Source: a virus
Strand: one strand, 5' to 3'
IMG/VR virus record: IMGVR_UViG_3300012202_000003
Coordinates: 1-45,797 of that record
Length of the DNA stretch: 45,797 bases
Both the position numbers and the translations under genes were made by a program. Position 1 is the stretch's first letter; every line of letters begins with the position of its first letter. The notes under the pieces were generated by a model. That model was given only the letters and a program-made list of their open reading frames with translations. It searched no databases and was not told where the DNA came from. Positions 1 to 45,797 of this stretch are shown here, piece after piece.

Positions 1-123
1 AGTCATCCCCGAAACGTCCCCACCATTAAGCACGCTAATAACAAGCTGTGTCGAGACCTTCGCAGCCTCAAAGTCGACCGCTCGTTGGGCAGCATCCTTT
101 GCGAGGTTGATCGCGAGGAGAAG
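1..123. repeat. Left copy of an exact 123-bp terminal direct repeat (identical to 45675..45797); a circular-assembly overlap
   Basis: Compared base by base: the first 123 nt equal the last 123 nt. The repeat lies inside an open reading frame. Confidence 0.95.
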
Positions 124-213
124 ACAATCCTGGCCACTAATGAGAAAGTCACTCTCATTCCGGGTTGCGAAGGCAGCCACCGCCATCCGAAGGTCTTTAA
201 GGGTTCGTGCCAT
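1..213 (-). CDS. N-terminal 71 codons of a 239-aa virion (head-tail adaptor-like) gene that crosses the linearisation point and continues at 45674->45168
   Basis: Hand translation of the minus strand gives ATG at 213..211, preceded by an in-frame TAA at 216..214. The frame stays open through position 1 and is continuous with the frame of ORF 45168..45707. The peptide starts MARTLKDLRMAVAAFATRNESDFLISGQDCLLLAINLAKDAAQRAVDFEAAK. Confidence 0.7.
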   Translation of the reverse strand, partial: MARTLKDLRMAVAAFATRNESDFLISGQDCLLLAINLAKDAAQRAVDFEAAKVSTQLVISVLNGGDVSGMT

Positions 214-260
214 TTAAAAGAAGGGCATTTTGATAACGGAGACGCCCAAACTCCAATCCT

Positions 261-470
261 TCAGTTCGCCGTGCGCGTCTTGCGGTTGTTCCCACCAAGC
301 ATACCAAAGTTGGACTTGCCAGTTTGGTATTGTTCAGTCGCGTTCGTGGCTTGAAAGGCTTTCGTTATCTTCGCCACTCCTGATACTTTGTTGGTATCTC
401 GGTGATCTACCCCCGAGTCGGGGGTGATCGTCAGATCGTCCAAGTCTTTTGGCACTATCATTTCTTTCAT
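261..470 (-). CDS. Hypothetical 69-aa protein in the head module
   Basis: ORF is preceded by the purine-rich box CAAAGAGAAAGAGAACGAAA directly upstream of its ATG, the same box seen at the scaffold gene. Confidence 0.45.
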   Translation of the reverse strand: MKEMIVPKDLDDLTITPDSGVDHRDTNKVSGVAKITKAFQATNATEQYQTGKSNFGMLGGNNRKTRTAN

Positions 471-494
471 TTTCGTTCTCTTTCTCTTTGAGGG

Positions 495-833
495 TTAGAA
501 GTAGCCATGGACCTCCACAGCCAATGTTCGAGGAGTTGTAACGGTGACATCCACCGGGATGCCCGTGGCTGCTTGGACCTGTGTGAGCACTAGGTAGGTG
601 CCATCCGCCGCGGGTGAGAGCAGATAAACAAGGGAATTGTCATCCAACACCCCATTCGAACAACTCTCAATCTTGGTGAATCCCATCGCGGAAGCGAGGA
701 GCTTGTTGGCAGTGCTACCACAAGTCCACGTTCCATTCAAGGTTACCAACGCACCTTTTCTCTCCTTACCTGTGACACCTCCTTCAGTCCAAGACCGAAG
801 GACCGTCACCTGCGATTGAAGTAGGTCAGCCAT
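495..833 (-). CDS. Hypothetical 112-aa protein immediately downstream of the capsid gene (possible head decoration or accessory protein)
   Basis: ORF is tightly packed after the MCP stop at 838. Call rests on position only. Confidence 0.5.
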   Translation of the reverse strand: MADLLQSQVTVLRSWTEGGVTGKERKGALVTLNGTWTCGSTANKLLASAMGFTKIESCSNGVLDDNSLVYLLSPAADGTYLVLTQVQAATGIPVDVTVTTPRTLAVEVHGYF

Positions 834-837
834 AAGG

Positions 838-2268
838 TTATGGGGTGTAGTCCGTCACATTTTGGAGATACATATGACTCTCAGGGAAGCGACATTCAAG
901 GCCGGCTTCGGTGAGCCATTCGTCCTTACGATAATCCGCATCGTTCGGCTGGCGATTCTTCAACAGTTCAGTGTCACGGCCCTGAACATACCGATACCGC
1001 AGATTTTGGATATCCAAAAAGAGGGCGTTGTAACGCATGGCGGCGTTCTGCGAGAAGAGTGGATGACTCTTGTAGTAGATCGTTCCATAGGGTGTCTGGT
1101 GACGCACGACACTCATTCCATAGGTGTCGGTTAGAGGAAGATCCGCCGTGAGGGTGGTCTTGCTCTTATACATCTGGTTGATCACCGAGAGAAAGCCTGA
1201 ACCACACAGCACCAACTTCTCATTCGCGGTGTTGTTCGTAACACGAAATACACGTTCTAGGTACTTCTCATACGTCTTTTCGTTGATACTCCCCGCTGCG
1301 TTTGAGATGATCCGTTTGTTGTCATCGGTGTCGAGCGTTGCGGCTGCGTTTCCATAGATCGTCCCAGCTTCCCAGTCAATCAAGAACCCGAGGATACCAC
1401 CAGTTTGAAACTGGAGGAGGCCCGCCACGTTGGTCTTGCTTTTATAACCGAAAAGGAAACCCTTTTCCATTTCGATCATATGTTGCACCGATGATTCCTT
1501 CGCTTTGTCCTTGTAAGGTCCGGTCTCATCATACTTCAACCCAGTCTTCAACGCCGTGCCGGTCATACTGAACGGAGTTCGGAAGATTTGAGCGTTGTTT
1601 GTCGGATTCACCGGAATCGTGTAGATCTCGGAGGTAGCTGCCATGATCGTGCCCTGAGCGCCGAGGTCCTGGCCCTGTTGGAAGCTCGAACCGATAACGA
1701 GAACTTCCTTTCCAACATAAGCTGCGAGGTTGCTGAGCAACGTCGTGGAAGCTTGCTGAAGGTAAGGCTTTGCCAAGATACGAGCGTTCATGAAGCCCGC
1801 GTTAGCTGTGCTCACGAAGGTAATCTGCGCAATCAGGTCGAAAGTGCCCGCGCCCGTGGTTGTCCATGTGATCGCTGGAATCCTCACGATATGACCAGCA
1901 CGGAACTGTGAACTATCCGCTACCCTAAAGCGGATCATCTGGTTTGCACCAGCCGTCCCGGCAGCGTTGAACCCTGCCATCGTTAGCGTGGCCGCACCAT
2001 CAGCGGTGAGGGAATCATCCACTCCCGAAGAGGGTGTAGCTGTGAAGACCAACGTCGTGGTCGCAACGACCATTGTCGATCTCTGTTCGGCAAGTCGCTT
2101 CTCATACCAGGAAAATTGTGGGTCATCTGTATCTTCCTCCTGAAGAAGAGACAGAAGGCCCGTTAAGGGCGCTGCTCCGTTGGGATAGAAGTAAAACACC
2201 TGCCGGCGGATGTTCTGAAAACGCCAGTTAGGGTCTGACTCTGTGTTTAAAAGGCCAAGAATGGCCAT
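838..2268 (-). CDS. Major capsid protein (476 aa)
   Basis: Sits in the canonical portal-scaffold-capsid order. Size fits, and a GAAAGAAC box lies upstream of the ATG. No motif-level proof. Confidence 0.7.
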   Translation of the reverse strand: MAILGLLNTESDPNWRFQNIRRQVFYFYPNGAAPLTGLLSLLQEEDTDDPQFSWYEKRLAEQRSTMVVATTTLVFTATPSSGVDDSLTADGAATLTMAGFNAAGTAGANQMIRFRVADSSQFRAGHIVRIPAITWTTTGAGTFDLIAQITFVSTANAGFMNARILAKPYLQQASTTLLSNLAAYVGKEVLVIGSSFQQGQDLGAQGTIMAATSEIYTIPVNPTNNAQIFRTPFSMTGTALKTGLKYDETGPYKDKAKESSVQHMIEMEKGFLFGYKSKTNVAGLLQFQTGGILGFLIDWEAGTIYGNAAATLDTDDNKRIISNAAGSINEKTYEKYLERVFRVTNNTANEKLVLCGSGFLSVINQMYKSKTTLTADLPLTDTYGMSVVRHQTPYGTIYYKSHPLFSQNAAMRYNALFLDIQNLRYRYVQGRDTELLKNRQPNDADYRKDEWLTEAGLECRFPESHMYLQNVTDYTP

Positions 2269-2282
2269 AACGGTTCTTTCAT

Positions 2283-3107
2283 TTAACTAAACACGGCCTG
2301 ACCGGGAGACTTCGATTTCGAAGCCGCCGGAGCACCGTTTCCTGCTCCACCTTGCCCCCCGCCCGAGAGCGTGGACATACGTGTGGTGGGGGCAGCACCG
2401 GGAGCGGCCCCTACTTGAGCAGCGGCCATTCCTGGTAACGCCTTTATAATAAGGCGAGATTGGTCGGCTATGAATTTGAACCCTTCTTCTTTGGTTCCTT
2501 TCCAGCCATTTGTCTTCATATCGGCGACGACCTTTTGCACGATCATCTCGAAACCTTTAAGGTCTTTGTTGACCTCAGTAAACTCAGCCCACAATGCCTT
2601 TTCCTGTTCCTTTTGAGCATAGGTCAACGCAGGTGAGAATTTCGCCTCAAGTTGTTCGCGTGCTTCTTGAAGTTGATAAGCCGCAAGCGTGGCCACTTGT
2701 TTTGCTACTCCCTGAGCAACCTCTGCCAGAGCAGCGAGAGCGCCGTCGCCACCAGCAAGGATTGCATCCCGCAAAGCGGGGGTGGGCTTGAAGATATTGA
2801 ACGCCTTATCAAAGTCCTCTTGGGTATATTGCTTTGTCGATTGCGTCGCCGGGGCTGCTTGAGGCTGGCCAACCCCTGCTTTCTTAAAGGCGGCGGCGAT
2901 CTCGTCCGCGGTCAAAGCGGAAGGAGGTGGCGTTGTGGGTAGAGTGCCCACTGGCGGAGTCCCGTCACCACCTGGTGGGGTGACTGGTGGCGTCCCTCCT
3001 TCAGCAGGTAGTGTTCCTGACGCTGGCGGCGTAGTAGGAGGTGTGCCGAATACTCCTCCCCCACCCTCCACCGAGTCAGCCATTCTCATTATCGTGTGTA
3101 ATTTCAT
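2283..3107 (-). CDS. Scaffolding protein (274 aa)
   Basis: Lies between portal and capsid. It has a Pro/Gly/Thr-rich N-terminus, a helical charged body and an Ala/Gly-rich tail. Confidence 0.6.
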   Translation of the reverse strand: MKLHTIMRMADSVEGGGGVFGTPPTTPPASGTLPAEGGTPPVTPPGGDGTPPVGTLPTTPPPSALTADEIAAAFKKAGVGQPQAAPATQSTKQYTQEDFDKAFNIFKPTPALRDAILAGGDGALAALAEVAQGVAKQVATLAAYQLQEAREQLEAKFSPALTYAQKEQEKALWAEFTEVNKDLKGFEMIVQKVVADMKTNGWKGTKEEGFKFIADQSRLIIKALPGMAAAQVGAAPGAAPTTRMSTLSGGGQGGAGNGAPAASKSKSPGQAVFS

Positions 3108-3393
3108 TTTGTTCTTTCTCTTTGGAGACTTCTTCTTGAAGTCTTTGTATCGTCAAATCCAGAAGTTGCCTCACCCGACTTTGGCCTCTGGCCTCGCCAA
3201 TATCCTGCTCACGTAGGAAGAATTCTTCAACCGTTCCCACACGCTTGTTGAGCACTTCAAAGACCTTACCCTTCGTCTCAACCACCAACGCCTCTTCCAG
3301 CGCCAGAAAGGCCATGTTCTCGTTCAATGCAGCGAACGCCCTAAGCTGGTCCGCCTTGGAAAAGTCCTGAAAGTCCACTTTGGCCTGGTTCAT
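3076..3393 (-). CDS. Hypothetical helical acidic protein (105 aa; alternative start at 3315 gives 79 aa)
   Basis: ORF between portal and scaffold. The 3393 start overlaps the portal 3' end by 53 nt. The ATG at 3315 avoids the overlap and follows ACGAGAAC. Confidence 0.45.
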   Translation of the reverse strand: MNQAKVDFQDFSKADQLRAFAALNENMAFLALEEALVVETKGKVFEVLNKRVGTVEEFFLREQDIGEARGQSRVRQLLDLTIQRLQEEVSKEKEQNEITHDNENG

Positions 3394-5275
3394 ACGGTTG
3401 AGAGGGCGCCGGAAGCGCCGGAGGTTGAGTTAGAGGGGTGACATTCCCTGGCATCCCCGGTGTAGGCGGCGGTGCGAGCGTGAATCGCTCGGGGTTGCGC
3501 ACCCCCCGTAACTCAAGTTGTTCCATTAACATCGCACGAGGGTCGATCTGAAGAGCGACAGCAGCCTGCGGGTTTGGGATGAGAGCCGTAAGCACCTCTT
3601 GGAGGGCCTGCGCAATAAGCACCTTCTCGCTCGGCAACGTCCCATCAAAGACCTCAAAGTCATAATTTCCCACTAAGTCCTCTTTGTCAGCTTTGATAAA
3701 GTCCGCTCCCATTGCTTTGTCCGCACCGACAAGGTTGACCACCGTTTTCTCGTCGAGACCGTCTCGGAGGTTTGAGAGCATCTTTCGTCCCATTGGTTCG
3801 AGAGCACCTCGGAAGATAAGCGTCGCAATCATCTTCAGCCGCGCTGCTGCGGAGGAGTTGACGTTCCGAGCCTCTGTTGCAGACCGGCGACCTGTATGAA
3901 ACTGCCCCAAAAGGTTATCCGAAATGCCCGTCGTAAGCTGCACCATATCCTGAAGGAATTTCGCGTCCGCGAGGTGGTTCTGCGTCACGTCCTGGATGTT
4001 AAGTTGCTTCACAACCCGGTCAATTCCTCCTCGTGCCGCAGCAAGGGGCTTGAGGCGTATCACCGGGTTCCTTGCCTGAAGGTCTTTCATCTCCACCCCT
4101 TCAGGGTCGACGATAAGGTAGTTTGAAATCACCTTCCGCACCGAGGTGATGCGAGAATTGATGAACCAGGAGATAACACTCTGAAGCGAATCAATAGTCT
4201 CCGATAGACCCATATTCACAAGGTTGTGGAAGTCCGGCGCATACTCGGCTACGTCATAGGTAAACTGCCCATGAAGATAGTTCATCGGTTCGCACTTGAT
4301 CACTCGCTGATCGTTGACATACCAAACCACATACTTCACCGGGTATTTCTCCGGTCCGAGGGGTTTGTCGTCCACCATATATTCCGACGGAATGATCGAC
4401 CTCTGCACCTCAGTCACCAACCGATTGCCTTTGCTTTGGGCTGAGTCAGCAAACTGTGTCATCGCCTCGTCCATCGAAAGACCCATTGAGTGATGCCAGT
4501 TCCCTCGTGCCTCAAGAGCTTGAATGGAGAAGCCTTTTGTGAACTCGACCCCAGAAACCTCCCCGCGGTTCTGCATTTCCATTAACGCCGTGTAGCTATA
4601 TTCGTCCTCCGAAGCGACAAACTCTCCCTCTTGAAAGCGGCATAAAGGCAGACGAACATCAGGAAAGAAGCGATACGGGGAAATGTTCAGAATTTTATTC
4701 CCAAGATACTTTGTCACCGTCTGCTGAGCATATGCCTGGACTTGTGGCACTTCCTGCACCCCCTGAAAAGGAGAGGTTGGCGGTATCGCTACCGGCATTG
4801 AGACCTGTTGAGTTTCACGGGTCCAGGAGGTTTTCACAATGCCCATTCCGAAGCGGGCAACGTCGAGCAAGAACTGATAGAGTCGCGCCTCGAAGATATT
4901 ATAGGAGAGGTCACGCGCAAGGAACGCCTCCCCTATCTTTGCGGGTTCTTGATCTTCTTCGGACATTCCTAAAAGTTCGAAGAAACGCTCTCTCTGTGTG
5001 AATAACGAAAAGCAGAACGAGACAAATGTCTGCACCTGAGAATAGGAAATAGGCACAACCATTTTCTCAGGTTCTCGTCGCTCACGCGCTTTCTTGTCCT
5101 GCTCGTCGGCACGGATGATCCCGCGGTAGATGTCGTCGTTTTTATCCCATTGGTCATAGAACACCCGCATCCTTCGACGGGACATTTCGACAAGTTTCTT
5201 TGAGTCCGCAAGAATGGTCTTGTGGAACTCACTTTGCTGCTCCCCCTTCAAAGAGTCTGTGACGTAGGATTCCAT
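3341..5275 (-). CDS. Portal protein (644 aa)
   Basis: Size and position upstream of scaffold and capsid fit a portal. Preceded by motif copy 5280..5304 plus GGAG. Confidence 0.75.
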   Translation of the reverse strand: MESYVTDSLKGEQQSEFHKTILADSKKLVEMSRRRMRVFYDQWDKNDDIYRGIIRADEQDKKARERREPEKMVVPISYSQVQTFVSFCFSLFTQRERFFELLGMSEEDQEPAKIGEAFLARDLSYNIFEARLYQFLLDVARFGMGIVKTSWTRETQQVSMPVAIPPTSPFQGVQEVPQVQAYAQQTVTKYLGNKILNISPYRFFPDVRLPLCRFQEGEFVASEDEYSYTALMEMQNRGEVSGVEFTKGFSIQALEARGNWHHSMGLSMDEAMTQFADSAQSKGNRLVTEVQRSIIPSEYMVDDKPLGPEKYPVKYVVWYVNDQRVIKCEPMNYLHGQFTYDVAEYAPDFHNLVNMGLSETIDSLQSVISWFINSRITSVRKVISNYLIVDPEGVEMKDLQARNPVIRLKPLAAARGGIDRVVKQLNIQDVTQNHLADAKFLQDMVQLTTGISDNLLGQFHTGRRSATEARNVNSSAAARLKMIATLIFRGALEPMGRKMLSNLRDGLDEKTVVNLVGADKAMGADFIKADKEDLVGNYDFEVFDGTLPSEKVLIAQALQEVLTALIPNPQAAVALQIDPRAMLMEQLELRGVRNPERFTLAPPPTPGMPGNVTPLTQPPALPAPSQPYEPGQSGLSGLFQGGPA

Positions 5276-5279
5276 CTCC

Positions 5280-5304
5280 GTTCGGGTTAATTATTGCCCT
5301 GAAC
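5280..5304 (-). promoter_or_regulatory. 25-nt dyad motif copy 1 (minus-strand reading GTTCAGGGCAATAATTAACCCGAAC)
   Basis: Fills the gap between the upstream stop (TAG, 5307..5305) and GGAG-ATG of the portal gene. Matches the consensus GTKMRGGKYAATAATTRMCCYKMAC. Confidence 0.6.
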
Positions 5305-5631
5305 CTAGCTTTTTGTTGGCGGCACCGTCTCGTCAATATGATCTGCAAGTTGCGATGCAGTTTTCTTATTCGCATACGCAGCGTAAGCAGCAAGAATAGC
5401 AGAAAGCCCTGTTGCACCGAATGTTCCATAAGGGCCTAGCACACTTCCTACCTGACCAATCGCGGGGTTTGGTGAGATCACCACCGGACCATTCGTGCCG
5501 CCACCAGATTGCACAAAGGCAGGGGATTTTGCAAACCATGTTCCGGCTTTCGTTCCTGCACACCCTATAACCAACATCCATATTGCAACTATCACCACCG
5601 TTATCGTTGTCTTCATTTTGTTCCTTTTCAT
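5305..5631 (-). CDS. Predicted lipoprotein (o-spanin-like candidate)
   Basis: Signal peptide followed by lipobox LVIGC|AG. The mature part is Gly/Pro-rich. Shares an ATGA overlap with the upstream TM coiled-coil gene. An alternative ATG at 5616 gives MKTTITVV. Confidence 0.5.
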   Translation of the reverse strand: MKRNKMKTTITVVIVAIWMLVIGCAGTKAGTWFAKSPAFVQSGGGTNGPVVISPNPAIGQVGSVLGPYGTFGATGLSAILAAYAAYANKKTASQLADHIDETVPPTKS

Positions 5632-6158
5632 TTTATCTCGTTTGACCGCCGCCTTCTTAACTCATCTAGATCGCTCTTTACTTGGTAATCCTGCCATTCT
5701 TGTAAGCGTTTAATACCTTCTGCATTTTGTTCTACAGCACGAACTGCTTCAACATGTCGCTCTAACGAGCGGCTGTCCAAGTTTGCAATACCCTGACGGG
5801 CTGTCTCAATAGAAAGTTGAAATTCTTTCTGTAGTTTTGTGTCTAATGACTCAAGCCCGCGCTCCGAGGCCCTTTCCACCCTTTGAAGAGAAGAAGTGAA
5901 GTAGATCCCAACAGGAGTTGCTACCATCCCAACAATACCAAGAATAATCGTCGCGAGTTGGAAGTTTGGCTTCGTCGAATCGCTAACTCGATCCCGCACT
6001 TCAGCGAAACCTCGGTTGACCGAATCACGAATATTATCCAACGCACGACCAAACTGATCAAGCCGCTCTCCAAGAGATTGTATTTGCTCTGCATTCGACT
6101 TCGATTGAGCAAATACCTCTGCGAGTTGGACTACTGAATTTGTATCTTTTATCGCCAT
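5628..6158 (-). CDS. Single-pass membrane coiled-coil protein (i-spanin-like candidate, 176 aa)
   Basis: One hydrophobic segment (FQLATIILGIVGMVATPVGIYF) is flanked by heptad-like charged helices. It is translationally coupled to the lipoprotein gene. Confidence 0.5.
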   Translation of the reverse strand: MAIKDTNSVVQLAEVFAQSKSNAEQIQSLGERLDQFGRALDNIRDSVNRGFAEVRDRVSDSTKPNFQLATIILGIVGMVATPVGIYFTSSLQRVERASERGLESLDTKLQKEFQLSIETARQGIANLDSRSLERHVEAVRAVEQNAEGIKRLQEWQDYQVKSDLDELRRRRSNEIK

Positions 6159-6799
6159 GCTACAGTAAGATCAGCAGGAGTTGTCCCTGCAGTGACGATC
6201 GTAAGGCCGGTGTTGAAGCGCACATCATAAAGCAACGTCGCGACATTTAAAGTCGTATCGAGCGTTCCAATCTTTGGCACTGTAGCAGATGTGTTGTCGT
6301 AGATTGTTGCGGTAGTGGCAGCACCTCTTGTATTCACAGAGAGATAATGAAGCACGCCTGTGCCGCTCTTTACCACTGTAGTGGCGTTTGTTGTAATGTT
6401 GGTATAGTTATTATCAAAAACTCCACCTGTGCCACTTGCTAATGTTGCTCCTGAAAGGGTGAAGGCGTTTGAATCAGTCGTTGTTAAGACTAGGTTATTC
6501 CCACCAAGCCCCGGCTCTGTCGCGACAACAATTACAATATTTCCCGGCACCTGAACAGCATAGACAGATCGAACAAAGGTAGTGGTAAAGCCCAAATCTT
6601 GCCGAGATAGGTCGGAGTTAATCACCGCCACAAGGGATTGGCAAATCTGTTGGGGGGTGTCGCCAAAGAAATGTGTCTTGTAGGTCAACGTCGTCCCACC
6701 GATGACAATATTCGGTGTTGCTGTAGGCTTGCTGTTAACGACGATATAACCAAAAGCTTGTTGACCAAAAGGCCGATAATATTCAATTCCAGGATTCAT
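6149..6799 (-). CDS. Hypothetical Thr/Gly/Asn-rich beta protein (216 aa), probably structural
   Basis: ATGA overlap with the TerL stop. Composition is typical of fibre or decoration proteins. Confidence 0.5.
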   Translation of the reverse strand: MNPGIEYYRPFGQQAFGYIVVNSKPTATPNIVIGGTTLTYKTHFFGDTPQQICQSLVAVINSDLSRQDLGFTTTFVRSVYAVQVPGNIVIVVATEPGLGGNNLVLTTTDSNAFTLSGATLASGTGGVFDNNYTNITTNATTVVKSGTGVLHYLSVNTRGAATTATIYDNTSATVPKIGTLDTTLNVATLLYDVRFNTGLTIVTAGTTPADLTVAWR

Positions 6800-8286
6800 A
6801 ACGCGAAGGAAATGTCTCGAAGGTCGAGATTTGGCCGGCCCACGATGGCTTCATCTTCGACAGGTTTGTTTGAGGGGTCTTCTCGGGGCACGTAGCGCAT
6901 ACCAGAAAGCTCTAGGCGGTAAAGATTCTCCATCATGTGGTCGTCTTTGTCAAGTGGGCGGTTTTCTTTCTCATCCCAACAATAACGCTGAATCTCCCAC
7001 AACGTCCGACGACAGGCAGGAGTGAAAAAGGTCTGCCCCGCTGGAGCAGCGAGCATCTCCTGAACTTTCAAGATACCAGTTGAAAGGTCTTTTGTGGCCC
7101 GCTCGACACAGACTCCATGACGCTCGAACTCGTAGGCCATGTTTGTCTCGGTGATCGGATCATTTATGTAAGCAATCGGGTCCACTTTGGTCCAGAGGGC
7201 GTGTCTTCCAAAATGAACGCGCCGGATATCAGCGGAGAGGTCAGCGATCGAACAGTGCCGAAACGTGTCGACAAAGTAGAACTTCTGACCAAGAGCGTTG
7301 AGGGCACAGTATAGCACAGCATGTGGAGTTTGTGGATGGGGGTCCACCGCGGTATAGATAGTATAATCGAGCGGAGGATTTTCATACGATGTCCACCCTA
7401 AGGGAAGGTCTTTGAGGACGTGTTTGTCCCATGAGAACTCTTTGTAGATCAACCCTGATAGATGAAGAGGAATACCATAAAGGCGACATTGCTTCTCGTC
7501 CTCGGTGAGCAAAGCCTCGAACTCTGCAATCGCATCTTTCAACAAGTAAGGGTTATCGTAGATTGAGCCGGTGTCTGCCCAGACGCTATCCCGCAGTTGG
7601 CCCCCTGTATCTTGGGGGAAGAAATAATCGTTAATCCAGAACTCAGTCAGTGGTGTGAGAGTGAAGATAGCCGACCCACCTCGATCAACAAGTCCACGAG
7701 CAGACGCCTTGAACATATCCTCAGGACATGGCTCATCGACATGGATCAAGTCCCAGTCTGAACTTTCACTCCCAAGTGGGTTGGCTTTGAAGCTCTTGAC
7801 TGTATCGAAGCGCCATACCGATTTATTCACCCCTTCAATCATGTCGATTGCGCCGGTGTGGTTGCGACGGACGCTCTTCACCACGTCCTTCGGGAGCATC
7901 TTCCAGACCTTTCCCCCGTCCGCTTTCTGCGAGGTCCATATCTCGTCGACCTTATCCCAGTCGGTGGTGATCGTGAGAATCTTTGTGGGATGCTGTGGGA
8001 TACCCCCTCGCCGAGCAGAATCGCTTTCGGCATACCAAGAACGTTCGTTCATAAACCATGCGCAATCTTCCGCGCACCCCATAGTCGATTTTCCATAGCG
8101 GTTTCCCGACCGGATCATCCGTCGCTTAAAGCGCACCCCCGCCCGATGAAAAGCATCCTGCTTTGGGAAAGGCCGGTAGTAAGCCAAGCCGAACCGCTTC
8201 ACCAACTCAAGCTTTCGCTTAAGCAATGTCGCACGTTGGCGCTTTAGCAAAAGCACCTCGGGGTCATCTTGAAGATCAGAGGTCAT
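6796..8286 (-). CDS. terL: Terminase large subunit (496 aa)
   Basis: Walker A-like SGNRYGKST and Walker B-like LIHVDEP, followed by a C-terminal nuclease-sized domain. Confidence 0.85.
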   Translation of the reverse strand: MTSDLQDDPEVLLLKRQRATLLKRKLELVKRFGLAYYRPFPKQDAFHRAGVRFKRRMIRSGNRYGKSTMGCAEDCAWFMNERSWYAESDSARRGGIPQHPTKILTITTDWDKVDEIWTSQKADGGKVWKMLPKDVVKSVRRNHTGAIDMIEGVNKSVWRFDTVKSFKANPLGSESSDWDLIHVDEPCPEDMFKASARGLVDRGGSAIFTLTPLTEFWINDYFFPQDTGGQLRDSVWADTGSIYDNPYLLKDAIAEFEALLTEDEKQCRLYGIPLHLSGLIYKEFSWDKHVLKDLPLGWTSYENPPLDYTIYTAVDPHPQTPHAVLYCALNALGQKFYFVDTFRHCSIADLSADIRRVHFGRHALWTKVDPIAYINDPITETNMAYEFERHGVCVERATKDLSTGILKVQEMLAAPAGQTFFTPACRRTLWEIQRYCWDEKENRPLDKDDHMMENLYRLELSGMRYVPREDPSNKPVEDEAIVGRPNLDLRDISFAL

Positions 8287-8456
8287 TTTGAGAACAGATC
8301 GCTCATCCGGGCGCCACCACCCTCACCGGTGTTGGCATAGATTGCTCGCATCGCGGCTTTGGCCTTCTCGACCGAGGCATGGTGCGATACCACCTTTCCG
8401 GTAGCTTTCTTGACGAGCACCGCTCCTTCCTTCGTTTTCTTGATCGAATAGGGCAT
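8283..8456 (-). CDS. Small basic hypothetical protein (57 aa from ATG 8456)
   Basis: The track ORF starts at a TTG at 8465; the first ATG is at 8456 (MPYSIKKTKEG...). ATGA overlap with the terL start. Confidence 0.45.
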   Translation of the reverse strand: MPYSIKKTKEGAVLVKKATGKVVSHHASVEKAKAAMRAIYANTGEGGGARMSDLFSK

Positions 8457-8461
8457 AACCT

Positions 8462-8854
8462 TCAAATCCAGTAGATTTTGAAGCCAGTGATGGCAGCACC
8501 TGCAGTCAAGCCGATTGTGGCCGGTGGGATGGTGTCGAAGATGAGCGTTGTTGGGGCGGTTTTACTCAACGGCGTTCCTGTATCCCCTGTGATACCCTTG
8601 AGAGTGATTGTGTTGGTATTGCCTGATGGAGGGACAAGAATCGCCCCACCCGCTCCCGCGGGGACGGTCACCGCTGTGAACCCCGACGCAAGCGGATTGA
8701 AGACCTGAACATAACAAGCGCTATTTGGGTTCGTCAAGGTAAAGCTGTCCAACGGCCCGCTTGAAGACCCCGTCGGAAAGGTAAGGGTTATCGACTCCGT
8801 CGCCATGGAGGTCCCCACCCCGCCCGTTCCTGATCCAAATGTATAATTCGCCAT
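8462..8854 (-). CDS. Short member (130 aa) of a three-gene paralog family
   Basis: Shares ITLKGITGDTG and the C-terminal F-K-I-Y-W-I with the two 214-aa paralogs (LTLKGAGADTG...RFIWF and MTLKGVAGDTG...RFSWL). Confidence 0.55.
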   Translation of the reverse strand: MANYTFGSGTGGVGTSMATESITLTFPTGSSSGPLDSFTLTNPNSACYVQVFNPLASGFTAVTVPAGAGGAILVPPSGNTNTITLKGITGDTGTPLSKTAPTTLIFDTIPPATIGLTAGAAITGFKIYWI

Positions 8855-8890
8855 AAACCGTGCTTCCTTTCATGCGCCTTCTGGCGCGGG

Positions 8891-9529
8891 TTAGAACCAA
8901 ATAAACCGACATTCTTGACCAGATACAATTGTGACAGAAGCTCCGTTGGACGTCAAATCAACCACGGAACCGCTTTTTGTAAGAGAGATTTGGAAATCAT
9001 TTGTTGTGGGATTGACCACGTAGTAGTTATAACCAGTGATAATTCCACCAGGAAGAGTGCCCCCGAAGCTGATGATAGAGTTTGTTATGAGTGTGTGAGA
9101 GGCGAGGGTGATTTTGTCGGTGACAGAATCAGCCGTCACTGCTTGGTTTGTATAGTTCGACGCGCTTCCATCAACGATGATGCTCTTTGTATTGACAGGG
9201 TCAGGGGCTGCGAACATGAAGAAGAAGGGCCCAATGTTGTCCATTAAGATACCAGTATCTGCTCCAGCACCTTTAAGGGTTAAACTATAACGATTGATAG
9301 GATCAGGGCAAGCAAGGCAACCCACCGCTCCCCTCGGGGCGAGGACGGTGTTGGAGCCATTGATAAGTTTGATTATGTCAACCGAACAAACACTCATTGC
9401 ATTTGTGAGTTGGTAGTCGGCAGGGTTGGAACTTCCAGCAAGCTCGACATAAGAAGCGAGAATGCTCAAAGCAGTAGAGCCAAGCGCTTTGAAACGAAAG
9501 ACCGGGGTGAGGTCAATAGCAACGCTCAT
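8891..9529 (-). CDS. Paralog A (about 212 aa), beta-rich putative virion appendage protein
   Basis: Aligns end to end with 9526..10170. The ATG at 9529 gives MSVAIDL..., parallel to MSVNANI..., and makes an ATGA overlap. Confidence 0.6.
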   Translation of the reverse strand: MSVAIDLTPVFRFKALGSTALSILASYVELAGSSNPADYQLTNAMSVCSVDIIKLINGSNTVLAPRGAVGCLACPDPINRYSLTLKGAGADTGILMDNIGPFFFMFAAPDPVNTKSIIVDGSASNYTNQAVTADSVTDKITLASHTLITNSIISFGGTLPGGIITGYNYYVVNPTTNDFQISLTKSGSVVDLTSNGASVTIVSGQECRFIWF

Positions 9530-10170
9530 AACCATGAGAAGCGAGCTTCTTGAGCGCTTGTCAAAAGCACAGTCGTGCCATTTGAGGTAATGTCCACCAC
9601 CGAACCTCCTTTTGTAAGGGAGAGTTGGAAATCGTTCGTGGTTGGGTTGACCACGTAGTAATAAAGGGTGGAGGTTATTCCTCCTGGCACCGGAGAGCCT
9701 GTTAGATAAACTGCCGAGCCTGCGATAAGAGTATGAGCAGCAAGGGTAATCTTATCGGAGGGCGCGTCAGCGGTCACAGCCTGCGCGCTATAATTCGACG
9801 CCCCACCGTCGATAACGAACGAGAGGGTGCCGATAGGGTTAGCAGTGAAAGGGAGGAGAATAGGAGCATTTTTGTGGATAGCAATACCTGTATCACCCGC
9901 GACACCCTTTAGAGTCATTGAGTAGCGATTTAGGGGATCGGGTTGGATGATCACACCAGCAGCGTTGGTGGGGGCGGTGATAGTGTTAGCCCCGTTGAGG
10001 ATATGGAGGATGTCGGTGCGACATATCGACGACGAGTTCGTAATTTGATAGTCGCAGGTCGTAGTGCCAAGACCAGAAAGGAACTGTGTAGCAGAGGCCG
10101 TTAGAGCCACCGAGGAGGAACCACTCGAAGCAGTCGCAGCGCCCGAGGAGATATTCGCGTTGACACTCAT
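9526..10170 (-). CDS. Paralog B (214 aa), beta-rich putative virion appendage protein
   Basis: Tandem duplicate of the downstream gene, e.g. YYVVNPTTNDFQ(L/I)SLTK(G/S)GSVVD(I/L)TSNG. Confidence 0.6.
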   Translation of the reverse strand: MSVNANISSGAATASSGSSSVALTASATQFLSGLGTTTCDYQITNSSSICRTDILHILNGANTITAPTNAAGVIIQPDPLNRYSMTLKGVAGDTGIAIHKNAPILLPFTANPIGTLSFVIDGGASNYSAQAVTADAPSDKITLAAHTLIAGSAVYLTGSPVPGGITSTLYYYVVNPTTNDFQLSLTKGGSVVDITSNGTTVLLTSAQEARFSWL

Positions 10171-10748
10171 ACCGCTCCCACCCCAAGGCGCTTCAATTCC
10201 CTCTCGTTCTCTTCGATCTCTCGATTCACCGCGTCAATGTCCTCCGCCATGTGGGTGACCTCGGCTTTGACCTCCGACCTCTGCACGGCCTTCCCAAGAT
10301 ACCGGTCGAGAAGGCTATCCGCAGCGCGGAGTTGCACAGCAGGTTCCGTTGCCGAGTCACGAACGCTAATGATCTTCAGCACGGAGTCCTCTGCTGCCGA
10401 CGCGAGAAGACCTTGAACCGCGTCTTGTCCCGCTTCGCGAATTTCTTCGACGAGCCGTTGCCGTGCCCAAGGCTGGCGGAGGATGTTCGAGACCCAAGCC
10501 TCTGTTAAGTCAAGCCGGCGAGCAATGTCGCGATTCGACAAAGCCTGCGCTTTGAGGAAGATGATAATGCGGTGGCGGGGACTTTCATGAAGAATGCTCC
10601 AGTTTGGGTCTTTGGAATTAAACAACGCATCTGGGTTCTCTTTGTATTCCTGCTCAACTGTCGAGCCGGCGAGCTTAGAATTCTCATAGAAGCTTTGGTT
10701 GCCGGGCGCAACGCCCGCAGCTTCCGCATATCGGGCGAGTTCGTTCAT
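10167..10748 (-). CDS. HTH protein, small-terminase-like or regulatory (193 aa from ATG 10748)
   Basis: Sigma-region-4/LuxR-like helix-turn-helix (LSNRDIARRLDLTEAWVSNIL). A downstream AADSLLDRYLGKA segment resembles small terminases. ATGA overlaps on both sides. Confidence 0.45.
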   Translation of the reverse strand: MNELARYAEAAGVAPGNQSFYENSKLAGSTVEQEYKENPDALFNSKDPNWSILHESPRHRIIIFLKAQALSNRDIARRLDLTEAWVSNILRQPWARQRLVEEIREAGQDAVQGLLASAAEDSVLKIISVRDSATEPAVQLRAADSLLDRYLGKAVQRSEVKAEVTHMAEDIDAVNREIEENERELKRLGVGAV

Positions 10749-11143
10749 GGCACAATCTCCATCTTGTAAAAGCCTGGGTTGACCGCCGGAAGATCGCCAA
10801 AGGCGAAGAATGGACCTTCGACCATTGGGGACCACATTAGGCGAAGAACTGGGGACTTTGGTACCGTGAAAGAAATCTCGTTGCTGAAATCACTCACCAC
10901 CCCTGAAGAATCCTGAGCCACGACGGCAGCATAGAGCGTCGTCGATGTTTGGAGATTTGTCAAGGTAACCATAATGTTCGTTCGGGCATTGTTTGTGAAC
11001 GACAACGAATAGCTTCGGCTATTCGTCCCCACAAAGACCACATACCCCACCACTGAAGGTTCGGGGCTTTGATTCCACCCAAGAACCGGCCCTGCGGAGC
11101 AAAGCGAAGCCGTTCCAAGAAGGAGCGCTAGAAGGGTTCTCAT
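10745..11143 (-). CDS. Secreted fibronectin type III-like domain protein (132 aa)
   Basis: N-terminal signal peptide MRTLLALLLGTASLCSA. FN3-like pattern: W..SPEPSVVGYVV..G, TLTNLQTSTTLYAAVVAQDSSGVVSDFSNEISF. Confidence 0.6.
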   Translation of the reverse strand: MRTLLALLLGTASLCSAGPVLGWNQSPEPSVVGYVVFVGTNSRSYSLSFTNNARTNIMVTLTNLQTSTTLYAAVVAQDSSGVVSDFSNEISFTVPKSPVLRLMWSPMVEGPFFAFGDLPAVNPGFYKMEIVP

Positions 11144-11183
11144 GAATCGTGAAGCTCACGCCGCCTACGGCGACGCTGTTCTT

Positions 11184-11438
11184 TTAGGTGCCAACCGTCT
11201 CGGACTGACCACCAACAATCGTCTCCTTCGGTTCGCCACTTGTCGATTCAAGGTTGGTTTTGCTTCCCACTGTGATAACAGCCCGCTCTACCTTCTGCCC
11301 GGCGGCTTGGAGTTCTTTTACAAAGGCCGCCGCGAGCTGATCTGCATCGTTGACGTCTTTATTATGATGACTTCCCATCCCTTCGATTGAAATATGCCAG
11401 TTTCCCACTTTCGTCCTTTCTCTCTTTGACACCTTCAA
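11184..11438 (-). CDS. Hypothetical protein (84 aa; likely GTG start at 11408 gives 74 aa)
   Basis: The box CAAAGAGAGAAAGGACGAAA lies directly upstream of the GTG at 11408, mirroring the box-to-start arrangement of the scaffold gene. Confidence 0.45.
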   Translation of the reverse strand: MKVSKRERTKVGNWHISIEGMGSHHNKDVNDADQLAAAFVKELQAAGQKVERAVITVGSKTNLESTSGEPKETIVGGQSETVGT

Positions 11439-11486
11439 GACTTGCCCTGCCTTTGGCAGTGCTGATCTTGAGGGTCGCGGAGCGGG

Positions 11487-11681
11487 CTATGCCGCGCGGT
11501 TTTCCTCTTCCTTCGCCCCCGCGGGCGTTTCAACCATCACCTCCGCGCCTACCCGTCTGATCACAACCTCCTCCCTCTGAGCCTTATCGTACACAACCGA
11601 CACCGGCTTAAGGGTGTTCAACGTCTGCCGCCGGAGAATCTCTTCCACTCGTGGTGGATACCCACTGTTTTTTGCACTCAT
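11487..11681 (-). CDS. Hypothetical 64-aa protein
   Basis: ORF with a purine-rich upstream tract (GAAAAAGAAAGGATTAAGACG-ATG). Confidence 0.4.
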   Translation of the reverse strand: MSAKNSGYPPRVEEILRRQTLNTLKPVSVVYDKAQREEVVIRRVGAEVMVETPAGAKEEENRAA

Positions 11682-12041
11682 CGTCTTAATCCTTTCTTTT
11701 TCTTCCCGGGAACGCGAAGCGGCTCCCCTCTGGAGAGCGGAACCTCTTGCACGTCATCGCCCTTTGGCCTCTCGGGGGAGCTTTTCTTCATCTTCCCCTT
11801 GATACCACAATGCGCCAAAGATGTCAACTCTTTTCTGGGCGACGCCTTCTCAGGGGAGAAAGCTCTTTTCTCGTCCCTCCTTCACCTCTCTTCTCCCCTG
11901 AGGGCCGGAGGCCCTACACAAGGAACTTTTAAATTCGGTTTTTGTGGTAAAGGGGATATAGGCTAATAAGTCATAGGGCCATTGGGGAGGACACCCTTTG
12001 GGAAACCCTTGAGGCGGAGGAACATGCGGAGGAAGAGGAAG

Positions 12042-12066
12042 GCCGCTGGCTCCAAGGACCAGCGGC
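12042..12066. terminator. 8-bp GC-rich hairpin (GCCGCTGG-N9-CCAGCGGC); possible end of the leftward mini-operon
   Basis: Read directly. It lies 22 nt beyond the stop at 12088. Only a weak T/U tract flanks it on either strand. Confidence 0.35.
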
Positions 12067-12087
12067 TTTGAGAGGAGGAGCTATAAG

Positions 12088-12234
12088 CTAGGCAGGAACG
12101 ATCTTGGCAAGGCACCATGCTGCCGTGGGCAGATGCGCCCTAGCCCAGAGGACGGCAGCGTGTTTCGATGTCCAGCCATAGCGTGGATTATCACAGCGCC
12201 AATATGCCTTGTTCCCCATGACGATGATGAACAT
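12088..12234 (-). CDS. Possible 48-aa protein (MFIIVMGNKAYWRCDNPRYGW...)
   Basis: ATG lies 4 nt after the stop of 12239..12652. This is the only protein-like part of the long track ORF 12088..12501. Confidence 0.3.
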   Translation of the reverse strand: MFIIVMGNKAYWRCDNPRYGWTSKHAAVLWARAHLPTAAWCLAKIVPA

Positions 12235-12238
12235 AGGA

Positions 12239-12652
12239 TCAAAGGTTAAGGTAGCGGTCAAGAGCAAGCGTTCTGGCGCTCTGTTCGGGAAGGCGCTTCC
12301 CACCTTTCGGCGAGGCCAACCATTGGCGGAATGCGGAGGCGTTCCCGCCAATGCCATGCTCCTGCGCGGATGCCATAAAGTCCAACCGCGAGGCTTCGGG
12401 CATTCCATGCTCGGCCGCGATTCCGGCAAGCAGGCTGAGGTGCTCGACCGTCCCCCAAGCCTTCGGCTTTCCAGCGTCCTGAGCTGCAAGAATAGCATCA
12501 ACCATGCTGAGCATTTGGGGATCTCCGATTTTTGTGATTTCTTTCATAACCAATTTGCCTTTTCTTTCCCCGGGAGCGGAATTGCTCCCGATAACCCTAA
12601 GCATAGCATGATCTCCGGGGAGAGCAAGCTTTTTCTTTATCTTTCTTTTCAC
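12239..12652 (-). CDS. Hypothetical protein ending in LDRYLNL (137 aa; alternative ATG at 12547 gives 102 aa)
   Basis: The most protein-like of three mutually overlapping ORFs. It is downstream of motif copy 2 and carries the C-terminal motif shared with three plus-strand proteins. Confidence 0.5.
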   Translation of the reverse strand: MKRKIKKKLALPGDHAMLRVIGSNSAPGERKGKLVMKEITKIGDPQMLSMVDAILAAQDAGKPKAWGTVEHLSLLAGIAAEHGMPEASRLDFMASAQEHGIGGNASAFRQWLASPKGGKRLPEQSARTLALDRYLNL

Positions 12653-12767
12653 CGCTTCGCACTGAGCGAAGCTAGGTGAGCATTTTTCATGCCTCTCTCG
12701 GGAGAGATGGCCCTCCGATAAGCCCGTCGATGGAAATGATCGACATTCGCCTCAGGCGCTCCCCTAG

Positions 12768-12792
12768 GTGAAGGTTAATTATTGCCCCTCAC
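12768..12792 (-). promoter_or_regulatory. 25-nt dyad motif copy 2 (minus-strand reading GTGAGGGGCAATAATTAACCTTCAC)
   Basis: Lies in the gene-poor region. The central AATAATT orientation points leftward toward 12746/12652. Confidence 0.55.
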
Positions 12793-13178
12793 AGAAGCTT
12801 GACGAAAGTGTGTCGGTCCGACGCCGACGCCGACACGACCTAAGTGCTTGCGGGAGAAGGAAAAGTGTTGGTCGTCCCGTTGGTCGTCTGATCACGAAAG
12901 GCATTTTGCCTATCCCAGAAAATGCCGCAAAAGTCCTTTTCCAAACGGCCAAAGCCTTTTTCTTACATGTGTCATTTTTTTTTTAGAAAAATGTATGTAA
13001 GAAGAAGGAAAAGCGAAAACCGTTTGGCGAAAGTGCCCTTGTGAAAGAGCTAGGTAATTTCTGCCTAGCTGGCAAAGAGCCAGAATGCCAAGCAAGGCCG
13101 ATGGGACGACCGATCAACCGACCCTTTTCATTGATTTGCAAGCTCTTACAAGCAAAAATGGTCGGCTATTTGATCGGC

Positions 13179-13373
13179 CTACCCCTTCCACTTTTTCTTT
13201 CGCCCGTTAAACCTTCGTCCTCGTGCTTTGTAGAAGGAAGAACGTGCATATTCAGATTGGTATATGAAGTAACGAGAACATCGACGTGAACAGCAGAGAG
13301 GTGGAGGAAAGGTGTGCTCAAAGAGTTCGCCACAGTAGCAGCAATGATAAAGGTTAAGAAGGGACATTTTCAT
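13179..13373 (-). CDS. Small zinc-ribbon protein (64 aa, MKMSLLNLYHCCYCGELF...CCSRRC)
   Basis: Paired Cys motifs CxxC...CCxxxC. An internal ATG of the track ORF 13179..13493 was chosen to remove the basic off-frame-looking N-terminus. Confidence 0.4.
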   Translation of the reverse strand: MKMSLLNLYHCCYCGELFEHTFPPPLCCSRRCSRYFIYQSEYARSSFYKARGRRFNGRKKKWKG

Positions 13374-13533
13374 TCGGGGGTTGAGGTTTTGCCACCACTT
13401 CGTGCGTGCGCCAAAACTCCGCGCGCTTATGCGCCGGGCAGCAAAAGCGTTGCCAGACCTTTTTCGGCGTAAAGGATTTCGCGCAGAGCACATAAGCGCA
13501 GGTTATCATCGGGAGGACTTTGGGTTTTTTCAT
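13354..13533 (-). CDS. Small zinc-ribbon protein (59 aa, MKKPKVLPMITCAYVLCAKSF...FCCPAHKRAEF)
   Basis: Cys pairs with a C..C...F...FCC..H pattern. ATG at 13533 within the track ORF 13354..13644. Confidence 0.4.
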   Translation of the reverse strand: MKKPKVLPMITCAYVLCAKSFTPKKVWQRFCCPAHKRAEFWRTHEVVAKPQPPNENVPS

Positions 13534-13890
13534 ATATGTGAGTAGAGCAACTGAATTCTCCGAGCCGAAAAGAGCCAGCTTTGCGGCTAGGGCGGCTATT
13601 GGGCCGCCCGCAAGCAGCCTAGCGTAGCATGAGATCAGCCGCAAGCTAAATCGCTCCTCCCCCTCCGCTCCGGCGCTCCCCAGGGCTTCGCCTTGCTAGC
13701 ATCTTTCATGCCAAGGCTCCGCCTTGGGCGGGATCTATTTTCATGCCATCTCTCCCCCGAGAAAGCAATTAAAGATAAATTCTTTTCTCGACATGCCCTT
13801 GCGTCCCCTGCTAGGCTCTTTCTCAAGGCGAGAGCCTTCGGCTGGCATAGAGCCTGCTTAGAGGCTTCGCCAAACAAAAGGCAAAATCAT

Positions 13891-14100
13891 ATGGCAAGAT
13901 GTGAAGATTATCCCTGCTGCGGCCACGAGGATGGTGGCTGCCCAAACCAAGATGGATCGTTCAATTGTGCAAGTTGTGGAAGAAAGTTGTCGAAGAACTC
14001 TCCTAGTTCAATTTGTACAAAGTGCCATCGTCGGGATAGAATAGCGAGGGCACGCGGCGAAGAGGTTGGAGGGGATTTTGATTACTCGATGAATTATTAA
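13891..14100 (+). CDS. Cys-rich small protein (69 aa, MARCEDYPCCGHEDGGCP...CASCG...CTKCH)
   Basis: Internal ATG of the track ORF 13693..14100. The upstream part is low-complexity, while the Cys-rich part looks like a metal-binding module. Confidence 0.5.
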   Translation: MARCEDYPCCGHEDGGCPNQDGSFNCASCGRKLSKNSPSSICTKCHRRDRIARARGEEVGGDFDYSMNY

Positions 14101-14109
14101 GGCCCAAAA

Positions 14110-14134
14110 GTGAAGGCCAATAATTAACCCGCAC
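14110..14134 (+). promoter_or_regulatory. 25-nt dyad motif copy 3 (GTGAAGGCCAATAATTAACCCGCAC)
   Basis: Ends 7 nt upstream of the ATG at 14142. A half-site-like AATTATTAAGGCCC lies at 14090..14103. Confidence 0.6.
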
Positions 14135-14141
14135 TAGCGCA

Positions 14142-14534
14142 ATGCAAAGCATCTTCAATCTTGCAGAAGCACGTGAAAGCCTCTCAAAGCGCTTCCCTAA
14201 TGCCTATCGACGTTCCTCCTACAATAAGCATCTCATCCTTAACCCATTTGACAGTTTAAGTGAGCTTGTCCTTTTATATGAAATCACGCTCCCGAAGACG
14301 AAGTCTTTCTGGCGTCTCACCGAGGCCCGCCTCGGCCATTGCCCAACGCTCCCTTCATGCGCTGGGCTTCTCGTCGCGACTGACGGCATGATGGCAATGT
14401 TGCTTCGCAGCGATGCGGAGCTTCTCGAAATTCATTGTTCGAGTTTTGTCGAAGATCAACCCGAAGCCGCGCCGGCGAAGGCAAGAACCTCACGGCCAGA
14501 CCCCGCATTAGATCGTTATCTTCAACTTGTATGA
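14142..14534 (+). CDS. Early hypothetical protein ending in LDRYLQLV (130 aa)
   Basis: First gene after motif copy 3. Carries the shared C-terminal motif. Confidence 0.6.
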   Translation: MQSIFNLAEARESLSKRFPNAYRRSSYNKHLILNPFDSLSELVLLYEITLPKTKSFWRLTEARLGHCPTLPSCAGLLVATDGMMAMLLRSDAELLEIHCSSFVEDQPEAAPAKARTSRPDPALDRYLQLV

Positions 14535-14626
14535 CAAACGAAAAACTCTCCCTCCTGATAGAACGTTGGTTCATTGCCCTTGTTATCGCGAAAACCATAA
14601 TCATCTGCTATCTTATCTTAAAATGA
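14531..14626 (+). CDS. Possible 31-aa hydrophobic micropeptide (MTNEKLSLLIERWFIALVIAKTIIICYLILK)
   Basis: ATGA overlaps at both ends (14531-14534 and 14623-14626) link it to its neighbours. Confidence 0.35.
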   Translation: MTNEKLSLLIERWFIALVIAKTIIICYLILK

Positions 14627-14832
14627 CCTTTAGAGAATGCGTCGTGATCGCAATGTATCGTGCGGGAAAACTTCCAAGCATTGAAAAAGCCCTCAAAGCC
14701 GCAGACAAAGACTTCCCTAGCGTTGGTGTGGTATCAACCACCCAAGTCCCACCAGAAAGCGTAGAGAAAATCTCCCAAGCCTTCTCGAAGATGCTTGAGT
14801 TAATCGAGCAAGAACGTATTCAGGAAAACTAA
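14623..14832 (+). CDS. Hypothetical 69-aa protein
   Basis: The ATG at 14623 is ATGA-coupled. The track ORF's upstream part (from 14527) overlaps the previous genes. Confidence 0.5.
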   Translation: MTFRECVVIAMYRAGKLPSIEKALKAADKDFPSVGVVSTTQVPPESVEKISQAFSKMLELIEQERIQEN

Positions 14833-14836
14833 CCTT

Positions 14837-15331
14837 ATGCAAAACAAAATCTTCCTTATCAACGCTATGCGCTCGTTAGTGAAAAAGCTTGAAGGTGGAG
14901 TTCAATACGACTGGCTTGACCCCCGTCAGTGTAACTGCGGCCTTCTGTTACGAGAACTTGAACCAGAATTCCACGCAGTCCCTGGAGTTGGTTCATACCG
15001 TAATGTGACCCGCCTCACCGCGAAAGAATTCTTCGGAAGATTCGAGAAATACGGGCTTAAACTCTGCAACCTCTATAGTTTAGAGAACCTTTCAAATAAG
15101 ATCATTAAAAAGCGTTCGGGTTTAGATAAAGTTCGTTATTGCTCTCTAAAAAGTGTGTTCTATAGGGAACGTGCCAACCTTATCCTTTATCTACATGCAT
15201 GGGCAGATATTCTTGAGGAACAAGACGCCGAACGGTTTGAACGTCGACCTTTAAATTTGACCCCAAGGTCAAAAACAGCACCGGAGAGCAATGCTGAACA
15301 TAAACTCTCCTGCAACCAACAACCAAAATAA
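14837..15331 (+). CDS. Hypothetical 164-aa protein
   Basis: ORF in an AT-richer stretch. No motif recognised. Confidence 0.55.
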   Translation: MQNKIFLINAMRSLVKKLEGGVQYDWLDPRQCNCGLLLRELEPEFHAVPGVGSYRNVTRLTAKEFFGRFEKYGLKLCNLYSLENLSNKIIKKRSGLDKVRYCSLKSVFYRERANLILYLHAWADILEEQDAERFERRPLNLTPRSKTAPESNAEHKLSCNQQPK

Positions 15332-15341
15332 AGGAAAAGCA

Positions 15342-15965
15342 ATGAAGCCAGTTAAAATGGACTCCCTTGGAGTTAAGTGCACCATCCTCGCTTACGAGAG
15401 CGTAGCGGAGCTTGTCGCCGCAGCCGGTGGCGAGGAGCAAGCTCTTGAGCGTATCAACCGCGATCTTGCCTATCGAGGGCCACATGCGGACTTTCGAGAG
15501 GAATTCGTCCTCCGCGTCGAGGAAGCCACAGGAATCGAACGAAAACTCGTACCGACGGGGAAGAAAGATGCTAAAGGACAGGATATTATGGAGTTTGGTG
15601 AGACCGAAGGACGATATATGGCAGGAGTTCTTGCACAAAAGGGTCTCAAAGATGCGACTTCTTTCCAGTCGATCGCTGATGGAATCACCGGAATCAAGGA
15701 CGACAAAGGTGTGGAACACCCTCTCGCCGTCGACATCAAAGCCGCTGAGCACAAACCCAAAGCTCCCGCGAAGCTTGGGAAACGTTTCCTCGATTACGCG
15801 AAACAAATCATCGCGAAGGGGAATGCGCAGAAGGTCGTGGACTTCATCCAGAAAGAGACTGGGACGGTAGTCGTGCTTACCGGCGATCCAACAAAAGATG
15901 CCGAGGCGCTTGGTTGGGGCATGAAGGCCAACGAAGAGGCACGCACCGCACTTCTCGCGGCCTAA
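15342..15965 (+). CDS. Hypothetical 207-aa acidic/lysine-rich protein
   Basis: ATG at 15342 follows AAAGGAAAAGCA. Its composition is protein-like, unlike the 295-aa antisense ORF. Confidence 0.6.
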   Translation: MKPVKMDSLGVKCTILAYESVAELVAAAGGEEQALERINRDLAYRGPHADFREEFVLRVEEATGIERKLVPTGKKDAKGQDIMEFGETEGRYMAGVLAQKGLKDATSFQSIADGITGIKDDKGVEHPLAVDIKAAEHKPKAPAKLGKRFLDYAKQIIAKGNAQKVVDFIQKETGTVVVLTGDPTKDAEALGWGMKANEEARTALLAA

Positions 15966-16745
15966 CCTGAAAATCATGCCCAAAGAGTGCTTACAGAAAG
16001 CAAGGATTTGTTGATGAAATATCCTTGGTTCAATAAAACTCTTTGGGCAGCTTTTGGACTCTCCCATGAACTTCTCCGCTGTATTTATTATGTCGTGTTA
16101 CCATTCATGGTCGCGGTGACCGAAGGGGGAGTCCTTTTCAAAAGAGCGCGTGGCGGAATAAGACGCTGAAAGTCGTGAACGGAGTAAGCAGTGCGAACAT
16201 GTTTGTTCTTTGCCGAAGTGGCAGTATAGGAACCTTGTTGCCAGTGCTGCCTTTCAAGCACGCGAACACGACGTGTAGAGTGCAATTCTCTACCGCGCTC
16301 AACCCTTTAGATCATAATTTGTCCGTGCCTGTGTTGGCCGAGCTGAAACGATAAAGATGAATAGTAGTTAAACGGGACTAGAGAAACTAAGGCCGTTCCA
16401 TTGAGCTGAACAAGTTAACTATAAAGTCATATGTCGCATCATAAAGCAAGTGAGATAGGGCACCATCTAAGAAATCAGTCTATCTCAGCGGACAATTCAA
16501 TTTTGCCAGTGCTCGTAAAAAATACACTGCATGGCTTGAGTAAGAAGGAGTTGTGTAACGCCCTTCTGAGGGCCGCCAGCCAGCACTAGCAATTCAATAT
16601 GCCTCGCAAGCAGAACTGAGAGCTACGAATATGCGTATCGTCAGTATAAACCACAGCGGTAAGCACTCTCCCTCTAGCCACATGGCAAGAACCAAGAGCG
16701 GTGCATCTCTGGTCCTACAGCGGAGCGAACTGTAGGGTTAAATTT
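15966..16745 (+). ncRNA. Candidate large structured noncoding element (ncRNA or origin); class unknown
   Basis: No credible ORF; all three stop codon types are dense in 16170..16745. Many nested stems were read directly, e.g. 15977-87/16039-49, 16056-63/16127-34, 16144-50/16294-300, 16320-25/16489-94 and 16451-58/16480-87. Confidence 0.35.
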
Positions 16746-16919
16746 ATGAACATATCAAAAGAAGATGCAGAAGAACTTGTCACCATCATGGCAGATATAG
16801 CACGAGCGGTTGGTGACGAAGCCGCTCATCCGAGTTGGTTTGGCCATGTCGATCAAGCAAAAGAAGCGGCTATCGTACGTCTTACTAACCTACCCAAATA
16901 CGAAAGTAAGTGCTCATGA
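16746..16919 (+). CDS. Hypothetical 57-aa protein
   Basis: ATG at 16746 (MNISKEDAEEL...). ATGA-coupled to the next gene. Confidence 0.45.
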   Translation: MNISKEDAEELVTIMADIARAVGDEAAHPSWFGHVDQAKEAAIVRLTNLPKYESKCS

Positions 16920-17101
16920 AACGAAAATGTATTCAATGCGCTCAAACCTTCAACCCTCGCCACTCCGGCGAGAGTATCTGCGATCTGTGTTGGAACGACA
17001 CCCTTCCACCCTCTATGAGAAGTGAGTTGCTCAACATCGCGGTGAATCCTATTGGGCGAGAGGTGAAGATCATAAAAGAAAAGGACAAAGACGATAAATG
17101 A
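16916..17101 (+). CDS. Small zinc-ribbon protein (61 aa, CIQC...CDLC)
   Basis: Two CxxC pairs. ATGA overlaps on both sides. Confidence 0.5.
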   Translation: MKRKCIQCAQTFNPRHSGESICDLCWNDTLPPSMRSELLNIAVNPIGREVKIIKEKDKDDK

Positions 17102-17793
17102 AAGCCTTTATCGGAGCATCTGAAAGTCCTCTTCCAGTCGAGGTGGAGCTTCTTGCAAAGGACACCATGCCAGGATTTTATCTCGTCAAGTATGGTCTGA
17201 AAGTTCTTCAACTCCACCACTCAAAACTTATCCCAACCGAAGTCGAACTTCAATCTATGAAAGACCTTGCCCAGAACAAACTCCCTTATCGCTTTCGAGA
17301 AGTGGCGTTCCGTCGCTATGAACCTATCCTAAAGCTTGTGCTTGAGCGCTTTCCCGCCCCCTTTTCGCTCAAGCCCGAAGGTTCGATTGAGACTTTCACT
17401 TGTCGCTTTCGGGATGCGATGAAGTCCCTTTTGAAGTATCAATGGCCGACCAACCTCCCGATGGCGAAGTTCGTCCAATGTGTCGATGCTATCGTTGTCA
17501 GCATTCAAGGCGACCTTGTTGTCATTGGTAACAGCGAAACAATCAAGCCCACCACCATCCTCGGCCAGCCTTGGACGCCCGCCTCGACCGAGCCTACCGC
17601 CCTGCCACTCGGTGTCACAACCCCTCTCTGGAACGTCATCGAGGCCATCTGTCTCTTACACGATCATCGTCTCTTGAAAACTTCTTCCTTCCTCCACAAA
17701 TGCGAGTTCTCTCTAACCGCCCTGAAGCAGTTGGAGAATCAATACGACGTCTTCATTGAGCAAATTGCCGATAGAGAGTTTAAAATTCTATGA
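17098..17793 (+). CDS. Hypothetical 231-aa protein
   Basis: Long ORF, ATGA-coupled at both ends. No motif recognised. Confidence 0.6.
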   Translation: MKAFIGASESPLPVEVELLAKDTMPGFYLVKYGLKVLQLHHSKLIPTEVELQSMKDLAQNKLPYRFREVAFRRYEPILKLVLERFPAPFSLKPEGSIETFTCRFRDAMKSLLKYQWPTNLPMAKFVQCVDAIVVSIQGDLVVIGNSETIKPTTILGQPWTPASTEPTALPLGVTTPLWNVIEAICLLHDHRLLKTSSFLHKCEFSLTALKQLENQYDVFIEQIADREFKIL

Positions 17794-18188
17794 CCACCAC
17801 CTTTGAAAACCCCAACAAAACAATCCGCCCTTCTTCTCGACTGAACGTGGATGTTCCCACCACATATCGGCTCTTCCTCGATAGCTTTCGACCTGCTTCG
17901 CGCGAAACCCTATCTATCATTATAAACCTTGCTCTTCGCAAACTCATCTATGAATGCAAATCCCGAAACCTTATCGACTACACCAACCGAGATGCCTTCG
18001 AATCCTTCGTCCTCTCCTTCTATGACATTTCAGGAGGAGATGGCAGTGTCGGAAGCTCCCCTCGAAACCCTCCTATCACTCCAGGGCCTAAAGCCAATGC
18101 ACCTAATGTCGGAGGAGGAACTCCTCTCAGTGGTGCAAAAGCTCCGCGCAAACCGGCAAAACTGGCAGGAGTTCCAGAAAAGCGTTAG
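17790..18188 (+). CDS. Hypothetical protein (132 aa); only the first ~85 aa look protein-like
   Basis: After ...SFYDISGG the frame becomes a Pro/Gly/Ala low-complexity tail, while the +1 frame becomes protein-like. Confidence 0.45.
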   Translation: MTTTFENPNKTIRPSSRLNVDVPTTYRLFLDSFRPASRETLSIIINLALRKLIYECKSRNLIDYTNRDAFESFVLSFYDISGGDGSVGSSPRNPPITPGPKANAPNVGGGTPLSGAKAPRKPAKLAGVPEKR

Positions 18189-18237
18189 CACCGGAGAGCC
18201 AGTCCCGAAGACCTTGGACCGATACCTCGACTTATAA
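18040..18237 (+). CDS. Hypothetical 65-aa protein ending in LDRYLDL, in the +1 frame overlapping 17790..18188
   Basis: ATG at 18040 is directly preceded by AGGAGGAG. The helical, charged sequence carries the shared C-terminal motif. Confidence 0.45.
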   Translation: MAVSEAPLETLLSLQGLKPMHLMSEEELLSVVQKLRANRQNWQEFQKSVSTGEPVPKTLDRYLDL

Positions 18238-18316
18238 ATACTATGGAGAGAAGTTCGTTCATTTTATAGATAAGACAGATTTCGTTAAACCAAAACCAAG
18301 AAGAAAGGCAAAAAAA

Positions 18317-18703
18317 ATGAAAGTGCAGGACGAAATTAACCGTATCATGGAAAGAGTTAAAGCCGCGCATAAAATGATAGAGTTTTTATCAAAATATAGG
18401 ATGCTCTTAGAGGACCTTGATACTGAAATTCAAGCTTTCAGTGATCACAATCTCGATATCAACGACCCTTCGAGAGAAGTCTTAACGAAAGGAATGCTAA
18501 AGTTTGGAGGTAAATGGAATAAGTCTATTTCCGCCTTAAATGAAACTCACCTTGATTACACACAGGAAATCGAAGGGATTCAGGTAAGGTTTTACAATGC
18601 ACCTCCGCCACCATCATGTAGGATCGAAGAAGTAGACGAGATTATCCCCGCTCAACCCCAGAGGATAGAAAAGAGAAAGAAACTTATCTGTAATGAAGTA
18701 TGA
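18317..18703 (+). CDS. Hypothetical 128-aa protein
   Basis: ORF in an AT-rich stretch with an A-rich leader. Confidence 0.55.
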   Translation: MKVQDEINRIMERVKAAHKMIEFLSKYRMLLEDLDTEIQAFSDHNLDINDPSREVLTKGMLKFGGKWNKSISALNETHLDYTQEIEGIQVRFYNAPPPPSCRIEEVDEIIPAQPQRIEKRKKLICNEV

Positions 18704-19629
18704 CCAACTCCCTCCCACCACTTCCCCTCATCGACGGTCATCTCTTCATCGACAATTCCGCAATGGAATACCTCAACAGTTGTCATCGCGCTGCTGAATA
18801 TAGTTTTATAAGACAAAGAAAACTTGCCGAGGATCGCTCCGCGCTTAGCTTTGGTAAAGCTATCCATCTTGCGGTGGAAGAACGATATAAACAGGTAGGA
18901 TCAAGAAAAGTCACCGAAGAAACTCGAACAGCTCAACGTCTCATTCTCACAGAGCATTTCCAGAAAGAGCCTGCCCATTTTGACGACCATCGAACGGAAG
19001 AGTTTGCAAATCGTGTGATAGATGAGTATAACGAAGAATATCCCACCGAGAATTTTAAAGTCCTTCCAGAGTTCATCGAAAAGTCTTTTGCAGTCGAAGT
19101 TGGAAAGATTGGTGAGATTACTATAATCTATACTGGTCGAATTGATCTTATTGTCGAAGAGCAAGGACACCTAATCAACGTCGACCATAAAACAACCTCC
19201 ATTATGGGTTCACTCTTCTTTGAAGAACAGTCCATCAGCCCACAACACCAAGGTTATTGTTGGGCGATTGCAGAGACTCTTAAATTTCGTCCGCCTGAGT
19301 TCCTCATCAATGCTATCTGCGTTCGTAAACCCACAGAGAAAGGAAAGGGAAAAGAAATTGAGTTCGCCCGCCAACGTTTTCCAATCTTTCAGTCGACGCT
19401 TGATGAATGGCAACAGAACTGCCTCGCCCTTATTGAAGAGTTTATCTGGAACTATGCGAAAGGCTACCTGCCAATGAAGCGAAAGTGGTGCATTGCAAAG
19501 TACGGAAGGTGCCAATACTTCGATGTCTGCGCACTTCCACAGGACCAACGACTTCTCCTGCTCAAAAGTGGAATGTTCTCGAAAAACGAATGGTCCCCGC
19601 TTGAGGGCCGGAAGAGTGAGCCGGTATGA
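18700..19629 (+). CDS. PD-(D/E)XK exonuclease, Cas4/RecB-like with a Cys cluster (309 aa)
   Basis: GRIDLIV...INVDHKTT core. One N-terminal Cys (LNSCH) plus C-terminal C-x6-C-x5-C (WCIAKYGRCQYFDVC), as in Cas4/AddB-type Fe-S nucleases. Confidence 0.7.
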   Translation: MTNSLPPLPLIDGHLFIDNSAMEYLNSCHRAAEYSFIRQRKLAEDRSALSFGKAIHLAVEERYKQVGSRKVTEETRTAQRLILTEHFQKEPAHFDDHRTEEFANRVIDEYNEEYPTENFKVLPEFIEKSFAVEVGKIGEITIIYTGRIDLIVEEQGHLINVDHKTTSIMGSLFFEEQSISPQHQGYCWAIAETLKFRPPEFLINAICVRKPTEKGKGKEIEFARQRFPIFQSTLDEWQQNCLALIEEFIWNYAKGYLPMKRKWCIAKYGRCQYFDVCALPQDQRLLLLKSGMFSKNEWSPLEGRKSEPV

Positions 19630-19910
19630 GTGAAGCCTATCCTGACATAATCGTTAACGTCACCTCTATGAACGATGGTCATAATGTCAAATGTCCACGA
19701 TGTTGGCATTGGCATGGTGTGGTGGAGAACTTCGGTCACCTTCCAGAAGAGGGGAAAGCCGACCCTTCTTTGGTAAAGGAAAAGCTTTGTGACAAGTGCC
19801 AAAAAATCATCCTCGAATATTACCCCGATCATCCTTCTGTGCCTTTCATCAAAGAGGCACTCCGAAAACAGAAAGACAAATATGCTAACCGCCTCCCTAA
19901 CATGTCCTAA
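19626..19910 (+). CDS. Zinc-ribbon protein (94 aa) resembling the IleRS C-terminal zinc finger
   Basis: KCPRCWHWHG...LCDKCQKII pattern (CxxCWH...CxxC). Confidence 0.5.
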   Translation: MSEAYPDIIVNVTSMNDGHNVKCPRCWHWHGVVENFGHLPEEGKADPSLVKEKLCDKCQKIILEYYPDHPSVPFIKEALRKQKDKYANRLPNMS

Positions 19911-20625
19911 ACCACCCGAACCCAAATCTATCCTACTCATCGGTCCGCCCGGTGGAGGAAAAACCACACTTGCTATGCAATTCCCGTCTCCCTGTTTCAT
20001 GGATTGCGACGGTAATCTCGACGGCCCCTCGGGTTTTCTCGGGAAGCCCCCCTTTGCATGGTGTCCTATTCGCTTCACTGATGATGGAAAGCCAGTCGAA
20101 CTTGAACAATGCTTCGACCGCCTCATTCAAGAACTTATCTTCGTTGCAAAACAGGACCATATCAAAACGGTCATCATCGACAGCCTTACGATGGTGAATG
20201 AATTCGTTATCAGGAAGATTCTATCTCAACAAGCTCGACCATTTGGAGAGATGGAAGCCCGTGATTGGATTCCCTTCAAGTCGAAGTTCCTTACTCTCCT
20301 CGTCCGCATCCTTCGCGGGATGAATAAGACCACAATCTGCGCCGTTCATGAAGTGATCCTCACGAAAAGCGACCCTAAAAATATGATGAATGTGATTATT
20401 GAGGGCTATCGTCCCTCGGTCCAGGGATCGGTGACCGATTACTTTGGCGCCTTTTTCACCGACGTTTGGAGATGCACCTCCTCCCCACCTATCGGTGGAA
20501 AACCGCAGCCCTACCAGGTTCAGACGGTGAAAGACAGCCGCTCTCCCGATCTGAAGTCGTCATGCGGAATGCCCGGTGAGATGAAGGCGGAGTGGGCGGA
20601 AGTGAACAAATATCTAAAACTATGA
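19882..20625 (+). CDS. RecA-fold P-loop ATPase, Sak4/AAA_24-like recombination protein (247 aa)
   Basis: Walker A LLIGPPGGGKTT and Walker B-like VIIDSL. Typical size and neighbourhood (exonuclease upstream, SSB-like downstream). Ends in NKYLKL. Confidence 0.65.
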   Translation: MLTASLTCPKPPEPKSILLIGPPGGGKTTLAMQFPSPCFMDCDGNLDGPSGFLGKPPFAWCPIRFTDDGKPVELEQCFDRLIQELIFVAKQDHIKTVIIDSLTMVNEFVIRKILSQQARPFGEMEARDWIPFKSKFLTLLVRILRGMNKTTICAVHEVILTKSDPKNMMNVIIEGYRPSVQGSVTDYFGAFFTDVWRCTSSPPIGGKPQPYQVQTVKDSRSPDLKSSCGMPGEMKAEWAEVNKYLKL

Positions 20626-20837
20626 ACCTATACTACTTCAAAGTCAACTGGGACTTCCTCGTCGTTGCCCAGACCGAAGGCGAAGCCTTGGAAATCGCCC
20701 AACTTCGGGTTGACGATTCAGCAAAGTTTGAGCATATCGTCGAGATCGTCCCGATCGAACCCGAACTTGTGGTCGACATCCAAGAAGACCTTCACAATAT
20801 CATCGTGAACATTTACCCTGGAAAGGGAAAAGGCTGA
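20622..20837 (+). CDS. Small acidic hypothetical protein (71 aa)
   Basis: ATG at 20622 is ATGA-coupled to the ATPase stop. Rich in Asp/Glu. Confidence 0.5.
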   Translation: MNLYYFKVNWDFLVVAQTEGEALEIAQLRVDDSAKFEHIVEIVPIEPELVVDIQEDLHNIIVNIYPGKGKG

Positions 20838-20883
20838 CATCCTATCTGTCAAAACCAACAACCAAAAAGAAAGAACCAACAAA

Positions 20884-21327
20884 ATGCAAGACCCAGAAGT
20901 TCCCTCATCCTCCATTCTCGATGAGGATATGTCCGGTGTTGACACTTCAATGCCCATCATCGCCTCTCCGATCCTACATGCCTTCGACATCGCAAAGGTC
21001 GAAGAGGTTGCGAATAGCACAAAGACTGGCACGAACCTCAAAATCACCTTGAAGACCAGTGCGGTGCTTCAAGACACAAAAGGCAACCAAATCCAACCTG
21101 GCTGGCCCTGTTATACATATATCGGCCTCACCGAAACTCCGAAATATAACAAAGACGCAATCAAACGTTCCTGCGCGACCTTCGTCGAGGCCGTTCTTGG
21201 GGTGAAGGAAAAACTCAATCCCCTAAGCCGGTTCGAGGGAAAGCGCGTCATGTGCAAGGTCGGCATCGGAAAGGCGACGGAGGAATACCCCGACCCCGGA
21301 AATACCTTTCGGTTTGTAAAAGCCTAA
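20884..21327 (+). CDS. DUF669-like putative ssDNA-binding protein (147 aa)
   Basis: The pattern of ...HAFDIAKVEEVANSTKTGTNLKITLK...FEGKRVMCKVGI...GNTFRFV resembles the DUF669 proteins that usually follow Sak4-type ATPases. A GAAAGAAC box lies upstream. Confidence 0.45.
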   Translation: MQDPEVPSSSILDEDMSGVDTSMPIIASPILHAFDIAKVEEVANSTKTGTNLKITLKTSAVLQDTKGNQIQPGWPCYTYIGLTETPKYNKDAIKRSCATFVEAVLGVKEKLNPLSRFEGKRVMCKVGIGKATEEYPDPGNTFRFVKA

Positions 21328-21330
21328 CGT

Positions 21331-21582
21331 ATGAACCGAACTATAAAAATCGTTCCAATTCTCAATGGATTCGTCTGTGAAGTAGGCTGTCAAAAGGTCT
21401 GTTTTACTAATCGGGTAAGTTTACTTGACGCTTTGGAACTATATCTCAAGAATCCCAACGAGGAAGAACGAAAGTTTCGTGAAGAGGCTGTTAATCCTGA
21501 TATTGAAGGATTAACTCCATGCCCCACAGATGGATGTTCTACGACATCTTCACCACTCAATCCCGTCGTTCCAGCCCGTTAA
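21331..21582 (+). CDS. Hypothetical 83-aa protein
   Basis: ORF only. Confidence 0.5.
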   Translation: MNRTIKIVPILNGFVCEVGCQKVCFTNRVSLLDALELYLKNPNEEERKFREEAVNPDIEGLTPCPTDGCSTTSSPLNPVVPAR

Positions 21583-21600
21583 AACGGGGTGTGAAGCGAC

Positions 21601-21637
21601 CCCGCACCTAGGGCTATTTGCCGGCTGTAGGTGCGGG
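21601..21637 (+). terminator. 10-bp hairpin (CCCGCACCTA-N17-TAGGTGCGGG) followed by TTAATAATT; possible terminator overlapping motif copy 4
   Basis: Read directly. The 3' arm is also the left arm of the 25-nt motif. Confidence 0.4.
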
Positions 21638-21655
21638 TTAATAATTAACCTGAAC
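21631..21655 (+). promoter_or_regulatory. 25-nt dyad motif copy 4 (GTGCGGGTTAATAATTAACCTGAAC)
   Basis: Ends 10 nt upstream of the ATG at 21666. Confidence 0.6.
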
Positions 21656-21665
21656 ATAGAAGAAT

Positions 21666-22091
21666 ATGGATGACCCAAGAAAAGACCCGGGCTCGTCGGC
21701 GAGTTCGACAGGTGAGGAAAAAACTTACACAACCGGCGGACTACATATAAACCGATGGGTTCTAACCGGAAATGATCAGCTTGACGTTAACATCATCGCC
21801 GAGCGATGGAATATCGAAACCCCCGCCGGGATCGAAGCTCTCCGCGTCGCAATCGAAAATATCCAACTTCTCGATCGAAAGCAGAAAGACTACGGCCCGG
21901 CAAACATTGCAAAGTTCGGCGCGAATGGTTGTCTTGTCCGGATGAGCGACAAATACGAGCGCCTCGTCAACCTCTTCAAGAAGAAACGAAACATTCCCCA
22001 GAACGAGTCCATTCAAGATAGTTTCAAAGACCTCTCAAATTATGCGATTATTGCGTTGCTTTGTTTGAGGGGAAAGTGGCCGAAGGAATAA
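21666..22091 (+). CDS. DUF1599-like (MazG-related all-alpha NTP pyrophosphatase fold) protein (141 aa)
   Basis: LDRKQKDYGPANIAKFGANGCLVRMSDKYERLVNL...NESIQDSFKDLSNYAIIAL matches the K.DYG...G..G...R..DK..R pattern of DUF1599. Confidence 0.5.
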   Translation: MDDPRKDPGSSASSTGEEKTYTTGGLHINRWVLTGNDQLDVNIIAERWNIETPAGIEALRVAIENIQLLDRKQKDYGPANIAKFGANGCLVRMSDKYERLVNLFKKKRNIPQNESIQDSFKDLSNYAIIALLCLRGKWPKE

Positions 22092-22155
22092 TGTTATAGG
22101 ATACTATATTGAAACAGGCAGTGCCAAAAACAAAGCCGATTGGATTATCAAACAT

Positions 22156-22377
22156 ATGGACGGCGCACGCATCTCTGTAATGCCAACCGCTTGCCGTGAA
22201 GAAATGATCCCAGTCTGCGTTATTCACAACTTCCACTTCGAGGCCGCAGGAATTGCCTTTGACCTACAAGAAGCCCGAGACTTCAACCATGAAGATGGTC
22301 GTCGAAAGGAATGGTTACTTGTGCCAAGGAAGCAAGTGCTGAAACAGTTTCCTTATGTAGAAGAACTTTTAAACTGA
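22156..22377 (+). CDS. Hypothetical protein; apparently N-terminally truncated as annotated
   Basis: The frame is open from 22069. The upstream peptide ...GYYIETGSAKNKADWIIKH looks like genuine coding sequence but has no ATG/GTG/TTG. Confidence 0.45.
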   Translation: MDGARISVMPTACREEMIPVCVIHNFHFEAAGIAFDLQEARDFNHEDGRRKEWLLVPRKQVLKQFPYVEELLN

Positions 22378-22497
22378 CAGAAAGAATGAAATCTCCGATC
22401 CTCGCCAATGTTATCTATGGAACTGGGTGGGTATATTTATTTTTACTATCACCATTATCTATTTCGTTCAGAAAGAGGTTAACGAAGAGGAACTCAC

Positions 22498-22728
22498 ATG
22501 CCCGATGCAAGAGGAAAAGCCAAACGCGAGCCAGCCTTAACCGACACTGATGTGATGCCTTTCGGCAAGTATCGGGATAAGCCAATGCAAGATGTTCCTG
22601 CCTCCTACCTTTGGTGGCTTTATGAACAGGGCCTCGAAAACATCTCCGACCAAAAGGTGGCGAACTATATCTGGAACTCCCTAGACGCGATCAAAATGGA
22701 AATGAAAGAAAGAGAACGTGATGAATAA
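22498..22728 (+). CDS. DUF3820-like small protein (76 aa; alternative ATG at 22555)
   Basis: MPFGKYRDKPMQDVPASYLWWLYEQ matches the MPFGKYKG...P..YL.WL signature. Confidence 0.55.
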   Translation: MPDARGKAKREPALTDTDVMPFGKYRDKPMQDVPASYLWWLYEQGLENISDQKVANYIWNSLDAIKMEMKERERDE

Positions 22729-22903
22729 ACCACAACTTGAACCATATACTGACTGCTCTCTTATAAAGTTGGCTATTATACTATGTTCAACAATAGTTTT
22801 AATTATGCTCCTTATTGTAGGATGTGAGATTATAACTAAGAAGGAGTTTATCAAACGTCAATATATTAGTAGCACCAACGCTATCCCACCACGCCCACTA
22901 TGA
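22718..22903 (+). CDS. Small membrane/lipoprotein candidate (61 aa)
   Basis: Hydrophobic segment ending in a lipobox-like LIVGC. Lies in a strongly AT-rich segment. Confidence 0.4.
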   Translation: MMNKPQLEPYTDCSLIKLAIILCSTIVLIMLLIVGCEIITKKEFIKRQYISSTNAIPPRPL

Positions 22904-23238
22904 ACCCTATCAACTCTATCAACCAACTCTGCATCGAATCCCACGCGAACGCGGTCATCCACGGCTTTTGGGAAGGTGCCCTTCGATGCAACATCGGCGA
23001 GAAGGTCGCCCTTATCCACTCTGAAATCTCCGAGTTTTGGGAGGGAGAACGTCGTGGCGAAAGCCCATTCCCCGATGAGCACTGCCCCGAGCACCCTCAC
23101 GGTGCTATCGAACTAGCCGACGTCCTTATCCGTATCTTCGACCTAGCGGGCCATGAGAGGTATGATCTCGGTGCTGCGGTGCAAGCAAAGATGGCCTATA
23201 ACAAGACAAGACCTCATCTTCATGGAAAGAAATGTTAA
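22900..23238 (+). CDS. mazG: MazG-like nucleotide pyrophosphohydrolase (112 aa)
   Basis: EKVALIHSEISEFWEG and ELADVLIRIFDLA helices, typical of phage MazG. ATGA overlap upstream. Confidence 0.65.
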   Translation: MNPINSINQLCIESHANAVIHGFWEGALRCNIGEKVALIHSEISEFWEGERRGESPFPDEHCPEHPHGAIELADVLIRIFDLAGHERYDLGAAVQAKMAYNKTRPHLHGKKC

Positions 23239-23431
23239 CCCTTCCTGGAAGGTGAAGTGTCAGATTGGAAGTTACTTCCTCTCTTTTTTTCCTACCAAAT
23301 TATCAACCCGTGAAGTTGGGCACTGTCTTGGTTATTCAAAAGACATGATTCGAAAAATCGAACAACGAGCAGCTTTTAAAATTGTTGTAAGAATGCAGAA
23401 AGCTATCTATGACGAACACCTTCTCTCTTGA
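23222..23431 (+). CDS. Small HTH protein, sigma-70 region-4-like (69 aa)
   Basis: LSTREVGHCLGYSKDMIRKIEQRAAFKI resembles a region-4 HTH. ATG at 23222 lies within the track ORF 23153..23431. Confidence 0.45.
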   Translation: MERNVNPSWKVKCQIGSYFLSFFPTKLSTREVGHCLGYSKDMIRKIEQRAAFKIVVRMQKAIYDEHLLS

Positions 23432-23831
23432 CGAAGACTTGTCCAAAGTTGCTACCCCGCTTTACATCCCAGAGCGCGCAGCCTGCGAACCCCACCTTTT
23501 CTGCTCGATGGAACGGTTTGTCAAATACGTATCCAAGTTTTATTGCTTTGATTGTATCACTTATTCTCAGTCTATCTTTTCAGGTCTCGTCCCCAACCGA
23601 CTTATTTACGGCCTAAGAACGGGTCTTCCAAAGAACAAAAACTGGAAATACGTTCCCTCCATCCATACAAAACTCTTCCTTCTTTATAACAAGACCAAAC
23701 TTCACCGTGCCTACGTCGGCTCCTTCAATCTATGTGCACCAACTACCGAGAATCTTATGATCGAAGCAGGATCACAGAAGGTGCGCAACTATCTTAAAGA
23801 GTATTTTGAGTATATATGGAAACGAAAATGA
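23409..23831 (+). CDS. Phospholipase-D-family (HKD) nuclease-like protein (140 aa)
   Basis: HTKLFLLYN...AYVGSFNL matches HxK...GSxN. Size is similar to Nuc-type endonucleases. The Asp position of the HKD motif is Tyr here. Confidence 0.5.
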   Translation: MTNTFSLDEDLSKVATPLYIPERAACEPHLFCSMERFVKYVSKFYCFDCITYSQSIFSGLVPNRLIYGLRTGLPKNKNWKYVPSIHTKLFLLYNKTKLHRAYVGSFNLCAPTTENLMIEAGSQKVRNYLKEYFEYIWKRK

Positions 23832-25198
23832 CTCCTACTATACTAATCACCTCCATAAAGGTTGAAGACCGTCAGCGGAAAGACCTCGGCGACGTCGCGG
23901 ACCTTGCAGCCTCGATGGCTGAACATGGCCTTATCCAACCCATCGTGCTGAACTTCGACAACCGTCTTATTGCGGGTGAGCGTCGTCTCCGAGCAGCCGA
24001 GTCCCTTGGTTGGACCTCTATCTCATTCGTCTATAAAGAAACCCTCTCCGAGGAACAACTCACCATGTTGGAACTCGAAGAGAACATCCGACGAAAGGAG
24101 ATGACCTGGCAGGAGCAGTGCCGCGCTATTGACAAAGTCCATCAGATTAAGCTACGTCAATCTGCTATCAACCCTCAAGCTGAGTTATGGACCCATAAAA
24201 TGACGGGCCTTCTTCTTGGGGTCTCTCGTTCGACAGTGACCTTTAACATCCAAGTCATCGCAGAACTCAACAACCCCGACTCCGGCATCCATCAATGCAC
24301 CGGATATACCGACGCAATTAAATGGCTTATACGGCGTCGAGAAGACGAAGCCCTCGCAGTTCTTGCATCGCGAACATTATCAAAGCCGCTTCCGATCCCA
24401 ACAATCATCTCTGAAGAAGATGGAACGTCATCAGAGTTCGATTCGGATGAACTTCCTATCGTAGGTGAACAAGAAACCCTAGCTATCTCGAAGATGTTCA
24501 TCCTTGGAGACTGTCTTAAAGTGCTCGACACCTACCCTCCAGAAAGCTTCGACCACTGTATCACCGACCCACCTTACGGAATTGACATGGCAATGCTTTC
24601 TCAACAGAACAGCGGCATTGGGGACGTCGACCGAGTCGAGGCTGAGCATGACGTTCGCGAAAACCGTCTTTTACTCTCAGACGTGATACCAGAGATTTAT
24701 CGCGTTCTTAAAAAGGATGCTTTCTTCGTTTTATGGTGTGATATAACAAACTGGCAGTTTATCTATGACCGATGCCAACAAATCGGCTTCAAGGTTCAAA
24801 GATGGCCCCTAACCTGGGTCAAAACCCACCAATGTATCAACCAAGCCGCACAGTATAACTTCACCAAGAGCACCGAGATTGCGATGGTATGTCGAAAAGG
24901 CAACGCTATGCTTGCGAAGTCTGCTTCCTCATGCGTGATCCACGCAGAACGCTCCACAGCCGAATCCAACCCTTTCGCGAAGCCGTTTGCAGTATGGGAA
25001 TTCATCCTCGACCATATCGTCCTCCGTGGGCAGACTATCCTCGATCCCTTCGCGGGTGAGGGGTCATCCCTCCAGGTCTTCGCCTCATCTTGGAACCCTT
25101 TTGTTGGGATTGAGATTAACGAGAAACATTATAATGCCGGTCTTGTAGCTCTAAAAGCAAAATTCGACATCATGTATCGAAACCCCTTCTACACATGA
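23816..25198 (+). CDS. ParB-like N-terminal domain fused to an N6A/N4C DNA methyltransferase (460 aa)
   Basis: ParB box IQPIVL...LIAGERRLRAA. Methyltransferase motif IV ITDPPYG precedes motif I ILDPFAGEGSS (beta-class order). Confidence 0.85.
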   Translation: METKMTPTILITSIKVEDRQRKDLGDVADLAASMAEHGLIQPIVLNFDNRLIAGERRLRAAESLGWTSISFVYKETLSEEQLTMLELEENIRRKEMTWQEQCRAIDKVHQIKLRQSAINPQAELWTHKMTGLLLGVSRSTVTFNIQVIAELNNPDSGIHQCTGYTDAIKWLIRRREDEALAVLASRTLSKPLPIPTIISEEDGTSSEFDSDELPIVGEQETLAISKMFILGDCLKVLDTYPPESFDHCITDPPYGIDMAMLSQQNSGIGDVDRVEAEHDVRENRLLLSDVIPEIYRVLKKDAFFVLWCDITNWQFIYDRCQQIGFKVQRWPLTWVKTHQCINQAAQYNFTKSTEIAMVCRKGNAMLAKSASSCVIHAERSTAESNPFAKPFAVWEFILDHIVLRGQTILDPFAGEGSSLQVFASSWNPFVGIEINEKHYNAGLVALKAKFDIMYRNPFYT

Positions 25199-25965
25199 AA
25201 GTCTTCATCCTCATCACCGAGCCGAAGAGTGGGCCGAAAGAGAACGCTCTTTTATGCTTCGACACAATTCGTGTTGGTTTCCCTACATGGGAAATTCATG
25301 CCACTTTAAATGATGAAAGCACCACAACTACCTCTTTTTATATTGCCTTTACAAAGAAATGTGAAAAAGCCCAAGTCAAACCACACTTTTCTCAAATACG
25401 TCAACACCATGCAAAATGGATCGAGCAGGCTCTTTATATAGGTAACTATAACAAACCGCTTGTTATCCTCGACGGAGACACAATCTTCTGGGAGAACTGT
25501 GAAGGTTTCACTTTCCCCACCCTACTTGCGGGTTACTTCGTCCCTTTCCATCACAACGAATATAGCCGTTGCATGACCGTTAGCCGCCTCCATACCTCCT
25601 TCCTATGGATCAAAGACCCGACAAGGATCGAAGCTACGTTGTTGGAAAAGTGCCCTGACCGTCATAATCTCTACCTCCCCTTCAATCCTTTCCTACCACA
25701 CTTTACCTTCATGAACGATGCAATGTGGTTCTGGGACACCTGTGCTGAACTCTATCAATGCCTTGGGGGAACTGCGTTCGAGGAAAAGCACTTGAATTGC
25801 TTTGACCATCTTAACAGCGCCTCATTCTACCCAGAGATGTTGGAGCGACTCTCCAACAGAGAAGGCTTCCAGAAAATGCATGAACTTGCACACACAGAGC
25901 CACAGAAGCTTCGTGGGTTGTGGAAAGAGATAGACCTTTACTACAAAGGTAGAGGATGTGTCTAA
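25195..25965 (+). CDS. Hypothetical 256-aa protein with a DxD-like motif (possible GT-A-type transferase)
   Basis: VILDGDTIFWEN follows a beta-alpha-like N-terminus. ATGA-coupled to the methyltransferase. The function is an inference only. Confidence 0.5.
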   Translation: MKVFILITEPKSGPKENALLCFDTIRVGFPTWEIHATLNDESTTTTSFYIAFTKKCEKAQVKPHFSQIRQHHAKWIEQALYIGNYNKPLVILDGDTIFWENCEGFTFPTLLAGYFVPFHHNEYSRCMTVSRLHTSFLWIKDPTRIEATLLEKCPDRHNLYLPFNPFLPHFTFMNDAMWFWDTCAELYQCLGGTAFEEKHLNCFDHLNSASFYPEMLERLSNREGFQKMHELAHTEPQKLRGLWKEIDLYYKGRGCV

Positions 25966-26176
25966 CTTCTACCTTCATATCCGCCATCTCGACAACCTCT
26001 ATGAAGTCGCTTTCGCAGATAACAACATCCGCTTCATTTTGGTTTACTACGGCACCCACACCCAACGAGGGGAAGAAGTTCTTTTCGATTCGCTACCTGA
26101 AAAGGTGCAAGAGACAATCGAAGAACGGTTCCAAGAAATGCACCTAACCGATGAAGGAGACCTTTATTCGATATGA
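25958..26176 (+). CDS. Hypothetical 72-aa protein (GTG start)
   Basis: GTG at 25958 follows GGTAGAGGA. ATGA-coupled to the polymerase start. Confidence 0.5.
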   Translation: MSNFYLHIRHLDNLYEVAFADNNIRFILVYYGTHTQRGEEVLFDSLPEKVQETIEERFQEMHLTDEGDLYSI

Positions 26177-28755
26177 ACGTCCCAAATCAGCAACCTTCTT
26201 CTTTCGCGTCTTATCGTATCGCCATTGTTGGCGAAGCTCCCGGCCGCGACGAAGAAGCAATTAGCAAACCTTTTATGGGTATGTCAGGCCGCTTTCTTAA
26301 AGCTCTTATGTCCCGAGCAGGAATCAACCCCGAGTCATGTCTAATTGCAAACGTCTGCCAGACCCGCCCTATCGCCAACGATATCACCACCCTTCGATGG
26401 GATGGTGACGAGATCACCGACGGCCTCGCCCTTCTAAAAGAAGATGTGGTACGGTTCAAACCCAACATCGTTTTTCTCCTCGGCAACATCGCCCTCAAAG
26501 CTGCAAAGGACATGGCACCTTGTCCTCTCAAAAAGCCCAAACACTCCGTCTCCAACTGGCGTGGTTATGCCTTTATCTGTGATCAACTCGATAGTCCTTT
26601 CTTTGGCTTGAAGTGTATCGCTTCCTACCATCCCGCGGCGATCCTTCGTAATTATGAATGGGCACCCCTTCTTCAGTTCGACCTGAAGAAAGCTTTCCGA
26701 CATGGAACCTTTCCCGACCTCAGGGTGCCAAAGCGAGAACTCGACGTTCATCTCACCCCTCAAGAAATTATCGAGGCTCTAAACTACCTCAACGCCTTTC
26801 CAAAGACCGTCGCTATCGATATCGAAGGTGGGGTGGAGAACGTCTCGTGCATTAGCTTCGCCACCGATCCCGGCTACGCTTTCATCGTTCCTCTCTCCAC
26901 CTCAACAGGTTCCTTTTATGAAAATGAAAAAGACGAAATCCAAGTGTGGCAAGCCTTGTCGAAAGTCCTCGCAAACCCCCAAGTGGGAAAAATCCTTCAG
27001 AATTCCCTCTATGACCGTTTCGTCCTACAATACTCTCTTGGGATCGTGGTTCGAGGTGTCATTGAGGATACCATGCTCAAGCACTGGGAAGCGTATTGCG
27101 AGTTGGAAAAAGGTTTGGGGTTCCAAACCTCTCTTTATACTGACGAACCCTACTATAAGTTCGAGAGAAAAACGGACGATCTTGAAGTATTTCATCGATA
27201 TTGTTGCAAGGACTCAGCGATCACTTATGAGATCGCAGAAAAGATCACGCCCTCTCTCAAAGCCCCGTCGCTAGCGCATTACCGAATAAACCTCGAACTT
27301 CTCAACCCTATTCTTTACATGGAGTTGCGGGGGATTGCATACAACACAAAAGGCGCAAAACTTCGCCAGAAGGAGGTGCAGGAGAAGGTGTGGGAACTTC
27401 AGCATGGTCTTAATAATATCACCGGTCACCAACTCCCCATCGAAGAACTTCTTCTTCCTATTCAAGCACAGAAACTCATGTGCTACAAACGTGACCCTAA
27501 CCAACCAAAGGCCCCTTATGCCACAGCCTATCCAGAGACGTTATCACTTATCCGGCTCAACCCTCGAACGTCTTCTCAACAAGGACATCTCGAAGACCTT
27601 CTCGAAACCTCTCTCAACACCAATTCGTCGGCTTTTCGCACGTATCTATATGACAAACTCAAACTCCCCCTCCAAACCAATGAACTTGGTCAACCCACCG
27701 CGGACTACGGTGCGCTCCTCAACCTCAAGAAAAAACTCCCGCCAGAAAGCCTCGACCACCGCGTCGCAGATCTGGCTATTCAAATCCGTCATCACTCTGT
27801 TAGAGCACGCATGTTGGAAATCCATGCAGATCGAGACGGGCGCATTAGGTGTGGTTATAACGTTGTTGGAACTGAAACTGGTCGGATCACCTGTTATACC
27901 AGCCCAACCGGTTCAGGTTACAATCTTCAAACTATTCCTACCTACGACCGGGATCTTTTTGTCGCAGATCAGGATTGTTGGTTCTTCCAATGTGATCTCT
28001 CTGGAGCTGACGGATGGACAGTGGCAGCGTATTGTAAAATGCTTGGGGACTCAACTATGCTGGATGACCTTATATTCGGTCTTAAACCAGCAAAAATCCT
28101 TTGCCTTATGTTACGACAAGGAGCATCCATGGCGACGAAGAGTCGAGAAGAGCTTTCGGTCCTTGCAAAGGAAGTCAAAAAAGAAGACTGGGATTACTTT
28201 GCCTGCAAAATTGCCCAACATGGAACTTGTTACCTTATGGGGGGTATTAAACTCGCCCGCACCATATTCGAACAAAGCGAGGGAAAGGTTAATCTCACAT
28301 CTCGACAGACTGAAGAACTTCGGTCTTTGTTCTTTCTACGATACCCCGGCGTGCGATTATGGCACGATTACACAGCACGTCAATTATCTCGCCAACCAGT
28401 TATCACAAGCGCCAGTGGGCACCGACGTGTTTTCTTTGGACGCTCGAAAGAGATACTAAGTGATGCCTTAGCACACGAACCTCAACATAACACCACGTAT
28501 GTCACAAATTTGGCAGCACTTCGTCTATGGCATGACCCTGAAAATAGAGAAAGCGACAGGCTTAAAATTGAGCCATTACACCAAGTGCATGATGCCCTTG
28601 CCGGTCAATTTAAAAAGTCCGATACAGCTTGGGCAGTTGGTAAGATACGGGAATATTTTAACAACTCCCTCAAAATCGCGAATCAACAAGTGGTTATTCC
28701 CTTTGAAGGTTCTTATGGGGGAAGTTGGGGGAGTTTGAAGGAGGGAGTGATATGA
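26173..28755 (+). CDS. Family A DNA polymerase with an N-terminal UDG-superfamily (family-4-like) domain and a 3'-5' exonuclease domain (860 aa)
   Basis: UDG motifs: GEAPGRDEE, NVCQTRP and SYHPAAILRN. Exonuclease motifs: VAIDIEGG, NSLYDRFVL and YCCKDSAITYE. Polymerase motifs: FQCDLSGADG (A), KIAQHGTCYLMG (B) and QVHDAL (C). Confidence 0.9.
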   Translation: MNVPNQQPSSFASYRIAIVGEAPGRDEEAISKPFMGMSGRFLKALMSRAGINPESCLIANVCQTRPIANDITTLRWDGDEITDGLALLKEDVVRFKPNIVFLLGNIALKAAKDMAPCPLKKPKHSVSNWRGYAFICDQLDSPFFGLKCIASYHPAAILRNYEWAPLLQFDLKKAFRHGTFPDLRVPKRELDVHLTPQEIIEALNYLNAFPKTVAIDIEGGVENVSCISFATDPGYAFIVPLSTSTGSFYENEKDEIQVWQALSKVLANPQVGKILQNSLYDRFVLQYSLGIVVRGVIEDTMLKHWEAYCELEKGLGFQTSLYTDEPYYKFERKTDDLEVFHRYCCKDSAITYEIAEKITPSLKAPSLAHYRINLELLNPILYMELRGIAYNTKGAKLRQKEVQEKVWELQHGLNNITGHQLPIEELLLPIQAQKLMCYKRDPNQPKAPYATAYPETLSLIRLNPRTSSQQGHLEDLLETSLNTNSSAFRTYLYDKLKLPLQTNELGQPTADYGALLNLKKKLPPESLDHRVADLAIQIRHHSVRARMLEIHADRDGRIRCGYNVVGTETGRITCYTSPTGSGYNLQTIPTYDRDLFVADQDCWFFQCDLSGADGWTVAAYCKMLGDSTMLDDLIFGLKPAKILCLMLRQGASMATKSREELSVLAKEVKKEDWDYFACKIAQHGTCYLMGGIKLARTIFEQSEGKVNLTSRQTEELRSLFFLRYPGVRLWHDYTARQLSRQPVITSASGHRRVFFGRSKEILSDALAHEPQHNTTYVTNLAALRLWHDPENRESDRLKIEPLHQVHDALAGQFKKSDTAWAVGKIREYFNNSLKIANQQVVIPFEGSYGGSWGSLKEGVI

Positions 28756-28892
28756 CCGCTGTAGAAATACAAACTAAACACCGAGTGTTTTGTGAACAGT
28801 TGCTCCATTGTCATGGTGGAAACGAGGCAACACAAATTATAGAAGAGTTGATAACTTTTAGTCAAGCAACTACTGATGAAGATAAAGTATAA
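28752..28892 (+). CDS. Possible 46-aa protein
   Basis: ATG at 28752 forms an ATGA overlap with the polymerase stop. Hand-translated as MTAVEIQTKHRVFCEQLLHCHGGNEATQIIEELITFSQATTDEDKV. Confidence 0.35.
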   Translation: MTAVEIQTKHRVFCEQLLHCHGGNEATQIIEELITFSQATTDEDKV

Positions 28893-28964
28893 AGTTCTAC
28901 GTGCCACTATTATATGTATGACAGGACAAGTTTGTGCAGAACGCCTTATAAATGGTGTTAAATC

Positions 28965-29231
28965 ATGAGCCCCCTCAACAACGGCCGTCACCTATCCGCC
29001 TCCGAGCGTCGAATCGCAGACCTCGAACGCACGAAGCAAGAATTCGTCGTCCTTTTGAACTATCTCATCGTGCAAAATGGGGGCAAATACGAAATGCTCG
29101 CGAAGGACGTCCGCCAGATACCTCTCTGGATTATCCGAACGGAGATTAGCGGCGAGGGTGAAGAGCGAAAGATGATCTTCACGCGGTTAGAGCCGCCACC
29201 TCAAGAACCGAAAATTATCCTCCCCCAATAG
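28965..29231 (+). CDS. Hypothetical 88-aa protein
   Basis: Its TAG stop abuts motif copy 5. Confidence 0.5.
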   Translation: MSPLNNGRHLSASERRIADLERTKQEFVVLLNYLIVQNGGKYEMLAKDVRQIPLWIIRTEISGEGEERKMIFTRLEPPPQEPKIILPQ

Positions 29232-29256
29232 GTTCAGGTTAATAATTGCCCTTCAC
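29232..29256 (+). promoter_or_regulatory. 25-nt dyad motif copy 5 (GTTCAGGTTAATAATTGCCCTTCAC)
   Basis: Starts immediately after the TAG at 29229..29231. Lies 42 nt upstream of the HNH gene ATG. Confidence 0.55.
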
Positions 29257-29298
29257 CTATGAAGCCATTTTTCCAACTTGGTAACGGACGACCCTGCT

Positions 29299-29781
29299 AT
29301 GAAAACTATTCCAATTGCAAAATATCCACATATTCTTATACTCGTAGATGACGATGATTATGATAAACTAAAAGACTATACATGGCGGTTAGTTGAAGGG
29401 TATCCAGCAAGAGGATGCAACGCAAACACCTCACTCTCTTCCCCGTTTATCTTAATGACTCATTGTATTCTGCCCTGTAAAGAGGGTTTCGTTATAGATC
29501 ATGTAGACCAAAATAGGTTAAATAACCAAAAGATAAACCTTCGTTATCTTACCTATTCACAGAATAATTTCCACTCAGATAAACACGTAAGAAATACAAC
29601 TGGCTTCAAAGGAGTCTTTTCTGCAACTTATCATGGAAGAGTTTCTTACAGAGCTAGAGTTTGTATCAATCAACAAAGGATTAACTTAGGTAGCTTTAAA
29701 ACCGCAGAAGAAGCGGCGAAAGCTTATGATGCTTATGTAAAATTACATGTAGGGAAAGTTGCTCACTTAAATTCCCCTTGA
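29299..29781 (+). CDS. HNH homing endonuclease with a C-terminal AP2 DNA-binding domain (160 aa)
   Basis: IDHVDQNRLNNQKINLRYLTYSQN (HNH_3-like) and GFKGV...YRARV...LGSFKTAEEAAKAYD (AP2). Visibly AT-rich relative to flanking genes. Confidence 0.8.
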   Translation: MKTIPIAKYPHILILVDDDDYDKLKDYTWRLVEGYPARGCNANTSLSSPFILMTHCILPCKEGFVIDHVDQNRLNNQKINLRYLTYSQNNFHSDKHVRNTTGFKGVFSATYHGRVSYRARVCINQQRINLGSFKTAEEAAKAYDAYVKLHVGKVAHLNSP

Positions 29782-29782
29782 C

Positions 29783-31054
29783 ATGAGTTTTTTAAGCGAT
29801 TATCTGTTCTTTAATGGCGGCAACGAATGCCCAGAGTCCTACCATATATGGTCCGCTATCACCCTCTTAAGCTCTGTCATATCCCGTAAGGTCTACCTTG
29901 ACTGGGGACAGCATCGTATCTATCCCAACCTTTATGTCTGCCTTATCGGCTCTCAGGGATCACGAAAGACTACAGCCAGCGACGTGGTGCGAGATATCCT
30001 CACCGACCACTTCCCAAAGATTCCTCGCGGTGCTTCCGTGACCTCTTCCCAGGCCATCTCGACCTATATGGGACATGATGATAACATTCGTTGTTTTGAG
30101 GATGAGAACAAAATTCTACAAGAATACCATCCTTATGTGATCATAGCGAATGAACTCAAACACTTTCTCGGTATTAACCCTGAGAACATGATCCGTTTCC
30201 TCACTGATATCTATGACCGTAAATGGTGGGATACAAACTACAAGAACGTCGAATCAGAAGGGTTTCCCAACCCTTATGTAGTGCTTCTTGCCTGCGAGAC
30301 GCCAGGATGGATTGTCGATAACCTCAAGATCGAAATTATCTCAGGTGGGTTTGCTCGACGTCTCATTCCTATTTACGAGACAACAATCCGCGAACCTGTT
30401 GACTGGCCTTTCATGACCGACAAGATGTGGAAGGTCCGCTCAGAAGTGATTGAGAAGTTGAAGAAGGTAGAGAAACTTGTCGGCCCATTCACCTACACCG
30501 ACGAAATGCGTCAGTTCTACAAAGAATGGTATTACCAAATCCGAAAGACTCCTCAGAACGACCCCACAATGGAGGGGTTCTTTTCTTCAATGCACACCCA
30601 AATGCTCAAGGTCGCGATGTTGTTGACCATTGTAGAGTATGGAGACCTCCTTCTTCGAAAGAACATGGTCGAAATTTCCATCGCCCTTCTCGATCGAGTG
30701 GTGCCGAAGATGCGTGAACTCTACAGTTCCGCCGGACGGAATGAACTTGCAAAGCCCACCGGCGTTCTCCTTCAAATTCTCAACGCTGCGGGTGGGATCA
30801 TGTTGGAAAAGCAATTCCTCGCTATTGCGTTCAAAGACATGGACCCACGCGAAAGTTATTCGGTGATGAGATATCTTGAGCAGACGGAACAGATTTTCAT
30901 GGTGGAGAAAGTTGTGAATGGAGTGACAAAGAAAATGGTCTGCACCCCTGCCTGCGCAGCCGCGCTTAAAAGACCAAAGTCCTCAGACGTCCAAGCTGCT
31001 TCTCCACCATCACCCGAGCCTCCGGCCTCGATAGACGAGGTTGCATCGCCATAA
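29783..31054 (+). CDS. P-loop NTPase, SF3 helicase-like (VirE/D5-type) replication protein (423 aa)
   Basis: Walker A LIGSQGSRKTT and Walker B-like VIIANEL. The downstream layout resembles VirE/primase-C helicases. No primase domain was seen. Confidence 0.6.
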   Translation: MSFLSDYLFFNGGNECPESYHIWSAITLLSSVISRKVYLDWGQHRIYPNLYVCLIGSQGSRKTTASDVVRDILTDHFPKIPRGASVTSSQAISTYMGHDDNIRCFEDENKILQEYHPYVIIANELKHFLGINPENMIRFLTDIYDRKWWDTNYKNVESEGFPNPYVVLLACETPGWIVDNLKIEIISGGFARRLIPIYETTIREPVDWPFMTDKMWKVRSEVIEKLKKVEKLVGPFTYTDEMRQFYKEWYYQIRKTPQNDPTMEGFFSSMHTQMLKVAMLLTIVEYGDLLLRKNMVEISIALLDRVVPKMRELYSSAGRNELAKPTGVLLQILNAAGGIMLEKQFLAIAFKDMDPRESYSVMRYLEQTEQIFMVEKVVNGVTKKMVCTPACAAALKRPKSSDVQAASPPSPEPPASIDEVASP

Positions 31055-34000
31055 GTTGGTCAACCATTTGTGCCATTCGCATCTCGCCGGGGTGGATCAT
31101 GCCCGTTCCAGGCACCCCCACCGATCTTTCAATCTGGGTGCGTTGAAGAAGACGTTGCATCTCCGTCGGCTCACCCTGAATTTGGGGATACAGAGTTTGG
31201 ATTCTGGAAGTTTCTGCTGCGGTCGTGCGTCCTCCTGTTCGCAGCGGGTTGGCAGGGATTGATTTCTCTTGTGCGATCTCGACGACCTGCTTCAAAGCCT
31301 CACGCGGATCGTAATTAGGAGTTTCGGTTTGTTGTGACATAAGGCCCGCCCGCACAGCCCCAATATCGCCCGCGAGAAGTTTATCTGCCAGATCACTATG
31401 GAAATCGTGCAACCGTTGGGATTCGAGTATTTCGGCCCGTTTATGAATATCTTGTTCTTCATAGAATTGCGACAGCCTCTTCGGCTTGAACCCCACCGCA
31501 ATAAGGGCTTGCTCTGCCGGTGTGGGTTTGAAGATCAACCTATCCTGTGAATCGAGGACGTTCCCTCCATCATTGTAAAGGCGATAAAGCCCTCTCACCC
31601 CAGCAGGTAGAGCCTTTTCAACAGCCTCACCCGTCCGTCCTCGTTGGGCAAGCTGAAAGCCTTGGACATAGTTCGACAGGACGGAGGTCAACGGCCCCCC
31701 AAGATTGCTCCATGAGAAGCCCTCATTAGGGTCCACCCCGAGAATATGCCCCAACTCGAACCTCGACCCTATATCTGCCGGGCCGACGGTGTTGAAGAGA
31801 CCGTGCATCGCACCGTCGCTGATGATATGACCCATTTCAAGGTTATCTCCACCCAAAGAGGCAAACATTCCACGAAGTCTTTTCTTCACCTCCGCCTGTG
31901 GGAAAATCTGATCGACCAACGCCACAGTCGCAGCCACGAAAGGCAACCCAAAAACCCCTCCAATCATCGCCTGCGTGGCGAACATCGTCCCAAGAGCTTT
32001 TCCAGCTTGTGCCCGTTCAGTTTCTGGCAACCCCGACCGACCGAGGGCGTCCTTCGTCAACCGCATCGCCATCCCATAAACATTCAGGGTGTATCCCTGA
32101 AGGGCTAACATCGTCCCACCAACACCCTGAAAGCGACCAAGACTGTTCACCAAGATTGAACGATTTGCCTTCCCTCCACCTCCCATTGTGGTCCTCACAG
32201 CCTCCACTGCAAAACTATGAGCTTCAGAAGGGGGCATTCCACGTTCCCTGGCCATCCGATAGGAAGCAAGAAAGGCTGTTGTGGAATTGAACATTGTGGC
32301 AAGCCCGAAGAAGTCTCGTCCGAACTTGGTGGCGTGATAAAGGGGGTTGAAGATGAGCTTGCGCGCCACAGTGGCAACTGGTCCGTCGATGAGGTTGATA
32401 CGATCTCGGAATTCTTCGTCTTCATAGGATTGGATATCGGAAACGAAACCTTTATTGATATCGCCGTCCAAGCGAGCTTTTTGAATCGCAGCGTTTTCTT
32501 CAGGATTTAGGAATTGTCCTTTTCGGAAATACGATCCACCGACATCCTGAATTGCTGGAAGGAGATACTTAAAGTAAGCCTCCCTCAGAGTTGCTCCCAA
32601 CTCTACAAGATGTGGTGCGAGTGTTGTGAGTTGGTGCGTCATCACAATCGGCAGCGACGATGGGTTGCCGCCGAGGAAGTTCATGAAGATAAGGCCGTTG
32701 AGTTTGTTGAACTCCGACCCACTTGAATCGACCAAGTTCGTGAGATATCGCTGAGCGATATTCTGCAATGCGGGGTTCGCCTTAAGCTTCGGACTGTTCA
32801 CCACGAGAGGAATCATACCTTTGACATAGGAACGACTCAACCCATATGAGGTAGAGTTCAGATAGCGAATGTTCCCCTCCAACATATTCAACCGTTCTCG
32901 TCCCCCTACAAAGGATCGCTCCCTCATGTAAGGAGAGACTGAAGACTGAATTGCCCCCTCGCCGGGCTTGAAGTCCTCCCTTACTCGATCTAACGTGGCC
33001 TCATCCGCACCACCCTCTTTCAAAGCCTGAATTGTGGCGTTGAAGAGTTTATTATCCGCTTCTATGTAAGAGTCCAACATCTCTCCCTGCATCCCTTGGT
33101 AACGTTCGGCATTATCCCCACTATTGAAAGCCTTCAGGTATGCGAGTTTTCCTTCTGCCTGCTGACGTTGAAGGTCTGCATACTTCTTATTCGCCTCCAC
33201 CTGCGTTTTGAAATCCCAAAGTTGCCTCTCACCATCCGTCTCCTTCCACGCAATGAGCCATTTTCCCGTCCGCACTTCCGGCGAATAATAAGGTTTGCCT
33301 TTTCCATCCGCCCCCAACAATGTCTCCTGCATCTTTAGATAAGAGTCTTTGTTGTTCTCTGCAAACTTGAACAAAGAATCAAACATCTTTGGGTCCATTC
33401 TCGATGCAAGTTGGGCTAAACCAATAGATTGCTCCGCAGGCGGAAGGTTGAAACGCGTCATCAAAAAGTCCATTGCTTCCTTCGCCACACCTTTTGCCTT
33501 AACGTGATCCGCAGTGGGGTCGTATTGCTGCACGATCATACCAGCCTTCGCCGACAGGCGGTCGCGGAACATCTGAAGACGCTGAAAGGCCGATGCCACA
33601 TTCGCTTGGCCGAATTGCTGGTTCGTGCGGTCAATTGCGGCAAGATCCTTATCAGACAAAGAGGGAAACTTCTTCTTCAACATTTCTTTCAATTCAGAAC
33701 CGACAAACTGCTTCACCTCAGTGTTCTGAAATAACTTCACGAAATTTAAGGCGTCGTTCGCCATTGTCTCTTCTCGACCTAAAGAACGAAGGCGGTCTTT
33801 CGCGAACTTTCCGTTATCCTCTGTTAAGTATTGAAATAGCTGTGTCACATTTGCTGAAGCCATTCGACGGAAGTCAGCAGCCACATCAGCTATCCCAGTA
33901 GCTTCAGGGTAAGCCTTAACAAACTGTCCAAGAGGAAACAACAATTCATGCTTTGAGGGTCTCTTTCCTCCCACTGACTGTGGAATCATCATCTTATCTG

Positions 34001-37000
34001 CCTCATCCACGACACGCTCTACCTCATCCTTTAAAGGTGCGCCCGCAAGTCCAAAATCATACATCCTCGCCATTCGTTCACCCATTTGAGCAACCTGTTG
34101 ATAGGTTGCACGAGGCGGAGGGTCGACCGGGCCTACCTGACCACGATCAGAAAGGGCCGTGAAAGCGTCCACCGCAGCCTTCACCTCAGCATCGGTTTTC
34201 ATAATCGAGACCATGTTCTTATGAACACTCTCAAGATAGGCCGAGGCCTGTTTCACAACCAAGTCTTTAGCTCCTGTCCCACTCATAACCTTCTGAAAGT
34301 AATCCTTCACCGCGCTAATTGTCTGCGTCAGGTCTACATAGAACCCCTTTGAAAGGTCTTGCTCTGCTCGATCTCCAAAGAACCACGCATCCCGCGCCCC
34401 TCGTGGGTTGAGGTGGGCCATTGCCAAAAGGCCACCATAATCGGAAAGGAACTCAGCGGAGGAATAGGTCTGTCCTTGTTTAATCGCATACTTCTGATAA
34501 AGGTCGGCCCTGTATTCAAGTTCCTTCCGTGAAATATCTCGGGGCGCTATCTGGAACAACATCGCTCGAAGAGCTATGCCCTTCTCTTCCGTCGTCATCG
34601 CGTTCGCGCTTTGAAGAGCTGTGTTATAGGCTGTTGCCCAATCGGGCACGATGGGAGAGCCAGTGCTAAGCATTGCTGTGGCACGAAACTGAACCTGATG
34701 CACAAGTTCGTGACCCCAATCCCACAAGGCATGGAAAAACTCTGTCGGTAGATTGGAGTGTCCCCGAGAACCTGTAACAAGCCCCACAAACCCATTCCAT
34801 TTTGAGTCTCTTGGCGAGACGGCAAAATTTGCCGCGCCAGTCATGGCATCGGCGATTCCCGTGCGGCCAGTGATATGCTCGAACCGAGCGGCAATTCCTA
34901 AAGCGTTCTTCGTTAGGTAGTTCAACCGTGGGCCGGTTTCACCTTTCAAGGTGAAATAGCGGGTGAAGAAATCCTGCACCTTGGGGAGGTAGAGCTTTGG
35001 GTCGTTTGGCTGGTTGATAACGAGGTCCAAGCCCGACTCACGAGCAGCAACGTCCGCAATGGACTCACCAAGCTTGATAGGATGACGTCCCAACTCCAAC
35101 GCCATCTGACCGAGGGTTTCAGTCTCCCTCCCCTCAGCGGCGGCTTTCATGACCTCGGAGAGGATTTTGTCCTTGCCGAAAAGGGTGAACCCACCTCGGC
35201 GGAGAAGTTCTTGCTTGACCTTATCGAGGGGGAACATTGTCGCGGTGACGTCAATTTTGGGAGTTTTGTCGGGGTTCTGGAAGACTAGGTCATTACGATA
35301 CTGTGGTGCGCTCCCTATTATAGCCTCTTCTCGACTTGCCGCGTTGGCAAAAGCATTCTTATGTGGTCCAAAACTCACTCGCTCACCCTTCGCGCCGGTG
35401 AGGTCTCCTGCAATGCGGGGAAGGGCTTCGTTGTAGTTAAGACGCATTCCTTTTTCTTGCGCGGGCCGTTCAACACTTCCTAGAAGTCTTCCTTGAGACG
35501 CAGCAAGACGATCATGCCCCTCCGTCATCATTGCCGTCTCCGCATCGCTGATTGCGATAGCATCGGCACCGTTTTTGATTGCATAGTCGATGGCGGACTT
35601 TAAGGCGAGGTGGTTAGTATCTTTGAGGAGAGGGTGGTTTTGGACTCCAACGTACGGATGTTCAGCACCCGAACTAAGAGCATTCTCCTTTGCTTCTCGC
35701 AGTTGCTGTCCCCAATCACTTTGTACCTCGATTACATGAAAGACCTTCCTCGCACCAACCTGTTCCCAGTAACCACGCCAGAAGACGAGAGTGTTTGGGG
35801 GGAAATTGTGTGAAGGAGGAAACATCACCCCCCTATCGGCGAGAGTTGAGCCACCTAGCTTTTGCTGAGAGAAAGGACGTTCAGGAATTACCACCGCTCC
35901 TTCAACGTAACCGGGCATTTCATTTTTAGGTTTGGGGGCGATAGATTGCCATGATGTGCTTGGGGTAGGGCCTACCTGAGTTCCCGAACCAAGTTCGTGA
36001 TAGCGCGCGAGCAATCCAAGGGCTTCTGGTGACCTTCTTGCTAAATCTTCTGGTGCCTCTCGTCTCCAGTATGGAGTAATAGTGTCAAGTTTATGCTCAA
36101 TCTGCAAAAACTCTTTTCTTTCAGGAGTTTGAATTTCGTTACCTACTATTTTAACCTCCACCCTCGGCCCATTCGACGCTAGCCAATCTTGAAACTCTTT
36201 AATCGGCACCGTTTTCCCCTTCAAGAACTCCTCAATGCCCGATCCCTTCAACATCTCCCACTCATCTGGTGGGAGAGCACGAGGCAACCTTTCCAATAAG
36301 GAATTCCCAGGTAACTTATCACCCGGCAACCTCGAAAGCTTGAACGGTTTCTCCTCGTTCAACTGTTCATCCACGATCCTTCCAAACGCACCCCCCTGAA
36401 GCTGCTCTGGCAAGAACGCAGGTGCTACCTCAGGTCCGGGTAGGTTTAGCTTGAACTGTTCAATCTCTTTCGGCTTGAGGACGACACTCTCCGGCGGTTC
36501 AAAGTCTTCCGGTGGTTGGAAACTCTCCTCCTGTCCTCGAAGAGAGGTCACCACCGTCGCCTTTCTATTCGCCGCGACCTCGGCAGCATAGGCCGCCGCA
36601 GCGTCCACCGCAGCCTGCGACAAAGAACGTCCTTCTGCTAACGAACGAACTTGGCCGGGAATTGTTGGCTTTAGAACATCCTGCCATCCTGCGGGCTTAA
36701 TACGGCCTTCAGGACCAGTTTTATAACCTCGAAGCGCGGATGGCAGCCCAGCGACCTCAAAAGGAAGGATGTTTGCAAGGGTCTCCGCTACATGTCGTGG
36801 CTCAAGCGGATTATACAAACCTTGTTCTTGTGCCAAACTTGATGCCTCTCCTCCAGCCTCAAAGGTACCAAGCAAACCCACCGTCGAGGCAGCCTTCTCT
36901 GCGCCGCGTTCGAGCAACCCCGTAAGCCCAGGACCAACAGTCTCACCCACCGTCTGTGCTATTGGAAGTCTCGACGCAATAGCCGCGGCCTTCCCACCAA

Positions 37001-37475
37001 CAAGAGGGGCTGCACCAAAGGTGCCGGCTTGAATCGCTCCCACTAAGGGAGACCCGGTCTCGGTATAGCCTTTCGAGAAAACATCCGCCATTGCAGTGGG
37101 CACCCCAACGTAGGGAATAGCCATCGCACCTACCTCAGCGGCCGTTCGAGGAAGACCTTCCCCAACAGACTTTCCAATCTCTCGTCCTACCTCTTCCTGA
37201 TTAAATAAGCTTCCAAGCCCACCTCCAGCCTTTTCTCCCAACGCTCCGGCGTATTCCTTAAAAGGCTGAAGCACATTTTCCACCCCGGTGCTATATTGCT
37301 TAGCTAACCTCCCTGGCATTGAAATATTCCCCGCAGAATACCTCAACGAAGAGGTCTGCTGGTTCATAAACTGGGAGAAGTCCTTTAACGTCATCCCGGC
37401 GAAGAACGGATGAGAGTCCTGAGCTACTCGGTAAGCTTCCTGGACCTCAGGGAAGGTAAAGTTTTCATCTTCCAT
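30966..37475 (-). CDS. Giant virion/ejection protein (2169 aa), polyvalent-protein-like with a zincin HExxH motif and C-terminal hydrophobic segments
   Basis: Last gene of the internal-virion block, in a T7 gp16-like position. HELVH at aa 922-926 (34698..34712). A conserved-looking VIEVQSDW...ALKSAIDYAIKNGADAIAISD domain at aa ~556-700. A TM-like segment (AMIGGVFGLPFVAATVALV) near 31.9-32.0 kb. Confidence 0.7.
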   Translation of the reverse strand: MEDENFTFPEVQEAYRVAQDSHPFFAGMTLKDFSQFMNQQTSSLRYSAGNISMPGRLAKQYSTGVENVLQPFKEYAGALGEKAGGGLGSLFNQEEVGREIGKSVGEGLPRTAAEVGAMAIPYVGVPTAMADVFSKGYTETGSPLVGAIQAGTFGAAPLVGGKAAAIASRLPIAQTVGETVGPGLTGLLERGAEKAASTVGLLGTFEAGGEASSLAQEQGLYNPLEPRHVAETLANILPFEVAGLPSALRGYKTGPEGRIKPAGWQDVLKPTIPGQVRSLAEGRSLSQAAVDAAAAYAAEVAANRKATVVTSLRGQEESFQPPEDFEPPESVVLKPKEIEQFKLNLPGPEVAPAFLPEQLQGGAFGRIVDEQLNEEKPFKLSRLPGDKLPGNSLLERLPRALPPDEWEMLKGSGIEEFLKGKTVPIKEFQDWLASNGPRVEVKIVGNEIQTPERKEFLQIEHKLDTITPYWRREAPEDLARRSPEALGLLARYHELGSGTQVGPTPSTSWQSIAPKPKNEMPGYVEGAVVIPERPFSQQKLGGSTLADRGVMFPPSHNFPPNTLVFWRGYWEQVGARKVFHVIEVQSDWGQQLREAKENALSSGAEHPYVGVQNHPLLKDTNHLALKSAIDYAIKNGADAIAISDAETAMMTEGHDRLAASQGRLLGSVERPAQEKGMRLNYNEALPRIAGDLTGAKGERVSFGPHKNAFANAASREEAIIGSAPQYRNDLVFQNPDKTPKIDVTATMFPLDKVKQELLRRGGFTLFGKDKILSEVMKAAAEGRETETLGQMALELGRHPIKLGESIADVAARESGLDLVINQPNDPKLYLPKVQDFFTRYFTLKGETGPRLNYLTKNALGIAARFEHITGRTGIADAMTGAANFAVSPRDSKWNGFVGLVTGSRGHSNLPTEFFHALWDWGHELVHQVQFRATAMLSTGSPIVPDWATAYNTALQSANAMTTEEKGIALRAMLFQIAPRDISRKELEYRADLYQKYAIKQGQTYSSAEFLSDYGGLLAMAHLNPRGARDAWFFGDRAEQDLSKGFYVDLTQTISAVKDYFQKVMSGTGAKDLVVKQASAYLESVHKNMVSIMKTDAEVKAAVDAFTALSDRGQVGPVDPPPRATYQQVAQMGERMARMYDFGLAGAPLKDEVERVVDEADKMMIPQSVGGKRPSKHELLFPLGQFVKAYPEATGIADVAADFRRMASANVTQLFQYLTEDNGKFAKDRLRSLGREETMANDALNFVKLFQNTEVKQFVGSELKEMLKKKFPSLSDKDLAAIDRTNQQFGQANVASAFQRLQMFRDRLSAKAGMIVQQYDPTADHVKAKGVAKEAMDFLMTRFNLPPAEQSIGLAQLASRMDPKMFDSLFKFAENNKDSYLKMQETLLGADGKGKPYYSPEVRTGKWLIAWKETDGERQLWDFKTQVEANKKYADLQRQQAEGKLAYLKAFNSGDNAERYQGMQGEMLDSYIEADNKLFNATIQALKEGGADEATLDRVREDFKPGEGAIQSSVSPYMRERSFVGGRERLNMLEGNIRYLNSTSYGLSRSYVKGMIPLVVNSPKLKANPALQNIAQRYLTNLVDSSGSEFNKLNGLIFMNFLGGNPSSLPIVMTHQLTTLAPHLVELGATLREAYFKYLLPAIQDVGGSYFRKGQFLNPEENAAIQKARLDGDINKGFVSDIQSYEDEEFRDRINLIDGPVATVARKLIFNPLYHATKFGRDFFGLATMFNSTTAFLASYRMARERGMPPSEAHSFAVEAVRTTMGGGGKANRSILVNSLGRFQGVGGTMLALQGYTLNVYGMAMRLTKDALGRSGLPETERAQAGKALGTMFATQAMIGGVFGLPFVAATVALVDQIFPQAEVKKRLRGMFASLGGDNLEMGHIISDGAMHGLFNTVGPADIGSRFELGHILGVDPNEGFSWSNLGGPLTSVLSNYVQGFQLAQRGRTGEAVEKALPAGVRGLYRLYNDGGNVLDSQDRLIFKPTPAEQALIAVGFKPKRLSQFYEEQDIHKRAEILESQRLHDFHSDLADKLLAGDIGAVRAGLMSQQTETPNYDPREALKQVVEIAQEKSIPANPLRTGGRTTAAETSRIQTLYPQIQGEPTEMQRLLQRTQIERSVGVPGTGMIHPGEMRMAQMVDQLMAMQPRLSRPEARVMVEKQLGRLRTLVF

Positions 37476-37479
37476 AGCA

Positions 37480-37504
37480 GTGAAGGTTAATTATTAACCC
37501 GAAC
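37480..37504 (-). promoter_or_regulatory. 25-nt dyad motif copy 6 (minus-strand reading GTTCGGGTTAATAATTAACCTTCAC)
   Basis: Fills the gap between the TAG at 37507..37505 and TGCT-ATG of the giant gene. Same 29-nt architecture as copy 1. Confidence 0.6.
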
Positions 37505-37771
37505 CTAGAGGCCGCTTTGCATTAGAAGTTGAAGAAGGGGAGCAAGCGACGGAGTTTGAGAAGCCACCGTGGCCTGTTGTTTTCCTGACAGCTTTTGACC
37601 CTTGGTCAAACCTTGTGCAAGCACCTTCGAGGTATCATCTGAGAAACCAAGTTGACCTAGTCCCGTTGAGGCCGACCCCGAGTTACCTCCAAGCAACCCC
37701 CCTAGAACAGTCCCAGCCGCCCCACTTGTCGAGGTTGTCGTCCCTCCCAAAAGTCCTTCAAGAAAGTCCAT
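37505..37771 (-). CDS. Gly/Ser/Thr-rich small virion protein (88 aa)
   Basis: ORF with a TAATG overlap to the upstream gene. Call rests on composition only. Confidence 0.5.
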   Translation of the reverse strand: MDFLEGLLGGTTTSTSGAAGTVLGGLLGGNSGSASTGLGQLGFSDDTSKVLAQGLTKGQKLSGKQQATVASQTPSLAPLLQLLMQSGL

Positions 37772-38949
37772 TATCTCTGACGGTTAAGGAGTTCTTTTAA
37801 AACACTTATCGCTCTTTGATACTCTCCCTGATGACTTTGAACCCAGTCATCAAACTCGGCCCTACTTCGAGGATTTAGACTTTCAACACCAGGAAAAGCC
37901 CCAGAAGGCGCATTCTGGAAGATCATTGGAAGTCCTTGAGCAGGGGGAGCACCTTGTAGCAATGACTGAATAGAGGATGGTGCTATGGTAGGCTGAGCCA
38001 CAACTTGAGGTTTTGGCGTCAACCCCGTGATGCGGTCTATAAAATTCCTTACGGGGGACATAGGACCCGCCGCTGTTCCCGGAACTACCGAGGACTGTCG
38101 ACCCGCCGCTTTTCGAGCACGCATTTGCTCATCTAACACCCTTGCAGCCTTCTCTGCCTCCGTTAGAGGAACTGTCGCCCCTGCCACTTCGGGCATTCCT
38201 AGGTTACCACTGATAAACTGCTTCAACATTGCCATTGCTTGTGGTGGCAACATCGAAAGGTAGGGATTCCCAAGAAGGTGTGCCACGAGAGCTTGACGTT
38301 CTTTCTCCGAGGAGCCTGCTTCCTTAGCTGCCCCCGTTTCAGCCTCCTGTGCTGACGCCCCTGCATGGATCAACGATGCAAGACCTGTATCTCCCAAGTT
38401 TCCTACATGGGCTTTGCTCACATCCAACCCTGCAAGTCCTTCCGCCGCACCCATGTTAGGGGCACCCATCATTGCATTTGCATATTGGTCAGCTTGCTGT
38501 TTCTGCTCTAGCCCATAATCGGCTGTATCAGCAGCGGTGTTAGCTTCACGTGCTTGACCTTTCATTAACGAGGTATGGGCTGCGCCTTGAAGAAAACCTT
38601 GTTGGTAGGCGTCTCCATGTGTTTTGGCATACTGAGCAATCTGTCGTTGTTCCTCTTGCTGGTTTCCCAACGTCGAACCTTGAAGGGCTTGGTTCTGTTG
38701 ATAAAGCTCTCTCGTCTTAGCAAGTTCCTCCGCTCCCTGGTTGGTGAACCCTCGTGCAAGCTCGAAGATATTCCCACGTCCCCCCTGCATTATATTAGGA
38801 TTGGAAAGGGCGTTCAATGCACGAGTGCCAAACCGACCTGCTCCCTTCCAAAACCCACCACCTCCAGACGAAGTAGGAGCCGGTGGTTGGAACAGACTCG
38901 AAAGAGGCGCACCCGCGTTCAAATCATCTTCTTCCATTAACGATGCCAT
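37771..38949 (-). CDS. Gln/Ala-rich internal virion protein candidate (392 aa)
   Basis: Positioned in the block between the tail genes and the giant protein. Low-complexity helical composition. Confidence 0.5.
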   Translation of the reverse strand: MASLMEEDDLNAGAPLSSLFQPPAPTSSGGGGFWKGAGRFGTRALNALSNPNIMQGGRGNIFELARGFTNQGAEELAKTRELYQQNQALQGSTLGNQQEEQRQIAQYAKTHGDAYQQGFLQGAAHTSLMKGQAREANTAADTADYGLEQKQQADQYANAMMGAPNMGAAEGLAGLDVSKAHVGNLGDTGLASLIHAGASAQEAETGAAKEAGSSEKERQALVAHLLGNPYLSMLPPQAMAMLKQFISGNLGMPEVAGATVPLTEAEKAARVLDEQMRARKAAGRQSSVVPGTAAGPMSPVRNFIDRITGLTPKPQVVAQPTIAPSSIQSLLQGAPPAQGLPMIFQNAPSGAFPGVESLNPRSRAEFDDWVQSHQGEYQRAISVLKELLNRQR

Positions 38950-40124
38950 AACATTCCTTTCATCTTACCGACAAAACTCCAGGTCCAAAACCATCCCCAA
39001 CAAAAGGGCTTAAGCACTGGCCCAAAGAAGCGATGCTCGTTGTGATACCACCACCTTCCTACCACAAGGAAGGGCTTCACGAGACACAAATTAACCAACA
39101 GGCGAGCAATCCAAAACCTCCGCATTAGTGGGATGGTGAATGAAGCCATTACCATATATCCCGCCCGCCTGTTGGGAGTATAGAAGTCATCGCGTCCTTG
39201 GCGGACATAAGGGGGAAGTTCACCATTCAAAGCCTCAAGGAAGATAAAGCAACATGTGATACCTGCACCCCATCCCGACCCGGAGGATTGCTGAATCTGC
39301 TGCCCTTCGCCAGAAATGTCCTCCGCCGTGGTTTGACGCGGCTTCCCAAGGAACTCCCCAGCCATTTGTAGATTCGAGGTGTTCTGCATCCTCTGACGGG
39401 CAATAGCGCCCGACGATTCAAGTCCCTGCCCAGTTCGTCCAAGTTCTCCCTGCTGTTGTTGCTGTTGGGCTTGAAGCTGACTTCCTCGCCTCATCGACTC
39501 AATCATCTGTGAAAGTTTGACCGCATCTTCAACAATGCCCGCCTCTTTGTCTTGCTGACCACGGATTTCCCGAAAGCGGTTGAGGGACTGATTCGTTCCC
39601 AAATCAGCAAGCTCCATACCAGTTCGGGCCTGCCCTCCACGGACATTACCAGGACCGGACATCGCAGCGGCACGAGCTTGACCAAACGATCGGTTGTATA
39701 GGTCGGCGGTTGATTGTTCATAATTTGCAGCATAGGGGTTTCGATTGACGATATTCGACAGAGAGGTCGAGCCAATAAACGACGTCGGATCAATACTCTC
39801 AATTGAACTTAGAAGGGATTGTCCCGGCACCGCGGTGTTATCCCGACTGAGCAGCGAAAGCAAAAATTGCCCCTCCGCTCCTTGCATTGCGGAAGTGATG
39901 GGAGAGTATTGATAATTCGCCTGAATCAGACTTGCTAGGTCGGCGGGAAGACTATAGGAACGCTCCTGCGCTGTTGTGCCTCGACGTTGAAAGGCTGTGT
40001 TCCCCGAAGACTGGGTTGAGTTTGTCGAGAAGTCAAAAGCCCACGCTTCGCAGACCTTTCCCTCTCGCGACCGCTCCACCCTTCGCTCTGCCTCTTCGAC
40101 TGCTATCTTCCACAAGTCGTTCAT
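38937..40124 (-). CDS. Internal virion protein candidate with a C-terminal Cys/Trp-rich membrane region (395 aa)
   Basis: Gln-rich middle. The C-terminus GITCCFIFLEALNG...WGWFWTWSF is hydrophobic. Confidence 0.5.
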   Translation of the reverse strand: MNDLWKIAVEEAERRVERSREGKVCEAWAFDFSTNSTQSSGNTAFQRRGTTAQERSYSLPADLASLIQANYQYSPITSAMQGAEGQFLLSLLSRDNTAVPGQSLLSSIESIDPTSFIGSTSLSNIVNRNPYAANYEQSTADLYNRSFGQARAAAMSGPGNVRGGQARTGMELADLGTNQSLNRFREIRGQQDKEAGIVEDAVKLSQMIESMRRGSQLQAQQQQQQGELGRTGQGLESSGAIARQRMQNTSNLQMAGEFLGKPRQTTAEDISGEGQQIQQSSGSGWGAGITCCFIFLEALNGELPPYVRQGRDDFYTPNRRAGYMVMASFTIPLMRRFWIARLLVNLCLVKPFLVVGRWWYHNEHRFFGPVLKPFCWGWFWTWSFVGKMKGMLWHR

Positions 40125-40597
40125 AATTCCTTCGTATACAAAATCATCCTGCGCTTCACGCCGAACTTCCTCTCGATCGCATTGATGCTCGACCCCGAAA
40201 ACCTAGAATTAAACCAATGTAACTCTTTGAATCCTTGTGCACGTGCCCACTCCTCCACATACGCAACGGAGAACTTACCCACCGTAGCACTCTTCCCATT
40301 CGATGAGGCAGCGTAATATACGATTGACGGAGGATGGTAGTTCGAGGAGTTGTCAAAAACCACACCGTAAAAAAGTGGTTTCTGGTTCTTAGACTCAATG
40401 ATGAATACCAATCCCCGTTCAGATCCAATGTTGATAGTGTCAAGCACCCGTCGAAGAAAAGCCTCAGCCGTGACCACATGACCCGGACGATTCTGCGCGT
40501 TGAGGTCGACCAGGCCCGCCAGCAAGAAATCCCAATTCGCCAGCACTTCATCGACAGTTGTAAGACGTTTGACAAGAAATCCTTCAGGGTTGTTCAT
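40121..40597 (-). CDS. GNAT-like acetyltransferase-fold protein (158 aa), low confidence
   Basis: The C-terminal pattern GKFSVAYVEEWARAQGFKELHW...SINAIERKFG resembles GNAT motif A/B regions. Confidence 0.4.
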   Translation of the reverse strand: MNNPEGFLVKRLTTVDEVLANWDFLLAGLVDLNAQNRPGHVVTAEAFLRRVLDTINIGSERGLVFIIESKNQKPLFYGVVFDNSSNYHPPSIVYYAASSNGKSATVGKFSVAYVEEWARAQGFKELHWFNSRFSGSSINAIERKFGVKRRMILYTKEL

Positions 40598-41121
40598 CGT
40601 TCTGCTCCCACACCGAAGATGGCCTCTTCGAAGCCGCTCCAGACCGCACCACGCGGTCCTCCTCCAATGGTGCGAAGATCATTAGGATGGGTGAAGGAAG
40701 CTACCATAAACTGTGAATAAAAATAACCAAAAGGTGGCACAGAAATTGGTTGATTACTCGCATCAGAGGCGTATTGCACAAGATCAACATTATCCAAAGT
40801 AAGGCTCATTATTGCACCTTCGTTCACCGTTAATACCTTAGAATAATCTAAAGCTACCAAGTTTGTAGGTGGCGCAGCGCTTCGATTTAGGTAATAAACC
40901 TGCACCGGAGAAGAAATTTCTAGCTTGGCTGTTAGTTCCAACGTTGTTGTAGGAGTGCCACCAGTTTGGAAAAAAGCCCCGTCGTTTGTTCCACCTGTAT
41001 AAAGAGCAAGCTCAACACAACCACGAAATCGAAAAGCCACATTTGCAGAGGAAGAAGGTAACCCTACAAACTGATATTGTGCTTTCGATTGGAAAAAGTC
41101 TGTAAAAGCAACGAGTGCCAT
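40594..41121 (-). CDS. Hypothetical tail-associated protein (175 aa from ATG 41121)
   Basis: The internal ATG lies 1 nt after the TAA of the 812-aa gene. The longer track ORF would overlap by 119 nt. Confidence 0.5.
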   Translation of the reverse strand: MALVAFTDFFQSKAQYQFVGLPSSSANVAFRFRGCVELALYTGGTNDGAFFQTGGTPTTTLELTAKLEISSPVQVYYLNRSAAPPTNLVALDYSKVLTVNEGAIMSLTLDNVDLVQYASDASNQPISVPPFGYFYSQFMVASFTHPNDLRTIGGGPRGAVWSGFEEAIFGVGAER

Positions 41122-41122
41122 A

Positions 41123-43561
41123 TTAGGCAATGTAAGAAATCCTAACCAACCCAGAATGGCCTTTTGTCGATTTGGTAATAGGAGTATCCGTGCCTGTGTA
41201 AATAGGGTTGAACCTTCCCAACCCCGTCCCTCCCCCACCATAGGCTAGACCAGAGTTAGGGGCACTTGTCGTGAATGGGTTTACCAACCCTGACAACTGC
41301 CAACCATAACCAGCAAGGGCACCAACTCCATTTCCTAAAGGATTAGGGTCGACATAGTTAGGAGAGGCAAATGCGGGGTAGACAAAGCTTGATCCTCCAT
41401 TAAAAGAAGAAGCTTCTGCTGCGTTACCAATTGCTGAGGGGGTTGCCCCAGCGCCAGATTCAACATCCACACTCAAACCTGTTACCCCGTCAATTACTGT
41501 AACATGAGCAGCCGTAAAGCCTGTGAAGCCTTTTGACGTTCCGTTATCTGTTGTCTTTGAGTTCTCATTTAAGGGTGGGATTGTGATGACCAAAGTATTT
41601 GTAGGGGCGAAAGCTGGTGTGACAAACAATATACGAATCATCTTCCCCGCCCCACCACCAAAGTTCGTAATTGTTGGCCCAGGCCATGTGATAGTTCCGC
41701 CCCCTCCACCACCAGGAGAGACTACTGTCACCACAAAACGTGTTACTGTAACGGGCTGAACCCATATCCCACTTGAAGTAAAGTCTTTGTTGATAACAGC
41801 CCCTCGCTTACCTAATCCTGTTGGATCAAGCATACGAGGTATAAGAGCTACTAGGTCGTTGAGGTCTTCATCACCTGTCATGCCACTTGTAGCATCTGGA
41901 CCGTCAGAGAGAGTAAAGGTCTGATTAGGAAGGCCATCATAACCTGCTCCAAAGAATAAAGGACTAAAAAGATCGCTTGAATAAGCCGTCTGTATCCCAG
42001 CAGTCAAGCTCACCCACCGAAAGCGATACCGGAAAATCTTCCCCTGCACCTTTGCAAACGTGAGTCTTTTGTTGGGCAAACTTGGCGTCCACGTTCCCAC
42101 CACCTTGTAAACAACAGGTTGGTCGAAGAAATCCCTCGTCGCGATCGACACCTCGATCCCATCGCCTGAAGTGTAACTTCCATCCAACACCATCGAATCT
42201 TGTTCCTTCACTGTTTGGAGAGAACCATCAAAAAAGTCGCGGGTTTCAAGGGTTGGTGCTTCTTGAGCGAGCAAAGTCGACGTGTCGTCGGTTAGAAGCT
42301 CTTCGCGAAGCACCAAGCCCAAACTTGAGCCAAACAACCGGCCGCTGTTCGATATGCTAGTGTTTGAAAGCTCATCCACCTTTCCAACCAAAGAATCACA
42401 CTGCGTCCCCACAAGCTCGTCGCAAGTGCGTGCCCTCGAGGTTTGCCCTCCAATGCAGCGCACATCCTCAACCGAAGCCGAATACCATGACCGTGTCCTC
42501 CAGTTAAAGACCACCTGCTTATCGTATCGCCCTATAGAGGCAGTCGAGCAGAAAACCCACCCAACCTCATACCTCTCCGGCCTTGTATAGGCCCACGTCA
42601 TCTGCAAAAGGTCGAAGTTTGTCGAGACCGTATTGCGAAAGTAAGAAATTATATGCGTTCCAATAGACTGCGGAGCCTGCCCATCGAACATATAGAAATC
42701 CTGCTCGACCACGTCGAAGAAAAAGTGCATGTTCTTATGAGACGCCAACCCATACATCAACCCATTTCCCACATCGGTGAAGATTGGCGCACCCGCACCA
42801 AAGCGCATCACCTTCGGTAGCCCGACATAGACTGCGCAGACGATAGCACTTGGGGTATAACACACTAAAAAGTCCCCAAGCCGACGGACCCCCGTAACTC
42901 CGACCAATGGCAAATCGGTCCGGCACCACTCTTCAATGTCGAAACTATCAGTTTCGTTTGCCACGGAAGGTGTGTGGGAAGATGGATCATAAAGACCTCC
43001 CCAATGAATTCGTGTTGGTCGGACTTCTCCTTGATAGTTGGTCCATCCAAAAACAAGGTGGTCGAAGAAGGAGTCCAAGTAACGAGCGGCGGGCACGGCT
43101 GTTGCATAGCGACGCACCCGGGTTCCTTCGGTAAAGGCGAGAGAGTTGAATTCATTCGTGAACCATAGTTGGTTGTTATACACCACCGTCGCCCATCGTC
43201 GATGCATACCGGGCACCGTGATGAACTCAGCATCGCTTCCCTGAAAAGGGAGGAATTTCGACAGCGAAGGTGTGTCAACGTTGACCTGAAAAGCATGCCT
43301 TGAAGATAGTCCCACCACAAGACTCCGATCCTTCGTCCCTGTCGGAAGGTTCACCAACGTCTGAAGCGCGTAAGGGTAATTGATCACTCCTCCCACTCGA
43401 CCCACGATCTTCTTCCGCAATACCTGAGAAACCTGCGTATTCGTTGAGGAGATGTTATGTGACACGGTCCATTTGCTTTCATCCACAAGATGCGCCCTTG
43501 AGGTCGAGTCGACTCCTCCCACGCCCGAAATGTGCGAAACCGGATGACGTGTTGTGGCCAT
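41123..43561 (-). CDS. Large tail protein (812 aa) with a C-terminal glycine-rich domain
   Basis: Size and position are comparable to podoviral tail tubular/nozzle proteins. C-terminal SPGGGGGGTITWPG...FGGGAGK...AYGGGGTGLG...GHSGLVRISY. Confidence 0.55.
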   Translation of the reverse strand: MATTRHPVSHISGVGGVDSTSRAHLVDESKWTVSHNISSTNTQVSQVLRKKIVGRVGGVINYPYALQTLVNLPTGTKDRSLVVGLSSRHAFQVNVDTPSLSKFLPFQGSDAEFITVPGMHRRWATVVYNNQLWFTNEFNSLAFTEGTRVRRYATAVPAARYLDSFFDHLVFGWTNYQGEVRPTRIHWGGLYDPSSHTPSVANETDSFDIEEWCRTDLPLVGVTGVRRLGDFLVCYTPSAIVCAVYVGLPKVMRFGAGAPIFTDVGNGLMYGLASHKNMHFFFDVVEQDFYMFDGQAPQSIGTHIISYFRNTVSTNFDLLQMTWAYTRPERYEVGWVFCSTASIGRYDKQVVFNWRTRSWYSASVEDVRCIGGQTSRARTCDELVGTQCDSLVGKVDELSNTSISNSGRLFGSSLGLVLREELLTDDTSTLLAQEAPTLETRDFFDGSLQTVKEQDSMVLDGSYTSGDGIEVSIATRDFFDQPVVYKVVGTWTPSLPNKRLTFAKVQGKIFRYRFRWVSLTAGIQTAYSSDLFSPLFFGAGYDGLPNQTFTLSDGPDATSGMTGDEDLNDLVALIPRMLDPTGLGKRGAVINKDFTSSGIWVQPVTVTRFVVTVVSPGGGGGGTITWPGPTITNFGGGAGKMIRILFVTPAFAPTNTLVITIPPLNENSKTTDNGTSKGFTGFTAAHVTVIDGVTGLSVDVESGAGATPSAIGNAAEASSFNGGSSFVYPAFASPNYVDPNPLGNGVGALAGYGWQLSGLVNPFTTSAPNSGLAYGGGGTGLGRFNPIYTGTDTPITKSTKGHSGLVRISYIA

Positions 43562-44799
43562 TAAACTGTGGTGTTAGCTACTGACACAGTTGAGATTAGT
43601 TGTTGAATTGTGAAGAGGGTGAAATAATCCGTGAAGACTTGCCCAAGCGGGCCGTAATTGGAGGTTAAACCTAACCCCCCGGTAATAGCAGCTTCTATAA
43701 TATGACGTATATATATTGTTCCAGGATTGGCAACTGTGACATTAACGAAGCTTAAAATGTCCTCGATTAAACTAAGAGTCGTTGCGTATTGACCCCCACC
43801 AGTGGTGTAAGAAAAAGAAGAAGTGCCCATTGTGATGTTACTCTTCGTTCCTGTTGGATCAAGCTTCGCTTCCATATAGGCACGGTGGCGATTTGAACCC
43901 GTTGCAGGAACGCGAACCTGGATACGGTAAATTCCAGCTTGTGTGATTTGAATAACCCCATCCGTTCCCGGAGTTCTCAAAAAGGTCGACCCCGACGCAG
44001 AACCAACAAATTGCCATGCACCGTTGATTCCACGAGTATTTTCTGCTGGACGTGCAACGGAGGAAGCAGGCACGAGAGTTTCAGCAAGGATAGCTGTGGA
44101 AGCAAGACCACTCACTCCTGCTAGGTTAAAGAAGGTGTTACCATTCTGATCTACCCCAATAACACCTGTTAAGGTCTTCGCCACAGCAGAATCCGCAAGG
44201 TTGTTATCAGTGTTTCCTCCTACGAAGATTTGTCCCGCTTTGCATGTTGGAAGAGACCGAGGTTGGATTGTATGGTCCCCGATGTCATTCCCAACCACAG
44301 CTTTGCTAGCAAACTTCCCCGCCGGGATCGAAAGCGGCCCCAACTTATTCGCCGTCACCGACCCATCAGCAAGGTTCGCTTCTGCCACTGCCGCAGATGC
44401 GAGCTTTATCGAGGTCACCGCTCCATCACCTAAAGCCGCTGTCGTCACCGCCTTCGTAGCAATCTTTGCCGTCGAAATAGCACCATCTGCAATCTTCGTG
44501 GTTATGGCCGCGCCATCTCGAAGGTCGATGTCCGAAATCGTTCCCTGTGCCACCTCTCGTTGAACTCCCTGATTTGCGTCCGATCCCCGGATGCTACCCA
44601 CAAGGGAGGAAGTATCAAAGGCGGAAAGTTTAAGCTTGTTCGTCCCCGTATCATAGGACTGCGATAGAAAGTCATAAATCCACCGACGCGTCTGTCTTAA
44701 GGCATCATCGAGCATCGCGGCATCTTCCGTCGGAGACGGGTCAGCCATCGTTGCTTGAAGGGCAGAAAGGGTGGCAGAAAGAGTAGGGTAAGTTGCCAT
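43561..44799 (-). CDS. Tail fiber-like protein (412 aa)
   Basis: Repeats of the type IADGAISTAKIATKAVTTAALGDGAVTSIKLASAAVAEANLADGSVTANKL. Confidence 0.6.
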   Translation of the reverse strand: MATYPTLSATLSALQATMADPSPTEDAAMLDDALRQTRRWIYDFLSQSYDTGTNKLKLSAFDTSSLVGSIRGSDANQGVQREVAQGTISDIDLRDGAAITTKIADGAISTAKIATKAVTTAALGDGAVTSIKLASAAVAEANLADGSVTANKLGPLSIPAGKFASKAVVGNDIGDHTIQPRSLPTCKAGQIFVGGNTDNNLADSAVAKTLTGVIGVDQNGNTFFNLAGVSGLASTAILAETLVPASSVARPAENTRGINGAWQFVGSASGSTFLRTPGTDGVIQITQAGIYRIQVRVPATGSNRHRAYMEAKLDPTGTKSNITMGTSSFSYTTGGGQYATTLSLIEDILSFVNVTVANPGTIYIRHIIEAAITGGLGLTSNYGPLGQVFTDYFTLFTIQQLISTVSVANTTV

Positions 44800-44802
44800 A
44801 GG

Positions 44803-45168
44803 TTAAAGAGGTTCACCAATCAAAATACATTGGACTGGGGTCTGAAACCCAAGAAAAAACGCTGAAGACCCACTGATAGTAAAAGAGAGGTAAAGGTATT
44901 GCCCGTCTTCCTTGAGAATAAACACATACCGTGGAGTTGCTGCTCCTGGTGGCCAGACCGGAGAAACACTAGCCCATACATTGAGGGGCACAACCACCCG
45001 TCGAAAGCCCAAAGCCACGACGTTGATGTTGGGATCCCAAGTATCTCCACCACCTGGGGAGGTTGGGATGTAAGCCTTTCGCATGACCAAGCTTTGTCCT
45101 TTTGGACCAGCCAGGTTAAATTCCTCAAGTATTTGAACATAGGCTCTTGTTAGAGATTGAACAGCCAT
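44803..45168 (-). CDS. Hypothetical virion protein (121 aa)
   Basis: ORF is tightly packed between the adaptor-like gene and the fiber gene. Confidence 0.5.
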   Translation of the reverse strand: MAVQSLTRAYVQILEEFNLAGPKGQSLVMRKAYIPTSPGGGDTWDPNINVVALGFRRVVVPLNVWASVSPVWPPGAATPRYVFILKEDGQYLYLSFTISGSSAFFLGFQTPVQCILIGEPL

Positions 45169-45797
45169 TAGTCAAGGGAAGCGTCATCTGTCGATGAGGC
45201 AATGTAGGTGGCATTCCATTGCACCACGTTGGTCCATGTATCATCCAACATCTTCGACGTGATCGCCACCCTTTGGTCTTCTTTTAGGAAGAAGTTCAAA
45301 TAATAGAGGGTGCGAAAGATCATATACTCGAAAGCAAAGTCGAACAAGAAGCTTCCATCTATAAGCTGGACGAAGTCGGGAAGCCATTGGAGGATGTCGA
45401 AGAAGAGCGTCACGTTCCCAGAGCCAAGCTGCGTCGTGTCGGCAGGGAATATCTGCACGGTCGTGCCGACCTGAATCACCACGAAGGGGAAGGGAGCGAA
45501 GCTTGTGATCACATCTGTCACAGAGGCAAGGCTGCTCAAGCCAGAGAAGCGTCGTTTGATACGCTGAACATAAACGTCGCGGGAAATTAACTCGACCGGA
45601 ATTGGAAGAGTTCCAACCGACAGAAAAGCCCTCTTCAGGCTCTTAGGAAGAACCGGCGTTGTAGTCCCATAAATAGTCATCCCCGAAACGTCCCCACCAT
45701 TAAGCACGCTAATAACAAGCTGTGTCGAGACCTTCGCAGCCTCAAAGTCGACCGCTCGTTGGGCAGCATCCTTTGCGAGGTTGATCGCGAGGAGAAG
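45168..45797 (-). CDS. C-terminal part of the 239-aa adaptor-like gene that wraps to 213..1
   Basis: The frame is open from 45168 to the window end. The track start at 45707 is only an internal GTG. Confidence 0.7.
   Translation of the reverse strand, partial: LLLAINLAKDAAQRAVDFEAAKVSTQLVISVLNGGDVSGMTIYGTTTPVLPKSLKRAFLSVGTLPIPVELISRDVYVQRIKRRFSGLSSLASVTDVITSFAPFPFVVIQVGTTVQIFPADTTQLGSGNVTLFFDILQWLPDFVQLIDGSFLFDFAFEYMIFRTLYYLNFFLKEDQRVAITSKMLDDTWTNVVQWNATYIASSTDDASLD
45675..45797. repeat. Right copy of the exact 123-bp terminal direct repeat
   Basis: Identical to 1..123. Confidence 0.95.

Follow-up and report, generated by a model that had tools for sequence, protein, structure and literature searches.

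Lineage-specific dyad motifs at the gene-module heads of a phage family and a ParB-HTH-methyltransferase as their candidate binder

Introduction

What reads a 25-bp dyad that stands six times in a phage genome, at the heads of its gene modules, and what would the reading be for? The question is raised by the window, the whole stretch of 45,797 nt of viral DNA analysed here. An initial annotation had put forward, as possible roles of the motif, a phage-specific promoter giving near-leaderless transcripts, an operator for one of two HTH proteins, a start-associated element like the SAS/ESAS of Cluster K mycobacteriophages, or a recombination boundary like the T4 PeSL sequences. Here, we describe the motif in the window and in related phages, the signals around it and the proteins that could bind it.

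Results

Six copies of the motif in the window

A pattern scan of the whole window found all six copies of the motif again, at the following positions and strands:

5280-5304, minus strand: motif copy 1, GTTCAGGGCAATAATTAACCCGAAC, flanked by the stop codon of gene 5305-5631 and, 4 nt downstream, by the ATG of the portal gene
12768-12792, minus strand: motif copy 2, GTGAGGGGCAATAATTAACCTTCAC, at the head of the leftward (late) arm, pointing outward from a 1.3-kb divergent gap
14110-14134, plus strand: motif copy 3, GTGAAGGCCAATAATTAACCCGCAC, at the head of the rightward (early) arm, with the ATG of gene 14142-14534 7 nt downstream
21631-21655, plus strand: motif copy 4, GTGCGGGTTAATAATTAACCTGAAC, with the start of the DUF1599 gene 21666-22091 10 nt downstream
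29232-29256, plus strand: motif copy 5, GTTCAGGTTAATAATTGCCCTTCAC, adjoining the stop codon of 28965-29231, with a 30-codon ORF next downstream and the HNH-AP2 gene 29299-29781 beyond it
37480-37504, minus strand: motif copy 6, GTTCGGGTTAATAATTAACCTTCAC, between the stop codon of 37505-37771 and the gene for a 2169-aa virion protein, whose ATG is 4 nt downstream

The invariant skeleton GTNNNGGNNAATAATTNNCCNNNAC has exactly 6 matches in the window, and about 0.95 matches to a loose skeleton are expected by chance. When 3 mismatches were allowed, the reverse readings of the same six sites alone were added, and no degenerate further copies appeared. The consensus given in the initial annotation, GTKMRGGKYAATAATTRMCCYKMAC, fits five of the copies (5 exact matches observed, 0.00 expected) and misses the one at 14110, which has a C at position 8 (GTGAAGGCC...). 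The six-copy observation is confirmed as real and not due to chance.

The arrangement of the copies is as it had been described. All six are intergenic and tied to the heads of gene modules, the reading direction of AATAATT is that of the flanking gene in every copy, and the interval of 4-10 nt to an ATG holds for four of them (5280, 14110, 21631 and 37480). At the other two, the nearest ATGs open short ORFs: the one 2 nt downstream of the 29232 copy starts the 30-codon ORF only, with the ATG of the HNH gene at 42 nt, and the first one downstream of the 12768 copy, at 21 nt, starts an ORF of 19 codons. In three copies the TAG stop codon of the upstream gene adjoins the motif directly.

The motif in related phages

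Because the motif cores are lineage-specific, relatives were found via proteins; an exact search for the motif in IMG/VR gave no match, and neither did a megablast of the window against GenBank phages. Homologs of the polymerase were retrieved from IMG/VR with an alignment query, a single-protein query having given none, and the family has more than 700 of them, many on contigs of 45-50 kb. The same 25-bp dyad, GT-N4-x-TCA-N5-TGA-x'-N4-AC, was found in relatives at 232 sites in 67 contig groups, and 7 more lineages have the dyad with other outer ends. Each related genome carries 5-8 copies.

The conserved core of the motif spans positions 6-20, its arms are separated by a spacer of 1-5 nt, and the outer GT/AC are conserved as well. 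The inner arms are near-identical among the copies of one genome and different between lineages (GGTTAAT, GGTCATT in the L005 type, TCCTATT, GTTCT, CTTCAG, TATCA, GGCTAAC and others). Position is conserved along with the motif: the site upstream of the portal gene stays in place across lineages while its sequence changes, and L015 has a homologous site ahead of the giant virion gene. Several lineage cores resemble known sites of the ParB family. That of L143, TGTTCAC-N3-GTGAACA, is close to the canonical parS consensus TGTTNCACGTGAAACA, and that of L016, TTTCA-N5-TGAAA, was compared with the P1 BoxA/VirB half-site ATTTCA. The cores of L015, L013, L043 and L050 are not AT-rich. The window's own GGTTAAT-A-ATTAACC resembles the pattern xxxTAAT-N-ATTAxxx.

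The motif also has a polarity and a variable relation to start codons. On the sense strand, 28 of 36 well-oriented sites have A as the central base. Distances to the ATG run from -6 to beyond 40 nt, and at 82 of the 138 sites with a one-sided ORF the start codon falls between 6 nt inside the motif and 5 nt past its end; it lies inside the motif at 13 related sites, the portal gene of L057 among them, and for 81 of the 232 sites no ORF begins within 40 nt. Gap copies in L052, L056 and L036 are hundreds of nt away from any gene, and in L020 two outward-facing copies stand 95 nt apart with no recognisable promoter in the stretch between them. Nothing else is conserved within 45 nt on either side of the motif.

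Recognition as DNA

Our results support the proposal, first made from the six copies, that a dimeric protein recognises the motif as duplex DNA, not as an RNA stem. Half-site variation is uncompensated, since the exchange of TT for GC or CC at positions 8-9 has no counterpart at positions 17-18 in any copy. Across the family, positions 3-5 and 21-23 are complementary in 33-47% of sites, which is about chance, and G·U-type mismatches on the sense strand are not in excess of A·C-type mismatches (21:23, and 29:34 in a larger set). The RNA folds of the six copies are weak (-4 to -9.4 kcal/mol, z-scores of -0.9 to -3.0) and mutually different, and searches of Rfam and for tRNAs gave no matches.

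These data bear directly on the idea of an RNA-level element, that is, an intercistronic mRNA hairpin that would control the downstream cistron through its translation initiation, coupling, processing or stability. The placement of the motif exactly between stop and start codons, over the ribosome-binding region, would suit such a hairpin, as would the sense-strand bias of the central base; the inner arms remain complementary across lineages, and perfect 10-bp stems are possible in some of them (L036, L040). However, the pairing, mismatch and fold results all speak against it, the copies of one genome keep their sequence and not merely a structure, and the gap copies of L052, L056 and L036 are far from the cistrons that a hairpin would serve. 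We consider an RNA-level role very improbable. The sites are real, family-wide, lineage-specific and syntenic, and they are read as DNA.

Promoter signals around the motif

Two statements of the initial annotation on promoters were borne out: a Pfam/PHROG scan of about 55 proteins of the phage had no match to an RNA polymerase, and a consensus scan paired AATAAT with poor -35 hexamers only. Among 57 oriented sites, sigma70 hexamers at a spacing of 16-18 bp had no positional enrichment, and neither TTG nor TAnnnT was enriched at any fixed offset; no sigma70 or Bacteroidota-type promoter was found upstream at a fixed offset. Reading the centre of the motif as a -10 box or as an archaeal TATA box was rejected as well, given the lineage cores that are not AT-rich and the wrong geometry to the ATG.

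The 2169-aa protein was considered as a virion RNA polymerase of the N4 or crAss type and, judging from its sequence, is probably not one (no PDB or Pfam match, no DxDxD). It has an HExxH motif and its C-terminus resembles a giant structural protein of F116-like phages; it looks like a polyvalent virion protein. The ORFs of the 1.3-kb gap have neither protein nor DNA conservation and were rejected as conserved immediate-early regulators.

Proteins that could bind the motif

Neither of the two HTH proteins that had been named as possible binders fits the family-wide data. The LuxR/sigma4-type recognition helix of the protein coded by 10167-10835 (WVSQxxRQPW) is essentially the same where motif cores differ, and position and architecture make this protein look like a small terminase (TerS-like). 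The sigma-region-4-like HTH protein of 23153-23431 has no homolog in any relative, yet the motif system spans the family. A global regulator of the host, such as one with a Fur-like 7-1-7 box, was also rejected: a host factor is unlikely because close relatives carry quite different arms. As for the host itself, a weak transglycosylase match, sigma-like HTHs and one perfect sigma70 promoter suggest that it is bacterial; related contigs share bins with one Patescibacteria and one Nitrososphaerota MAG.

A third HTH protein was missing from the earlier candidates and is described by two features:

23816-25198, plus strand: candidate cognate binder, with a ParB-type CTPase N-domain, a ParB-type HTH, a disordered linker and a beta-class N6A/N4C DNA methyltransferase
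24188-24268, plus strand: HTH of the ParB-type domain, residues 125-151, WTHKMTGLLLGVSRSTVTFNIQVIAEL, with the predicted recognition helix at 138-151

The domain calls are supported by Pfam and PHROG matches, by a TIGR00180 score of 62 bits (cut-off 58.45) and by PDB sequence matches to Noc (1.7e-11), Spo0J and ParB. The N-domain has the GERRxRA arginine patch in the form LIAGERRLRAAESLG, of which R56 and R57 are invariant in 38 homologs. AF2 models reached pLDDT values of 85.8 and 92.2, the latter for residues 1-190, and predict helices at 127-134 and 138-151 with pLDDT above 90, which places an HTH directly after the N-domain. Foldseek matched the N-terminal model to ParB-family NTD+DBD structures only, over 150-224 aligned columns; several of these are DNA complexes, and Noc-DNA (7ol9), ParB-parS (6t1f, TM 0.55) and KorB-KorA-DNA (8qa9) are among them. 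The C-terminal part matched CcrM, M.BceJIV and similar enzymes.

This ParB-HTH-methyltransferase, which has a ParB-type DNA-binding domain, belongs to the core genes of the family and counts more than 1200 homologs. Its HTH combines an invariant scaffold (W125, T130, L134, V141, I148 and L151, entropy of 1 or less) with interleaved, exposed and hypervariable positions (136, 138, 140, 142, 146 and 149, entropy 2.6-3.2) in a protein that is otherwise well conserved. The canonical ParB C-terminal dimerisation domain is absent, with the methyltransferase in its place, and no match to a partner ATPase of the ParA/CbiA type was found among the scanned proteins. The methyltransferase C-terminus and the lack of ParA argue that this is not a partition system, though it may work like KorB or Noc.

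Covariation of HTH and motif

Covariation between HTH and motif is suggestive but weak overall. A partial Mantel comparison of HTH with motif gave an r of 0.11 (permutation p=0.074), and 18 independent nearest-neighbour contrasts gave a rho of 0.31 (p=0.21). By mutual information, with phylogeny ignored, 7 of 136 tests had p<=0.01 where 1.4 were expected, with R138 and motif positions 6-7, and F143 and positions 9-10, each at p=0.0025; no pair survives Bonferroni correction.

Some nearest-neighbour pairs appear to fit co-diversification of HTH and motif. The N-domains of L116 and L106 are 76% identical, their hypervariable helix positions only 11%, and their cores differ, while L142 and L122 have helices with 78% identity and identical cores. 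There are counter-examples: L015 and L020 both have a GTTCT core with helices that are 22% identical, and the pairs L108/L143 and L110/L106 have TGTTCA in common with different helix types.

Discussion

Our preferred explanation, to which we would give a little short of an even chance, is that the motifs are docking sites on duplex DNA for a co-evolving phage homodimer, most likely the ParB-HTH-methyltransferase of 23816-25198. We infer that this fusion is the binder and that its binding controls transcription and/or targets methylation. The two HTHs of the dimer would read the two inner arms (GGTTAAT and ATTAACC in the window), with the outer GT/AC dinucleotides and the AT-rich centre completing the site. 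The sites stand in the few intergenic spaces that head the modules, including both arms that leave the divergent gap, and one would expect their occupancy to gate or modulate the transcription of all modules at once, as KorB does at RK2 operators; it could also load a sliding clamp that would carry the methyltransferase along the phage's own DNA.

Docking of a ParB-type protein has points against it, among them the weak overall covariation, the counter-examples, and the missing dimerisation domain and ParA partner. The gene is encoded within the early arm, so its product cannot occupy the sites when the DNA enters the cell. A length of 25 bp and conserved outer GT/AC weaken it as an explanation, since known sites of the ParB family have 13-16 bp. 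Docking alone also leaves the sense-strand bias of the central A unexplained, as well as the clustering of start codons at the motif, although genome compaction could explain the latter. A narrower form of the explanation goes further and is somewhat unlikely in our view: that the motifs are the cognate loading sites of a ParB-CTPase-methyltransferase fusion that forms a nucleotide-gated sliding clamp and so confines methylation and/or KorB-like control to the phage genome. In such a scheme the fusion would bind the phage-specific dyad, close into a nucleotide-gated clamp and then slide off, and each lineage would acquire a 'self' address of its own through fast co-diversification of HTH and site.

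A phage-specific promoter is a rival explanation. The motif would direct initiation by a host RNA polymerase redirected by a phage factor, or by an unrecognised phage polymerase, and the first gene of each module would have a very short leader or a leaderless mRNA. No sequence other than the motif is conserved where the two divergent arms and the internal modules begin, sigma70-like -35/-10 elements are absent at every fixed offset, and the one canonical sigma70 promoter of the whole genome points in the wrong direction. Start codons cluster near the motif end, the phage has no Shine-Dalgarno sequences, the central A gives a polarity, and the outward copies of L020 have no recognisable promoter between them; in addition ESAS, the closest published analogue, is now considered a promoter plus operator (PMC11373665). 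Against this, the element is a true dyad, whereas known promoters of phage polymerases and sigma factors are asymmetric, and the scanned proteins hold neither an RNA polymerase nor a conserved sigma factor. The near-leaderless form of the idea is weakened further by cores that are not AT-rich and by the sites that lack an ORF start nearby, and the span of motif-to-ATG distances argues against one fixed start site for all copies; with 13 start codons inside the motif, a fixed transcription start at its edge is unlikely. We regard a promoter as an unlikely alternative.

The evidence for DNA reading by a co-evolving dimer would fit equally an operator for another dimeric regulator, a small and fast-evolving early protein beyond homology recognition that would repress or activate globally or serve as a roadblock, in the fashion of stoperators or KorA. 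Most early genes are ORFans without family matches, so a hidden regulator is possible; the first genes of both arms are lineage-restricted, and the weak ParB covariation leaves room for a different binder. However, family-wide sites predict a family-wide binder, and only two broadly conserved candidates for DNA binding were found, the TerS-like HTH protein, which does not track the motif, and the ParB-HTH-methyltransferase; the sigma4-like HTH protein is confined to the window's genome, and no repressor, integrase or other lysogeny gene was seen. Such a regulator seems rather doubtful to us. A selfish or recombinogenic repeat with no regulatory role, either a REP/MITE-like palindrome or a module-boundary recombination sequence of the T4 PeSL type, is the least credible of the readings. 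The copies are intergenic, palindromic and multi-copy, and the gene content between TerL and portal varies by lineage on either side of conserved sites, as such a repeat would have it. Yet the sites stay at syntenic positions from one lineage to another, and within each genome their sequences change in concert, a pattern that calls for a shared trans-acting reader and not for transposition. Moreover, neither a transposase nor a RAYT gene was found, the copy number is only 5-8 per genome, and the early promoter plus stem-loop structure of PeSL is absent. Nothing came to support the PeSL-like boundary of the initial annotation.

Fusions of a ParB-CTPase to N6/N4 methyltransferases are common in phages, rank among the commonest phage ParB-fold architectures and have no known function or targets (PMC12704722). 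The family described here is a natural experiment on them, with a core ParB-HTH-methyltransferase gene and 5-8 dyad sites per genome whose arms change with the lineage. If fusion and sites are partners, the function of the fusion becomes directly testable, and if the sites are indeed loading sites, that would supply a defined mechanism for a widespread class of phage proteins. Even with another binder, the motif would be a clean case, from uncultivated phages, of operators that co-evolve as a set across the genome, and it serves in practice to mark the boundaries of transcription units where the hosts use no Shine-Dalgarno sequences.

Comparison with known systems

The motif shares features with several known elements. 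Like T7-type promoters and the hairpin promoters of the N4 virion polymerase, which are conserved, phage-specific repeats of 20-25 bp ahead of gene blocks that differ between related phages, it marks the heads of modules; unlike them, it comes with no phage RNA polymerase among the proteins scanned, its dyad stem is not conserved, and its distance to the start codon varies, with the start codon sometimes inside it. The stoperators of Cluster A phages are also intergenic, numerous, phage-specific and orientation-biased, co-evolve with a phage DNA-binding protein and act genome-wide. However, they are reportedly asymmetric sites of 13-14 bp that occur in 20-35 copies and are bound by the immunity repressor of temperate phages, whereas the motif is a dyad with 5-8 copies per genome and the scanned proteins include no repressor, integrase or lysogeny module.

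The closest published look-alike is the ESAS of Cluster K mycobacteriophages, a set of multi-copy imperfect inverted repeats directly upstream of start codons that are subcluster-specific and syntenic, with non-compensated departures that speak against an RNA hairpin (PMC3203893). The likeness to SAS/ESAS proposed in the initial annotation stands in part: lineage-specific consensus, synteny and non-compensated departures are common to both, but the phages described here have no SAS and no embedded -35/-10. ESAS is 46-50 bp long, with arms of 15-17 bp, a spacer of 4-14 bp and embedded SigA -35/-10 hexamers, and is mostly followed by the SAS, an asymmetric 13-bp sequence that stands 3-9 nt from the start codon and contains the ribosome-binding site. 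Between motif and ATG no conserved asymmetric sequence was found, in a phage with no Shine-Dalgarno sequences. The likeness to ESAS, now read as promoter plus operator (PMC11373665), is one of behaviour and not of homology.

With ParB-parS and Noc-NBS the fusion shares a GERRxRA N-domain followed by an HTH, and the motif shares dimer-symmetric, multi-copy palindromes on one replicon, six in the window. ParB-type sites consist of two abutting half-sites within 13-16 bp, and parS (16 bp) and NBS (14 bp) are strongly conserved across bacteria, whereas the motif has 25 bp, a spacer of 1-5 nt and the added outer GT/AC, its arms diversify fast between close relatives, and the system has no segregation partner. 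The nearest case of such a protein turned to regulation is KorB of the IncP plasmid RK2, a CTP clamp of the ParB family that silences RK2 promoters from palindromic OB sites and acts with KorA at OA (PMC11790492). Here too, a ParB-family protein encoded by the element itself is found along with dispersed palindromes near operon heads. KorB differs in its C-terminal dimerisation domain, its partners KorA/TrbA and IncC (ParA) and its 13-bp core site; the window has a methyltransferase C-terminus, no ParA or KorA that could be found, a 25-bp site and a binding that is a candidate one only, in a phage that is apparently lytic. The motif may best be read as an element of the type to which parS sites, KorB operators and phage operators belong.

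Genome layout and copies of the motif

The window is a complete phage genome in circularly permuted form; relatives have the counterpart of gene 45168-45707 after that of gene 495-833. Its genes are arranged in two divergent arms.

Main features of the genome (coordinates, strand or direction, description)
12652 to 1, then 45707 to 30966, leftward: late genes
12793-14109: gap between the arms, with Cys-rich ORFs 13179-13493 (-), 13354-13644 (-) and 13693-14100 (+)
14142 to 31054, rightward: early and replication genes
23153-23431 (+): small protein whose C-terminus, LSTREVGHCLGYSKDMIRKIEQRAAFKI, resembles sigma-70 region 4.2
26173-28755 (+): DNA polymerase, family A with an N-terminal family-4 uracil-DNA glycosylase (UDG) domain (PF03167, PF01612 and PF00476)
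30966-37475 (-): 2169-aa virion protein with HELVH (HExxH) near residue 921 and EVQSDW near residue 583

The skeleton of the 25-bp dyad, GTNNNGGNNAATAATTNNCCNNNAC, has exactly six matches in the 45,797-bp window, which confirms the copies of the initial annotation at 5280-5304 (-), 12768-12792 (-), 14110-14134 (+), 21631-21655 (+), 29232-29256 (+) and 37480-37504 (-), numbered 1 to 6 here. Allowing three mismatches adds only opposite-strand readings of the same six sites, and shuffled sequence gave a mean of 0.95 loose matches. The IUPAC string first written for the motif fails on one copy: at 14110, position 8 is C. As originally described, AATAATT reads the same way as the surrounding genes in each of the six copies, and in four the motif ends 4-10 nt 5' of the ATG of a long ORF. 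The TAG of the upstream gene adjoins the motif in three copies; a 19-codon ORF follows the copy at 12768 and a 30-codon ORF that at 29232, after which comes an HNH-AP2 gene, 42 nt downstream of the motif. Within 21600-21637, CCCGCAC, the reverse complement of motif bases 1-7 (GTGCGGG), lies 24 nt upstream of copy 4 and is preceded by a small hairpin (CCCGTTAAAACGGG); it may be extra structure or a chance match.

The arms diverge at an unconserved 1.3-kb gap with copies 2 and 3 at its edges. Its Cys-rich ORFs have no homologs in relatives, where equivalent gaps span 95-900 nt and hold one or two motif copies each. A search of GenBank phages with the window gave no near match. The phage family is nonetheless large: TerL has more than 1000 homologs, and the UDG-polymerase fusion is kept in more than 700 homologs of the UDG-fused PolA. 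Many of the contigs bearing homologs are 45-50 kb long, and the source assemblies are from soil, peat and freshwater; related contigs were binned with one Patescibacteria MAG and one Nitrososphaerota MAG. Shine-Dalgarno sequences are virtually absent from the start regions of all genes in the window, which are A-rich, and tRNA gene and Rfam searches of the window found nothing.

Conservation of the motif across the phage family

The initial annotation had pointed to related phages as a check on the motif and its position, and both are retained there: each of the relatives examined carries a version of its own immediately 5' of the portal ATG, plus other sites. An unsupervised motif search covered 180 loci; motif families were found in 67 contig groups, with 232 sites in total, and a search with relaxed ends added seven further lineages. 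The pooled consensus is GT-N4-x-TCA-N5-TGA-x'-N4-AC. The arms vary by lineage (GGTTAAT in the window; GGTCATT, TCCTATT, TTCCATT, GGTTCT, CTTCAG, TATCA, GGCTAAC, GTTTAG, TGTTCAC and others elsewhere), whereas within one genome those of the 5-8 copies are nearly identical, and the site upstream of the portal gene keeps its place while its sequence changes. Concerted change of the arms at fixed places calls for one trans-acting reader per genome, with drifting specificity. The same pattern, at syntenic places, excludes a mobile repeat.

Conserved motif sites adjoin places where gene-module content changes. The TerL-portal segment comprises 1.5 kb and three small genes in the window (5305-6799) versus 7-8 kb in the related loci L001, L005 and L018, and in relatives it carries big tail-fibre-like genes of 941 aa and 1153 aa, the latter with a pectate-lyase domain.

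Probable recognition of the motif as duplex DNA

The motif is probably a duplex-DNA target for a phage-encoded dimer that co-evolves with it. Over 85 sites, complementarity between partner positions is nearly complete at 1-2 and 7-10 but falls to 41-47% at positions 3-5 (33-44% in well-oriented sites). G·U-type and A·C-type mismatches on the sense strand are about equal (21:23, and 29:34 in a larger set), which argues against an RNA stem, since such a stem would favour G·U. In the window, the half-site variants TT and GC/CC are never compensated, and the folds of the six RNAs are weak (-4 to -9.4 kcal/mol, z-scores -0.9 to -3.0) and differ in their pairings. Together, these four lines of evidence bear out the earlier view that a symmetric dimer reads the element as DNA.

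It had also been suggested that the motif itself is a promoter. It is the only conserved sequence within ±45 nt, with no enrichment of TTG or TAnnnT at any offset around it; copies head both arms, and in the related locus L020 two outward-facing copies stand 95 nt apart with no recognisable promoter in between. In 28 of 36 well-oriented sites the sense strand has A as the central base, and start codons bunch near the motif end (138 sites with a one-sided ORF: ATG overlapping in 13, at 0-2 nt in 44, 3-5 nt in 25 and 6-12 nt in 18). However, compaction explains this closeness equally well, since the motif is often the entire intergenic region and upstream genes frequently end at a TAA or TGA within it. 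The promoter reading is weakened by the dyad symmetry, by the failure to find an RNA polymerase or conserved sigma factor among the proteins scanned, by the 13 sites with an internal start codon (the portal gene of L057 among them) and by the 81 of 232 sites that lack an ORF start within 40 nt. Copies in gaps can be 300-500 nt away from any gene, and some lineage cores have a GC-rich centre. Considered as a polymerase, the 2169-aa protein has HExxH but no DxDxD and no PDB sequence match, and it is similar to F116-like giant structural proteins.

Candidate readers

Neither of the HTH proteins proposed initially holds up as the reader. The 10167-10835 protein (LuxR/sigma4-type HTH) is conserved in 53 loci, just upstream of TerL, but its recognition helix (WVSQxxRQPW) is practically constant where the motif arms differ; the loci L022 and L044, for example, share a helix and differ in their cores, and so do L043 and L029. 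The 23153-23431 protein gives weak NCBIfam matches to the C-termini of SigK and sigma-32, and none of the relatives has a homolog.

A third HTH candidate, overlooked earlier, is encoded at 23816-25198 (+) and matches the ParB_N and N6_N4_Mtase profiles. It contains a GERRxRA motif and a ParB-style HTH (LLLGVSRSTVTFNIQVIAEL); its sequence matches chains of Noc, Spo0J and ParB, and its TIGR00180 score is above the cut-off. Modelled with AF2 (pLDDT 92.2), residues 1-190 include helices 127-134 and 138-151, and the model has significant PDB fold matches only to ParB-family N-domain plus DNA-binding-domain structures, among them 7ol9 (Noc bound to its DNA site), 6t1f (Caulobacter ParB with parS, TM 0.55) and 8qa9 (KorB-KorA-DNA). 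The C-terminal half, beyond a disordered linker, is a beta-class N6A/N4C methyltransferase, and the phage family carries the fusion as a core gene. Among 38 aligned homologs, the HTH scaffold (W125, T130, L134, V141, I148, L151) is invariant and the interleaved positions 136, 138, 140, 142, 146 and 149 rank with the most variable of the protein, as expected of a diversifying recognition surface. We tentatively regard this ParB-HTH-methyltransferase as a possible binder of the motif, at slightly less than even chances.

Covariation between helix and motif arms is suggestive, not decisive. With N-domain identity controlled, helix and arm similarity correlate at r=0.11 (permutation p=0.074), and nearest-neighbour contrasts (n=18 independent) give rho 0.31 (p=0.21). 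In per-position mutual-information tests without phylogenetic control, R138 is tied to arm positions 6-7 and F143 to 9-10 (p=0.0025 each), and 7 of 136 tests reach p≤0.01 versus 1.4 expected. Two pairs of loci are supporting: L116/L106 differ in arms, with helix identity of 11% and N-domain identity of 76%, and L142/L122 have identical arms and 78% helix identity. L015/L020 is a counter-example, with common GTTCT arms and 22% helix identity.

Canonical parS is TGTTNCACGTGAAACA. The arms of some lineages look like known ParB-family sites, L143 (TGTTCAC-N3-GTGAACA) like parS and L016 (TTTCA-N5-TGAAA) like the P1 BoxA/VirB half-site, and such likeness lends independent, circumstantial support to the ParB reading.

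Other features of the genome

The only near-perfect sigma70-type promoter of the genome, TTGACT-N18-TATAAT at 28836-28865 (-), lies in a 209-nt intergenic gap (28756-28964) and faces opposite to the early genes. A 32-codon ORF (MTMEQLFTKHSVFSLYFYSGHITPSFKLPQLPP) is found 3' of it, reaching into the DNA polymerase gene at its 3' end in antisense orientation, and the promoter may drive an antisense RNA or small gene.

Three early ORFs, 12239-12652 (-), 14142-14534 (+) and 17929-18237 (+), have a common C-terminal peptide, (A/T)LDRYL(N/Q/D)L, absent from the relatives searched. Two of them open the divergent arms and show no other relationship; the remaining one, in an alternative frame, overlaps the low-complexity tail of gene 17790-18188, which suggests a frameshift or indel. 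Possibly the peptide serves as a short motif on which a host protein docks.

The 2169-aa virion protein has no Pfam match; its C-terminal third resembles a roughly 3800-aa structural protein of F116-like Pseudomonas phages (Hollowayvirus). Its relatives range from 1925 to 2577 aa, and it is probably a polyvalent ejected protein. Late-arm spacers 8855-8890, 11144-11183 and 11439-11486 contain short GC-rich hairpins (GCGCC-AGAA-GGCGC, CGCCG-TAG-GCGGCG and CTGCC-AAAG-GCAG) without T-tracts and unrelated to the motif, which may be attenuators or mRNA stabilisers.

Proposed mechanism and comparison with known systems

We propose that a ParB-HTH dimer would dock on the dyad and that nucleotide binding would close a clamp, which could stay at the site or slide off, by analogy with KorB and canonical ParB (PMC11790492). 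Plausible consequences are that the sites heading the phage transcription units would allow all of them to be controlled in concert, and that the fused methyltransferase would be brought to the DNA of the phage itself; both could hold together. Such docking leaves the central sense-strand A bias and the role of the conserved outer GT/AC unexplained. According to one survey, N6/N4 methyltransferase fusions to ParB-CTPase are frequent in phages and their role is unknown (PMC12704722); another reports ParB-like proteins as partners of phage DNA-modifying enzymes (PMC13229309). Should the fusion prove to be their binder, the motif sites would make the function of these proteins testable, and the observation now reaches beyond one genome to an entire phage family.

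Among known systems, stoperators differ from the motif, which is a dyad in few copies, and no repressor was found among the proteins scanned; a partition system would have ParA, to which none of the scanned proteins gave a hit, and a C-terminal dimerisation domain, absent here, and a phage-polymerase promoter would have a polymerase, likewise not found among them. The initial comparison with SAS/ESAS holds for positional habits, in which the motif resembles the inverted repeats of ESAS in Cluster K phages (PMC3203893, PMC11373665, PMC12699233), but not for composition, since SAS and embedded -35/-10 elements are lacking. In its putative function, the motif is like KorB operators or parS sites, yet it belongs to none of the families compared here.

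Follow-up and report, generated by a model that had tools for sequence, protein, structure and literature searches.

A non-coding tract in a soil phage genome is predicted to carry a tRNA-like RNA element conserved among uncultivated phages

Phages are known to carry tRNAs together with a few unexplained stable RNAs, such as rnaC and rnaD of T4, for which no role has been established in 50 years. The large phage RNAs GOLLD and ROOL are often found near tRNA genes. In MALAT1 mascRNA and in the tRNA-miRNA units of herpesviruses, a tRNA mimic within a longer transcript recruits RNase P or RNase Z, and modules of the mascRNA type define RNA ends and release a small stable RNA. The rnaC and rnaD RNAs (species 1 and 2) are non-decoding stable RNAs of ~120-140 nt that come from the tRNA region of T4 and have no known function (PMC3014915).

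We analysed a tract of 780 bases (15966-16745) in a soil phage, where it lies between the stop codon of the upstream gene (15963-15965) and the next ATG at 16746. The window, which is the whole stretch of DNA analysed, comprises the 45,797 nucleotides of IMG/VR record IMGVR_UViG_3300012202_000003. The features discussed below are as follows.

Upstream gene: 15342-15965, + strand, 'A1 family', function unknown
H1: 15977-16049, unstranded, 12-bp perfect stem (15977-88/16038-49) around a 7-bp hairpin (16001-07/16021-27)
H2: 16056-16134, + strand, stem-loop domain closed by GGACUCUCCC/GGGGGAGUCC, one G-U pair included
D1: 16144-16300, + strand, tRNA-like core scoring 92 bits with covariance model R1
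D1 P1: 16144-50/16294-300, + strand, acceptor-like stem of 7 bp, GAGCGCG/CGCGCTC
D1 U8-G9: 16151-52, + strand
D1 D-arm: + strand, GCG (16153-55), loop GAAUAAGA (16156-63) and CGC (16164-66)
D1 variable branched arm: 16167-16274, + strand
D1 T-arm-like hairpin: + strand, GUAGAG (16275-80), loop UGCAAUU (16281-87) and CUCUAC (16288-93)
D1 3' side: + strand, A16301 followed by ACC(C)
D2: 16319-16495, + strand, variable domain with closing stem UUGUCCG/CGGACAA, then UUCAAUUU
D3: 16503-16592, + strand, variable domain closed by UUGCCAGUGCU/AGCACUAGCAA, from the inverted-repeat search
D4: 16596-16736, + strand, 5' block AAUAUGCCUCGCAAGCAGAAC (16596-16616) and terminal hairpin CCUACAG-CGGAGCGAA-CUGUAGG (16714-16736)

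The tract is non-coding. Its description as free of ORFs in the original prediction was borne out, as neither a credible ORF nor a coding signal was observed in any frame. In a six-frame check no stop-free run exceeded 94 codons and no ORF with a start codon exceeded 65 aa. A 3-periodic Markov model, with 38 genes of the same phage as its training set, gave scores of -0.14 to +0.03 bits/nt in all frames of ~15960-16740, while the flanking genes scored +0.04 to +0.14. The small ORFs within the tract scored -0.07 to -0.19 bits/nt, with one minus-strand ORF near zero. A pseudogene was considered as well and dropped, as no pseudogene trace of the tract turned up in tblastx comparisons with relatives and with the remainder of the genome.

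All the stems quoted in the original prediction were located at their positions, both by reading the sequence and by an inverted-repeat search. The wording "heavily stem-looped" finds no support in folding energy alone, by which only 15977-16049 is more stable than shuffled sequence. A genome-wide folding scan in 150-nt segments of both strands gave mean z values of -0.44 (+) and -0.87 (-) for the tract and -0.42 (+) and -0.34 (-) for the genome, and the only outlier of the tract was the segment containing 15977-16049. The other stems showed z values of -1.3 to -2.6 with boundaries that were picked post hoc, and the 780 nt folded as a whole gave -2.4 (+) and -3.45 (-) against 20 shuffles. The repeat TTGCCAGTGCT was confirmed at 16238 and 16503 and a near-copy of it was found in inverted orientation at 16582-16592, so that the repeated 11-mer is explained by the closing stem of D3. 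With 14 matches in the genome where 11.8 are expected, this repeat shows no enrichment. A search of the tract for Bacteroidetes-type and sigma-70 promoters gave no convincing candidate, and the phage's own palindromic motif is absent from it.

The strongest hairpin, H1, begins 12 nt past the stop codon of the upstream gene, with GAAAA on its 5' side and CTTTT on its 3' side. Its z value was -4.65 (+) and -6.6 (-) and none of 200 shuffles was as stable. Stable hairpins were also observed at the same spot behind the orthologous gene in four loci (L007, L008, L010 and L030). H1 is followed by only UUUU on either strand and the consensus terminator scan made no call, which is explained by its having only four U residues. 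It is probably a terminator, an attenuator or a 3'-end stabiliser. H2 is less pronounced (z -2.29; 6 of 200 shuffles as stable). Neither H1 nor H2 has a homologue in any locus that was fetched, and an exact 25-mer of H1 gave no match in the JGI metagenomes. An unrelated domain with a closing stem of 12 bp takes the position of H2 before D1 in L034.

The ~150-nt domain that had been described as closed by GAGCGCG/CGCGCTC with GTAGAG/CTCTAC inside is the core of a covarying family, D1. The MFE fold of the window's own D1 retains P1, the D-arm and the T-arm, and the T-arm stem directly adjoins the 3' strand of the acceptor in all members. A variable, branched and unalignable insert of 8-176 nt is found in the family where a tRNA has its anticodon arm, and because no anticodon arm is present D1 cannot decode. 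U8-G9 was observed in 22/22 members, the discriminator A (A73) in 17/22, U-1 in 14/22 and an ACC or AACC tail in about 9/22, and the trailer is A/U-rich. We noticed that U-1 could pair with A73, an arrangement unfavourable for RNase P. The T-loop UGAAAUU, present in 13/22 members, fits the T-loop motif; it keeps U54 and A58 but not psi55C56, and canonical T-loops were found only in L071 (UUCAAAU) and in the second copy of L061 (UUCCAAU). The D-loop GAAUAAGA is without G18G19. As the G18G19/psi55C56 pair is missing from these two loops, the elbow may differ from that of real tRNAs.

At least 23 elements of the D1 family were found, all in uncultivated phage sequences (IMG/VR, JGI and MAG contigs), and 22 of them form our alignment A8 with L078 as an additional member. 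The 19-mer GCGTGGCGGAATAAGACGC matched 15 IMG/VR contigs, all of which show the full architecture, and MAG contig L071. A search with the 3' half retrieved members with an altered D-stem, while L078 was recovered via D4 and has a fully covaried P1. The apparent invariance of the D-arm is in part a selection effect because the first collection search required the exact 19-mer, and this effect is relieved only by the members from the 3'-half search and by L078. Matches to the 19-mer from genome collections, in Streptomyces, Citrobacter and a Steroidobacteraceae MAG, were rejected; they are without the structure, and their number agrees with the roughly four that we estimate to arise by chance for a 19-mer in ~600 Gb.

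In A8, both bases have changed in 15/17 pairs, pairing holds in 96% of cells and 0/500 shuffles were as good. P1 covaries in 6/7 pairs and the T-stem in 6/6, and the D-stem changes from GCG/CGC to GAG/CUC and to CUG/CAG, with changed D-stems in L073 and L074. In the MAFFT alignment A7, 97.8% of cells are paired, 10/17 pairs are changed on both sides and 0/500 shuffles were equal, where slid controls were 24-50% paired, and RNAalifold independently predicts the identical 17 pairs from a MAFFT alignment. All three predicted helices of D1 thus covary, and we regard these comparative data as decisive; covariation in metagenome homologs had been put forward in the original prediction as a check. 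Beyond D1, compensatory changes were observed in other phages for CCTACAG/CTGTAGG, as they were for GAGCGCG/CGCGCTC and GTAGAG/CTCTAC, whereas TGTCCG/CGGACA has positional analogues in three other phages but is not conserved in sequence. Judged from these alignments, RNA secondary structure on the + strand of the tract has been conserved in evolution.

The D1 elements are found in diverse surroundings. Phages with neighbouring proteins that share 32% identity, or are unrelated, have an identical 23-nt block in D1, and L034 has a homologous element in the same slot though its neighbouring protein is only 32% identical. D1 is always co-directional with the flanking genes and is usually followed by an ORF start at a distance of 10-60 nt; at least 15 loci have D1 by itself immediately 5' of an ORF, and in the window 445 nt separate D1 from the next ORF. 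The genes 3' of D1 are unrelated between loci and no neighbour family is common to them. BLAST of the 1.8-kb region against cultured phages gave no match and D1 alone gave chance-level matches only. The flanking proteins of 231 aa and 57 aa have almost no homologues among 5.8 billion proteins, and none was found in the IMG/VR scans with both proteins. All copies of this phage in JGI, Logan and ENA have the same sequence over 13098-21500 (100% identity) and hence provide no usable covariation. The D1 family is previously uncatalogued and, as a family, absent from Rfam; it could already be represented in PMC10690425, in the set of 8,495 unnamed IMG/VR candidates.

D4 is predicted from its conservation to be a second, smaller RNA module. 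It is common to four other phage contigs (L063, L067, L077 and L078). L063 and L067 have the 21-nt block unchanged and L078 has a near-identical copy, while the 30-nt terminal block has 93% identity in L063 and is also found in L077 and L078. For the outermost pair of the terminal hairpin the window has C-G where the other contigs have G-C, and the hairpin ends 9 nt before the ATG at 16746. L077 has D4 without D1, behind a promoter-like site, and L067 has a second tRNA-like element with an encoded CCA located 3' of D4. An 18-mer of D4 in L065 and L066 lies at the starts of real genes (MPRKQN...) and was set aside as probably a chance match.

D2 and D3 are lineage-specific inserts which have only positional analogues and are not conserved in sequence. 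Closing stems of other sequence were observed in the D2 position of L058 (UUGAUGGCAAU/AUUGCCAUCAA), L063 (GAUGGCAA/UUGCCAUC) and L067 (GACUCC/GGAGUC); the interior of D2 is unalignable and its z value is only -1.32. D3 has a positional analogue in L067 (GGUCAGU/ACUGACC) and is missing from L063 and L078. In addition, the upstream gene of the A1 family probably starts at 15342 and not at 15291, as its homologues align from M18 of the longer ORF and an A-rich leader with AAGGAA precedes 15342. A profile search of the PDB with this protein gave no match. D1 lies just 3' of an A1-family gene in the window, L034, L044 and L031 and 1.3 kb 3' of one in L047, but a general functional link between D1 and the A1 protein was rejected since most D1 loci are without this gene. 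The syntenic slots of L007 and L011 were also rejected as homologous non-coding RNAs, as they show no similarity; the L007 slot probably encodes a 134-aa protein in another frame.

Several other explanations of the tract have to be weighed against these data. A large structured RNA had been suggested, and a conserved structured RNA is indeed indicated, but a single ornate RNA of 0.6-0.8 kb is not favoured as its modules occur separately. We consider it unlikely that D1 to D4, perhaps with H1 and H2, form one multi-domain ncRNA of ~600-780 nt in the manner of GOLLD/ROOL. The order D1 then D4, with 0-2 closed domains between them, is shared by the window, L063, L067 and L078, and its constancy in these four phages makes it conceivable that the modules work jointly as one RNA; the window and L058 have the linkers AAUUUG and CAAUUCAAUUU in common, and the fold of the whole region (z -2.4 and -3.45 on the two strands) points the same way. 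However, D1 stands alone in its many loci before ORFs and D4 stands alone in L077, D2 and D3 cannot be aligned, H1 and H2 are without homologues, local stability is ordinary and no large-RNA family of Rfam matches. It is similarly doubtful that D1 and D4 are cis-acting leaders which tune the translation or stability of the next ORF and are never released. The short distance from D1 to the following ORF in most loci would suit such leaders, as would the ORF start 9-20 nt past the D4 hairpin in the window and L077 and the fact that Shine-Dalgarno sequences are mostly absent from the genes of this phage. Set against this are the unrelated downstream genes with no shared neighbour family and the 445 nt between D1 and the next ORF in the window; leaders of this kind also give the acceptor, discriminator and CC features no role.

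A decaying tRNA cluster, with functionless pseudo-tRNAs and other remnants, is very unlikely. D1 is tRNA-derived in form, a second tRNA-like element is present in L067, H1, H2, D2 and D3 are without homologues, and the same slot in relatives has other content or nothing. Yet the 23-nt block of D1 is identical across divergent or unrelated neighbours and compensatory changes keep all three helices, neither of which is expected of pseudogenes, and this argues against genetic debris together with the empty tblastx searches. An origin had been named as the alternative to an RNA, and we regard any DNA-level element (a replication origin or a protein-binding region) as extremely improbable. The tract lies upstream of recombination and replication genes, and H1, a perfect palindrome at the DNA level, has no lower stability on the minus strand. 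On the other hand, there is no iteron array and no AT-rich unwinding tract, GC skew is uninformative, G-U pairs are kept in the helices where the opposite strand would have A-C, the orientation of D1 relative to genes is fixed and the tRNA model matches one strand only; the divergent tract at 11.6-14.2 kb is a better candidate for both origin and promoter. We find it scarcely credible that the first reading overlooked a run of very small early genes on the + strand (51-60, 59, 52 and 34 aa), even though four + strand ORFs cover 77% of the tract, the 51-aa ORF was called by JGI's caller and AAGGA lies 8 nt 5' of its ATG. ORFs of equal length occur on the minus strand, the ORF scores of -0.07 to -0.19 bits/nt compare with +0.013 for a real 57-aa gene, no Pfam or PHROGs match was found below E 0.04, the composition of the translations is random-like and the conserved blocks are kept at every codon position across phages.

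The reading that we favour, with moderate confidence, is that the tract is a non-coding array of RNA modules consisting of the tRNA-like D1, D4, the inserts D2 and D3 and H1, for which processing and tRNA mimicry are proposed. We infer every functional step for D1. The tract would form a non-coding part of an early transcription unit on the + strand, with D1 folded as an L-shaped tRNA mimic. Host RNase P could then cleave D1 at G+1, mostly after U-1, and the tRNA 3'-end machinery could cut within the A/U-rich trailer. Such cleavage would punctuate the polycistronic RNA, so that the ORF 10-60 nt 3' gains its own 5' end, and might also free a stable tRNA-like RNA. This RNA may act as a decoy for, or hijack, some protein of host or phage origin that reads the acceptor/elbow side of tRNA, a partner suggested by the near-invariance of the acceptor, D-loop and T-loop sequences.

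More speculatively, and with a low probability in our judgement, D1 may be the founder of a widespread class of phage 'anticodon-less tRNA mimics' with an anti-defence or host-takeover role, and D4 a second new class. Excised D1 might titrate or hijack, for example, a tRNA-targeting defence toxin, a synthetase or the CCA-adding enzyme, and D4 would be an RNA class travelling with D1.

A non-decoding tRNA-shaped RNA that is kept nearly base for base in phages sharing little or nothing else points to a specific molecular partner on the acceptor/elbow side of tRNA. The D1 family offers a defined, covariation-rich substrate of 70-225 nt that can be used to ask whether phages employ host tRNA-processing enzymes to cut their own mRNAs, whether tRNA mimics act as decoys against tRNA-directed defence and how far the tRNA scaffold tolerates replacement of the anticodon arm.

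Among known RNAs, membership in GOLLD, ROOL, HEARO, OLE, raiA or the group I/II introns was raised in the original prediction and is contradicted by Rfam 15, where cmscan gave 0 matches for the window at gathering thresholds. Only two chance matches to unrelated families were found in 15800-16900 at E<=10, and six related loci gave no Rfam match. The tRNA family RF00005 matched L071 on one strand only with 33.5 bits (gathering score 29), which makes it the only member above threshold; in this alignment the acceptor, U8, D-arm, T-arm and discriminator are matched and a 39-nt local end stands in place of the anticodon arm. The window's own D1 had no RF00005 match at E<=10, and neither the window nor any of the 21 D1 loci scanned received a tRNA or tmRNA call from ARAGORN. 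When R1 was run with filters off on the T4 tRNA cluster, tRNA-Ser was the top match (17.2 bits, E 2.5e-4), followed among tRNAs by tRNA-Leu (5.4 bits). Both of these are class II tRNAs. The term 'tRNA-like' therefore rests on the architecture, one member above threshold and the R1 matches to class II tRNAs.

D1 resembles class II tRNAs of the Ser, Leu and Tyr type (RF00005) in its 7-bp acceptor stem, U8, the 3-bp D-stem with G13-A22-type closing, the acceptor-stacked T-arm of 5-6 bp with a 7-nt loop, the discriminator A with frequent CC(A) and the extra sequence between the D- and T-arms. Its D-arm UGGCGGAAUAAGACGC resembles that of E. coli tRNA-Leu (UGGCGGAAUUGGUAGACGC) minus UGG. Unlike these tRNAs, D1 is without the 5-bp/7-nt anticodon stem-loop and G18G19 and mostly has the T-loop UGAAAUU. 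The acceptor, D- and T-elements are kept and the anticodon arm is replaced in D1 as in the tRNA-like domains of two kinds of bacterial or phage RNA, YrlA/bacterial Y RNA and tmRNA, but D1 has neither the Ro-binding stem nor a tag reading frame. The best YrlA score (RF02553) was at chance level (11.9 bits in one member, E 9.3, gathering score 69) with none on the window, and tmRNA gave no Rfam match and no ARAGORN call.

T4 rnaC and rnaD are phage-encoded and non-decoding like D1, and the 3' end of rnaC is a tRNA-type T-arm (GGGUUCGAAUCCC). They differ in that no sequence or model similarity was observed (R1 with filters off, <=3.5 bits) and in that they sit in a true tRNA cluster while D1 lies among protein genes. 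The mascRNA and herpesvirus units are similar in concept, as D1 would be a tRNA mimic with further stem-loops downstream and a proposed processing, although those modules are eukaryotic or herpesviral and unrelated in sequence. With GOLLD and ROOL the tract shares its location in a phage genome, an ORF-free length of several hundred bases and many closed domains, but it gives no covariance-model match to them and its conserved units are of 110-160 nt and occur separately. Long ORF-free tracts in phages can thus be arrays of separate RNA modules.

The tract at 15966-16745 fills the space between the stop codon that ends a 207/224-aa gene and the ATG that opens a 57-aa gene, and the original prediction that it is free of ORFs was borne out. 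No frame was found to be open for more than 94 codons, and coding scores, taken from a 3-periodic Markov model for which the phage's own genes served as the training set, were flat over 15960-16740 (at most +0.03 bits/nt in all frames) whereas neighbouring genes scored +0.04 to +0.14. Every stem of that prediction was also found in place. The tract is not special by folding energy alone: in a genome-wide scan with 150-nt windows its mean z was -0.44 (plus strand) and -0.87 (minus strand) against genome means of -0.42 and -0.34, and the only outlier was the hairpin at 15977-16049 (z -4.65 plus, -6.6 minus), the remaining stems having z of -1.3 to -2.6 with boundaries picked post hoc. The suggested Rfam covariance scan matched no family in the tract; Rfam 15 returned nothing for the entire window at gathering thresholds and nothing meaningful for the tract at E<=10. 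ARAGORN called no tRNA and no tmRNA in the window. Our reading keeps the structured RNA and drops both the GOLLD/ROOL-type giant and the origin: the real unit is judged to be a phage tRNA-like RNA, a tRNA mimic of ~160 nt (D1), accompanied by a second conserved module (D4), with lineage-specific stem-loops around them.

Features of the window
15291-15965 or from 15342, plus strand: A1-family gene, two starts in public calls (224 or 207 aa)
15977-16049: hairpin H1
16056-16134: stem-loop domain H2
16144-16300, plus strand: D1, tRNA-like core closed by the acceptor-like stem P1
16319-16495: D2
16503-16592: D3
16596-16736: D4
~14.1-31 kb block, plus strand: PD-(D/E)XK exonuclease, Sak4-like, ParB-methyltransferase, UDG-PolA polymerase and primase genes
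Both ends of the window, minus strand: major head, portal, terminase and tail protein genes

A 19-mer from the D1 block matched 15 IMG/VR contigs (chance estimate <1) and one contig of a Pyrinomonadaceae MAG, and the full D1 architecture was observed in all of them. Three other genome matches of the 19-mer were without the structure, and their number fits the ~4 chance matches estimated for that collection. Members with changed D-stems were added by a search with the 3' half, while a D4-keyed search added the contig L078, where P1 is GGACGAG/CUCGUCC. The covariance model R1, built on the alignment A7, detects 22 distinct copies among the collected loci, and in L044 and L031 the copy lies just 3' of an A1 gene. 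L061 has two copies on opposite strands, at 318-503 (minus) and 4326-4499 (plus); the T-loop of the second, UUCCAAU, is of canonical type and its D-loop is longer. D1 was not found in cultured phages (INPHARED).

In A7, a MAFFT alignment of 11 members that was not structure-fitted, 97.8% of cells were paired, 10 of the 17 pairs changed on both sides and none of 500 shuffles was as good; partner-slid controls were 24-50% paired. In A8, which was fitted to R1 and holds 22 members, the values were 96%, 15 of 17 and again 0/500, with covariation in all three D1 helices. RNAalifold, supplied with a MAFFT alignment and no structure, gave exactly the same 17 pairs. D1 is shown to be a conserved, covarying and strand-specific RNA domain with the shape of a tRNA that lacks its anticodon arm.

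The base before D1, at the end of the leader, is usually U. P1 has 7 bp and its 5' strand is GAGCGCG in most members, with UGGGGCG, UAGCGCG, GGGCACG, GAGAGAG and GGACGAG also observed with matching partners. P1 is followed by an invariant UG, a 3-bp D-stem and the loop GAAUAAGA. The interior ranges from 8 to 176 nt among members and forms a branched arm in the window. The 3' hairpin has 5-6 bp and a 7-nt loop. This loop reads UGAAAUU in 13/22 copies; the window has UGCAAUU, and two copies have UUCAAAU or UUCCAAU. The P1 3' strand directly abuts this T-arm-like hairpin with zero spacer. P1 is followed by A in 17 of the 22, frequently with CC next, before a trailer rich in A and U.

D1 is thus built on the tRNA plan with the anticodon arm replaced, a reading backed by RF00005, R1 and ARAGORN. 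The Rfam tRNA model (RF00005) scored the L071 copy at 33.5 bits against a gathering score of 29; acceptor, U8, D-arm, T-arm and discriminator are all aligned, and the anticodon arm is passed over. An unfiltered R1 search of the T4 tRNA cluster put tRNA-Ser on top (17.2 bits, E 2.5e-4), and the next tRNA match was a weak one to tRNA-Leu (5.4 bits); these are the two class II tRNAs of the cluster. ARAGORN called none of the D1 copies a tRNA, and the copies appear to be mimics, not decoders. The window's own D1 is not classed as a tRNA because RF00005 does not score it.

As judged from shared blocks, D4 is a second conserved module. A 21-nt block (16596-16616) is common to the window, L063 and L067, with a near-copy in L078, and a 30-nt terminal block containing the hairpin 16714-16736 is common to the window, L063, L077 and L078; in the window this hairpin has its outermost pair flipped relative to the other three. 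The D4 block of the window (16600-16620) and L067 reads as a mini-ORF, AUG-CCU-CGC-AAG-CAG-AAC-stop (MPRKQN), which runs 18 codons in L063; the starts of two genuine genes, in L065 and L066, carry its 18-mer as well, which is probably a coincidence. L067 carries a second tRNA-like element 3' of its D4 block (508-660, minus strand) with acceptor AGCUAGG/CCUAGCU, an encoded CCA, T-loop UUCAAAU and a 5-bp arm with the 7-nt loop UUGACGA, and ARAGORN did not call it. The D2 closing stem differs in sequence in each phage while its linkers are alike (AAUUUG ... CAAUUCAAUUU in the window and L058), and the D2 interior could not be aligned across phages. The repeated TTGCCAGTGCT of the original prediction is present and is explained as the closing stem of D3.

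Since the window phage is without close variants, relatives were sought via the A1 gene, for which homology and a leader motif favour ATG 15342 as the true start in the window. A1 homologues were found in about two dozen phage contigs, and the slot 3' of the gene varies from 94-122 nt (L008, L010) to ~1 kb (L011). For the L007 slot (9222-9626) the call was an oddly composed ORF of 199 aa; the probable gene is a more protein-like ORF of 134 aa in a different frame, which has weak DUF6385 and phrog_3105 matches. A stable hairpin immediately 3' of A1 recurs in L007, L008, L010 and L030, and the best reading of H1 is thus a hairpin that resembles a terminator or stabilises the 3' end. No homologues of H1 or H2 were found. 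In L034, whose A1 protein is 32% identical to that of the window, GAGCGCGTGGCGGAATAAGACGC ... CCGCGCTCAACC was observed 190 nt 3' of the gene, with inner hairpin GCAGAC/GUCUGC compared with GUAGAG/CUCUAC in the window.

The window holds a whole phage genome (~45.7 kb) that comes from soil metagenomes. Its positions 1-123 are identical to 45675-45797, and this 123-nt direct repeat at both ends indicates that the genome, of 45,674 bp, is circular or has terminal redundancy. The region 13098-21500 is 100% identical in JGI 3300012205, three Logan runs and one ENA assembly, and the phage is absent from INPHARED records. The palindromic motif GGTTAATWATTRMCC, a candidate phage promoter or operator, occupies six intergenic sites (5285-5299, 12773-12787, 14115-14129, 21636-21650, 29237-29251 and 37485-37499), ending 10-15 nt before an ATG at 4/6 of them, with 14 strand-matches against 4.3 expected; none of the six is in the tract 15966-16745. 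An A/C-rich leader, AACCAACAACCAAAAnnAAAGGAA, is kept just 5' of three start codons (15314-15336, 18288-18310, 20853-20875) and Shine-Dalgarno sequences are missing from most genes, which hints at a host with SD-independent initiation. An HNH-AP2 homing-endonuclease-like gene (29278-29781) lies between the DNA polymerase and primase genes. A 2169-aa ORF (30966-37475, minus strand) has one family match, which falls on positions 2921-3369, the C-terminal end, of a PHROG with 3431 positions and without known function. The ORF may encode a giant protein of the virion, one that possibly resembles an RNA polymerase.

D1 was observed to be co-oriented with its neighbouring genes in every locus; these are mostly small and of no known function, and no gene family is common to all D1 loci. 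D1 of the window sits between the copies, at 14115 and 21636, of the palindromic motif, which marks operon starts, and so is probably transcribed together with the genes around it. RNase P and the 3'-end machinery take as cues the acceptor/T stack, the elbow, U-1, A73(CC) and an A/U-rich trailer. D1 carries such cues and would, by analogy with established tRNA biology, probably be excised by these enzymes. Excision would cut the polycistronic RNA beside the downstream ORF and release a stable small RNA. The acceptor and loop sequences of D1 are nearly invariant, more so than processing alone would require, which points to a specific partner reading the non-anticodon side of a tRNA.

A single large RNA spanning the modules is considered unlikely. 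D1 and D4 are separated by 8 nt in L078, by one closed domain in L063, and by two (D2 and D3) in L067 and the window. In L077 (IMGVR_UViG_3300025030_001854, a 136.8-kb contig) a D4-like element stands alone, without D1, at ~87-262 (minus strand); it lies directly 5' of an ORF, and a site resembling a promoter, TTGACA-17-TGTGTAATCT, is ~45 nt 5' of it. An ORF start is usually 10-60 nt 3' of D1. A purely cis role of D1 and D4 as leaders is given the same low likelihood as the single RNA. A decaying tRNA array, for which the tRNA plan of D1 could speak, is very unlikely alongside the paired changes that keep its helices intact.

That the tract is a replication origin is still less probable. The only other long low-coding tract of the genome (11651-14201), which is larger and lies at the divergent junction of the two gene blocks, is a better candidate to contain the origin and early promoters, or else further non-coding RNA. 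Local folding is at its most stable in the genome there (z -6.0 at 12901 and -5.4 at 13051), and there are long inverted repeats including two copies of the palindromic motif. A run of small genes is scarcely credible: the small ORFs of the tract lack coding signal (-0.07 to -0.19 bits/nt), are equally long on the minus strand, and gave no family match.

D1 did not qualify for any catalogued family whose membership was tested. The structured RNAs predicted from IMG/VR by a survey of 2023 include 8,495 without a name, of which some resemble tRNAs (PMC10690425), and the D1 motif may already be among them. Nearest in kind are, among others, class II tRNAs and, from phage T4, the unexplained stable RNAs rnaC and rnaD (PMC3014915). 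The tRNA-like processing modules such as mascRNA are also near to D1 in kind, as are the tRNA-like domains of YrlA and tmRNA.
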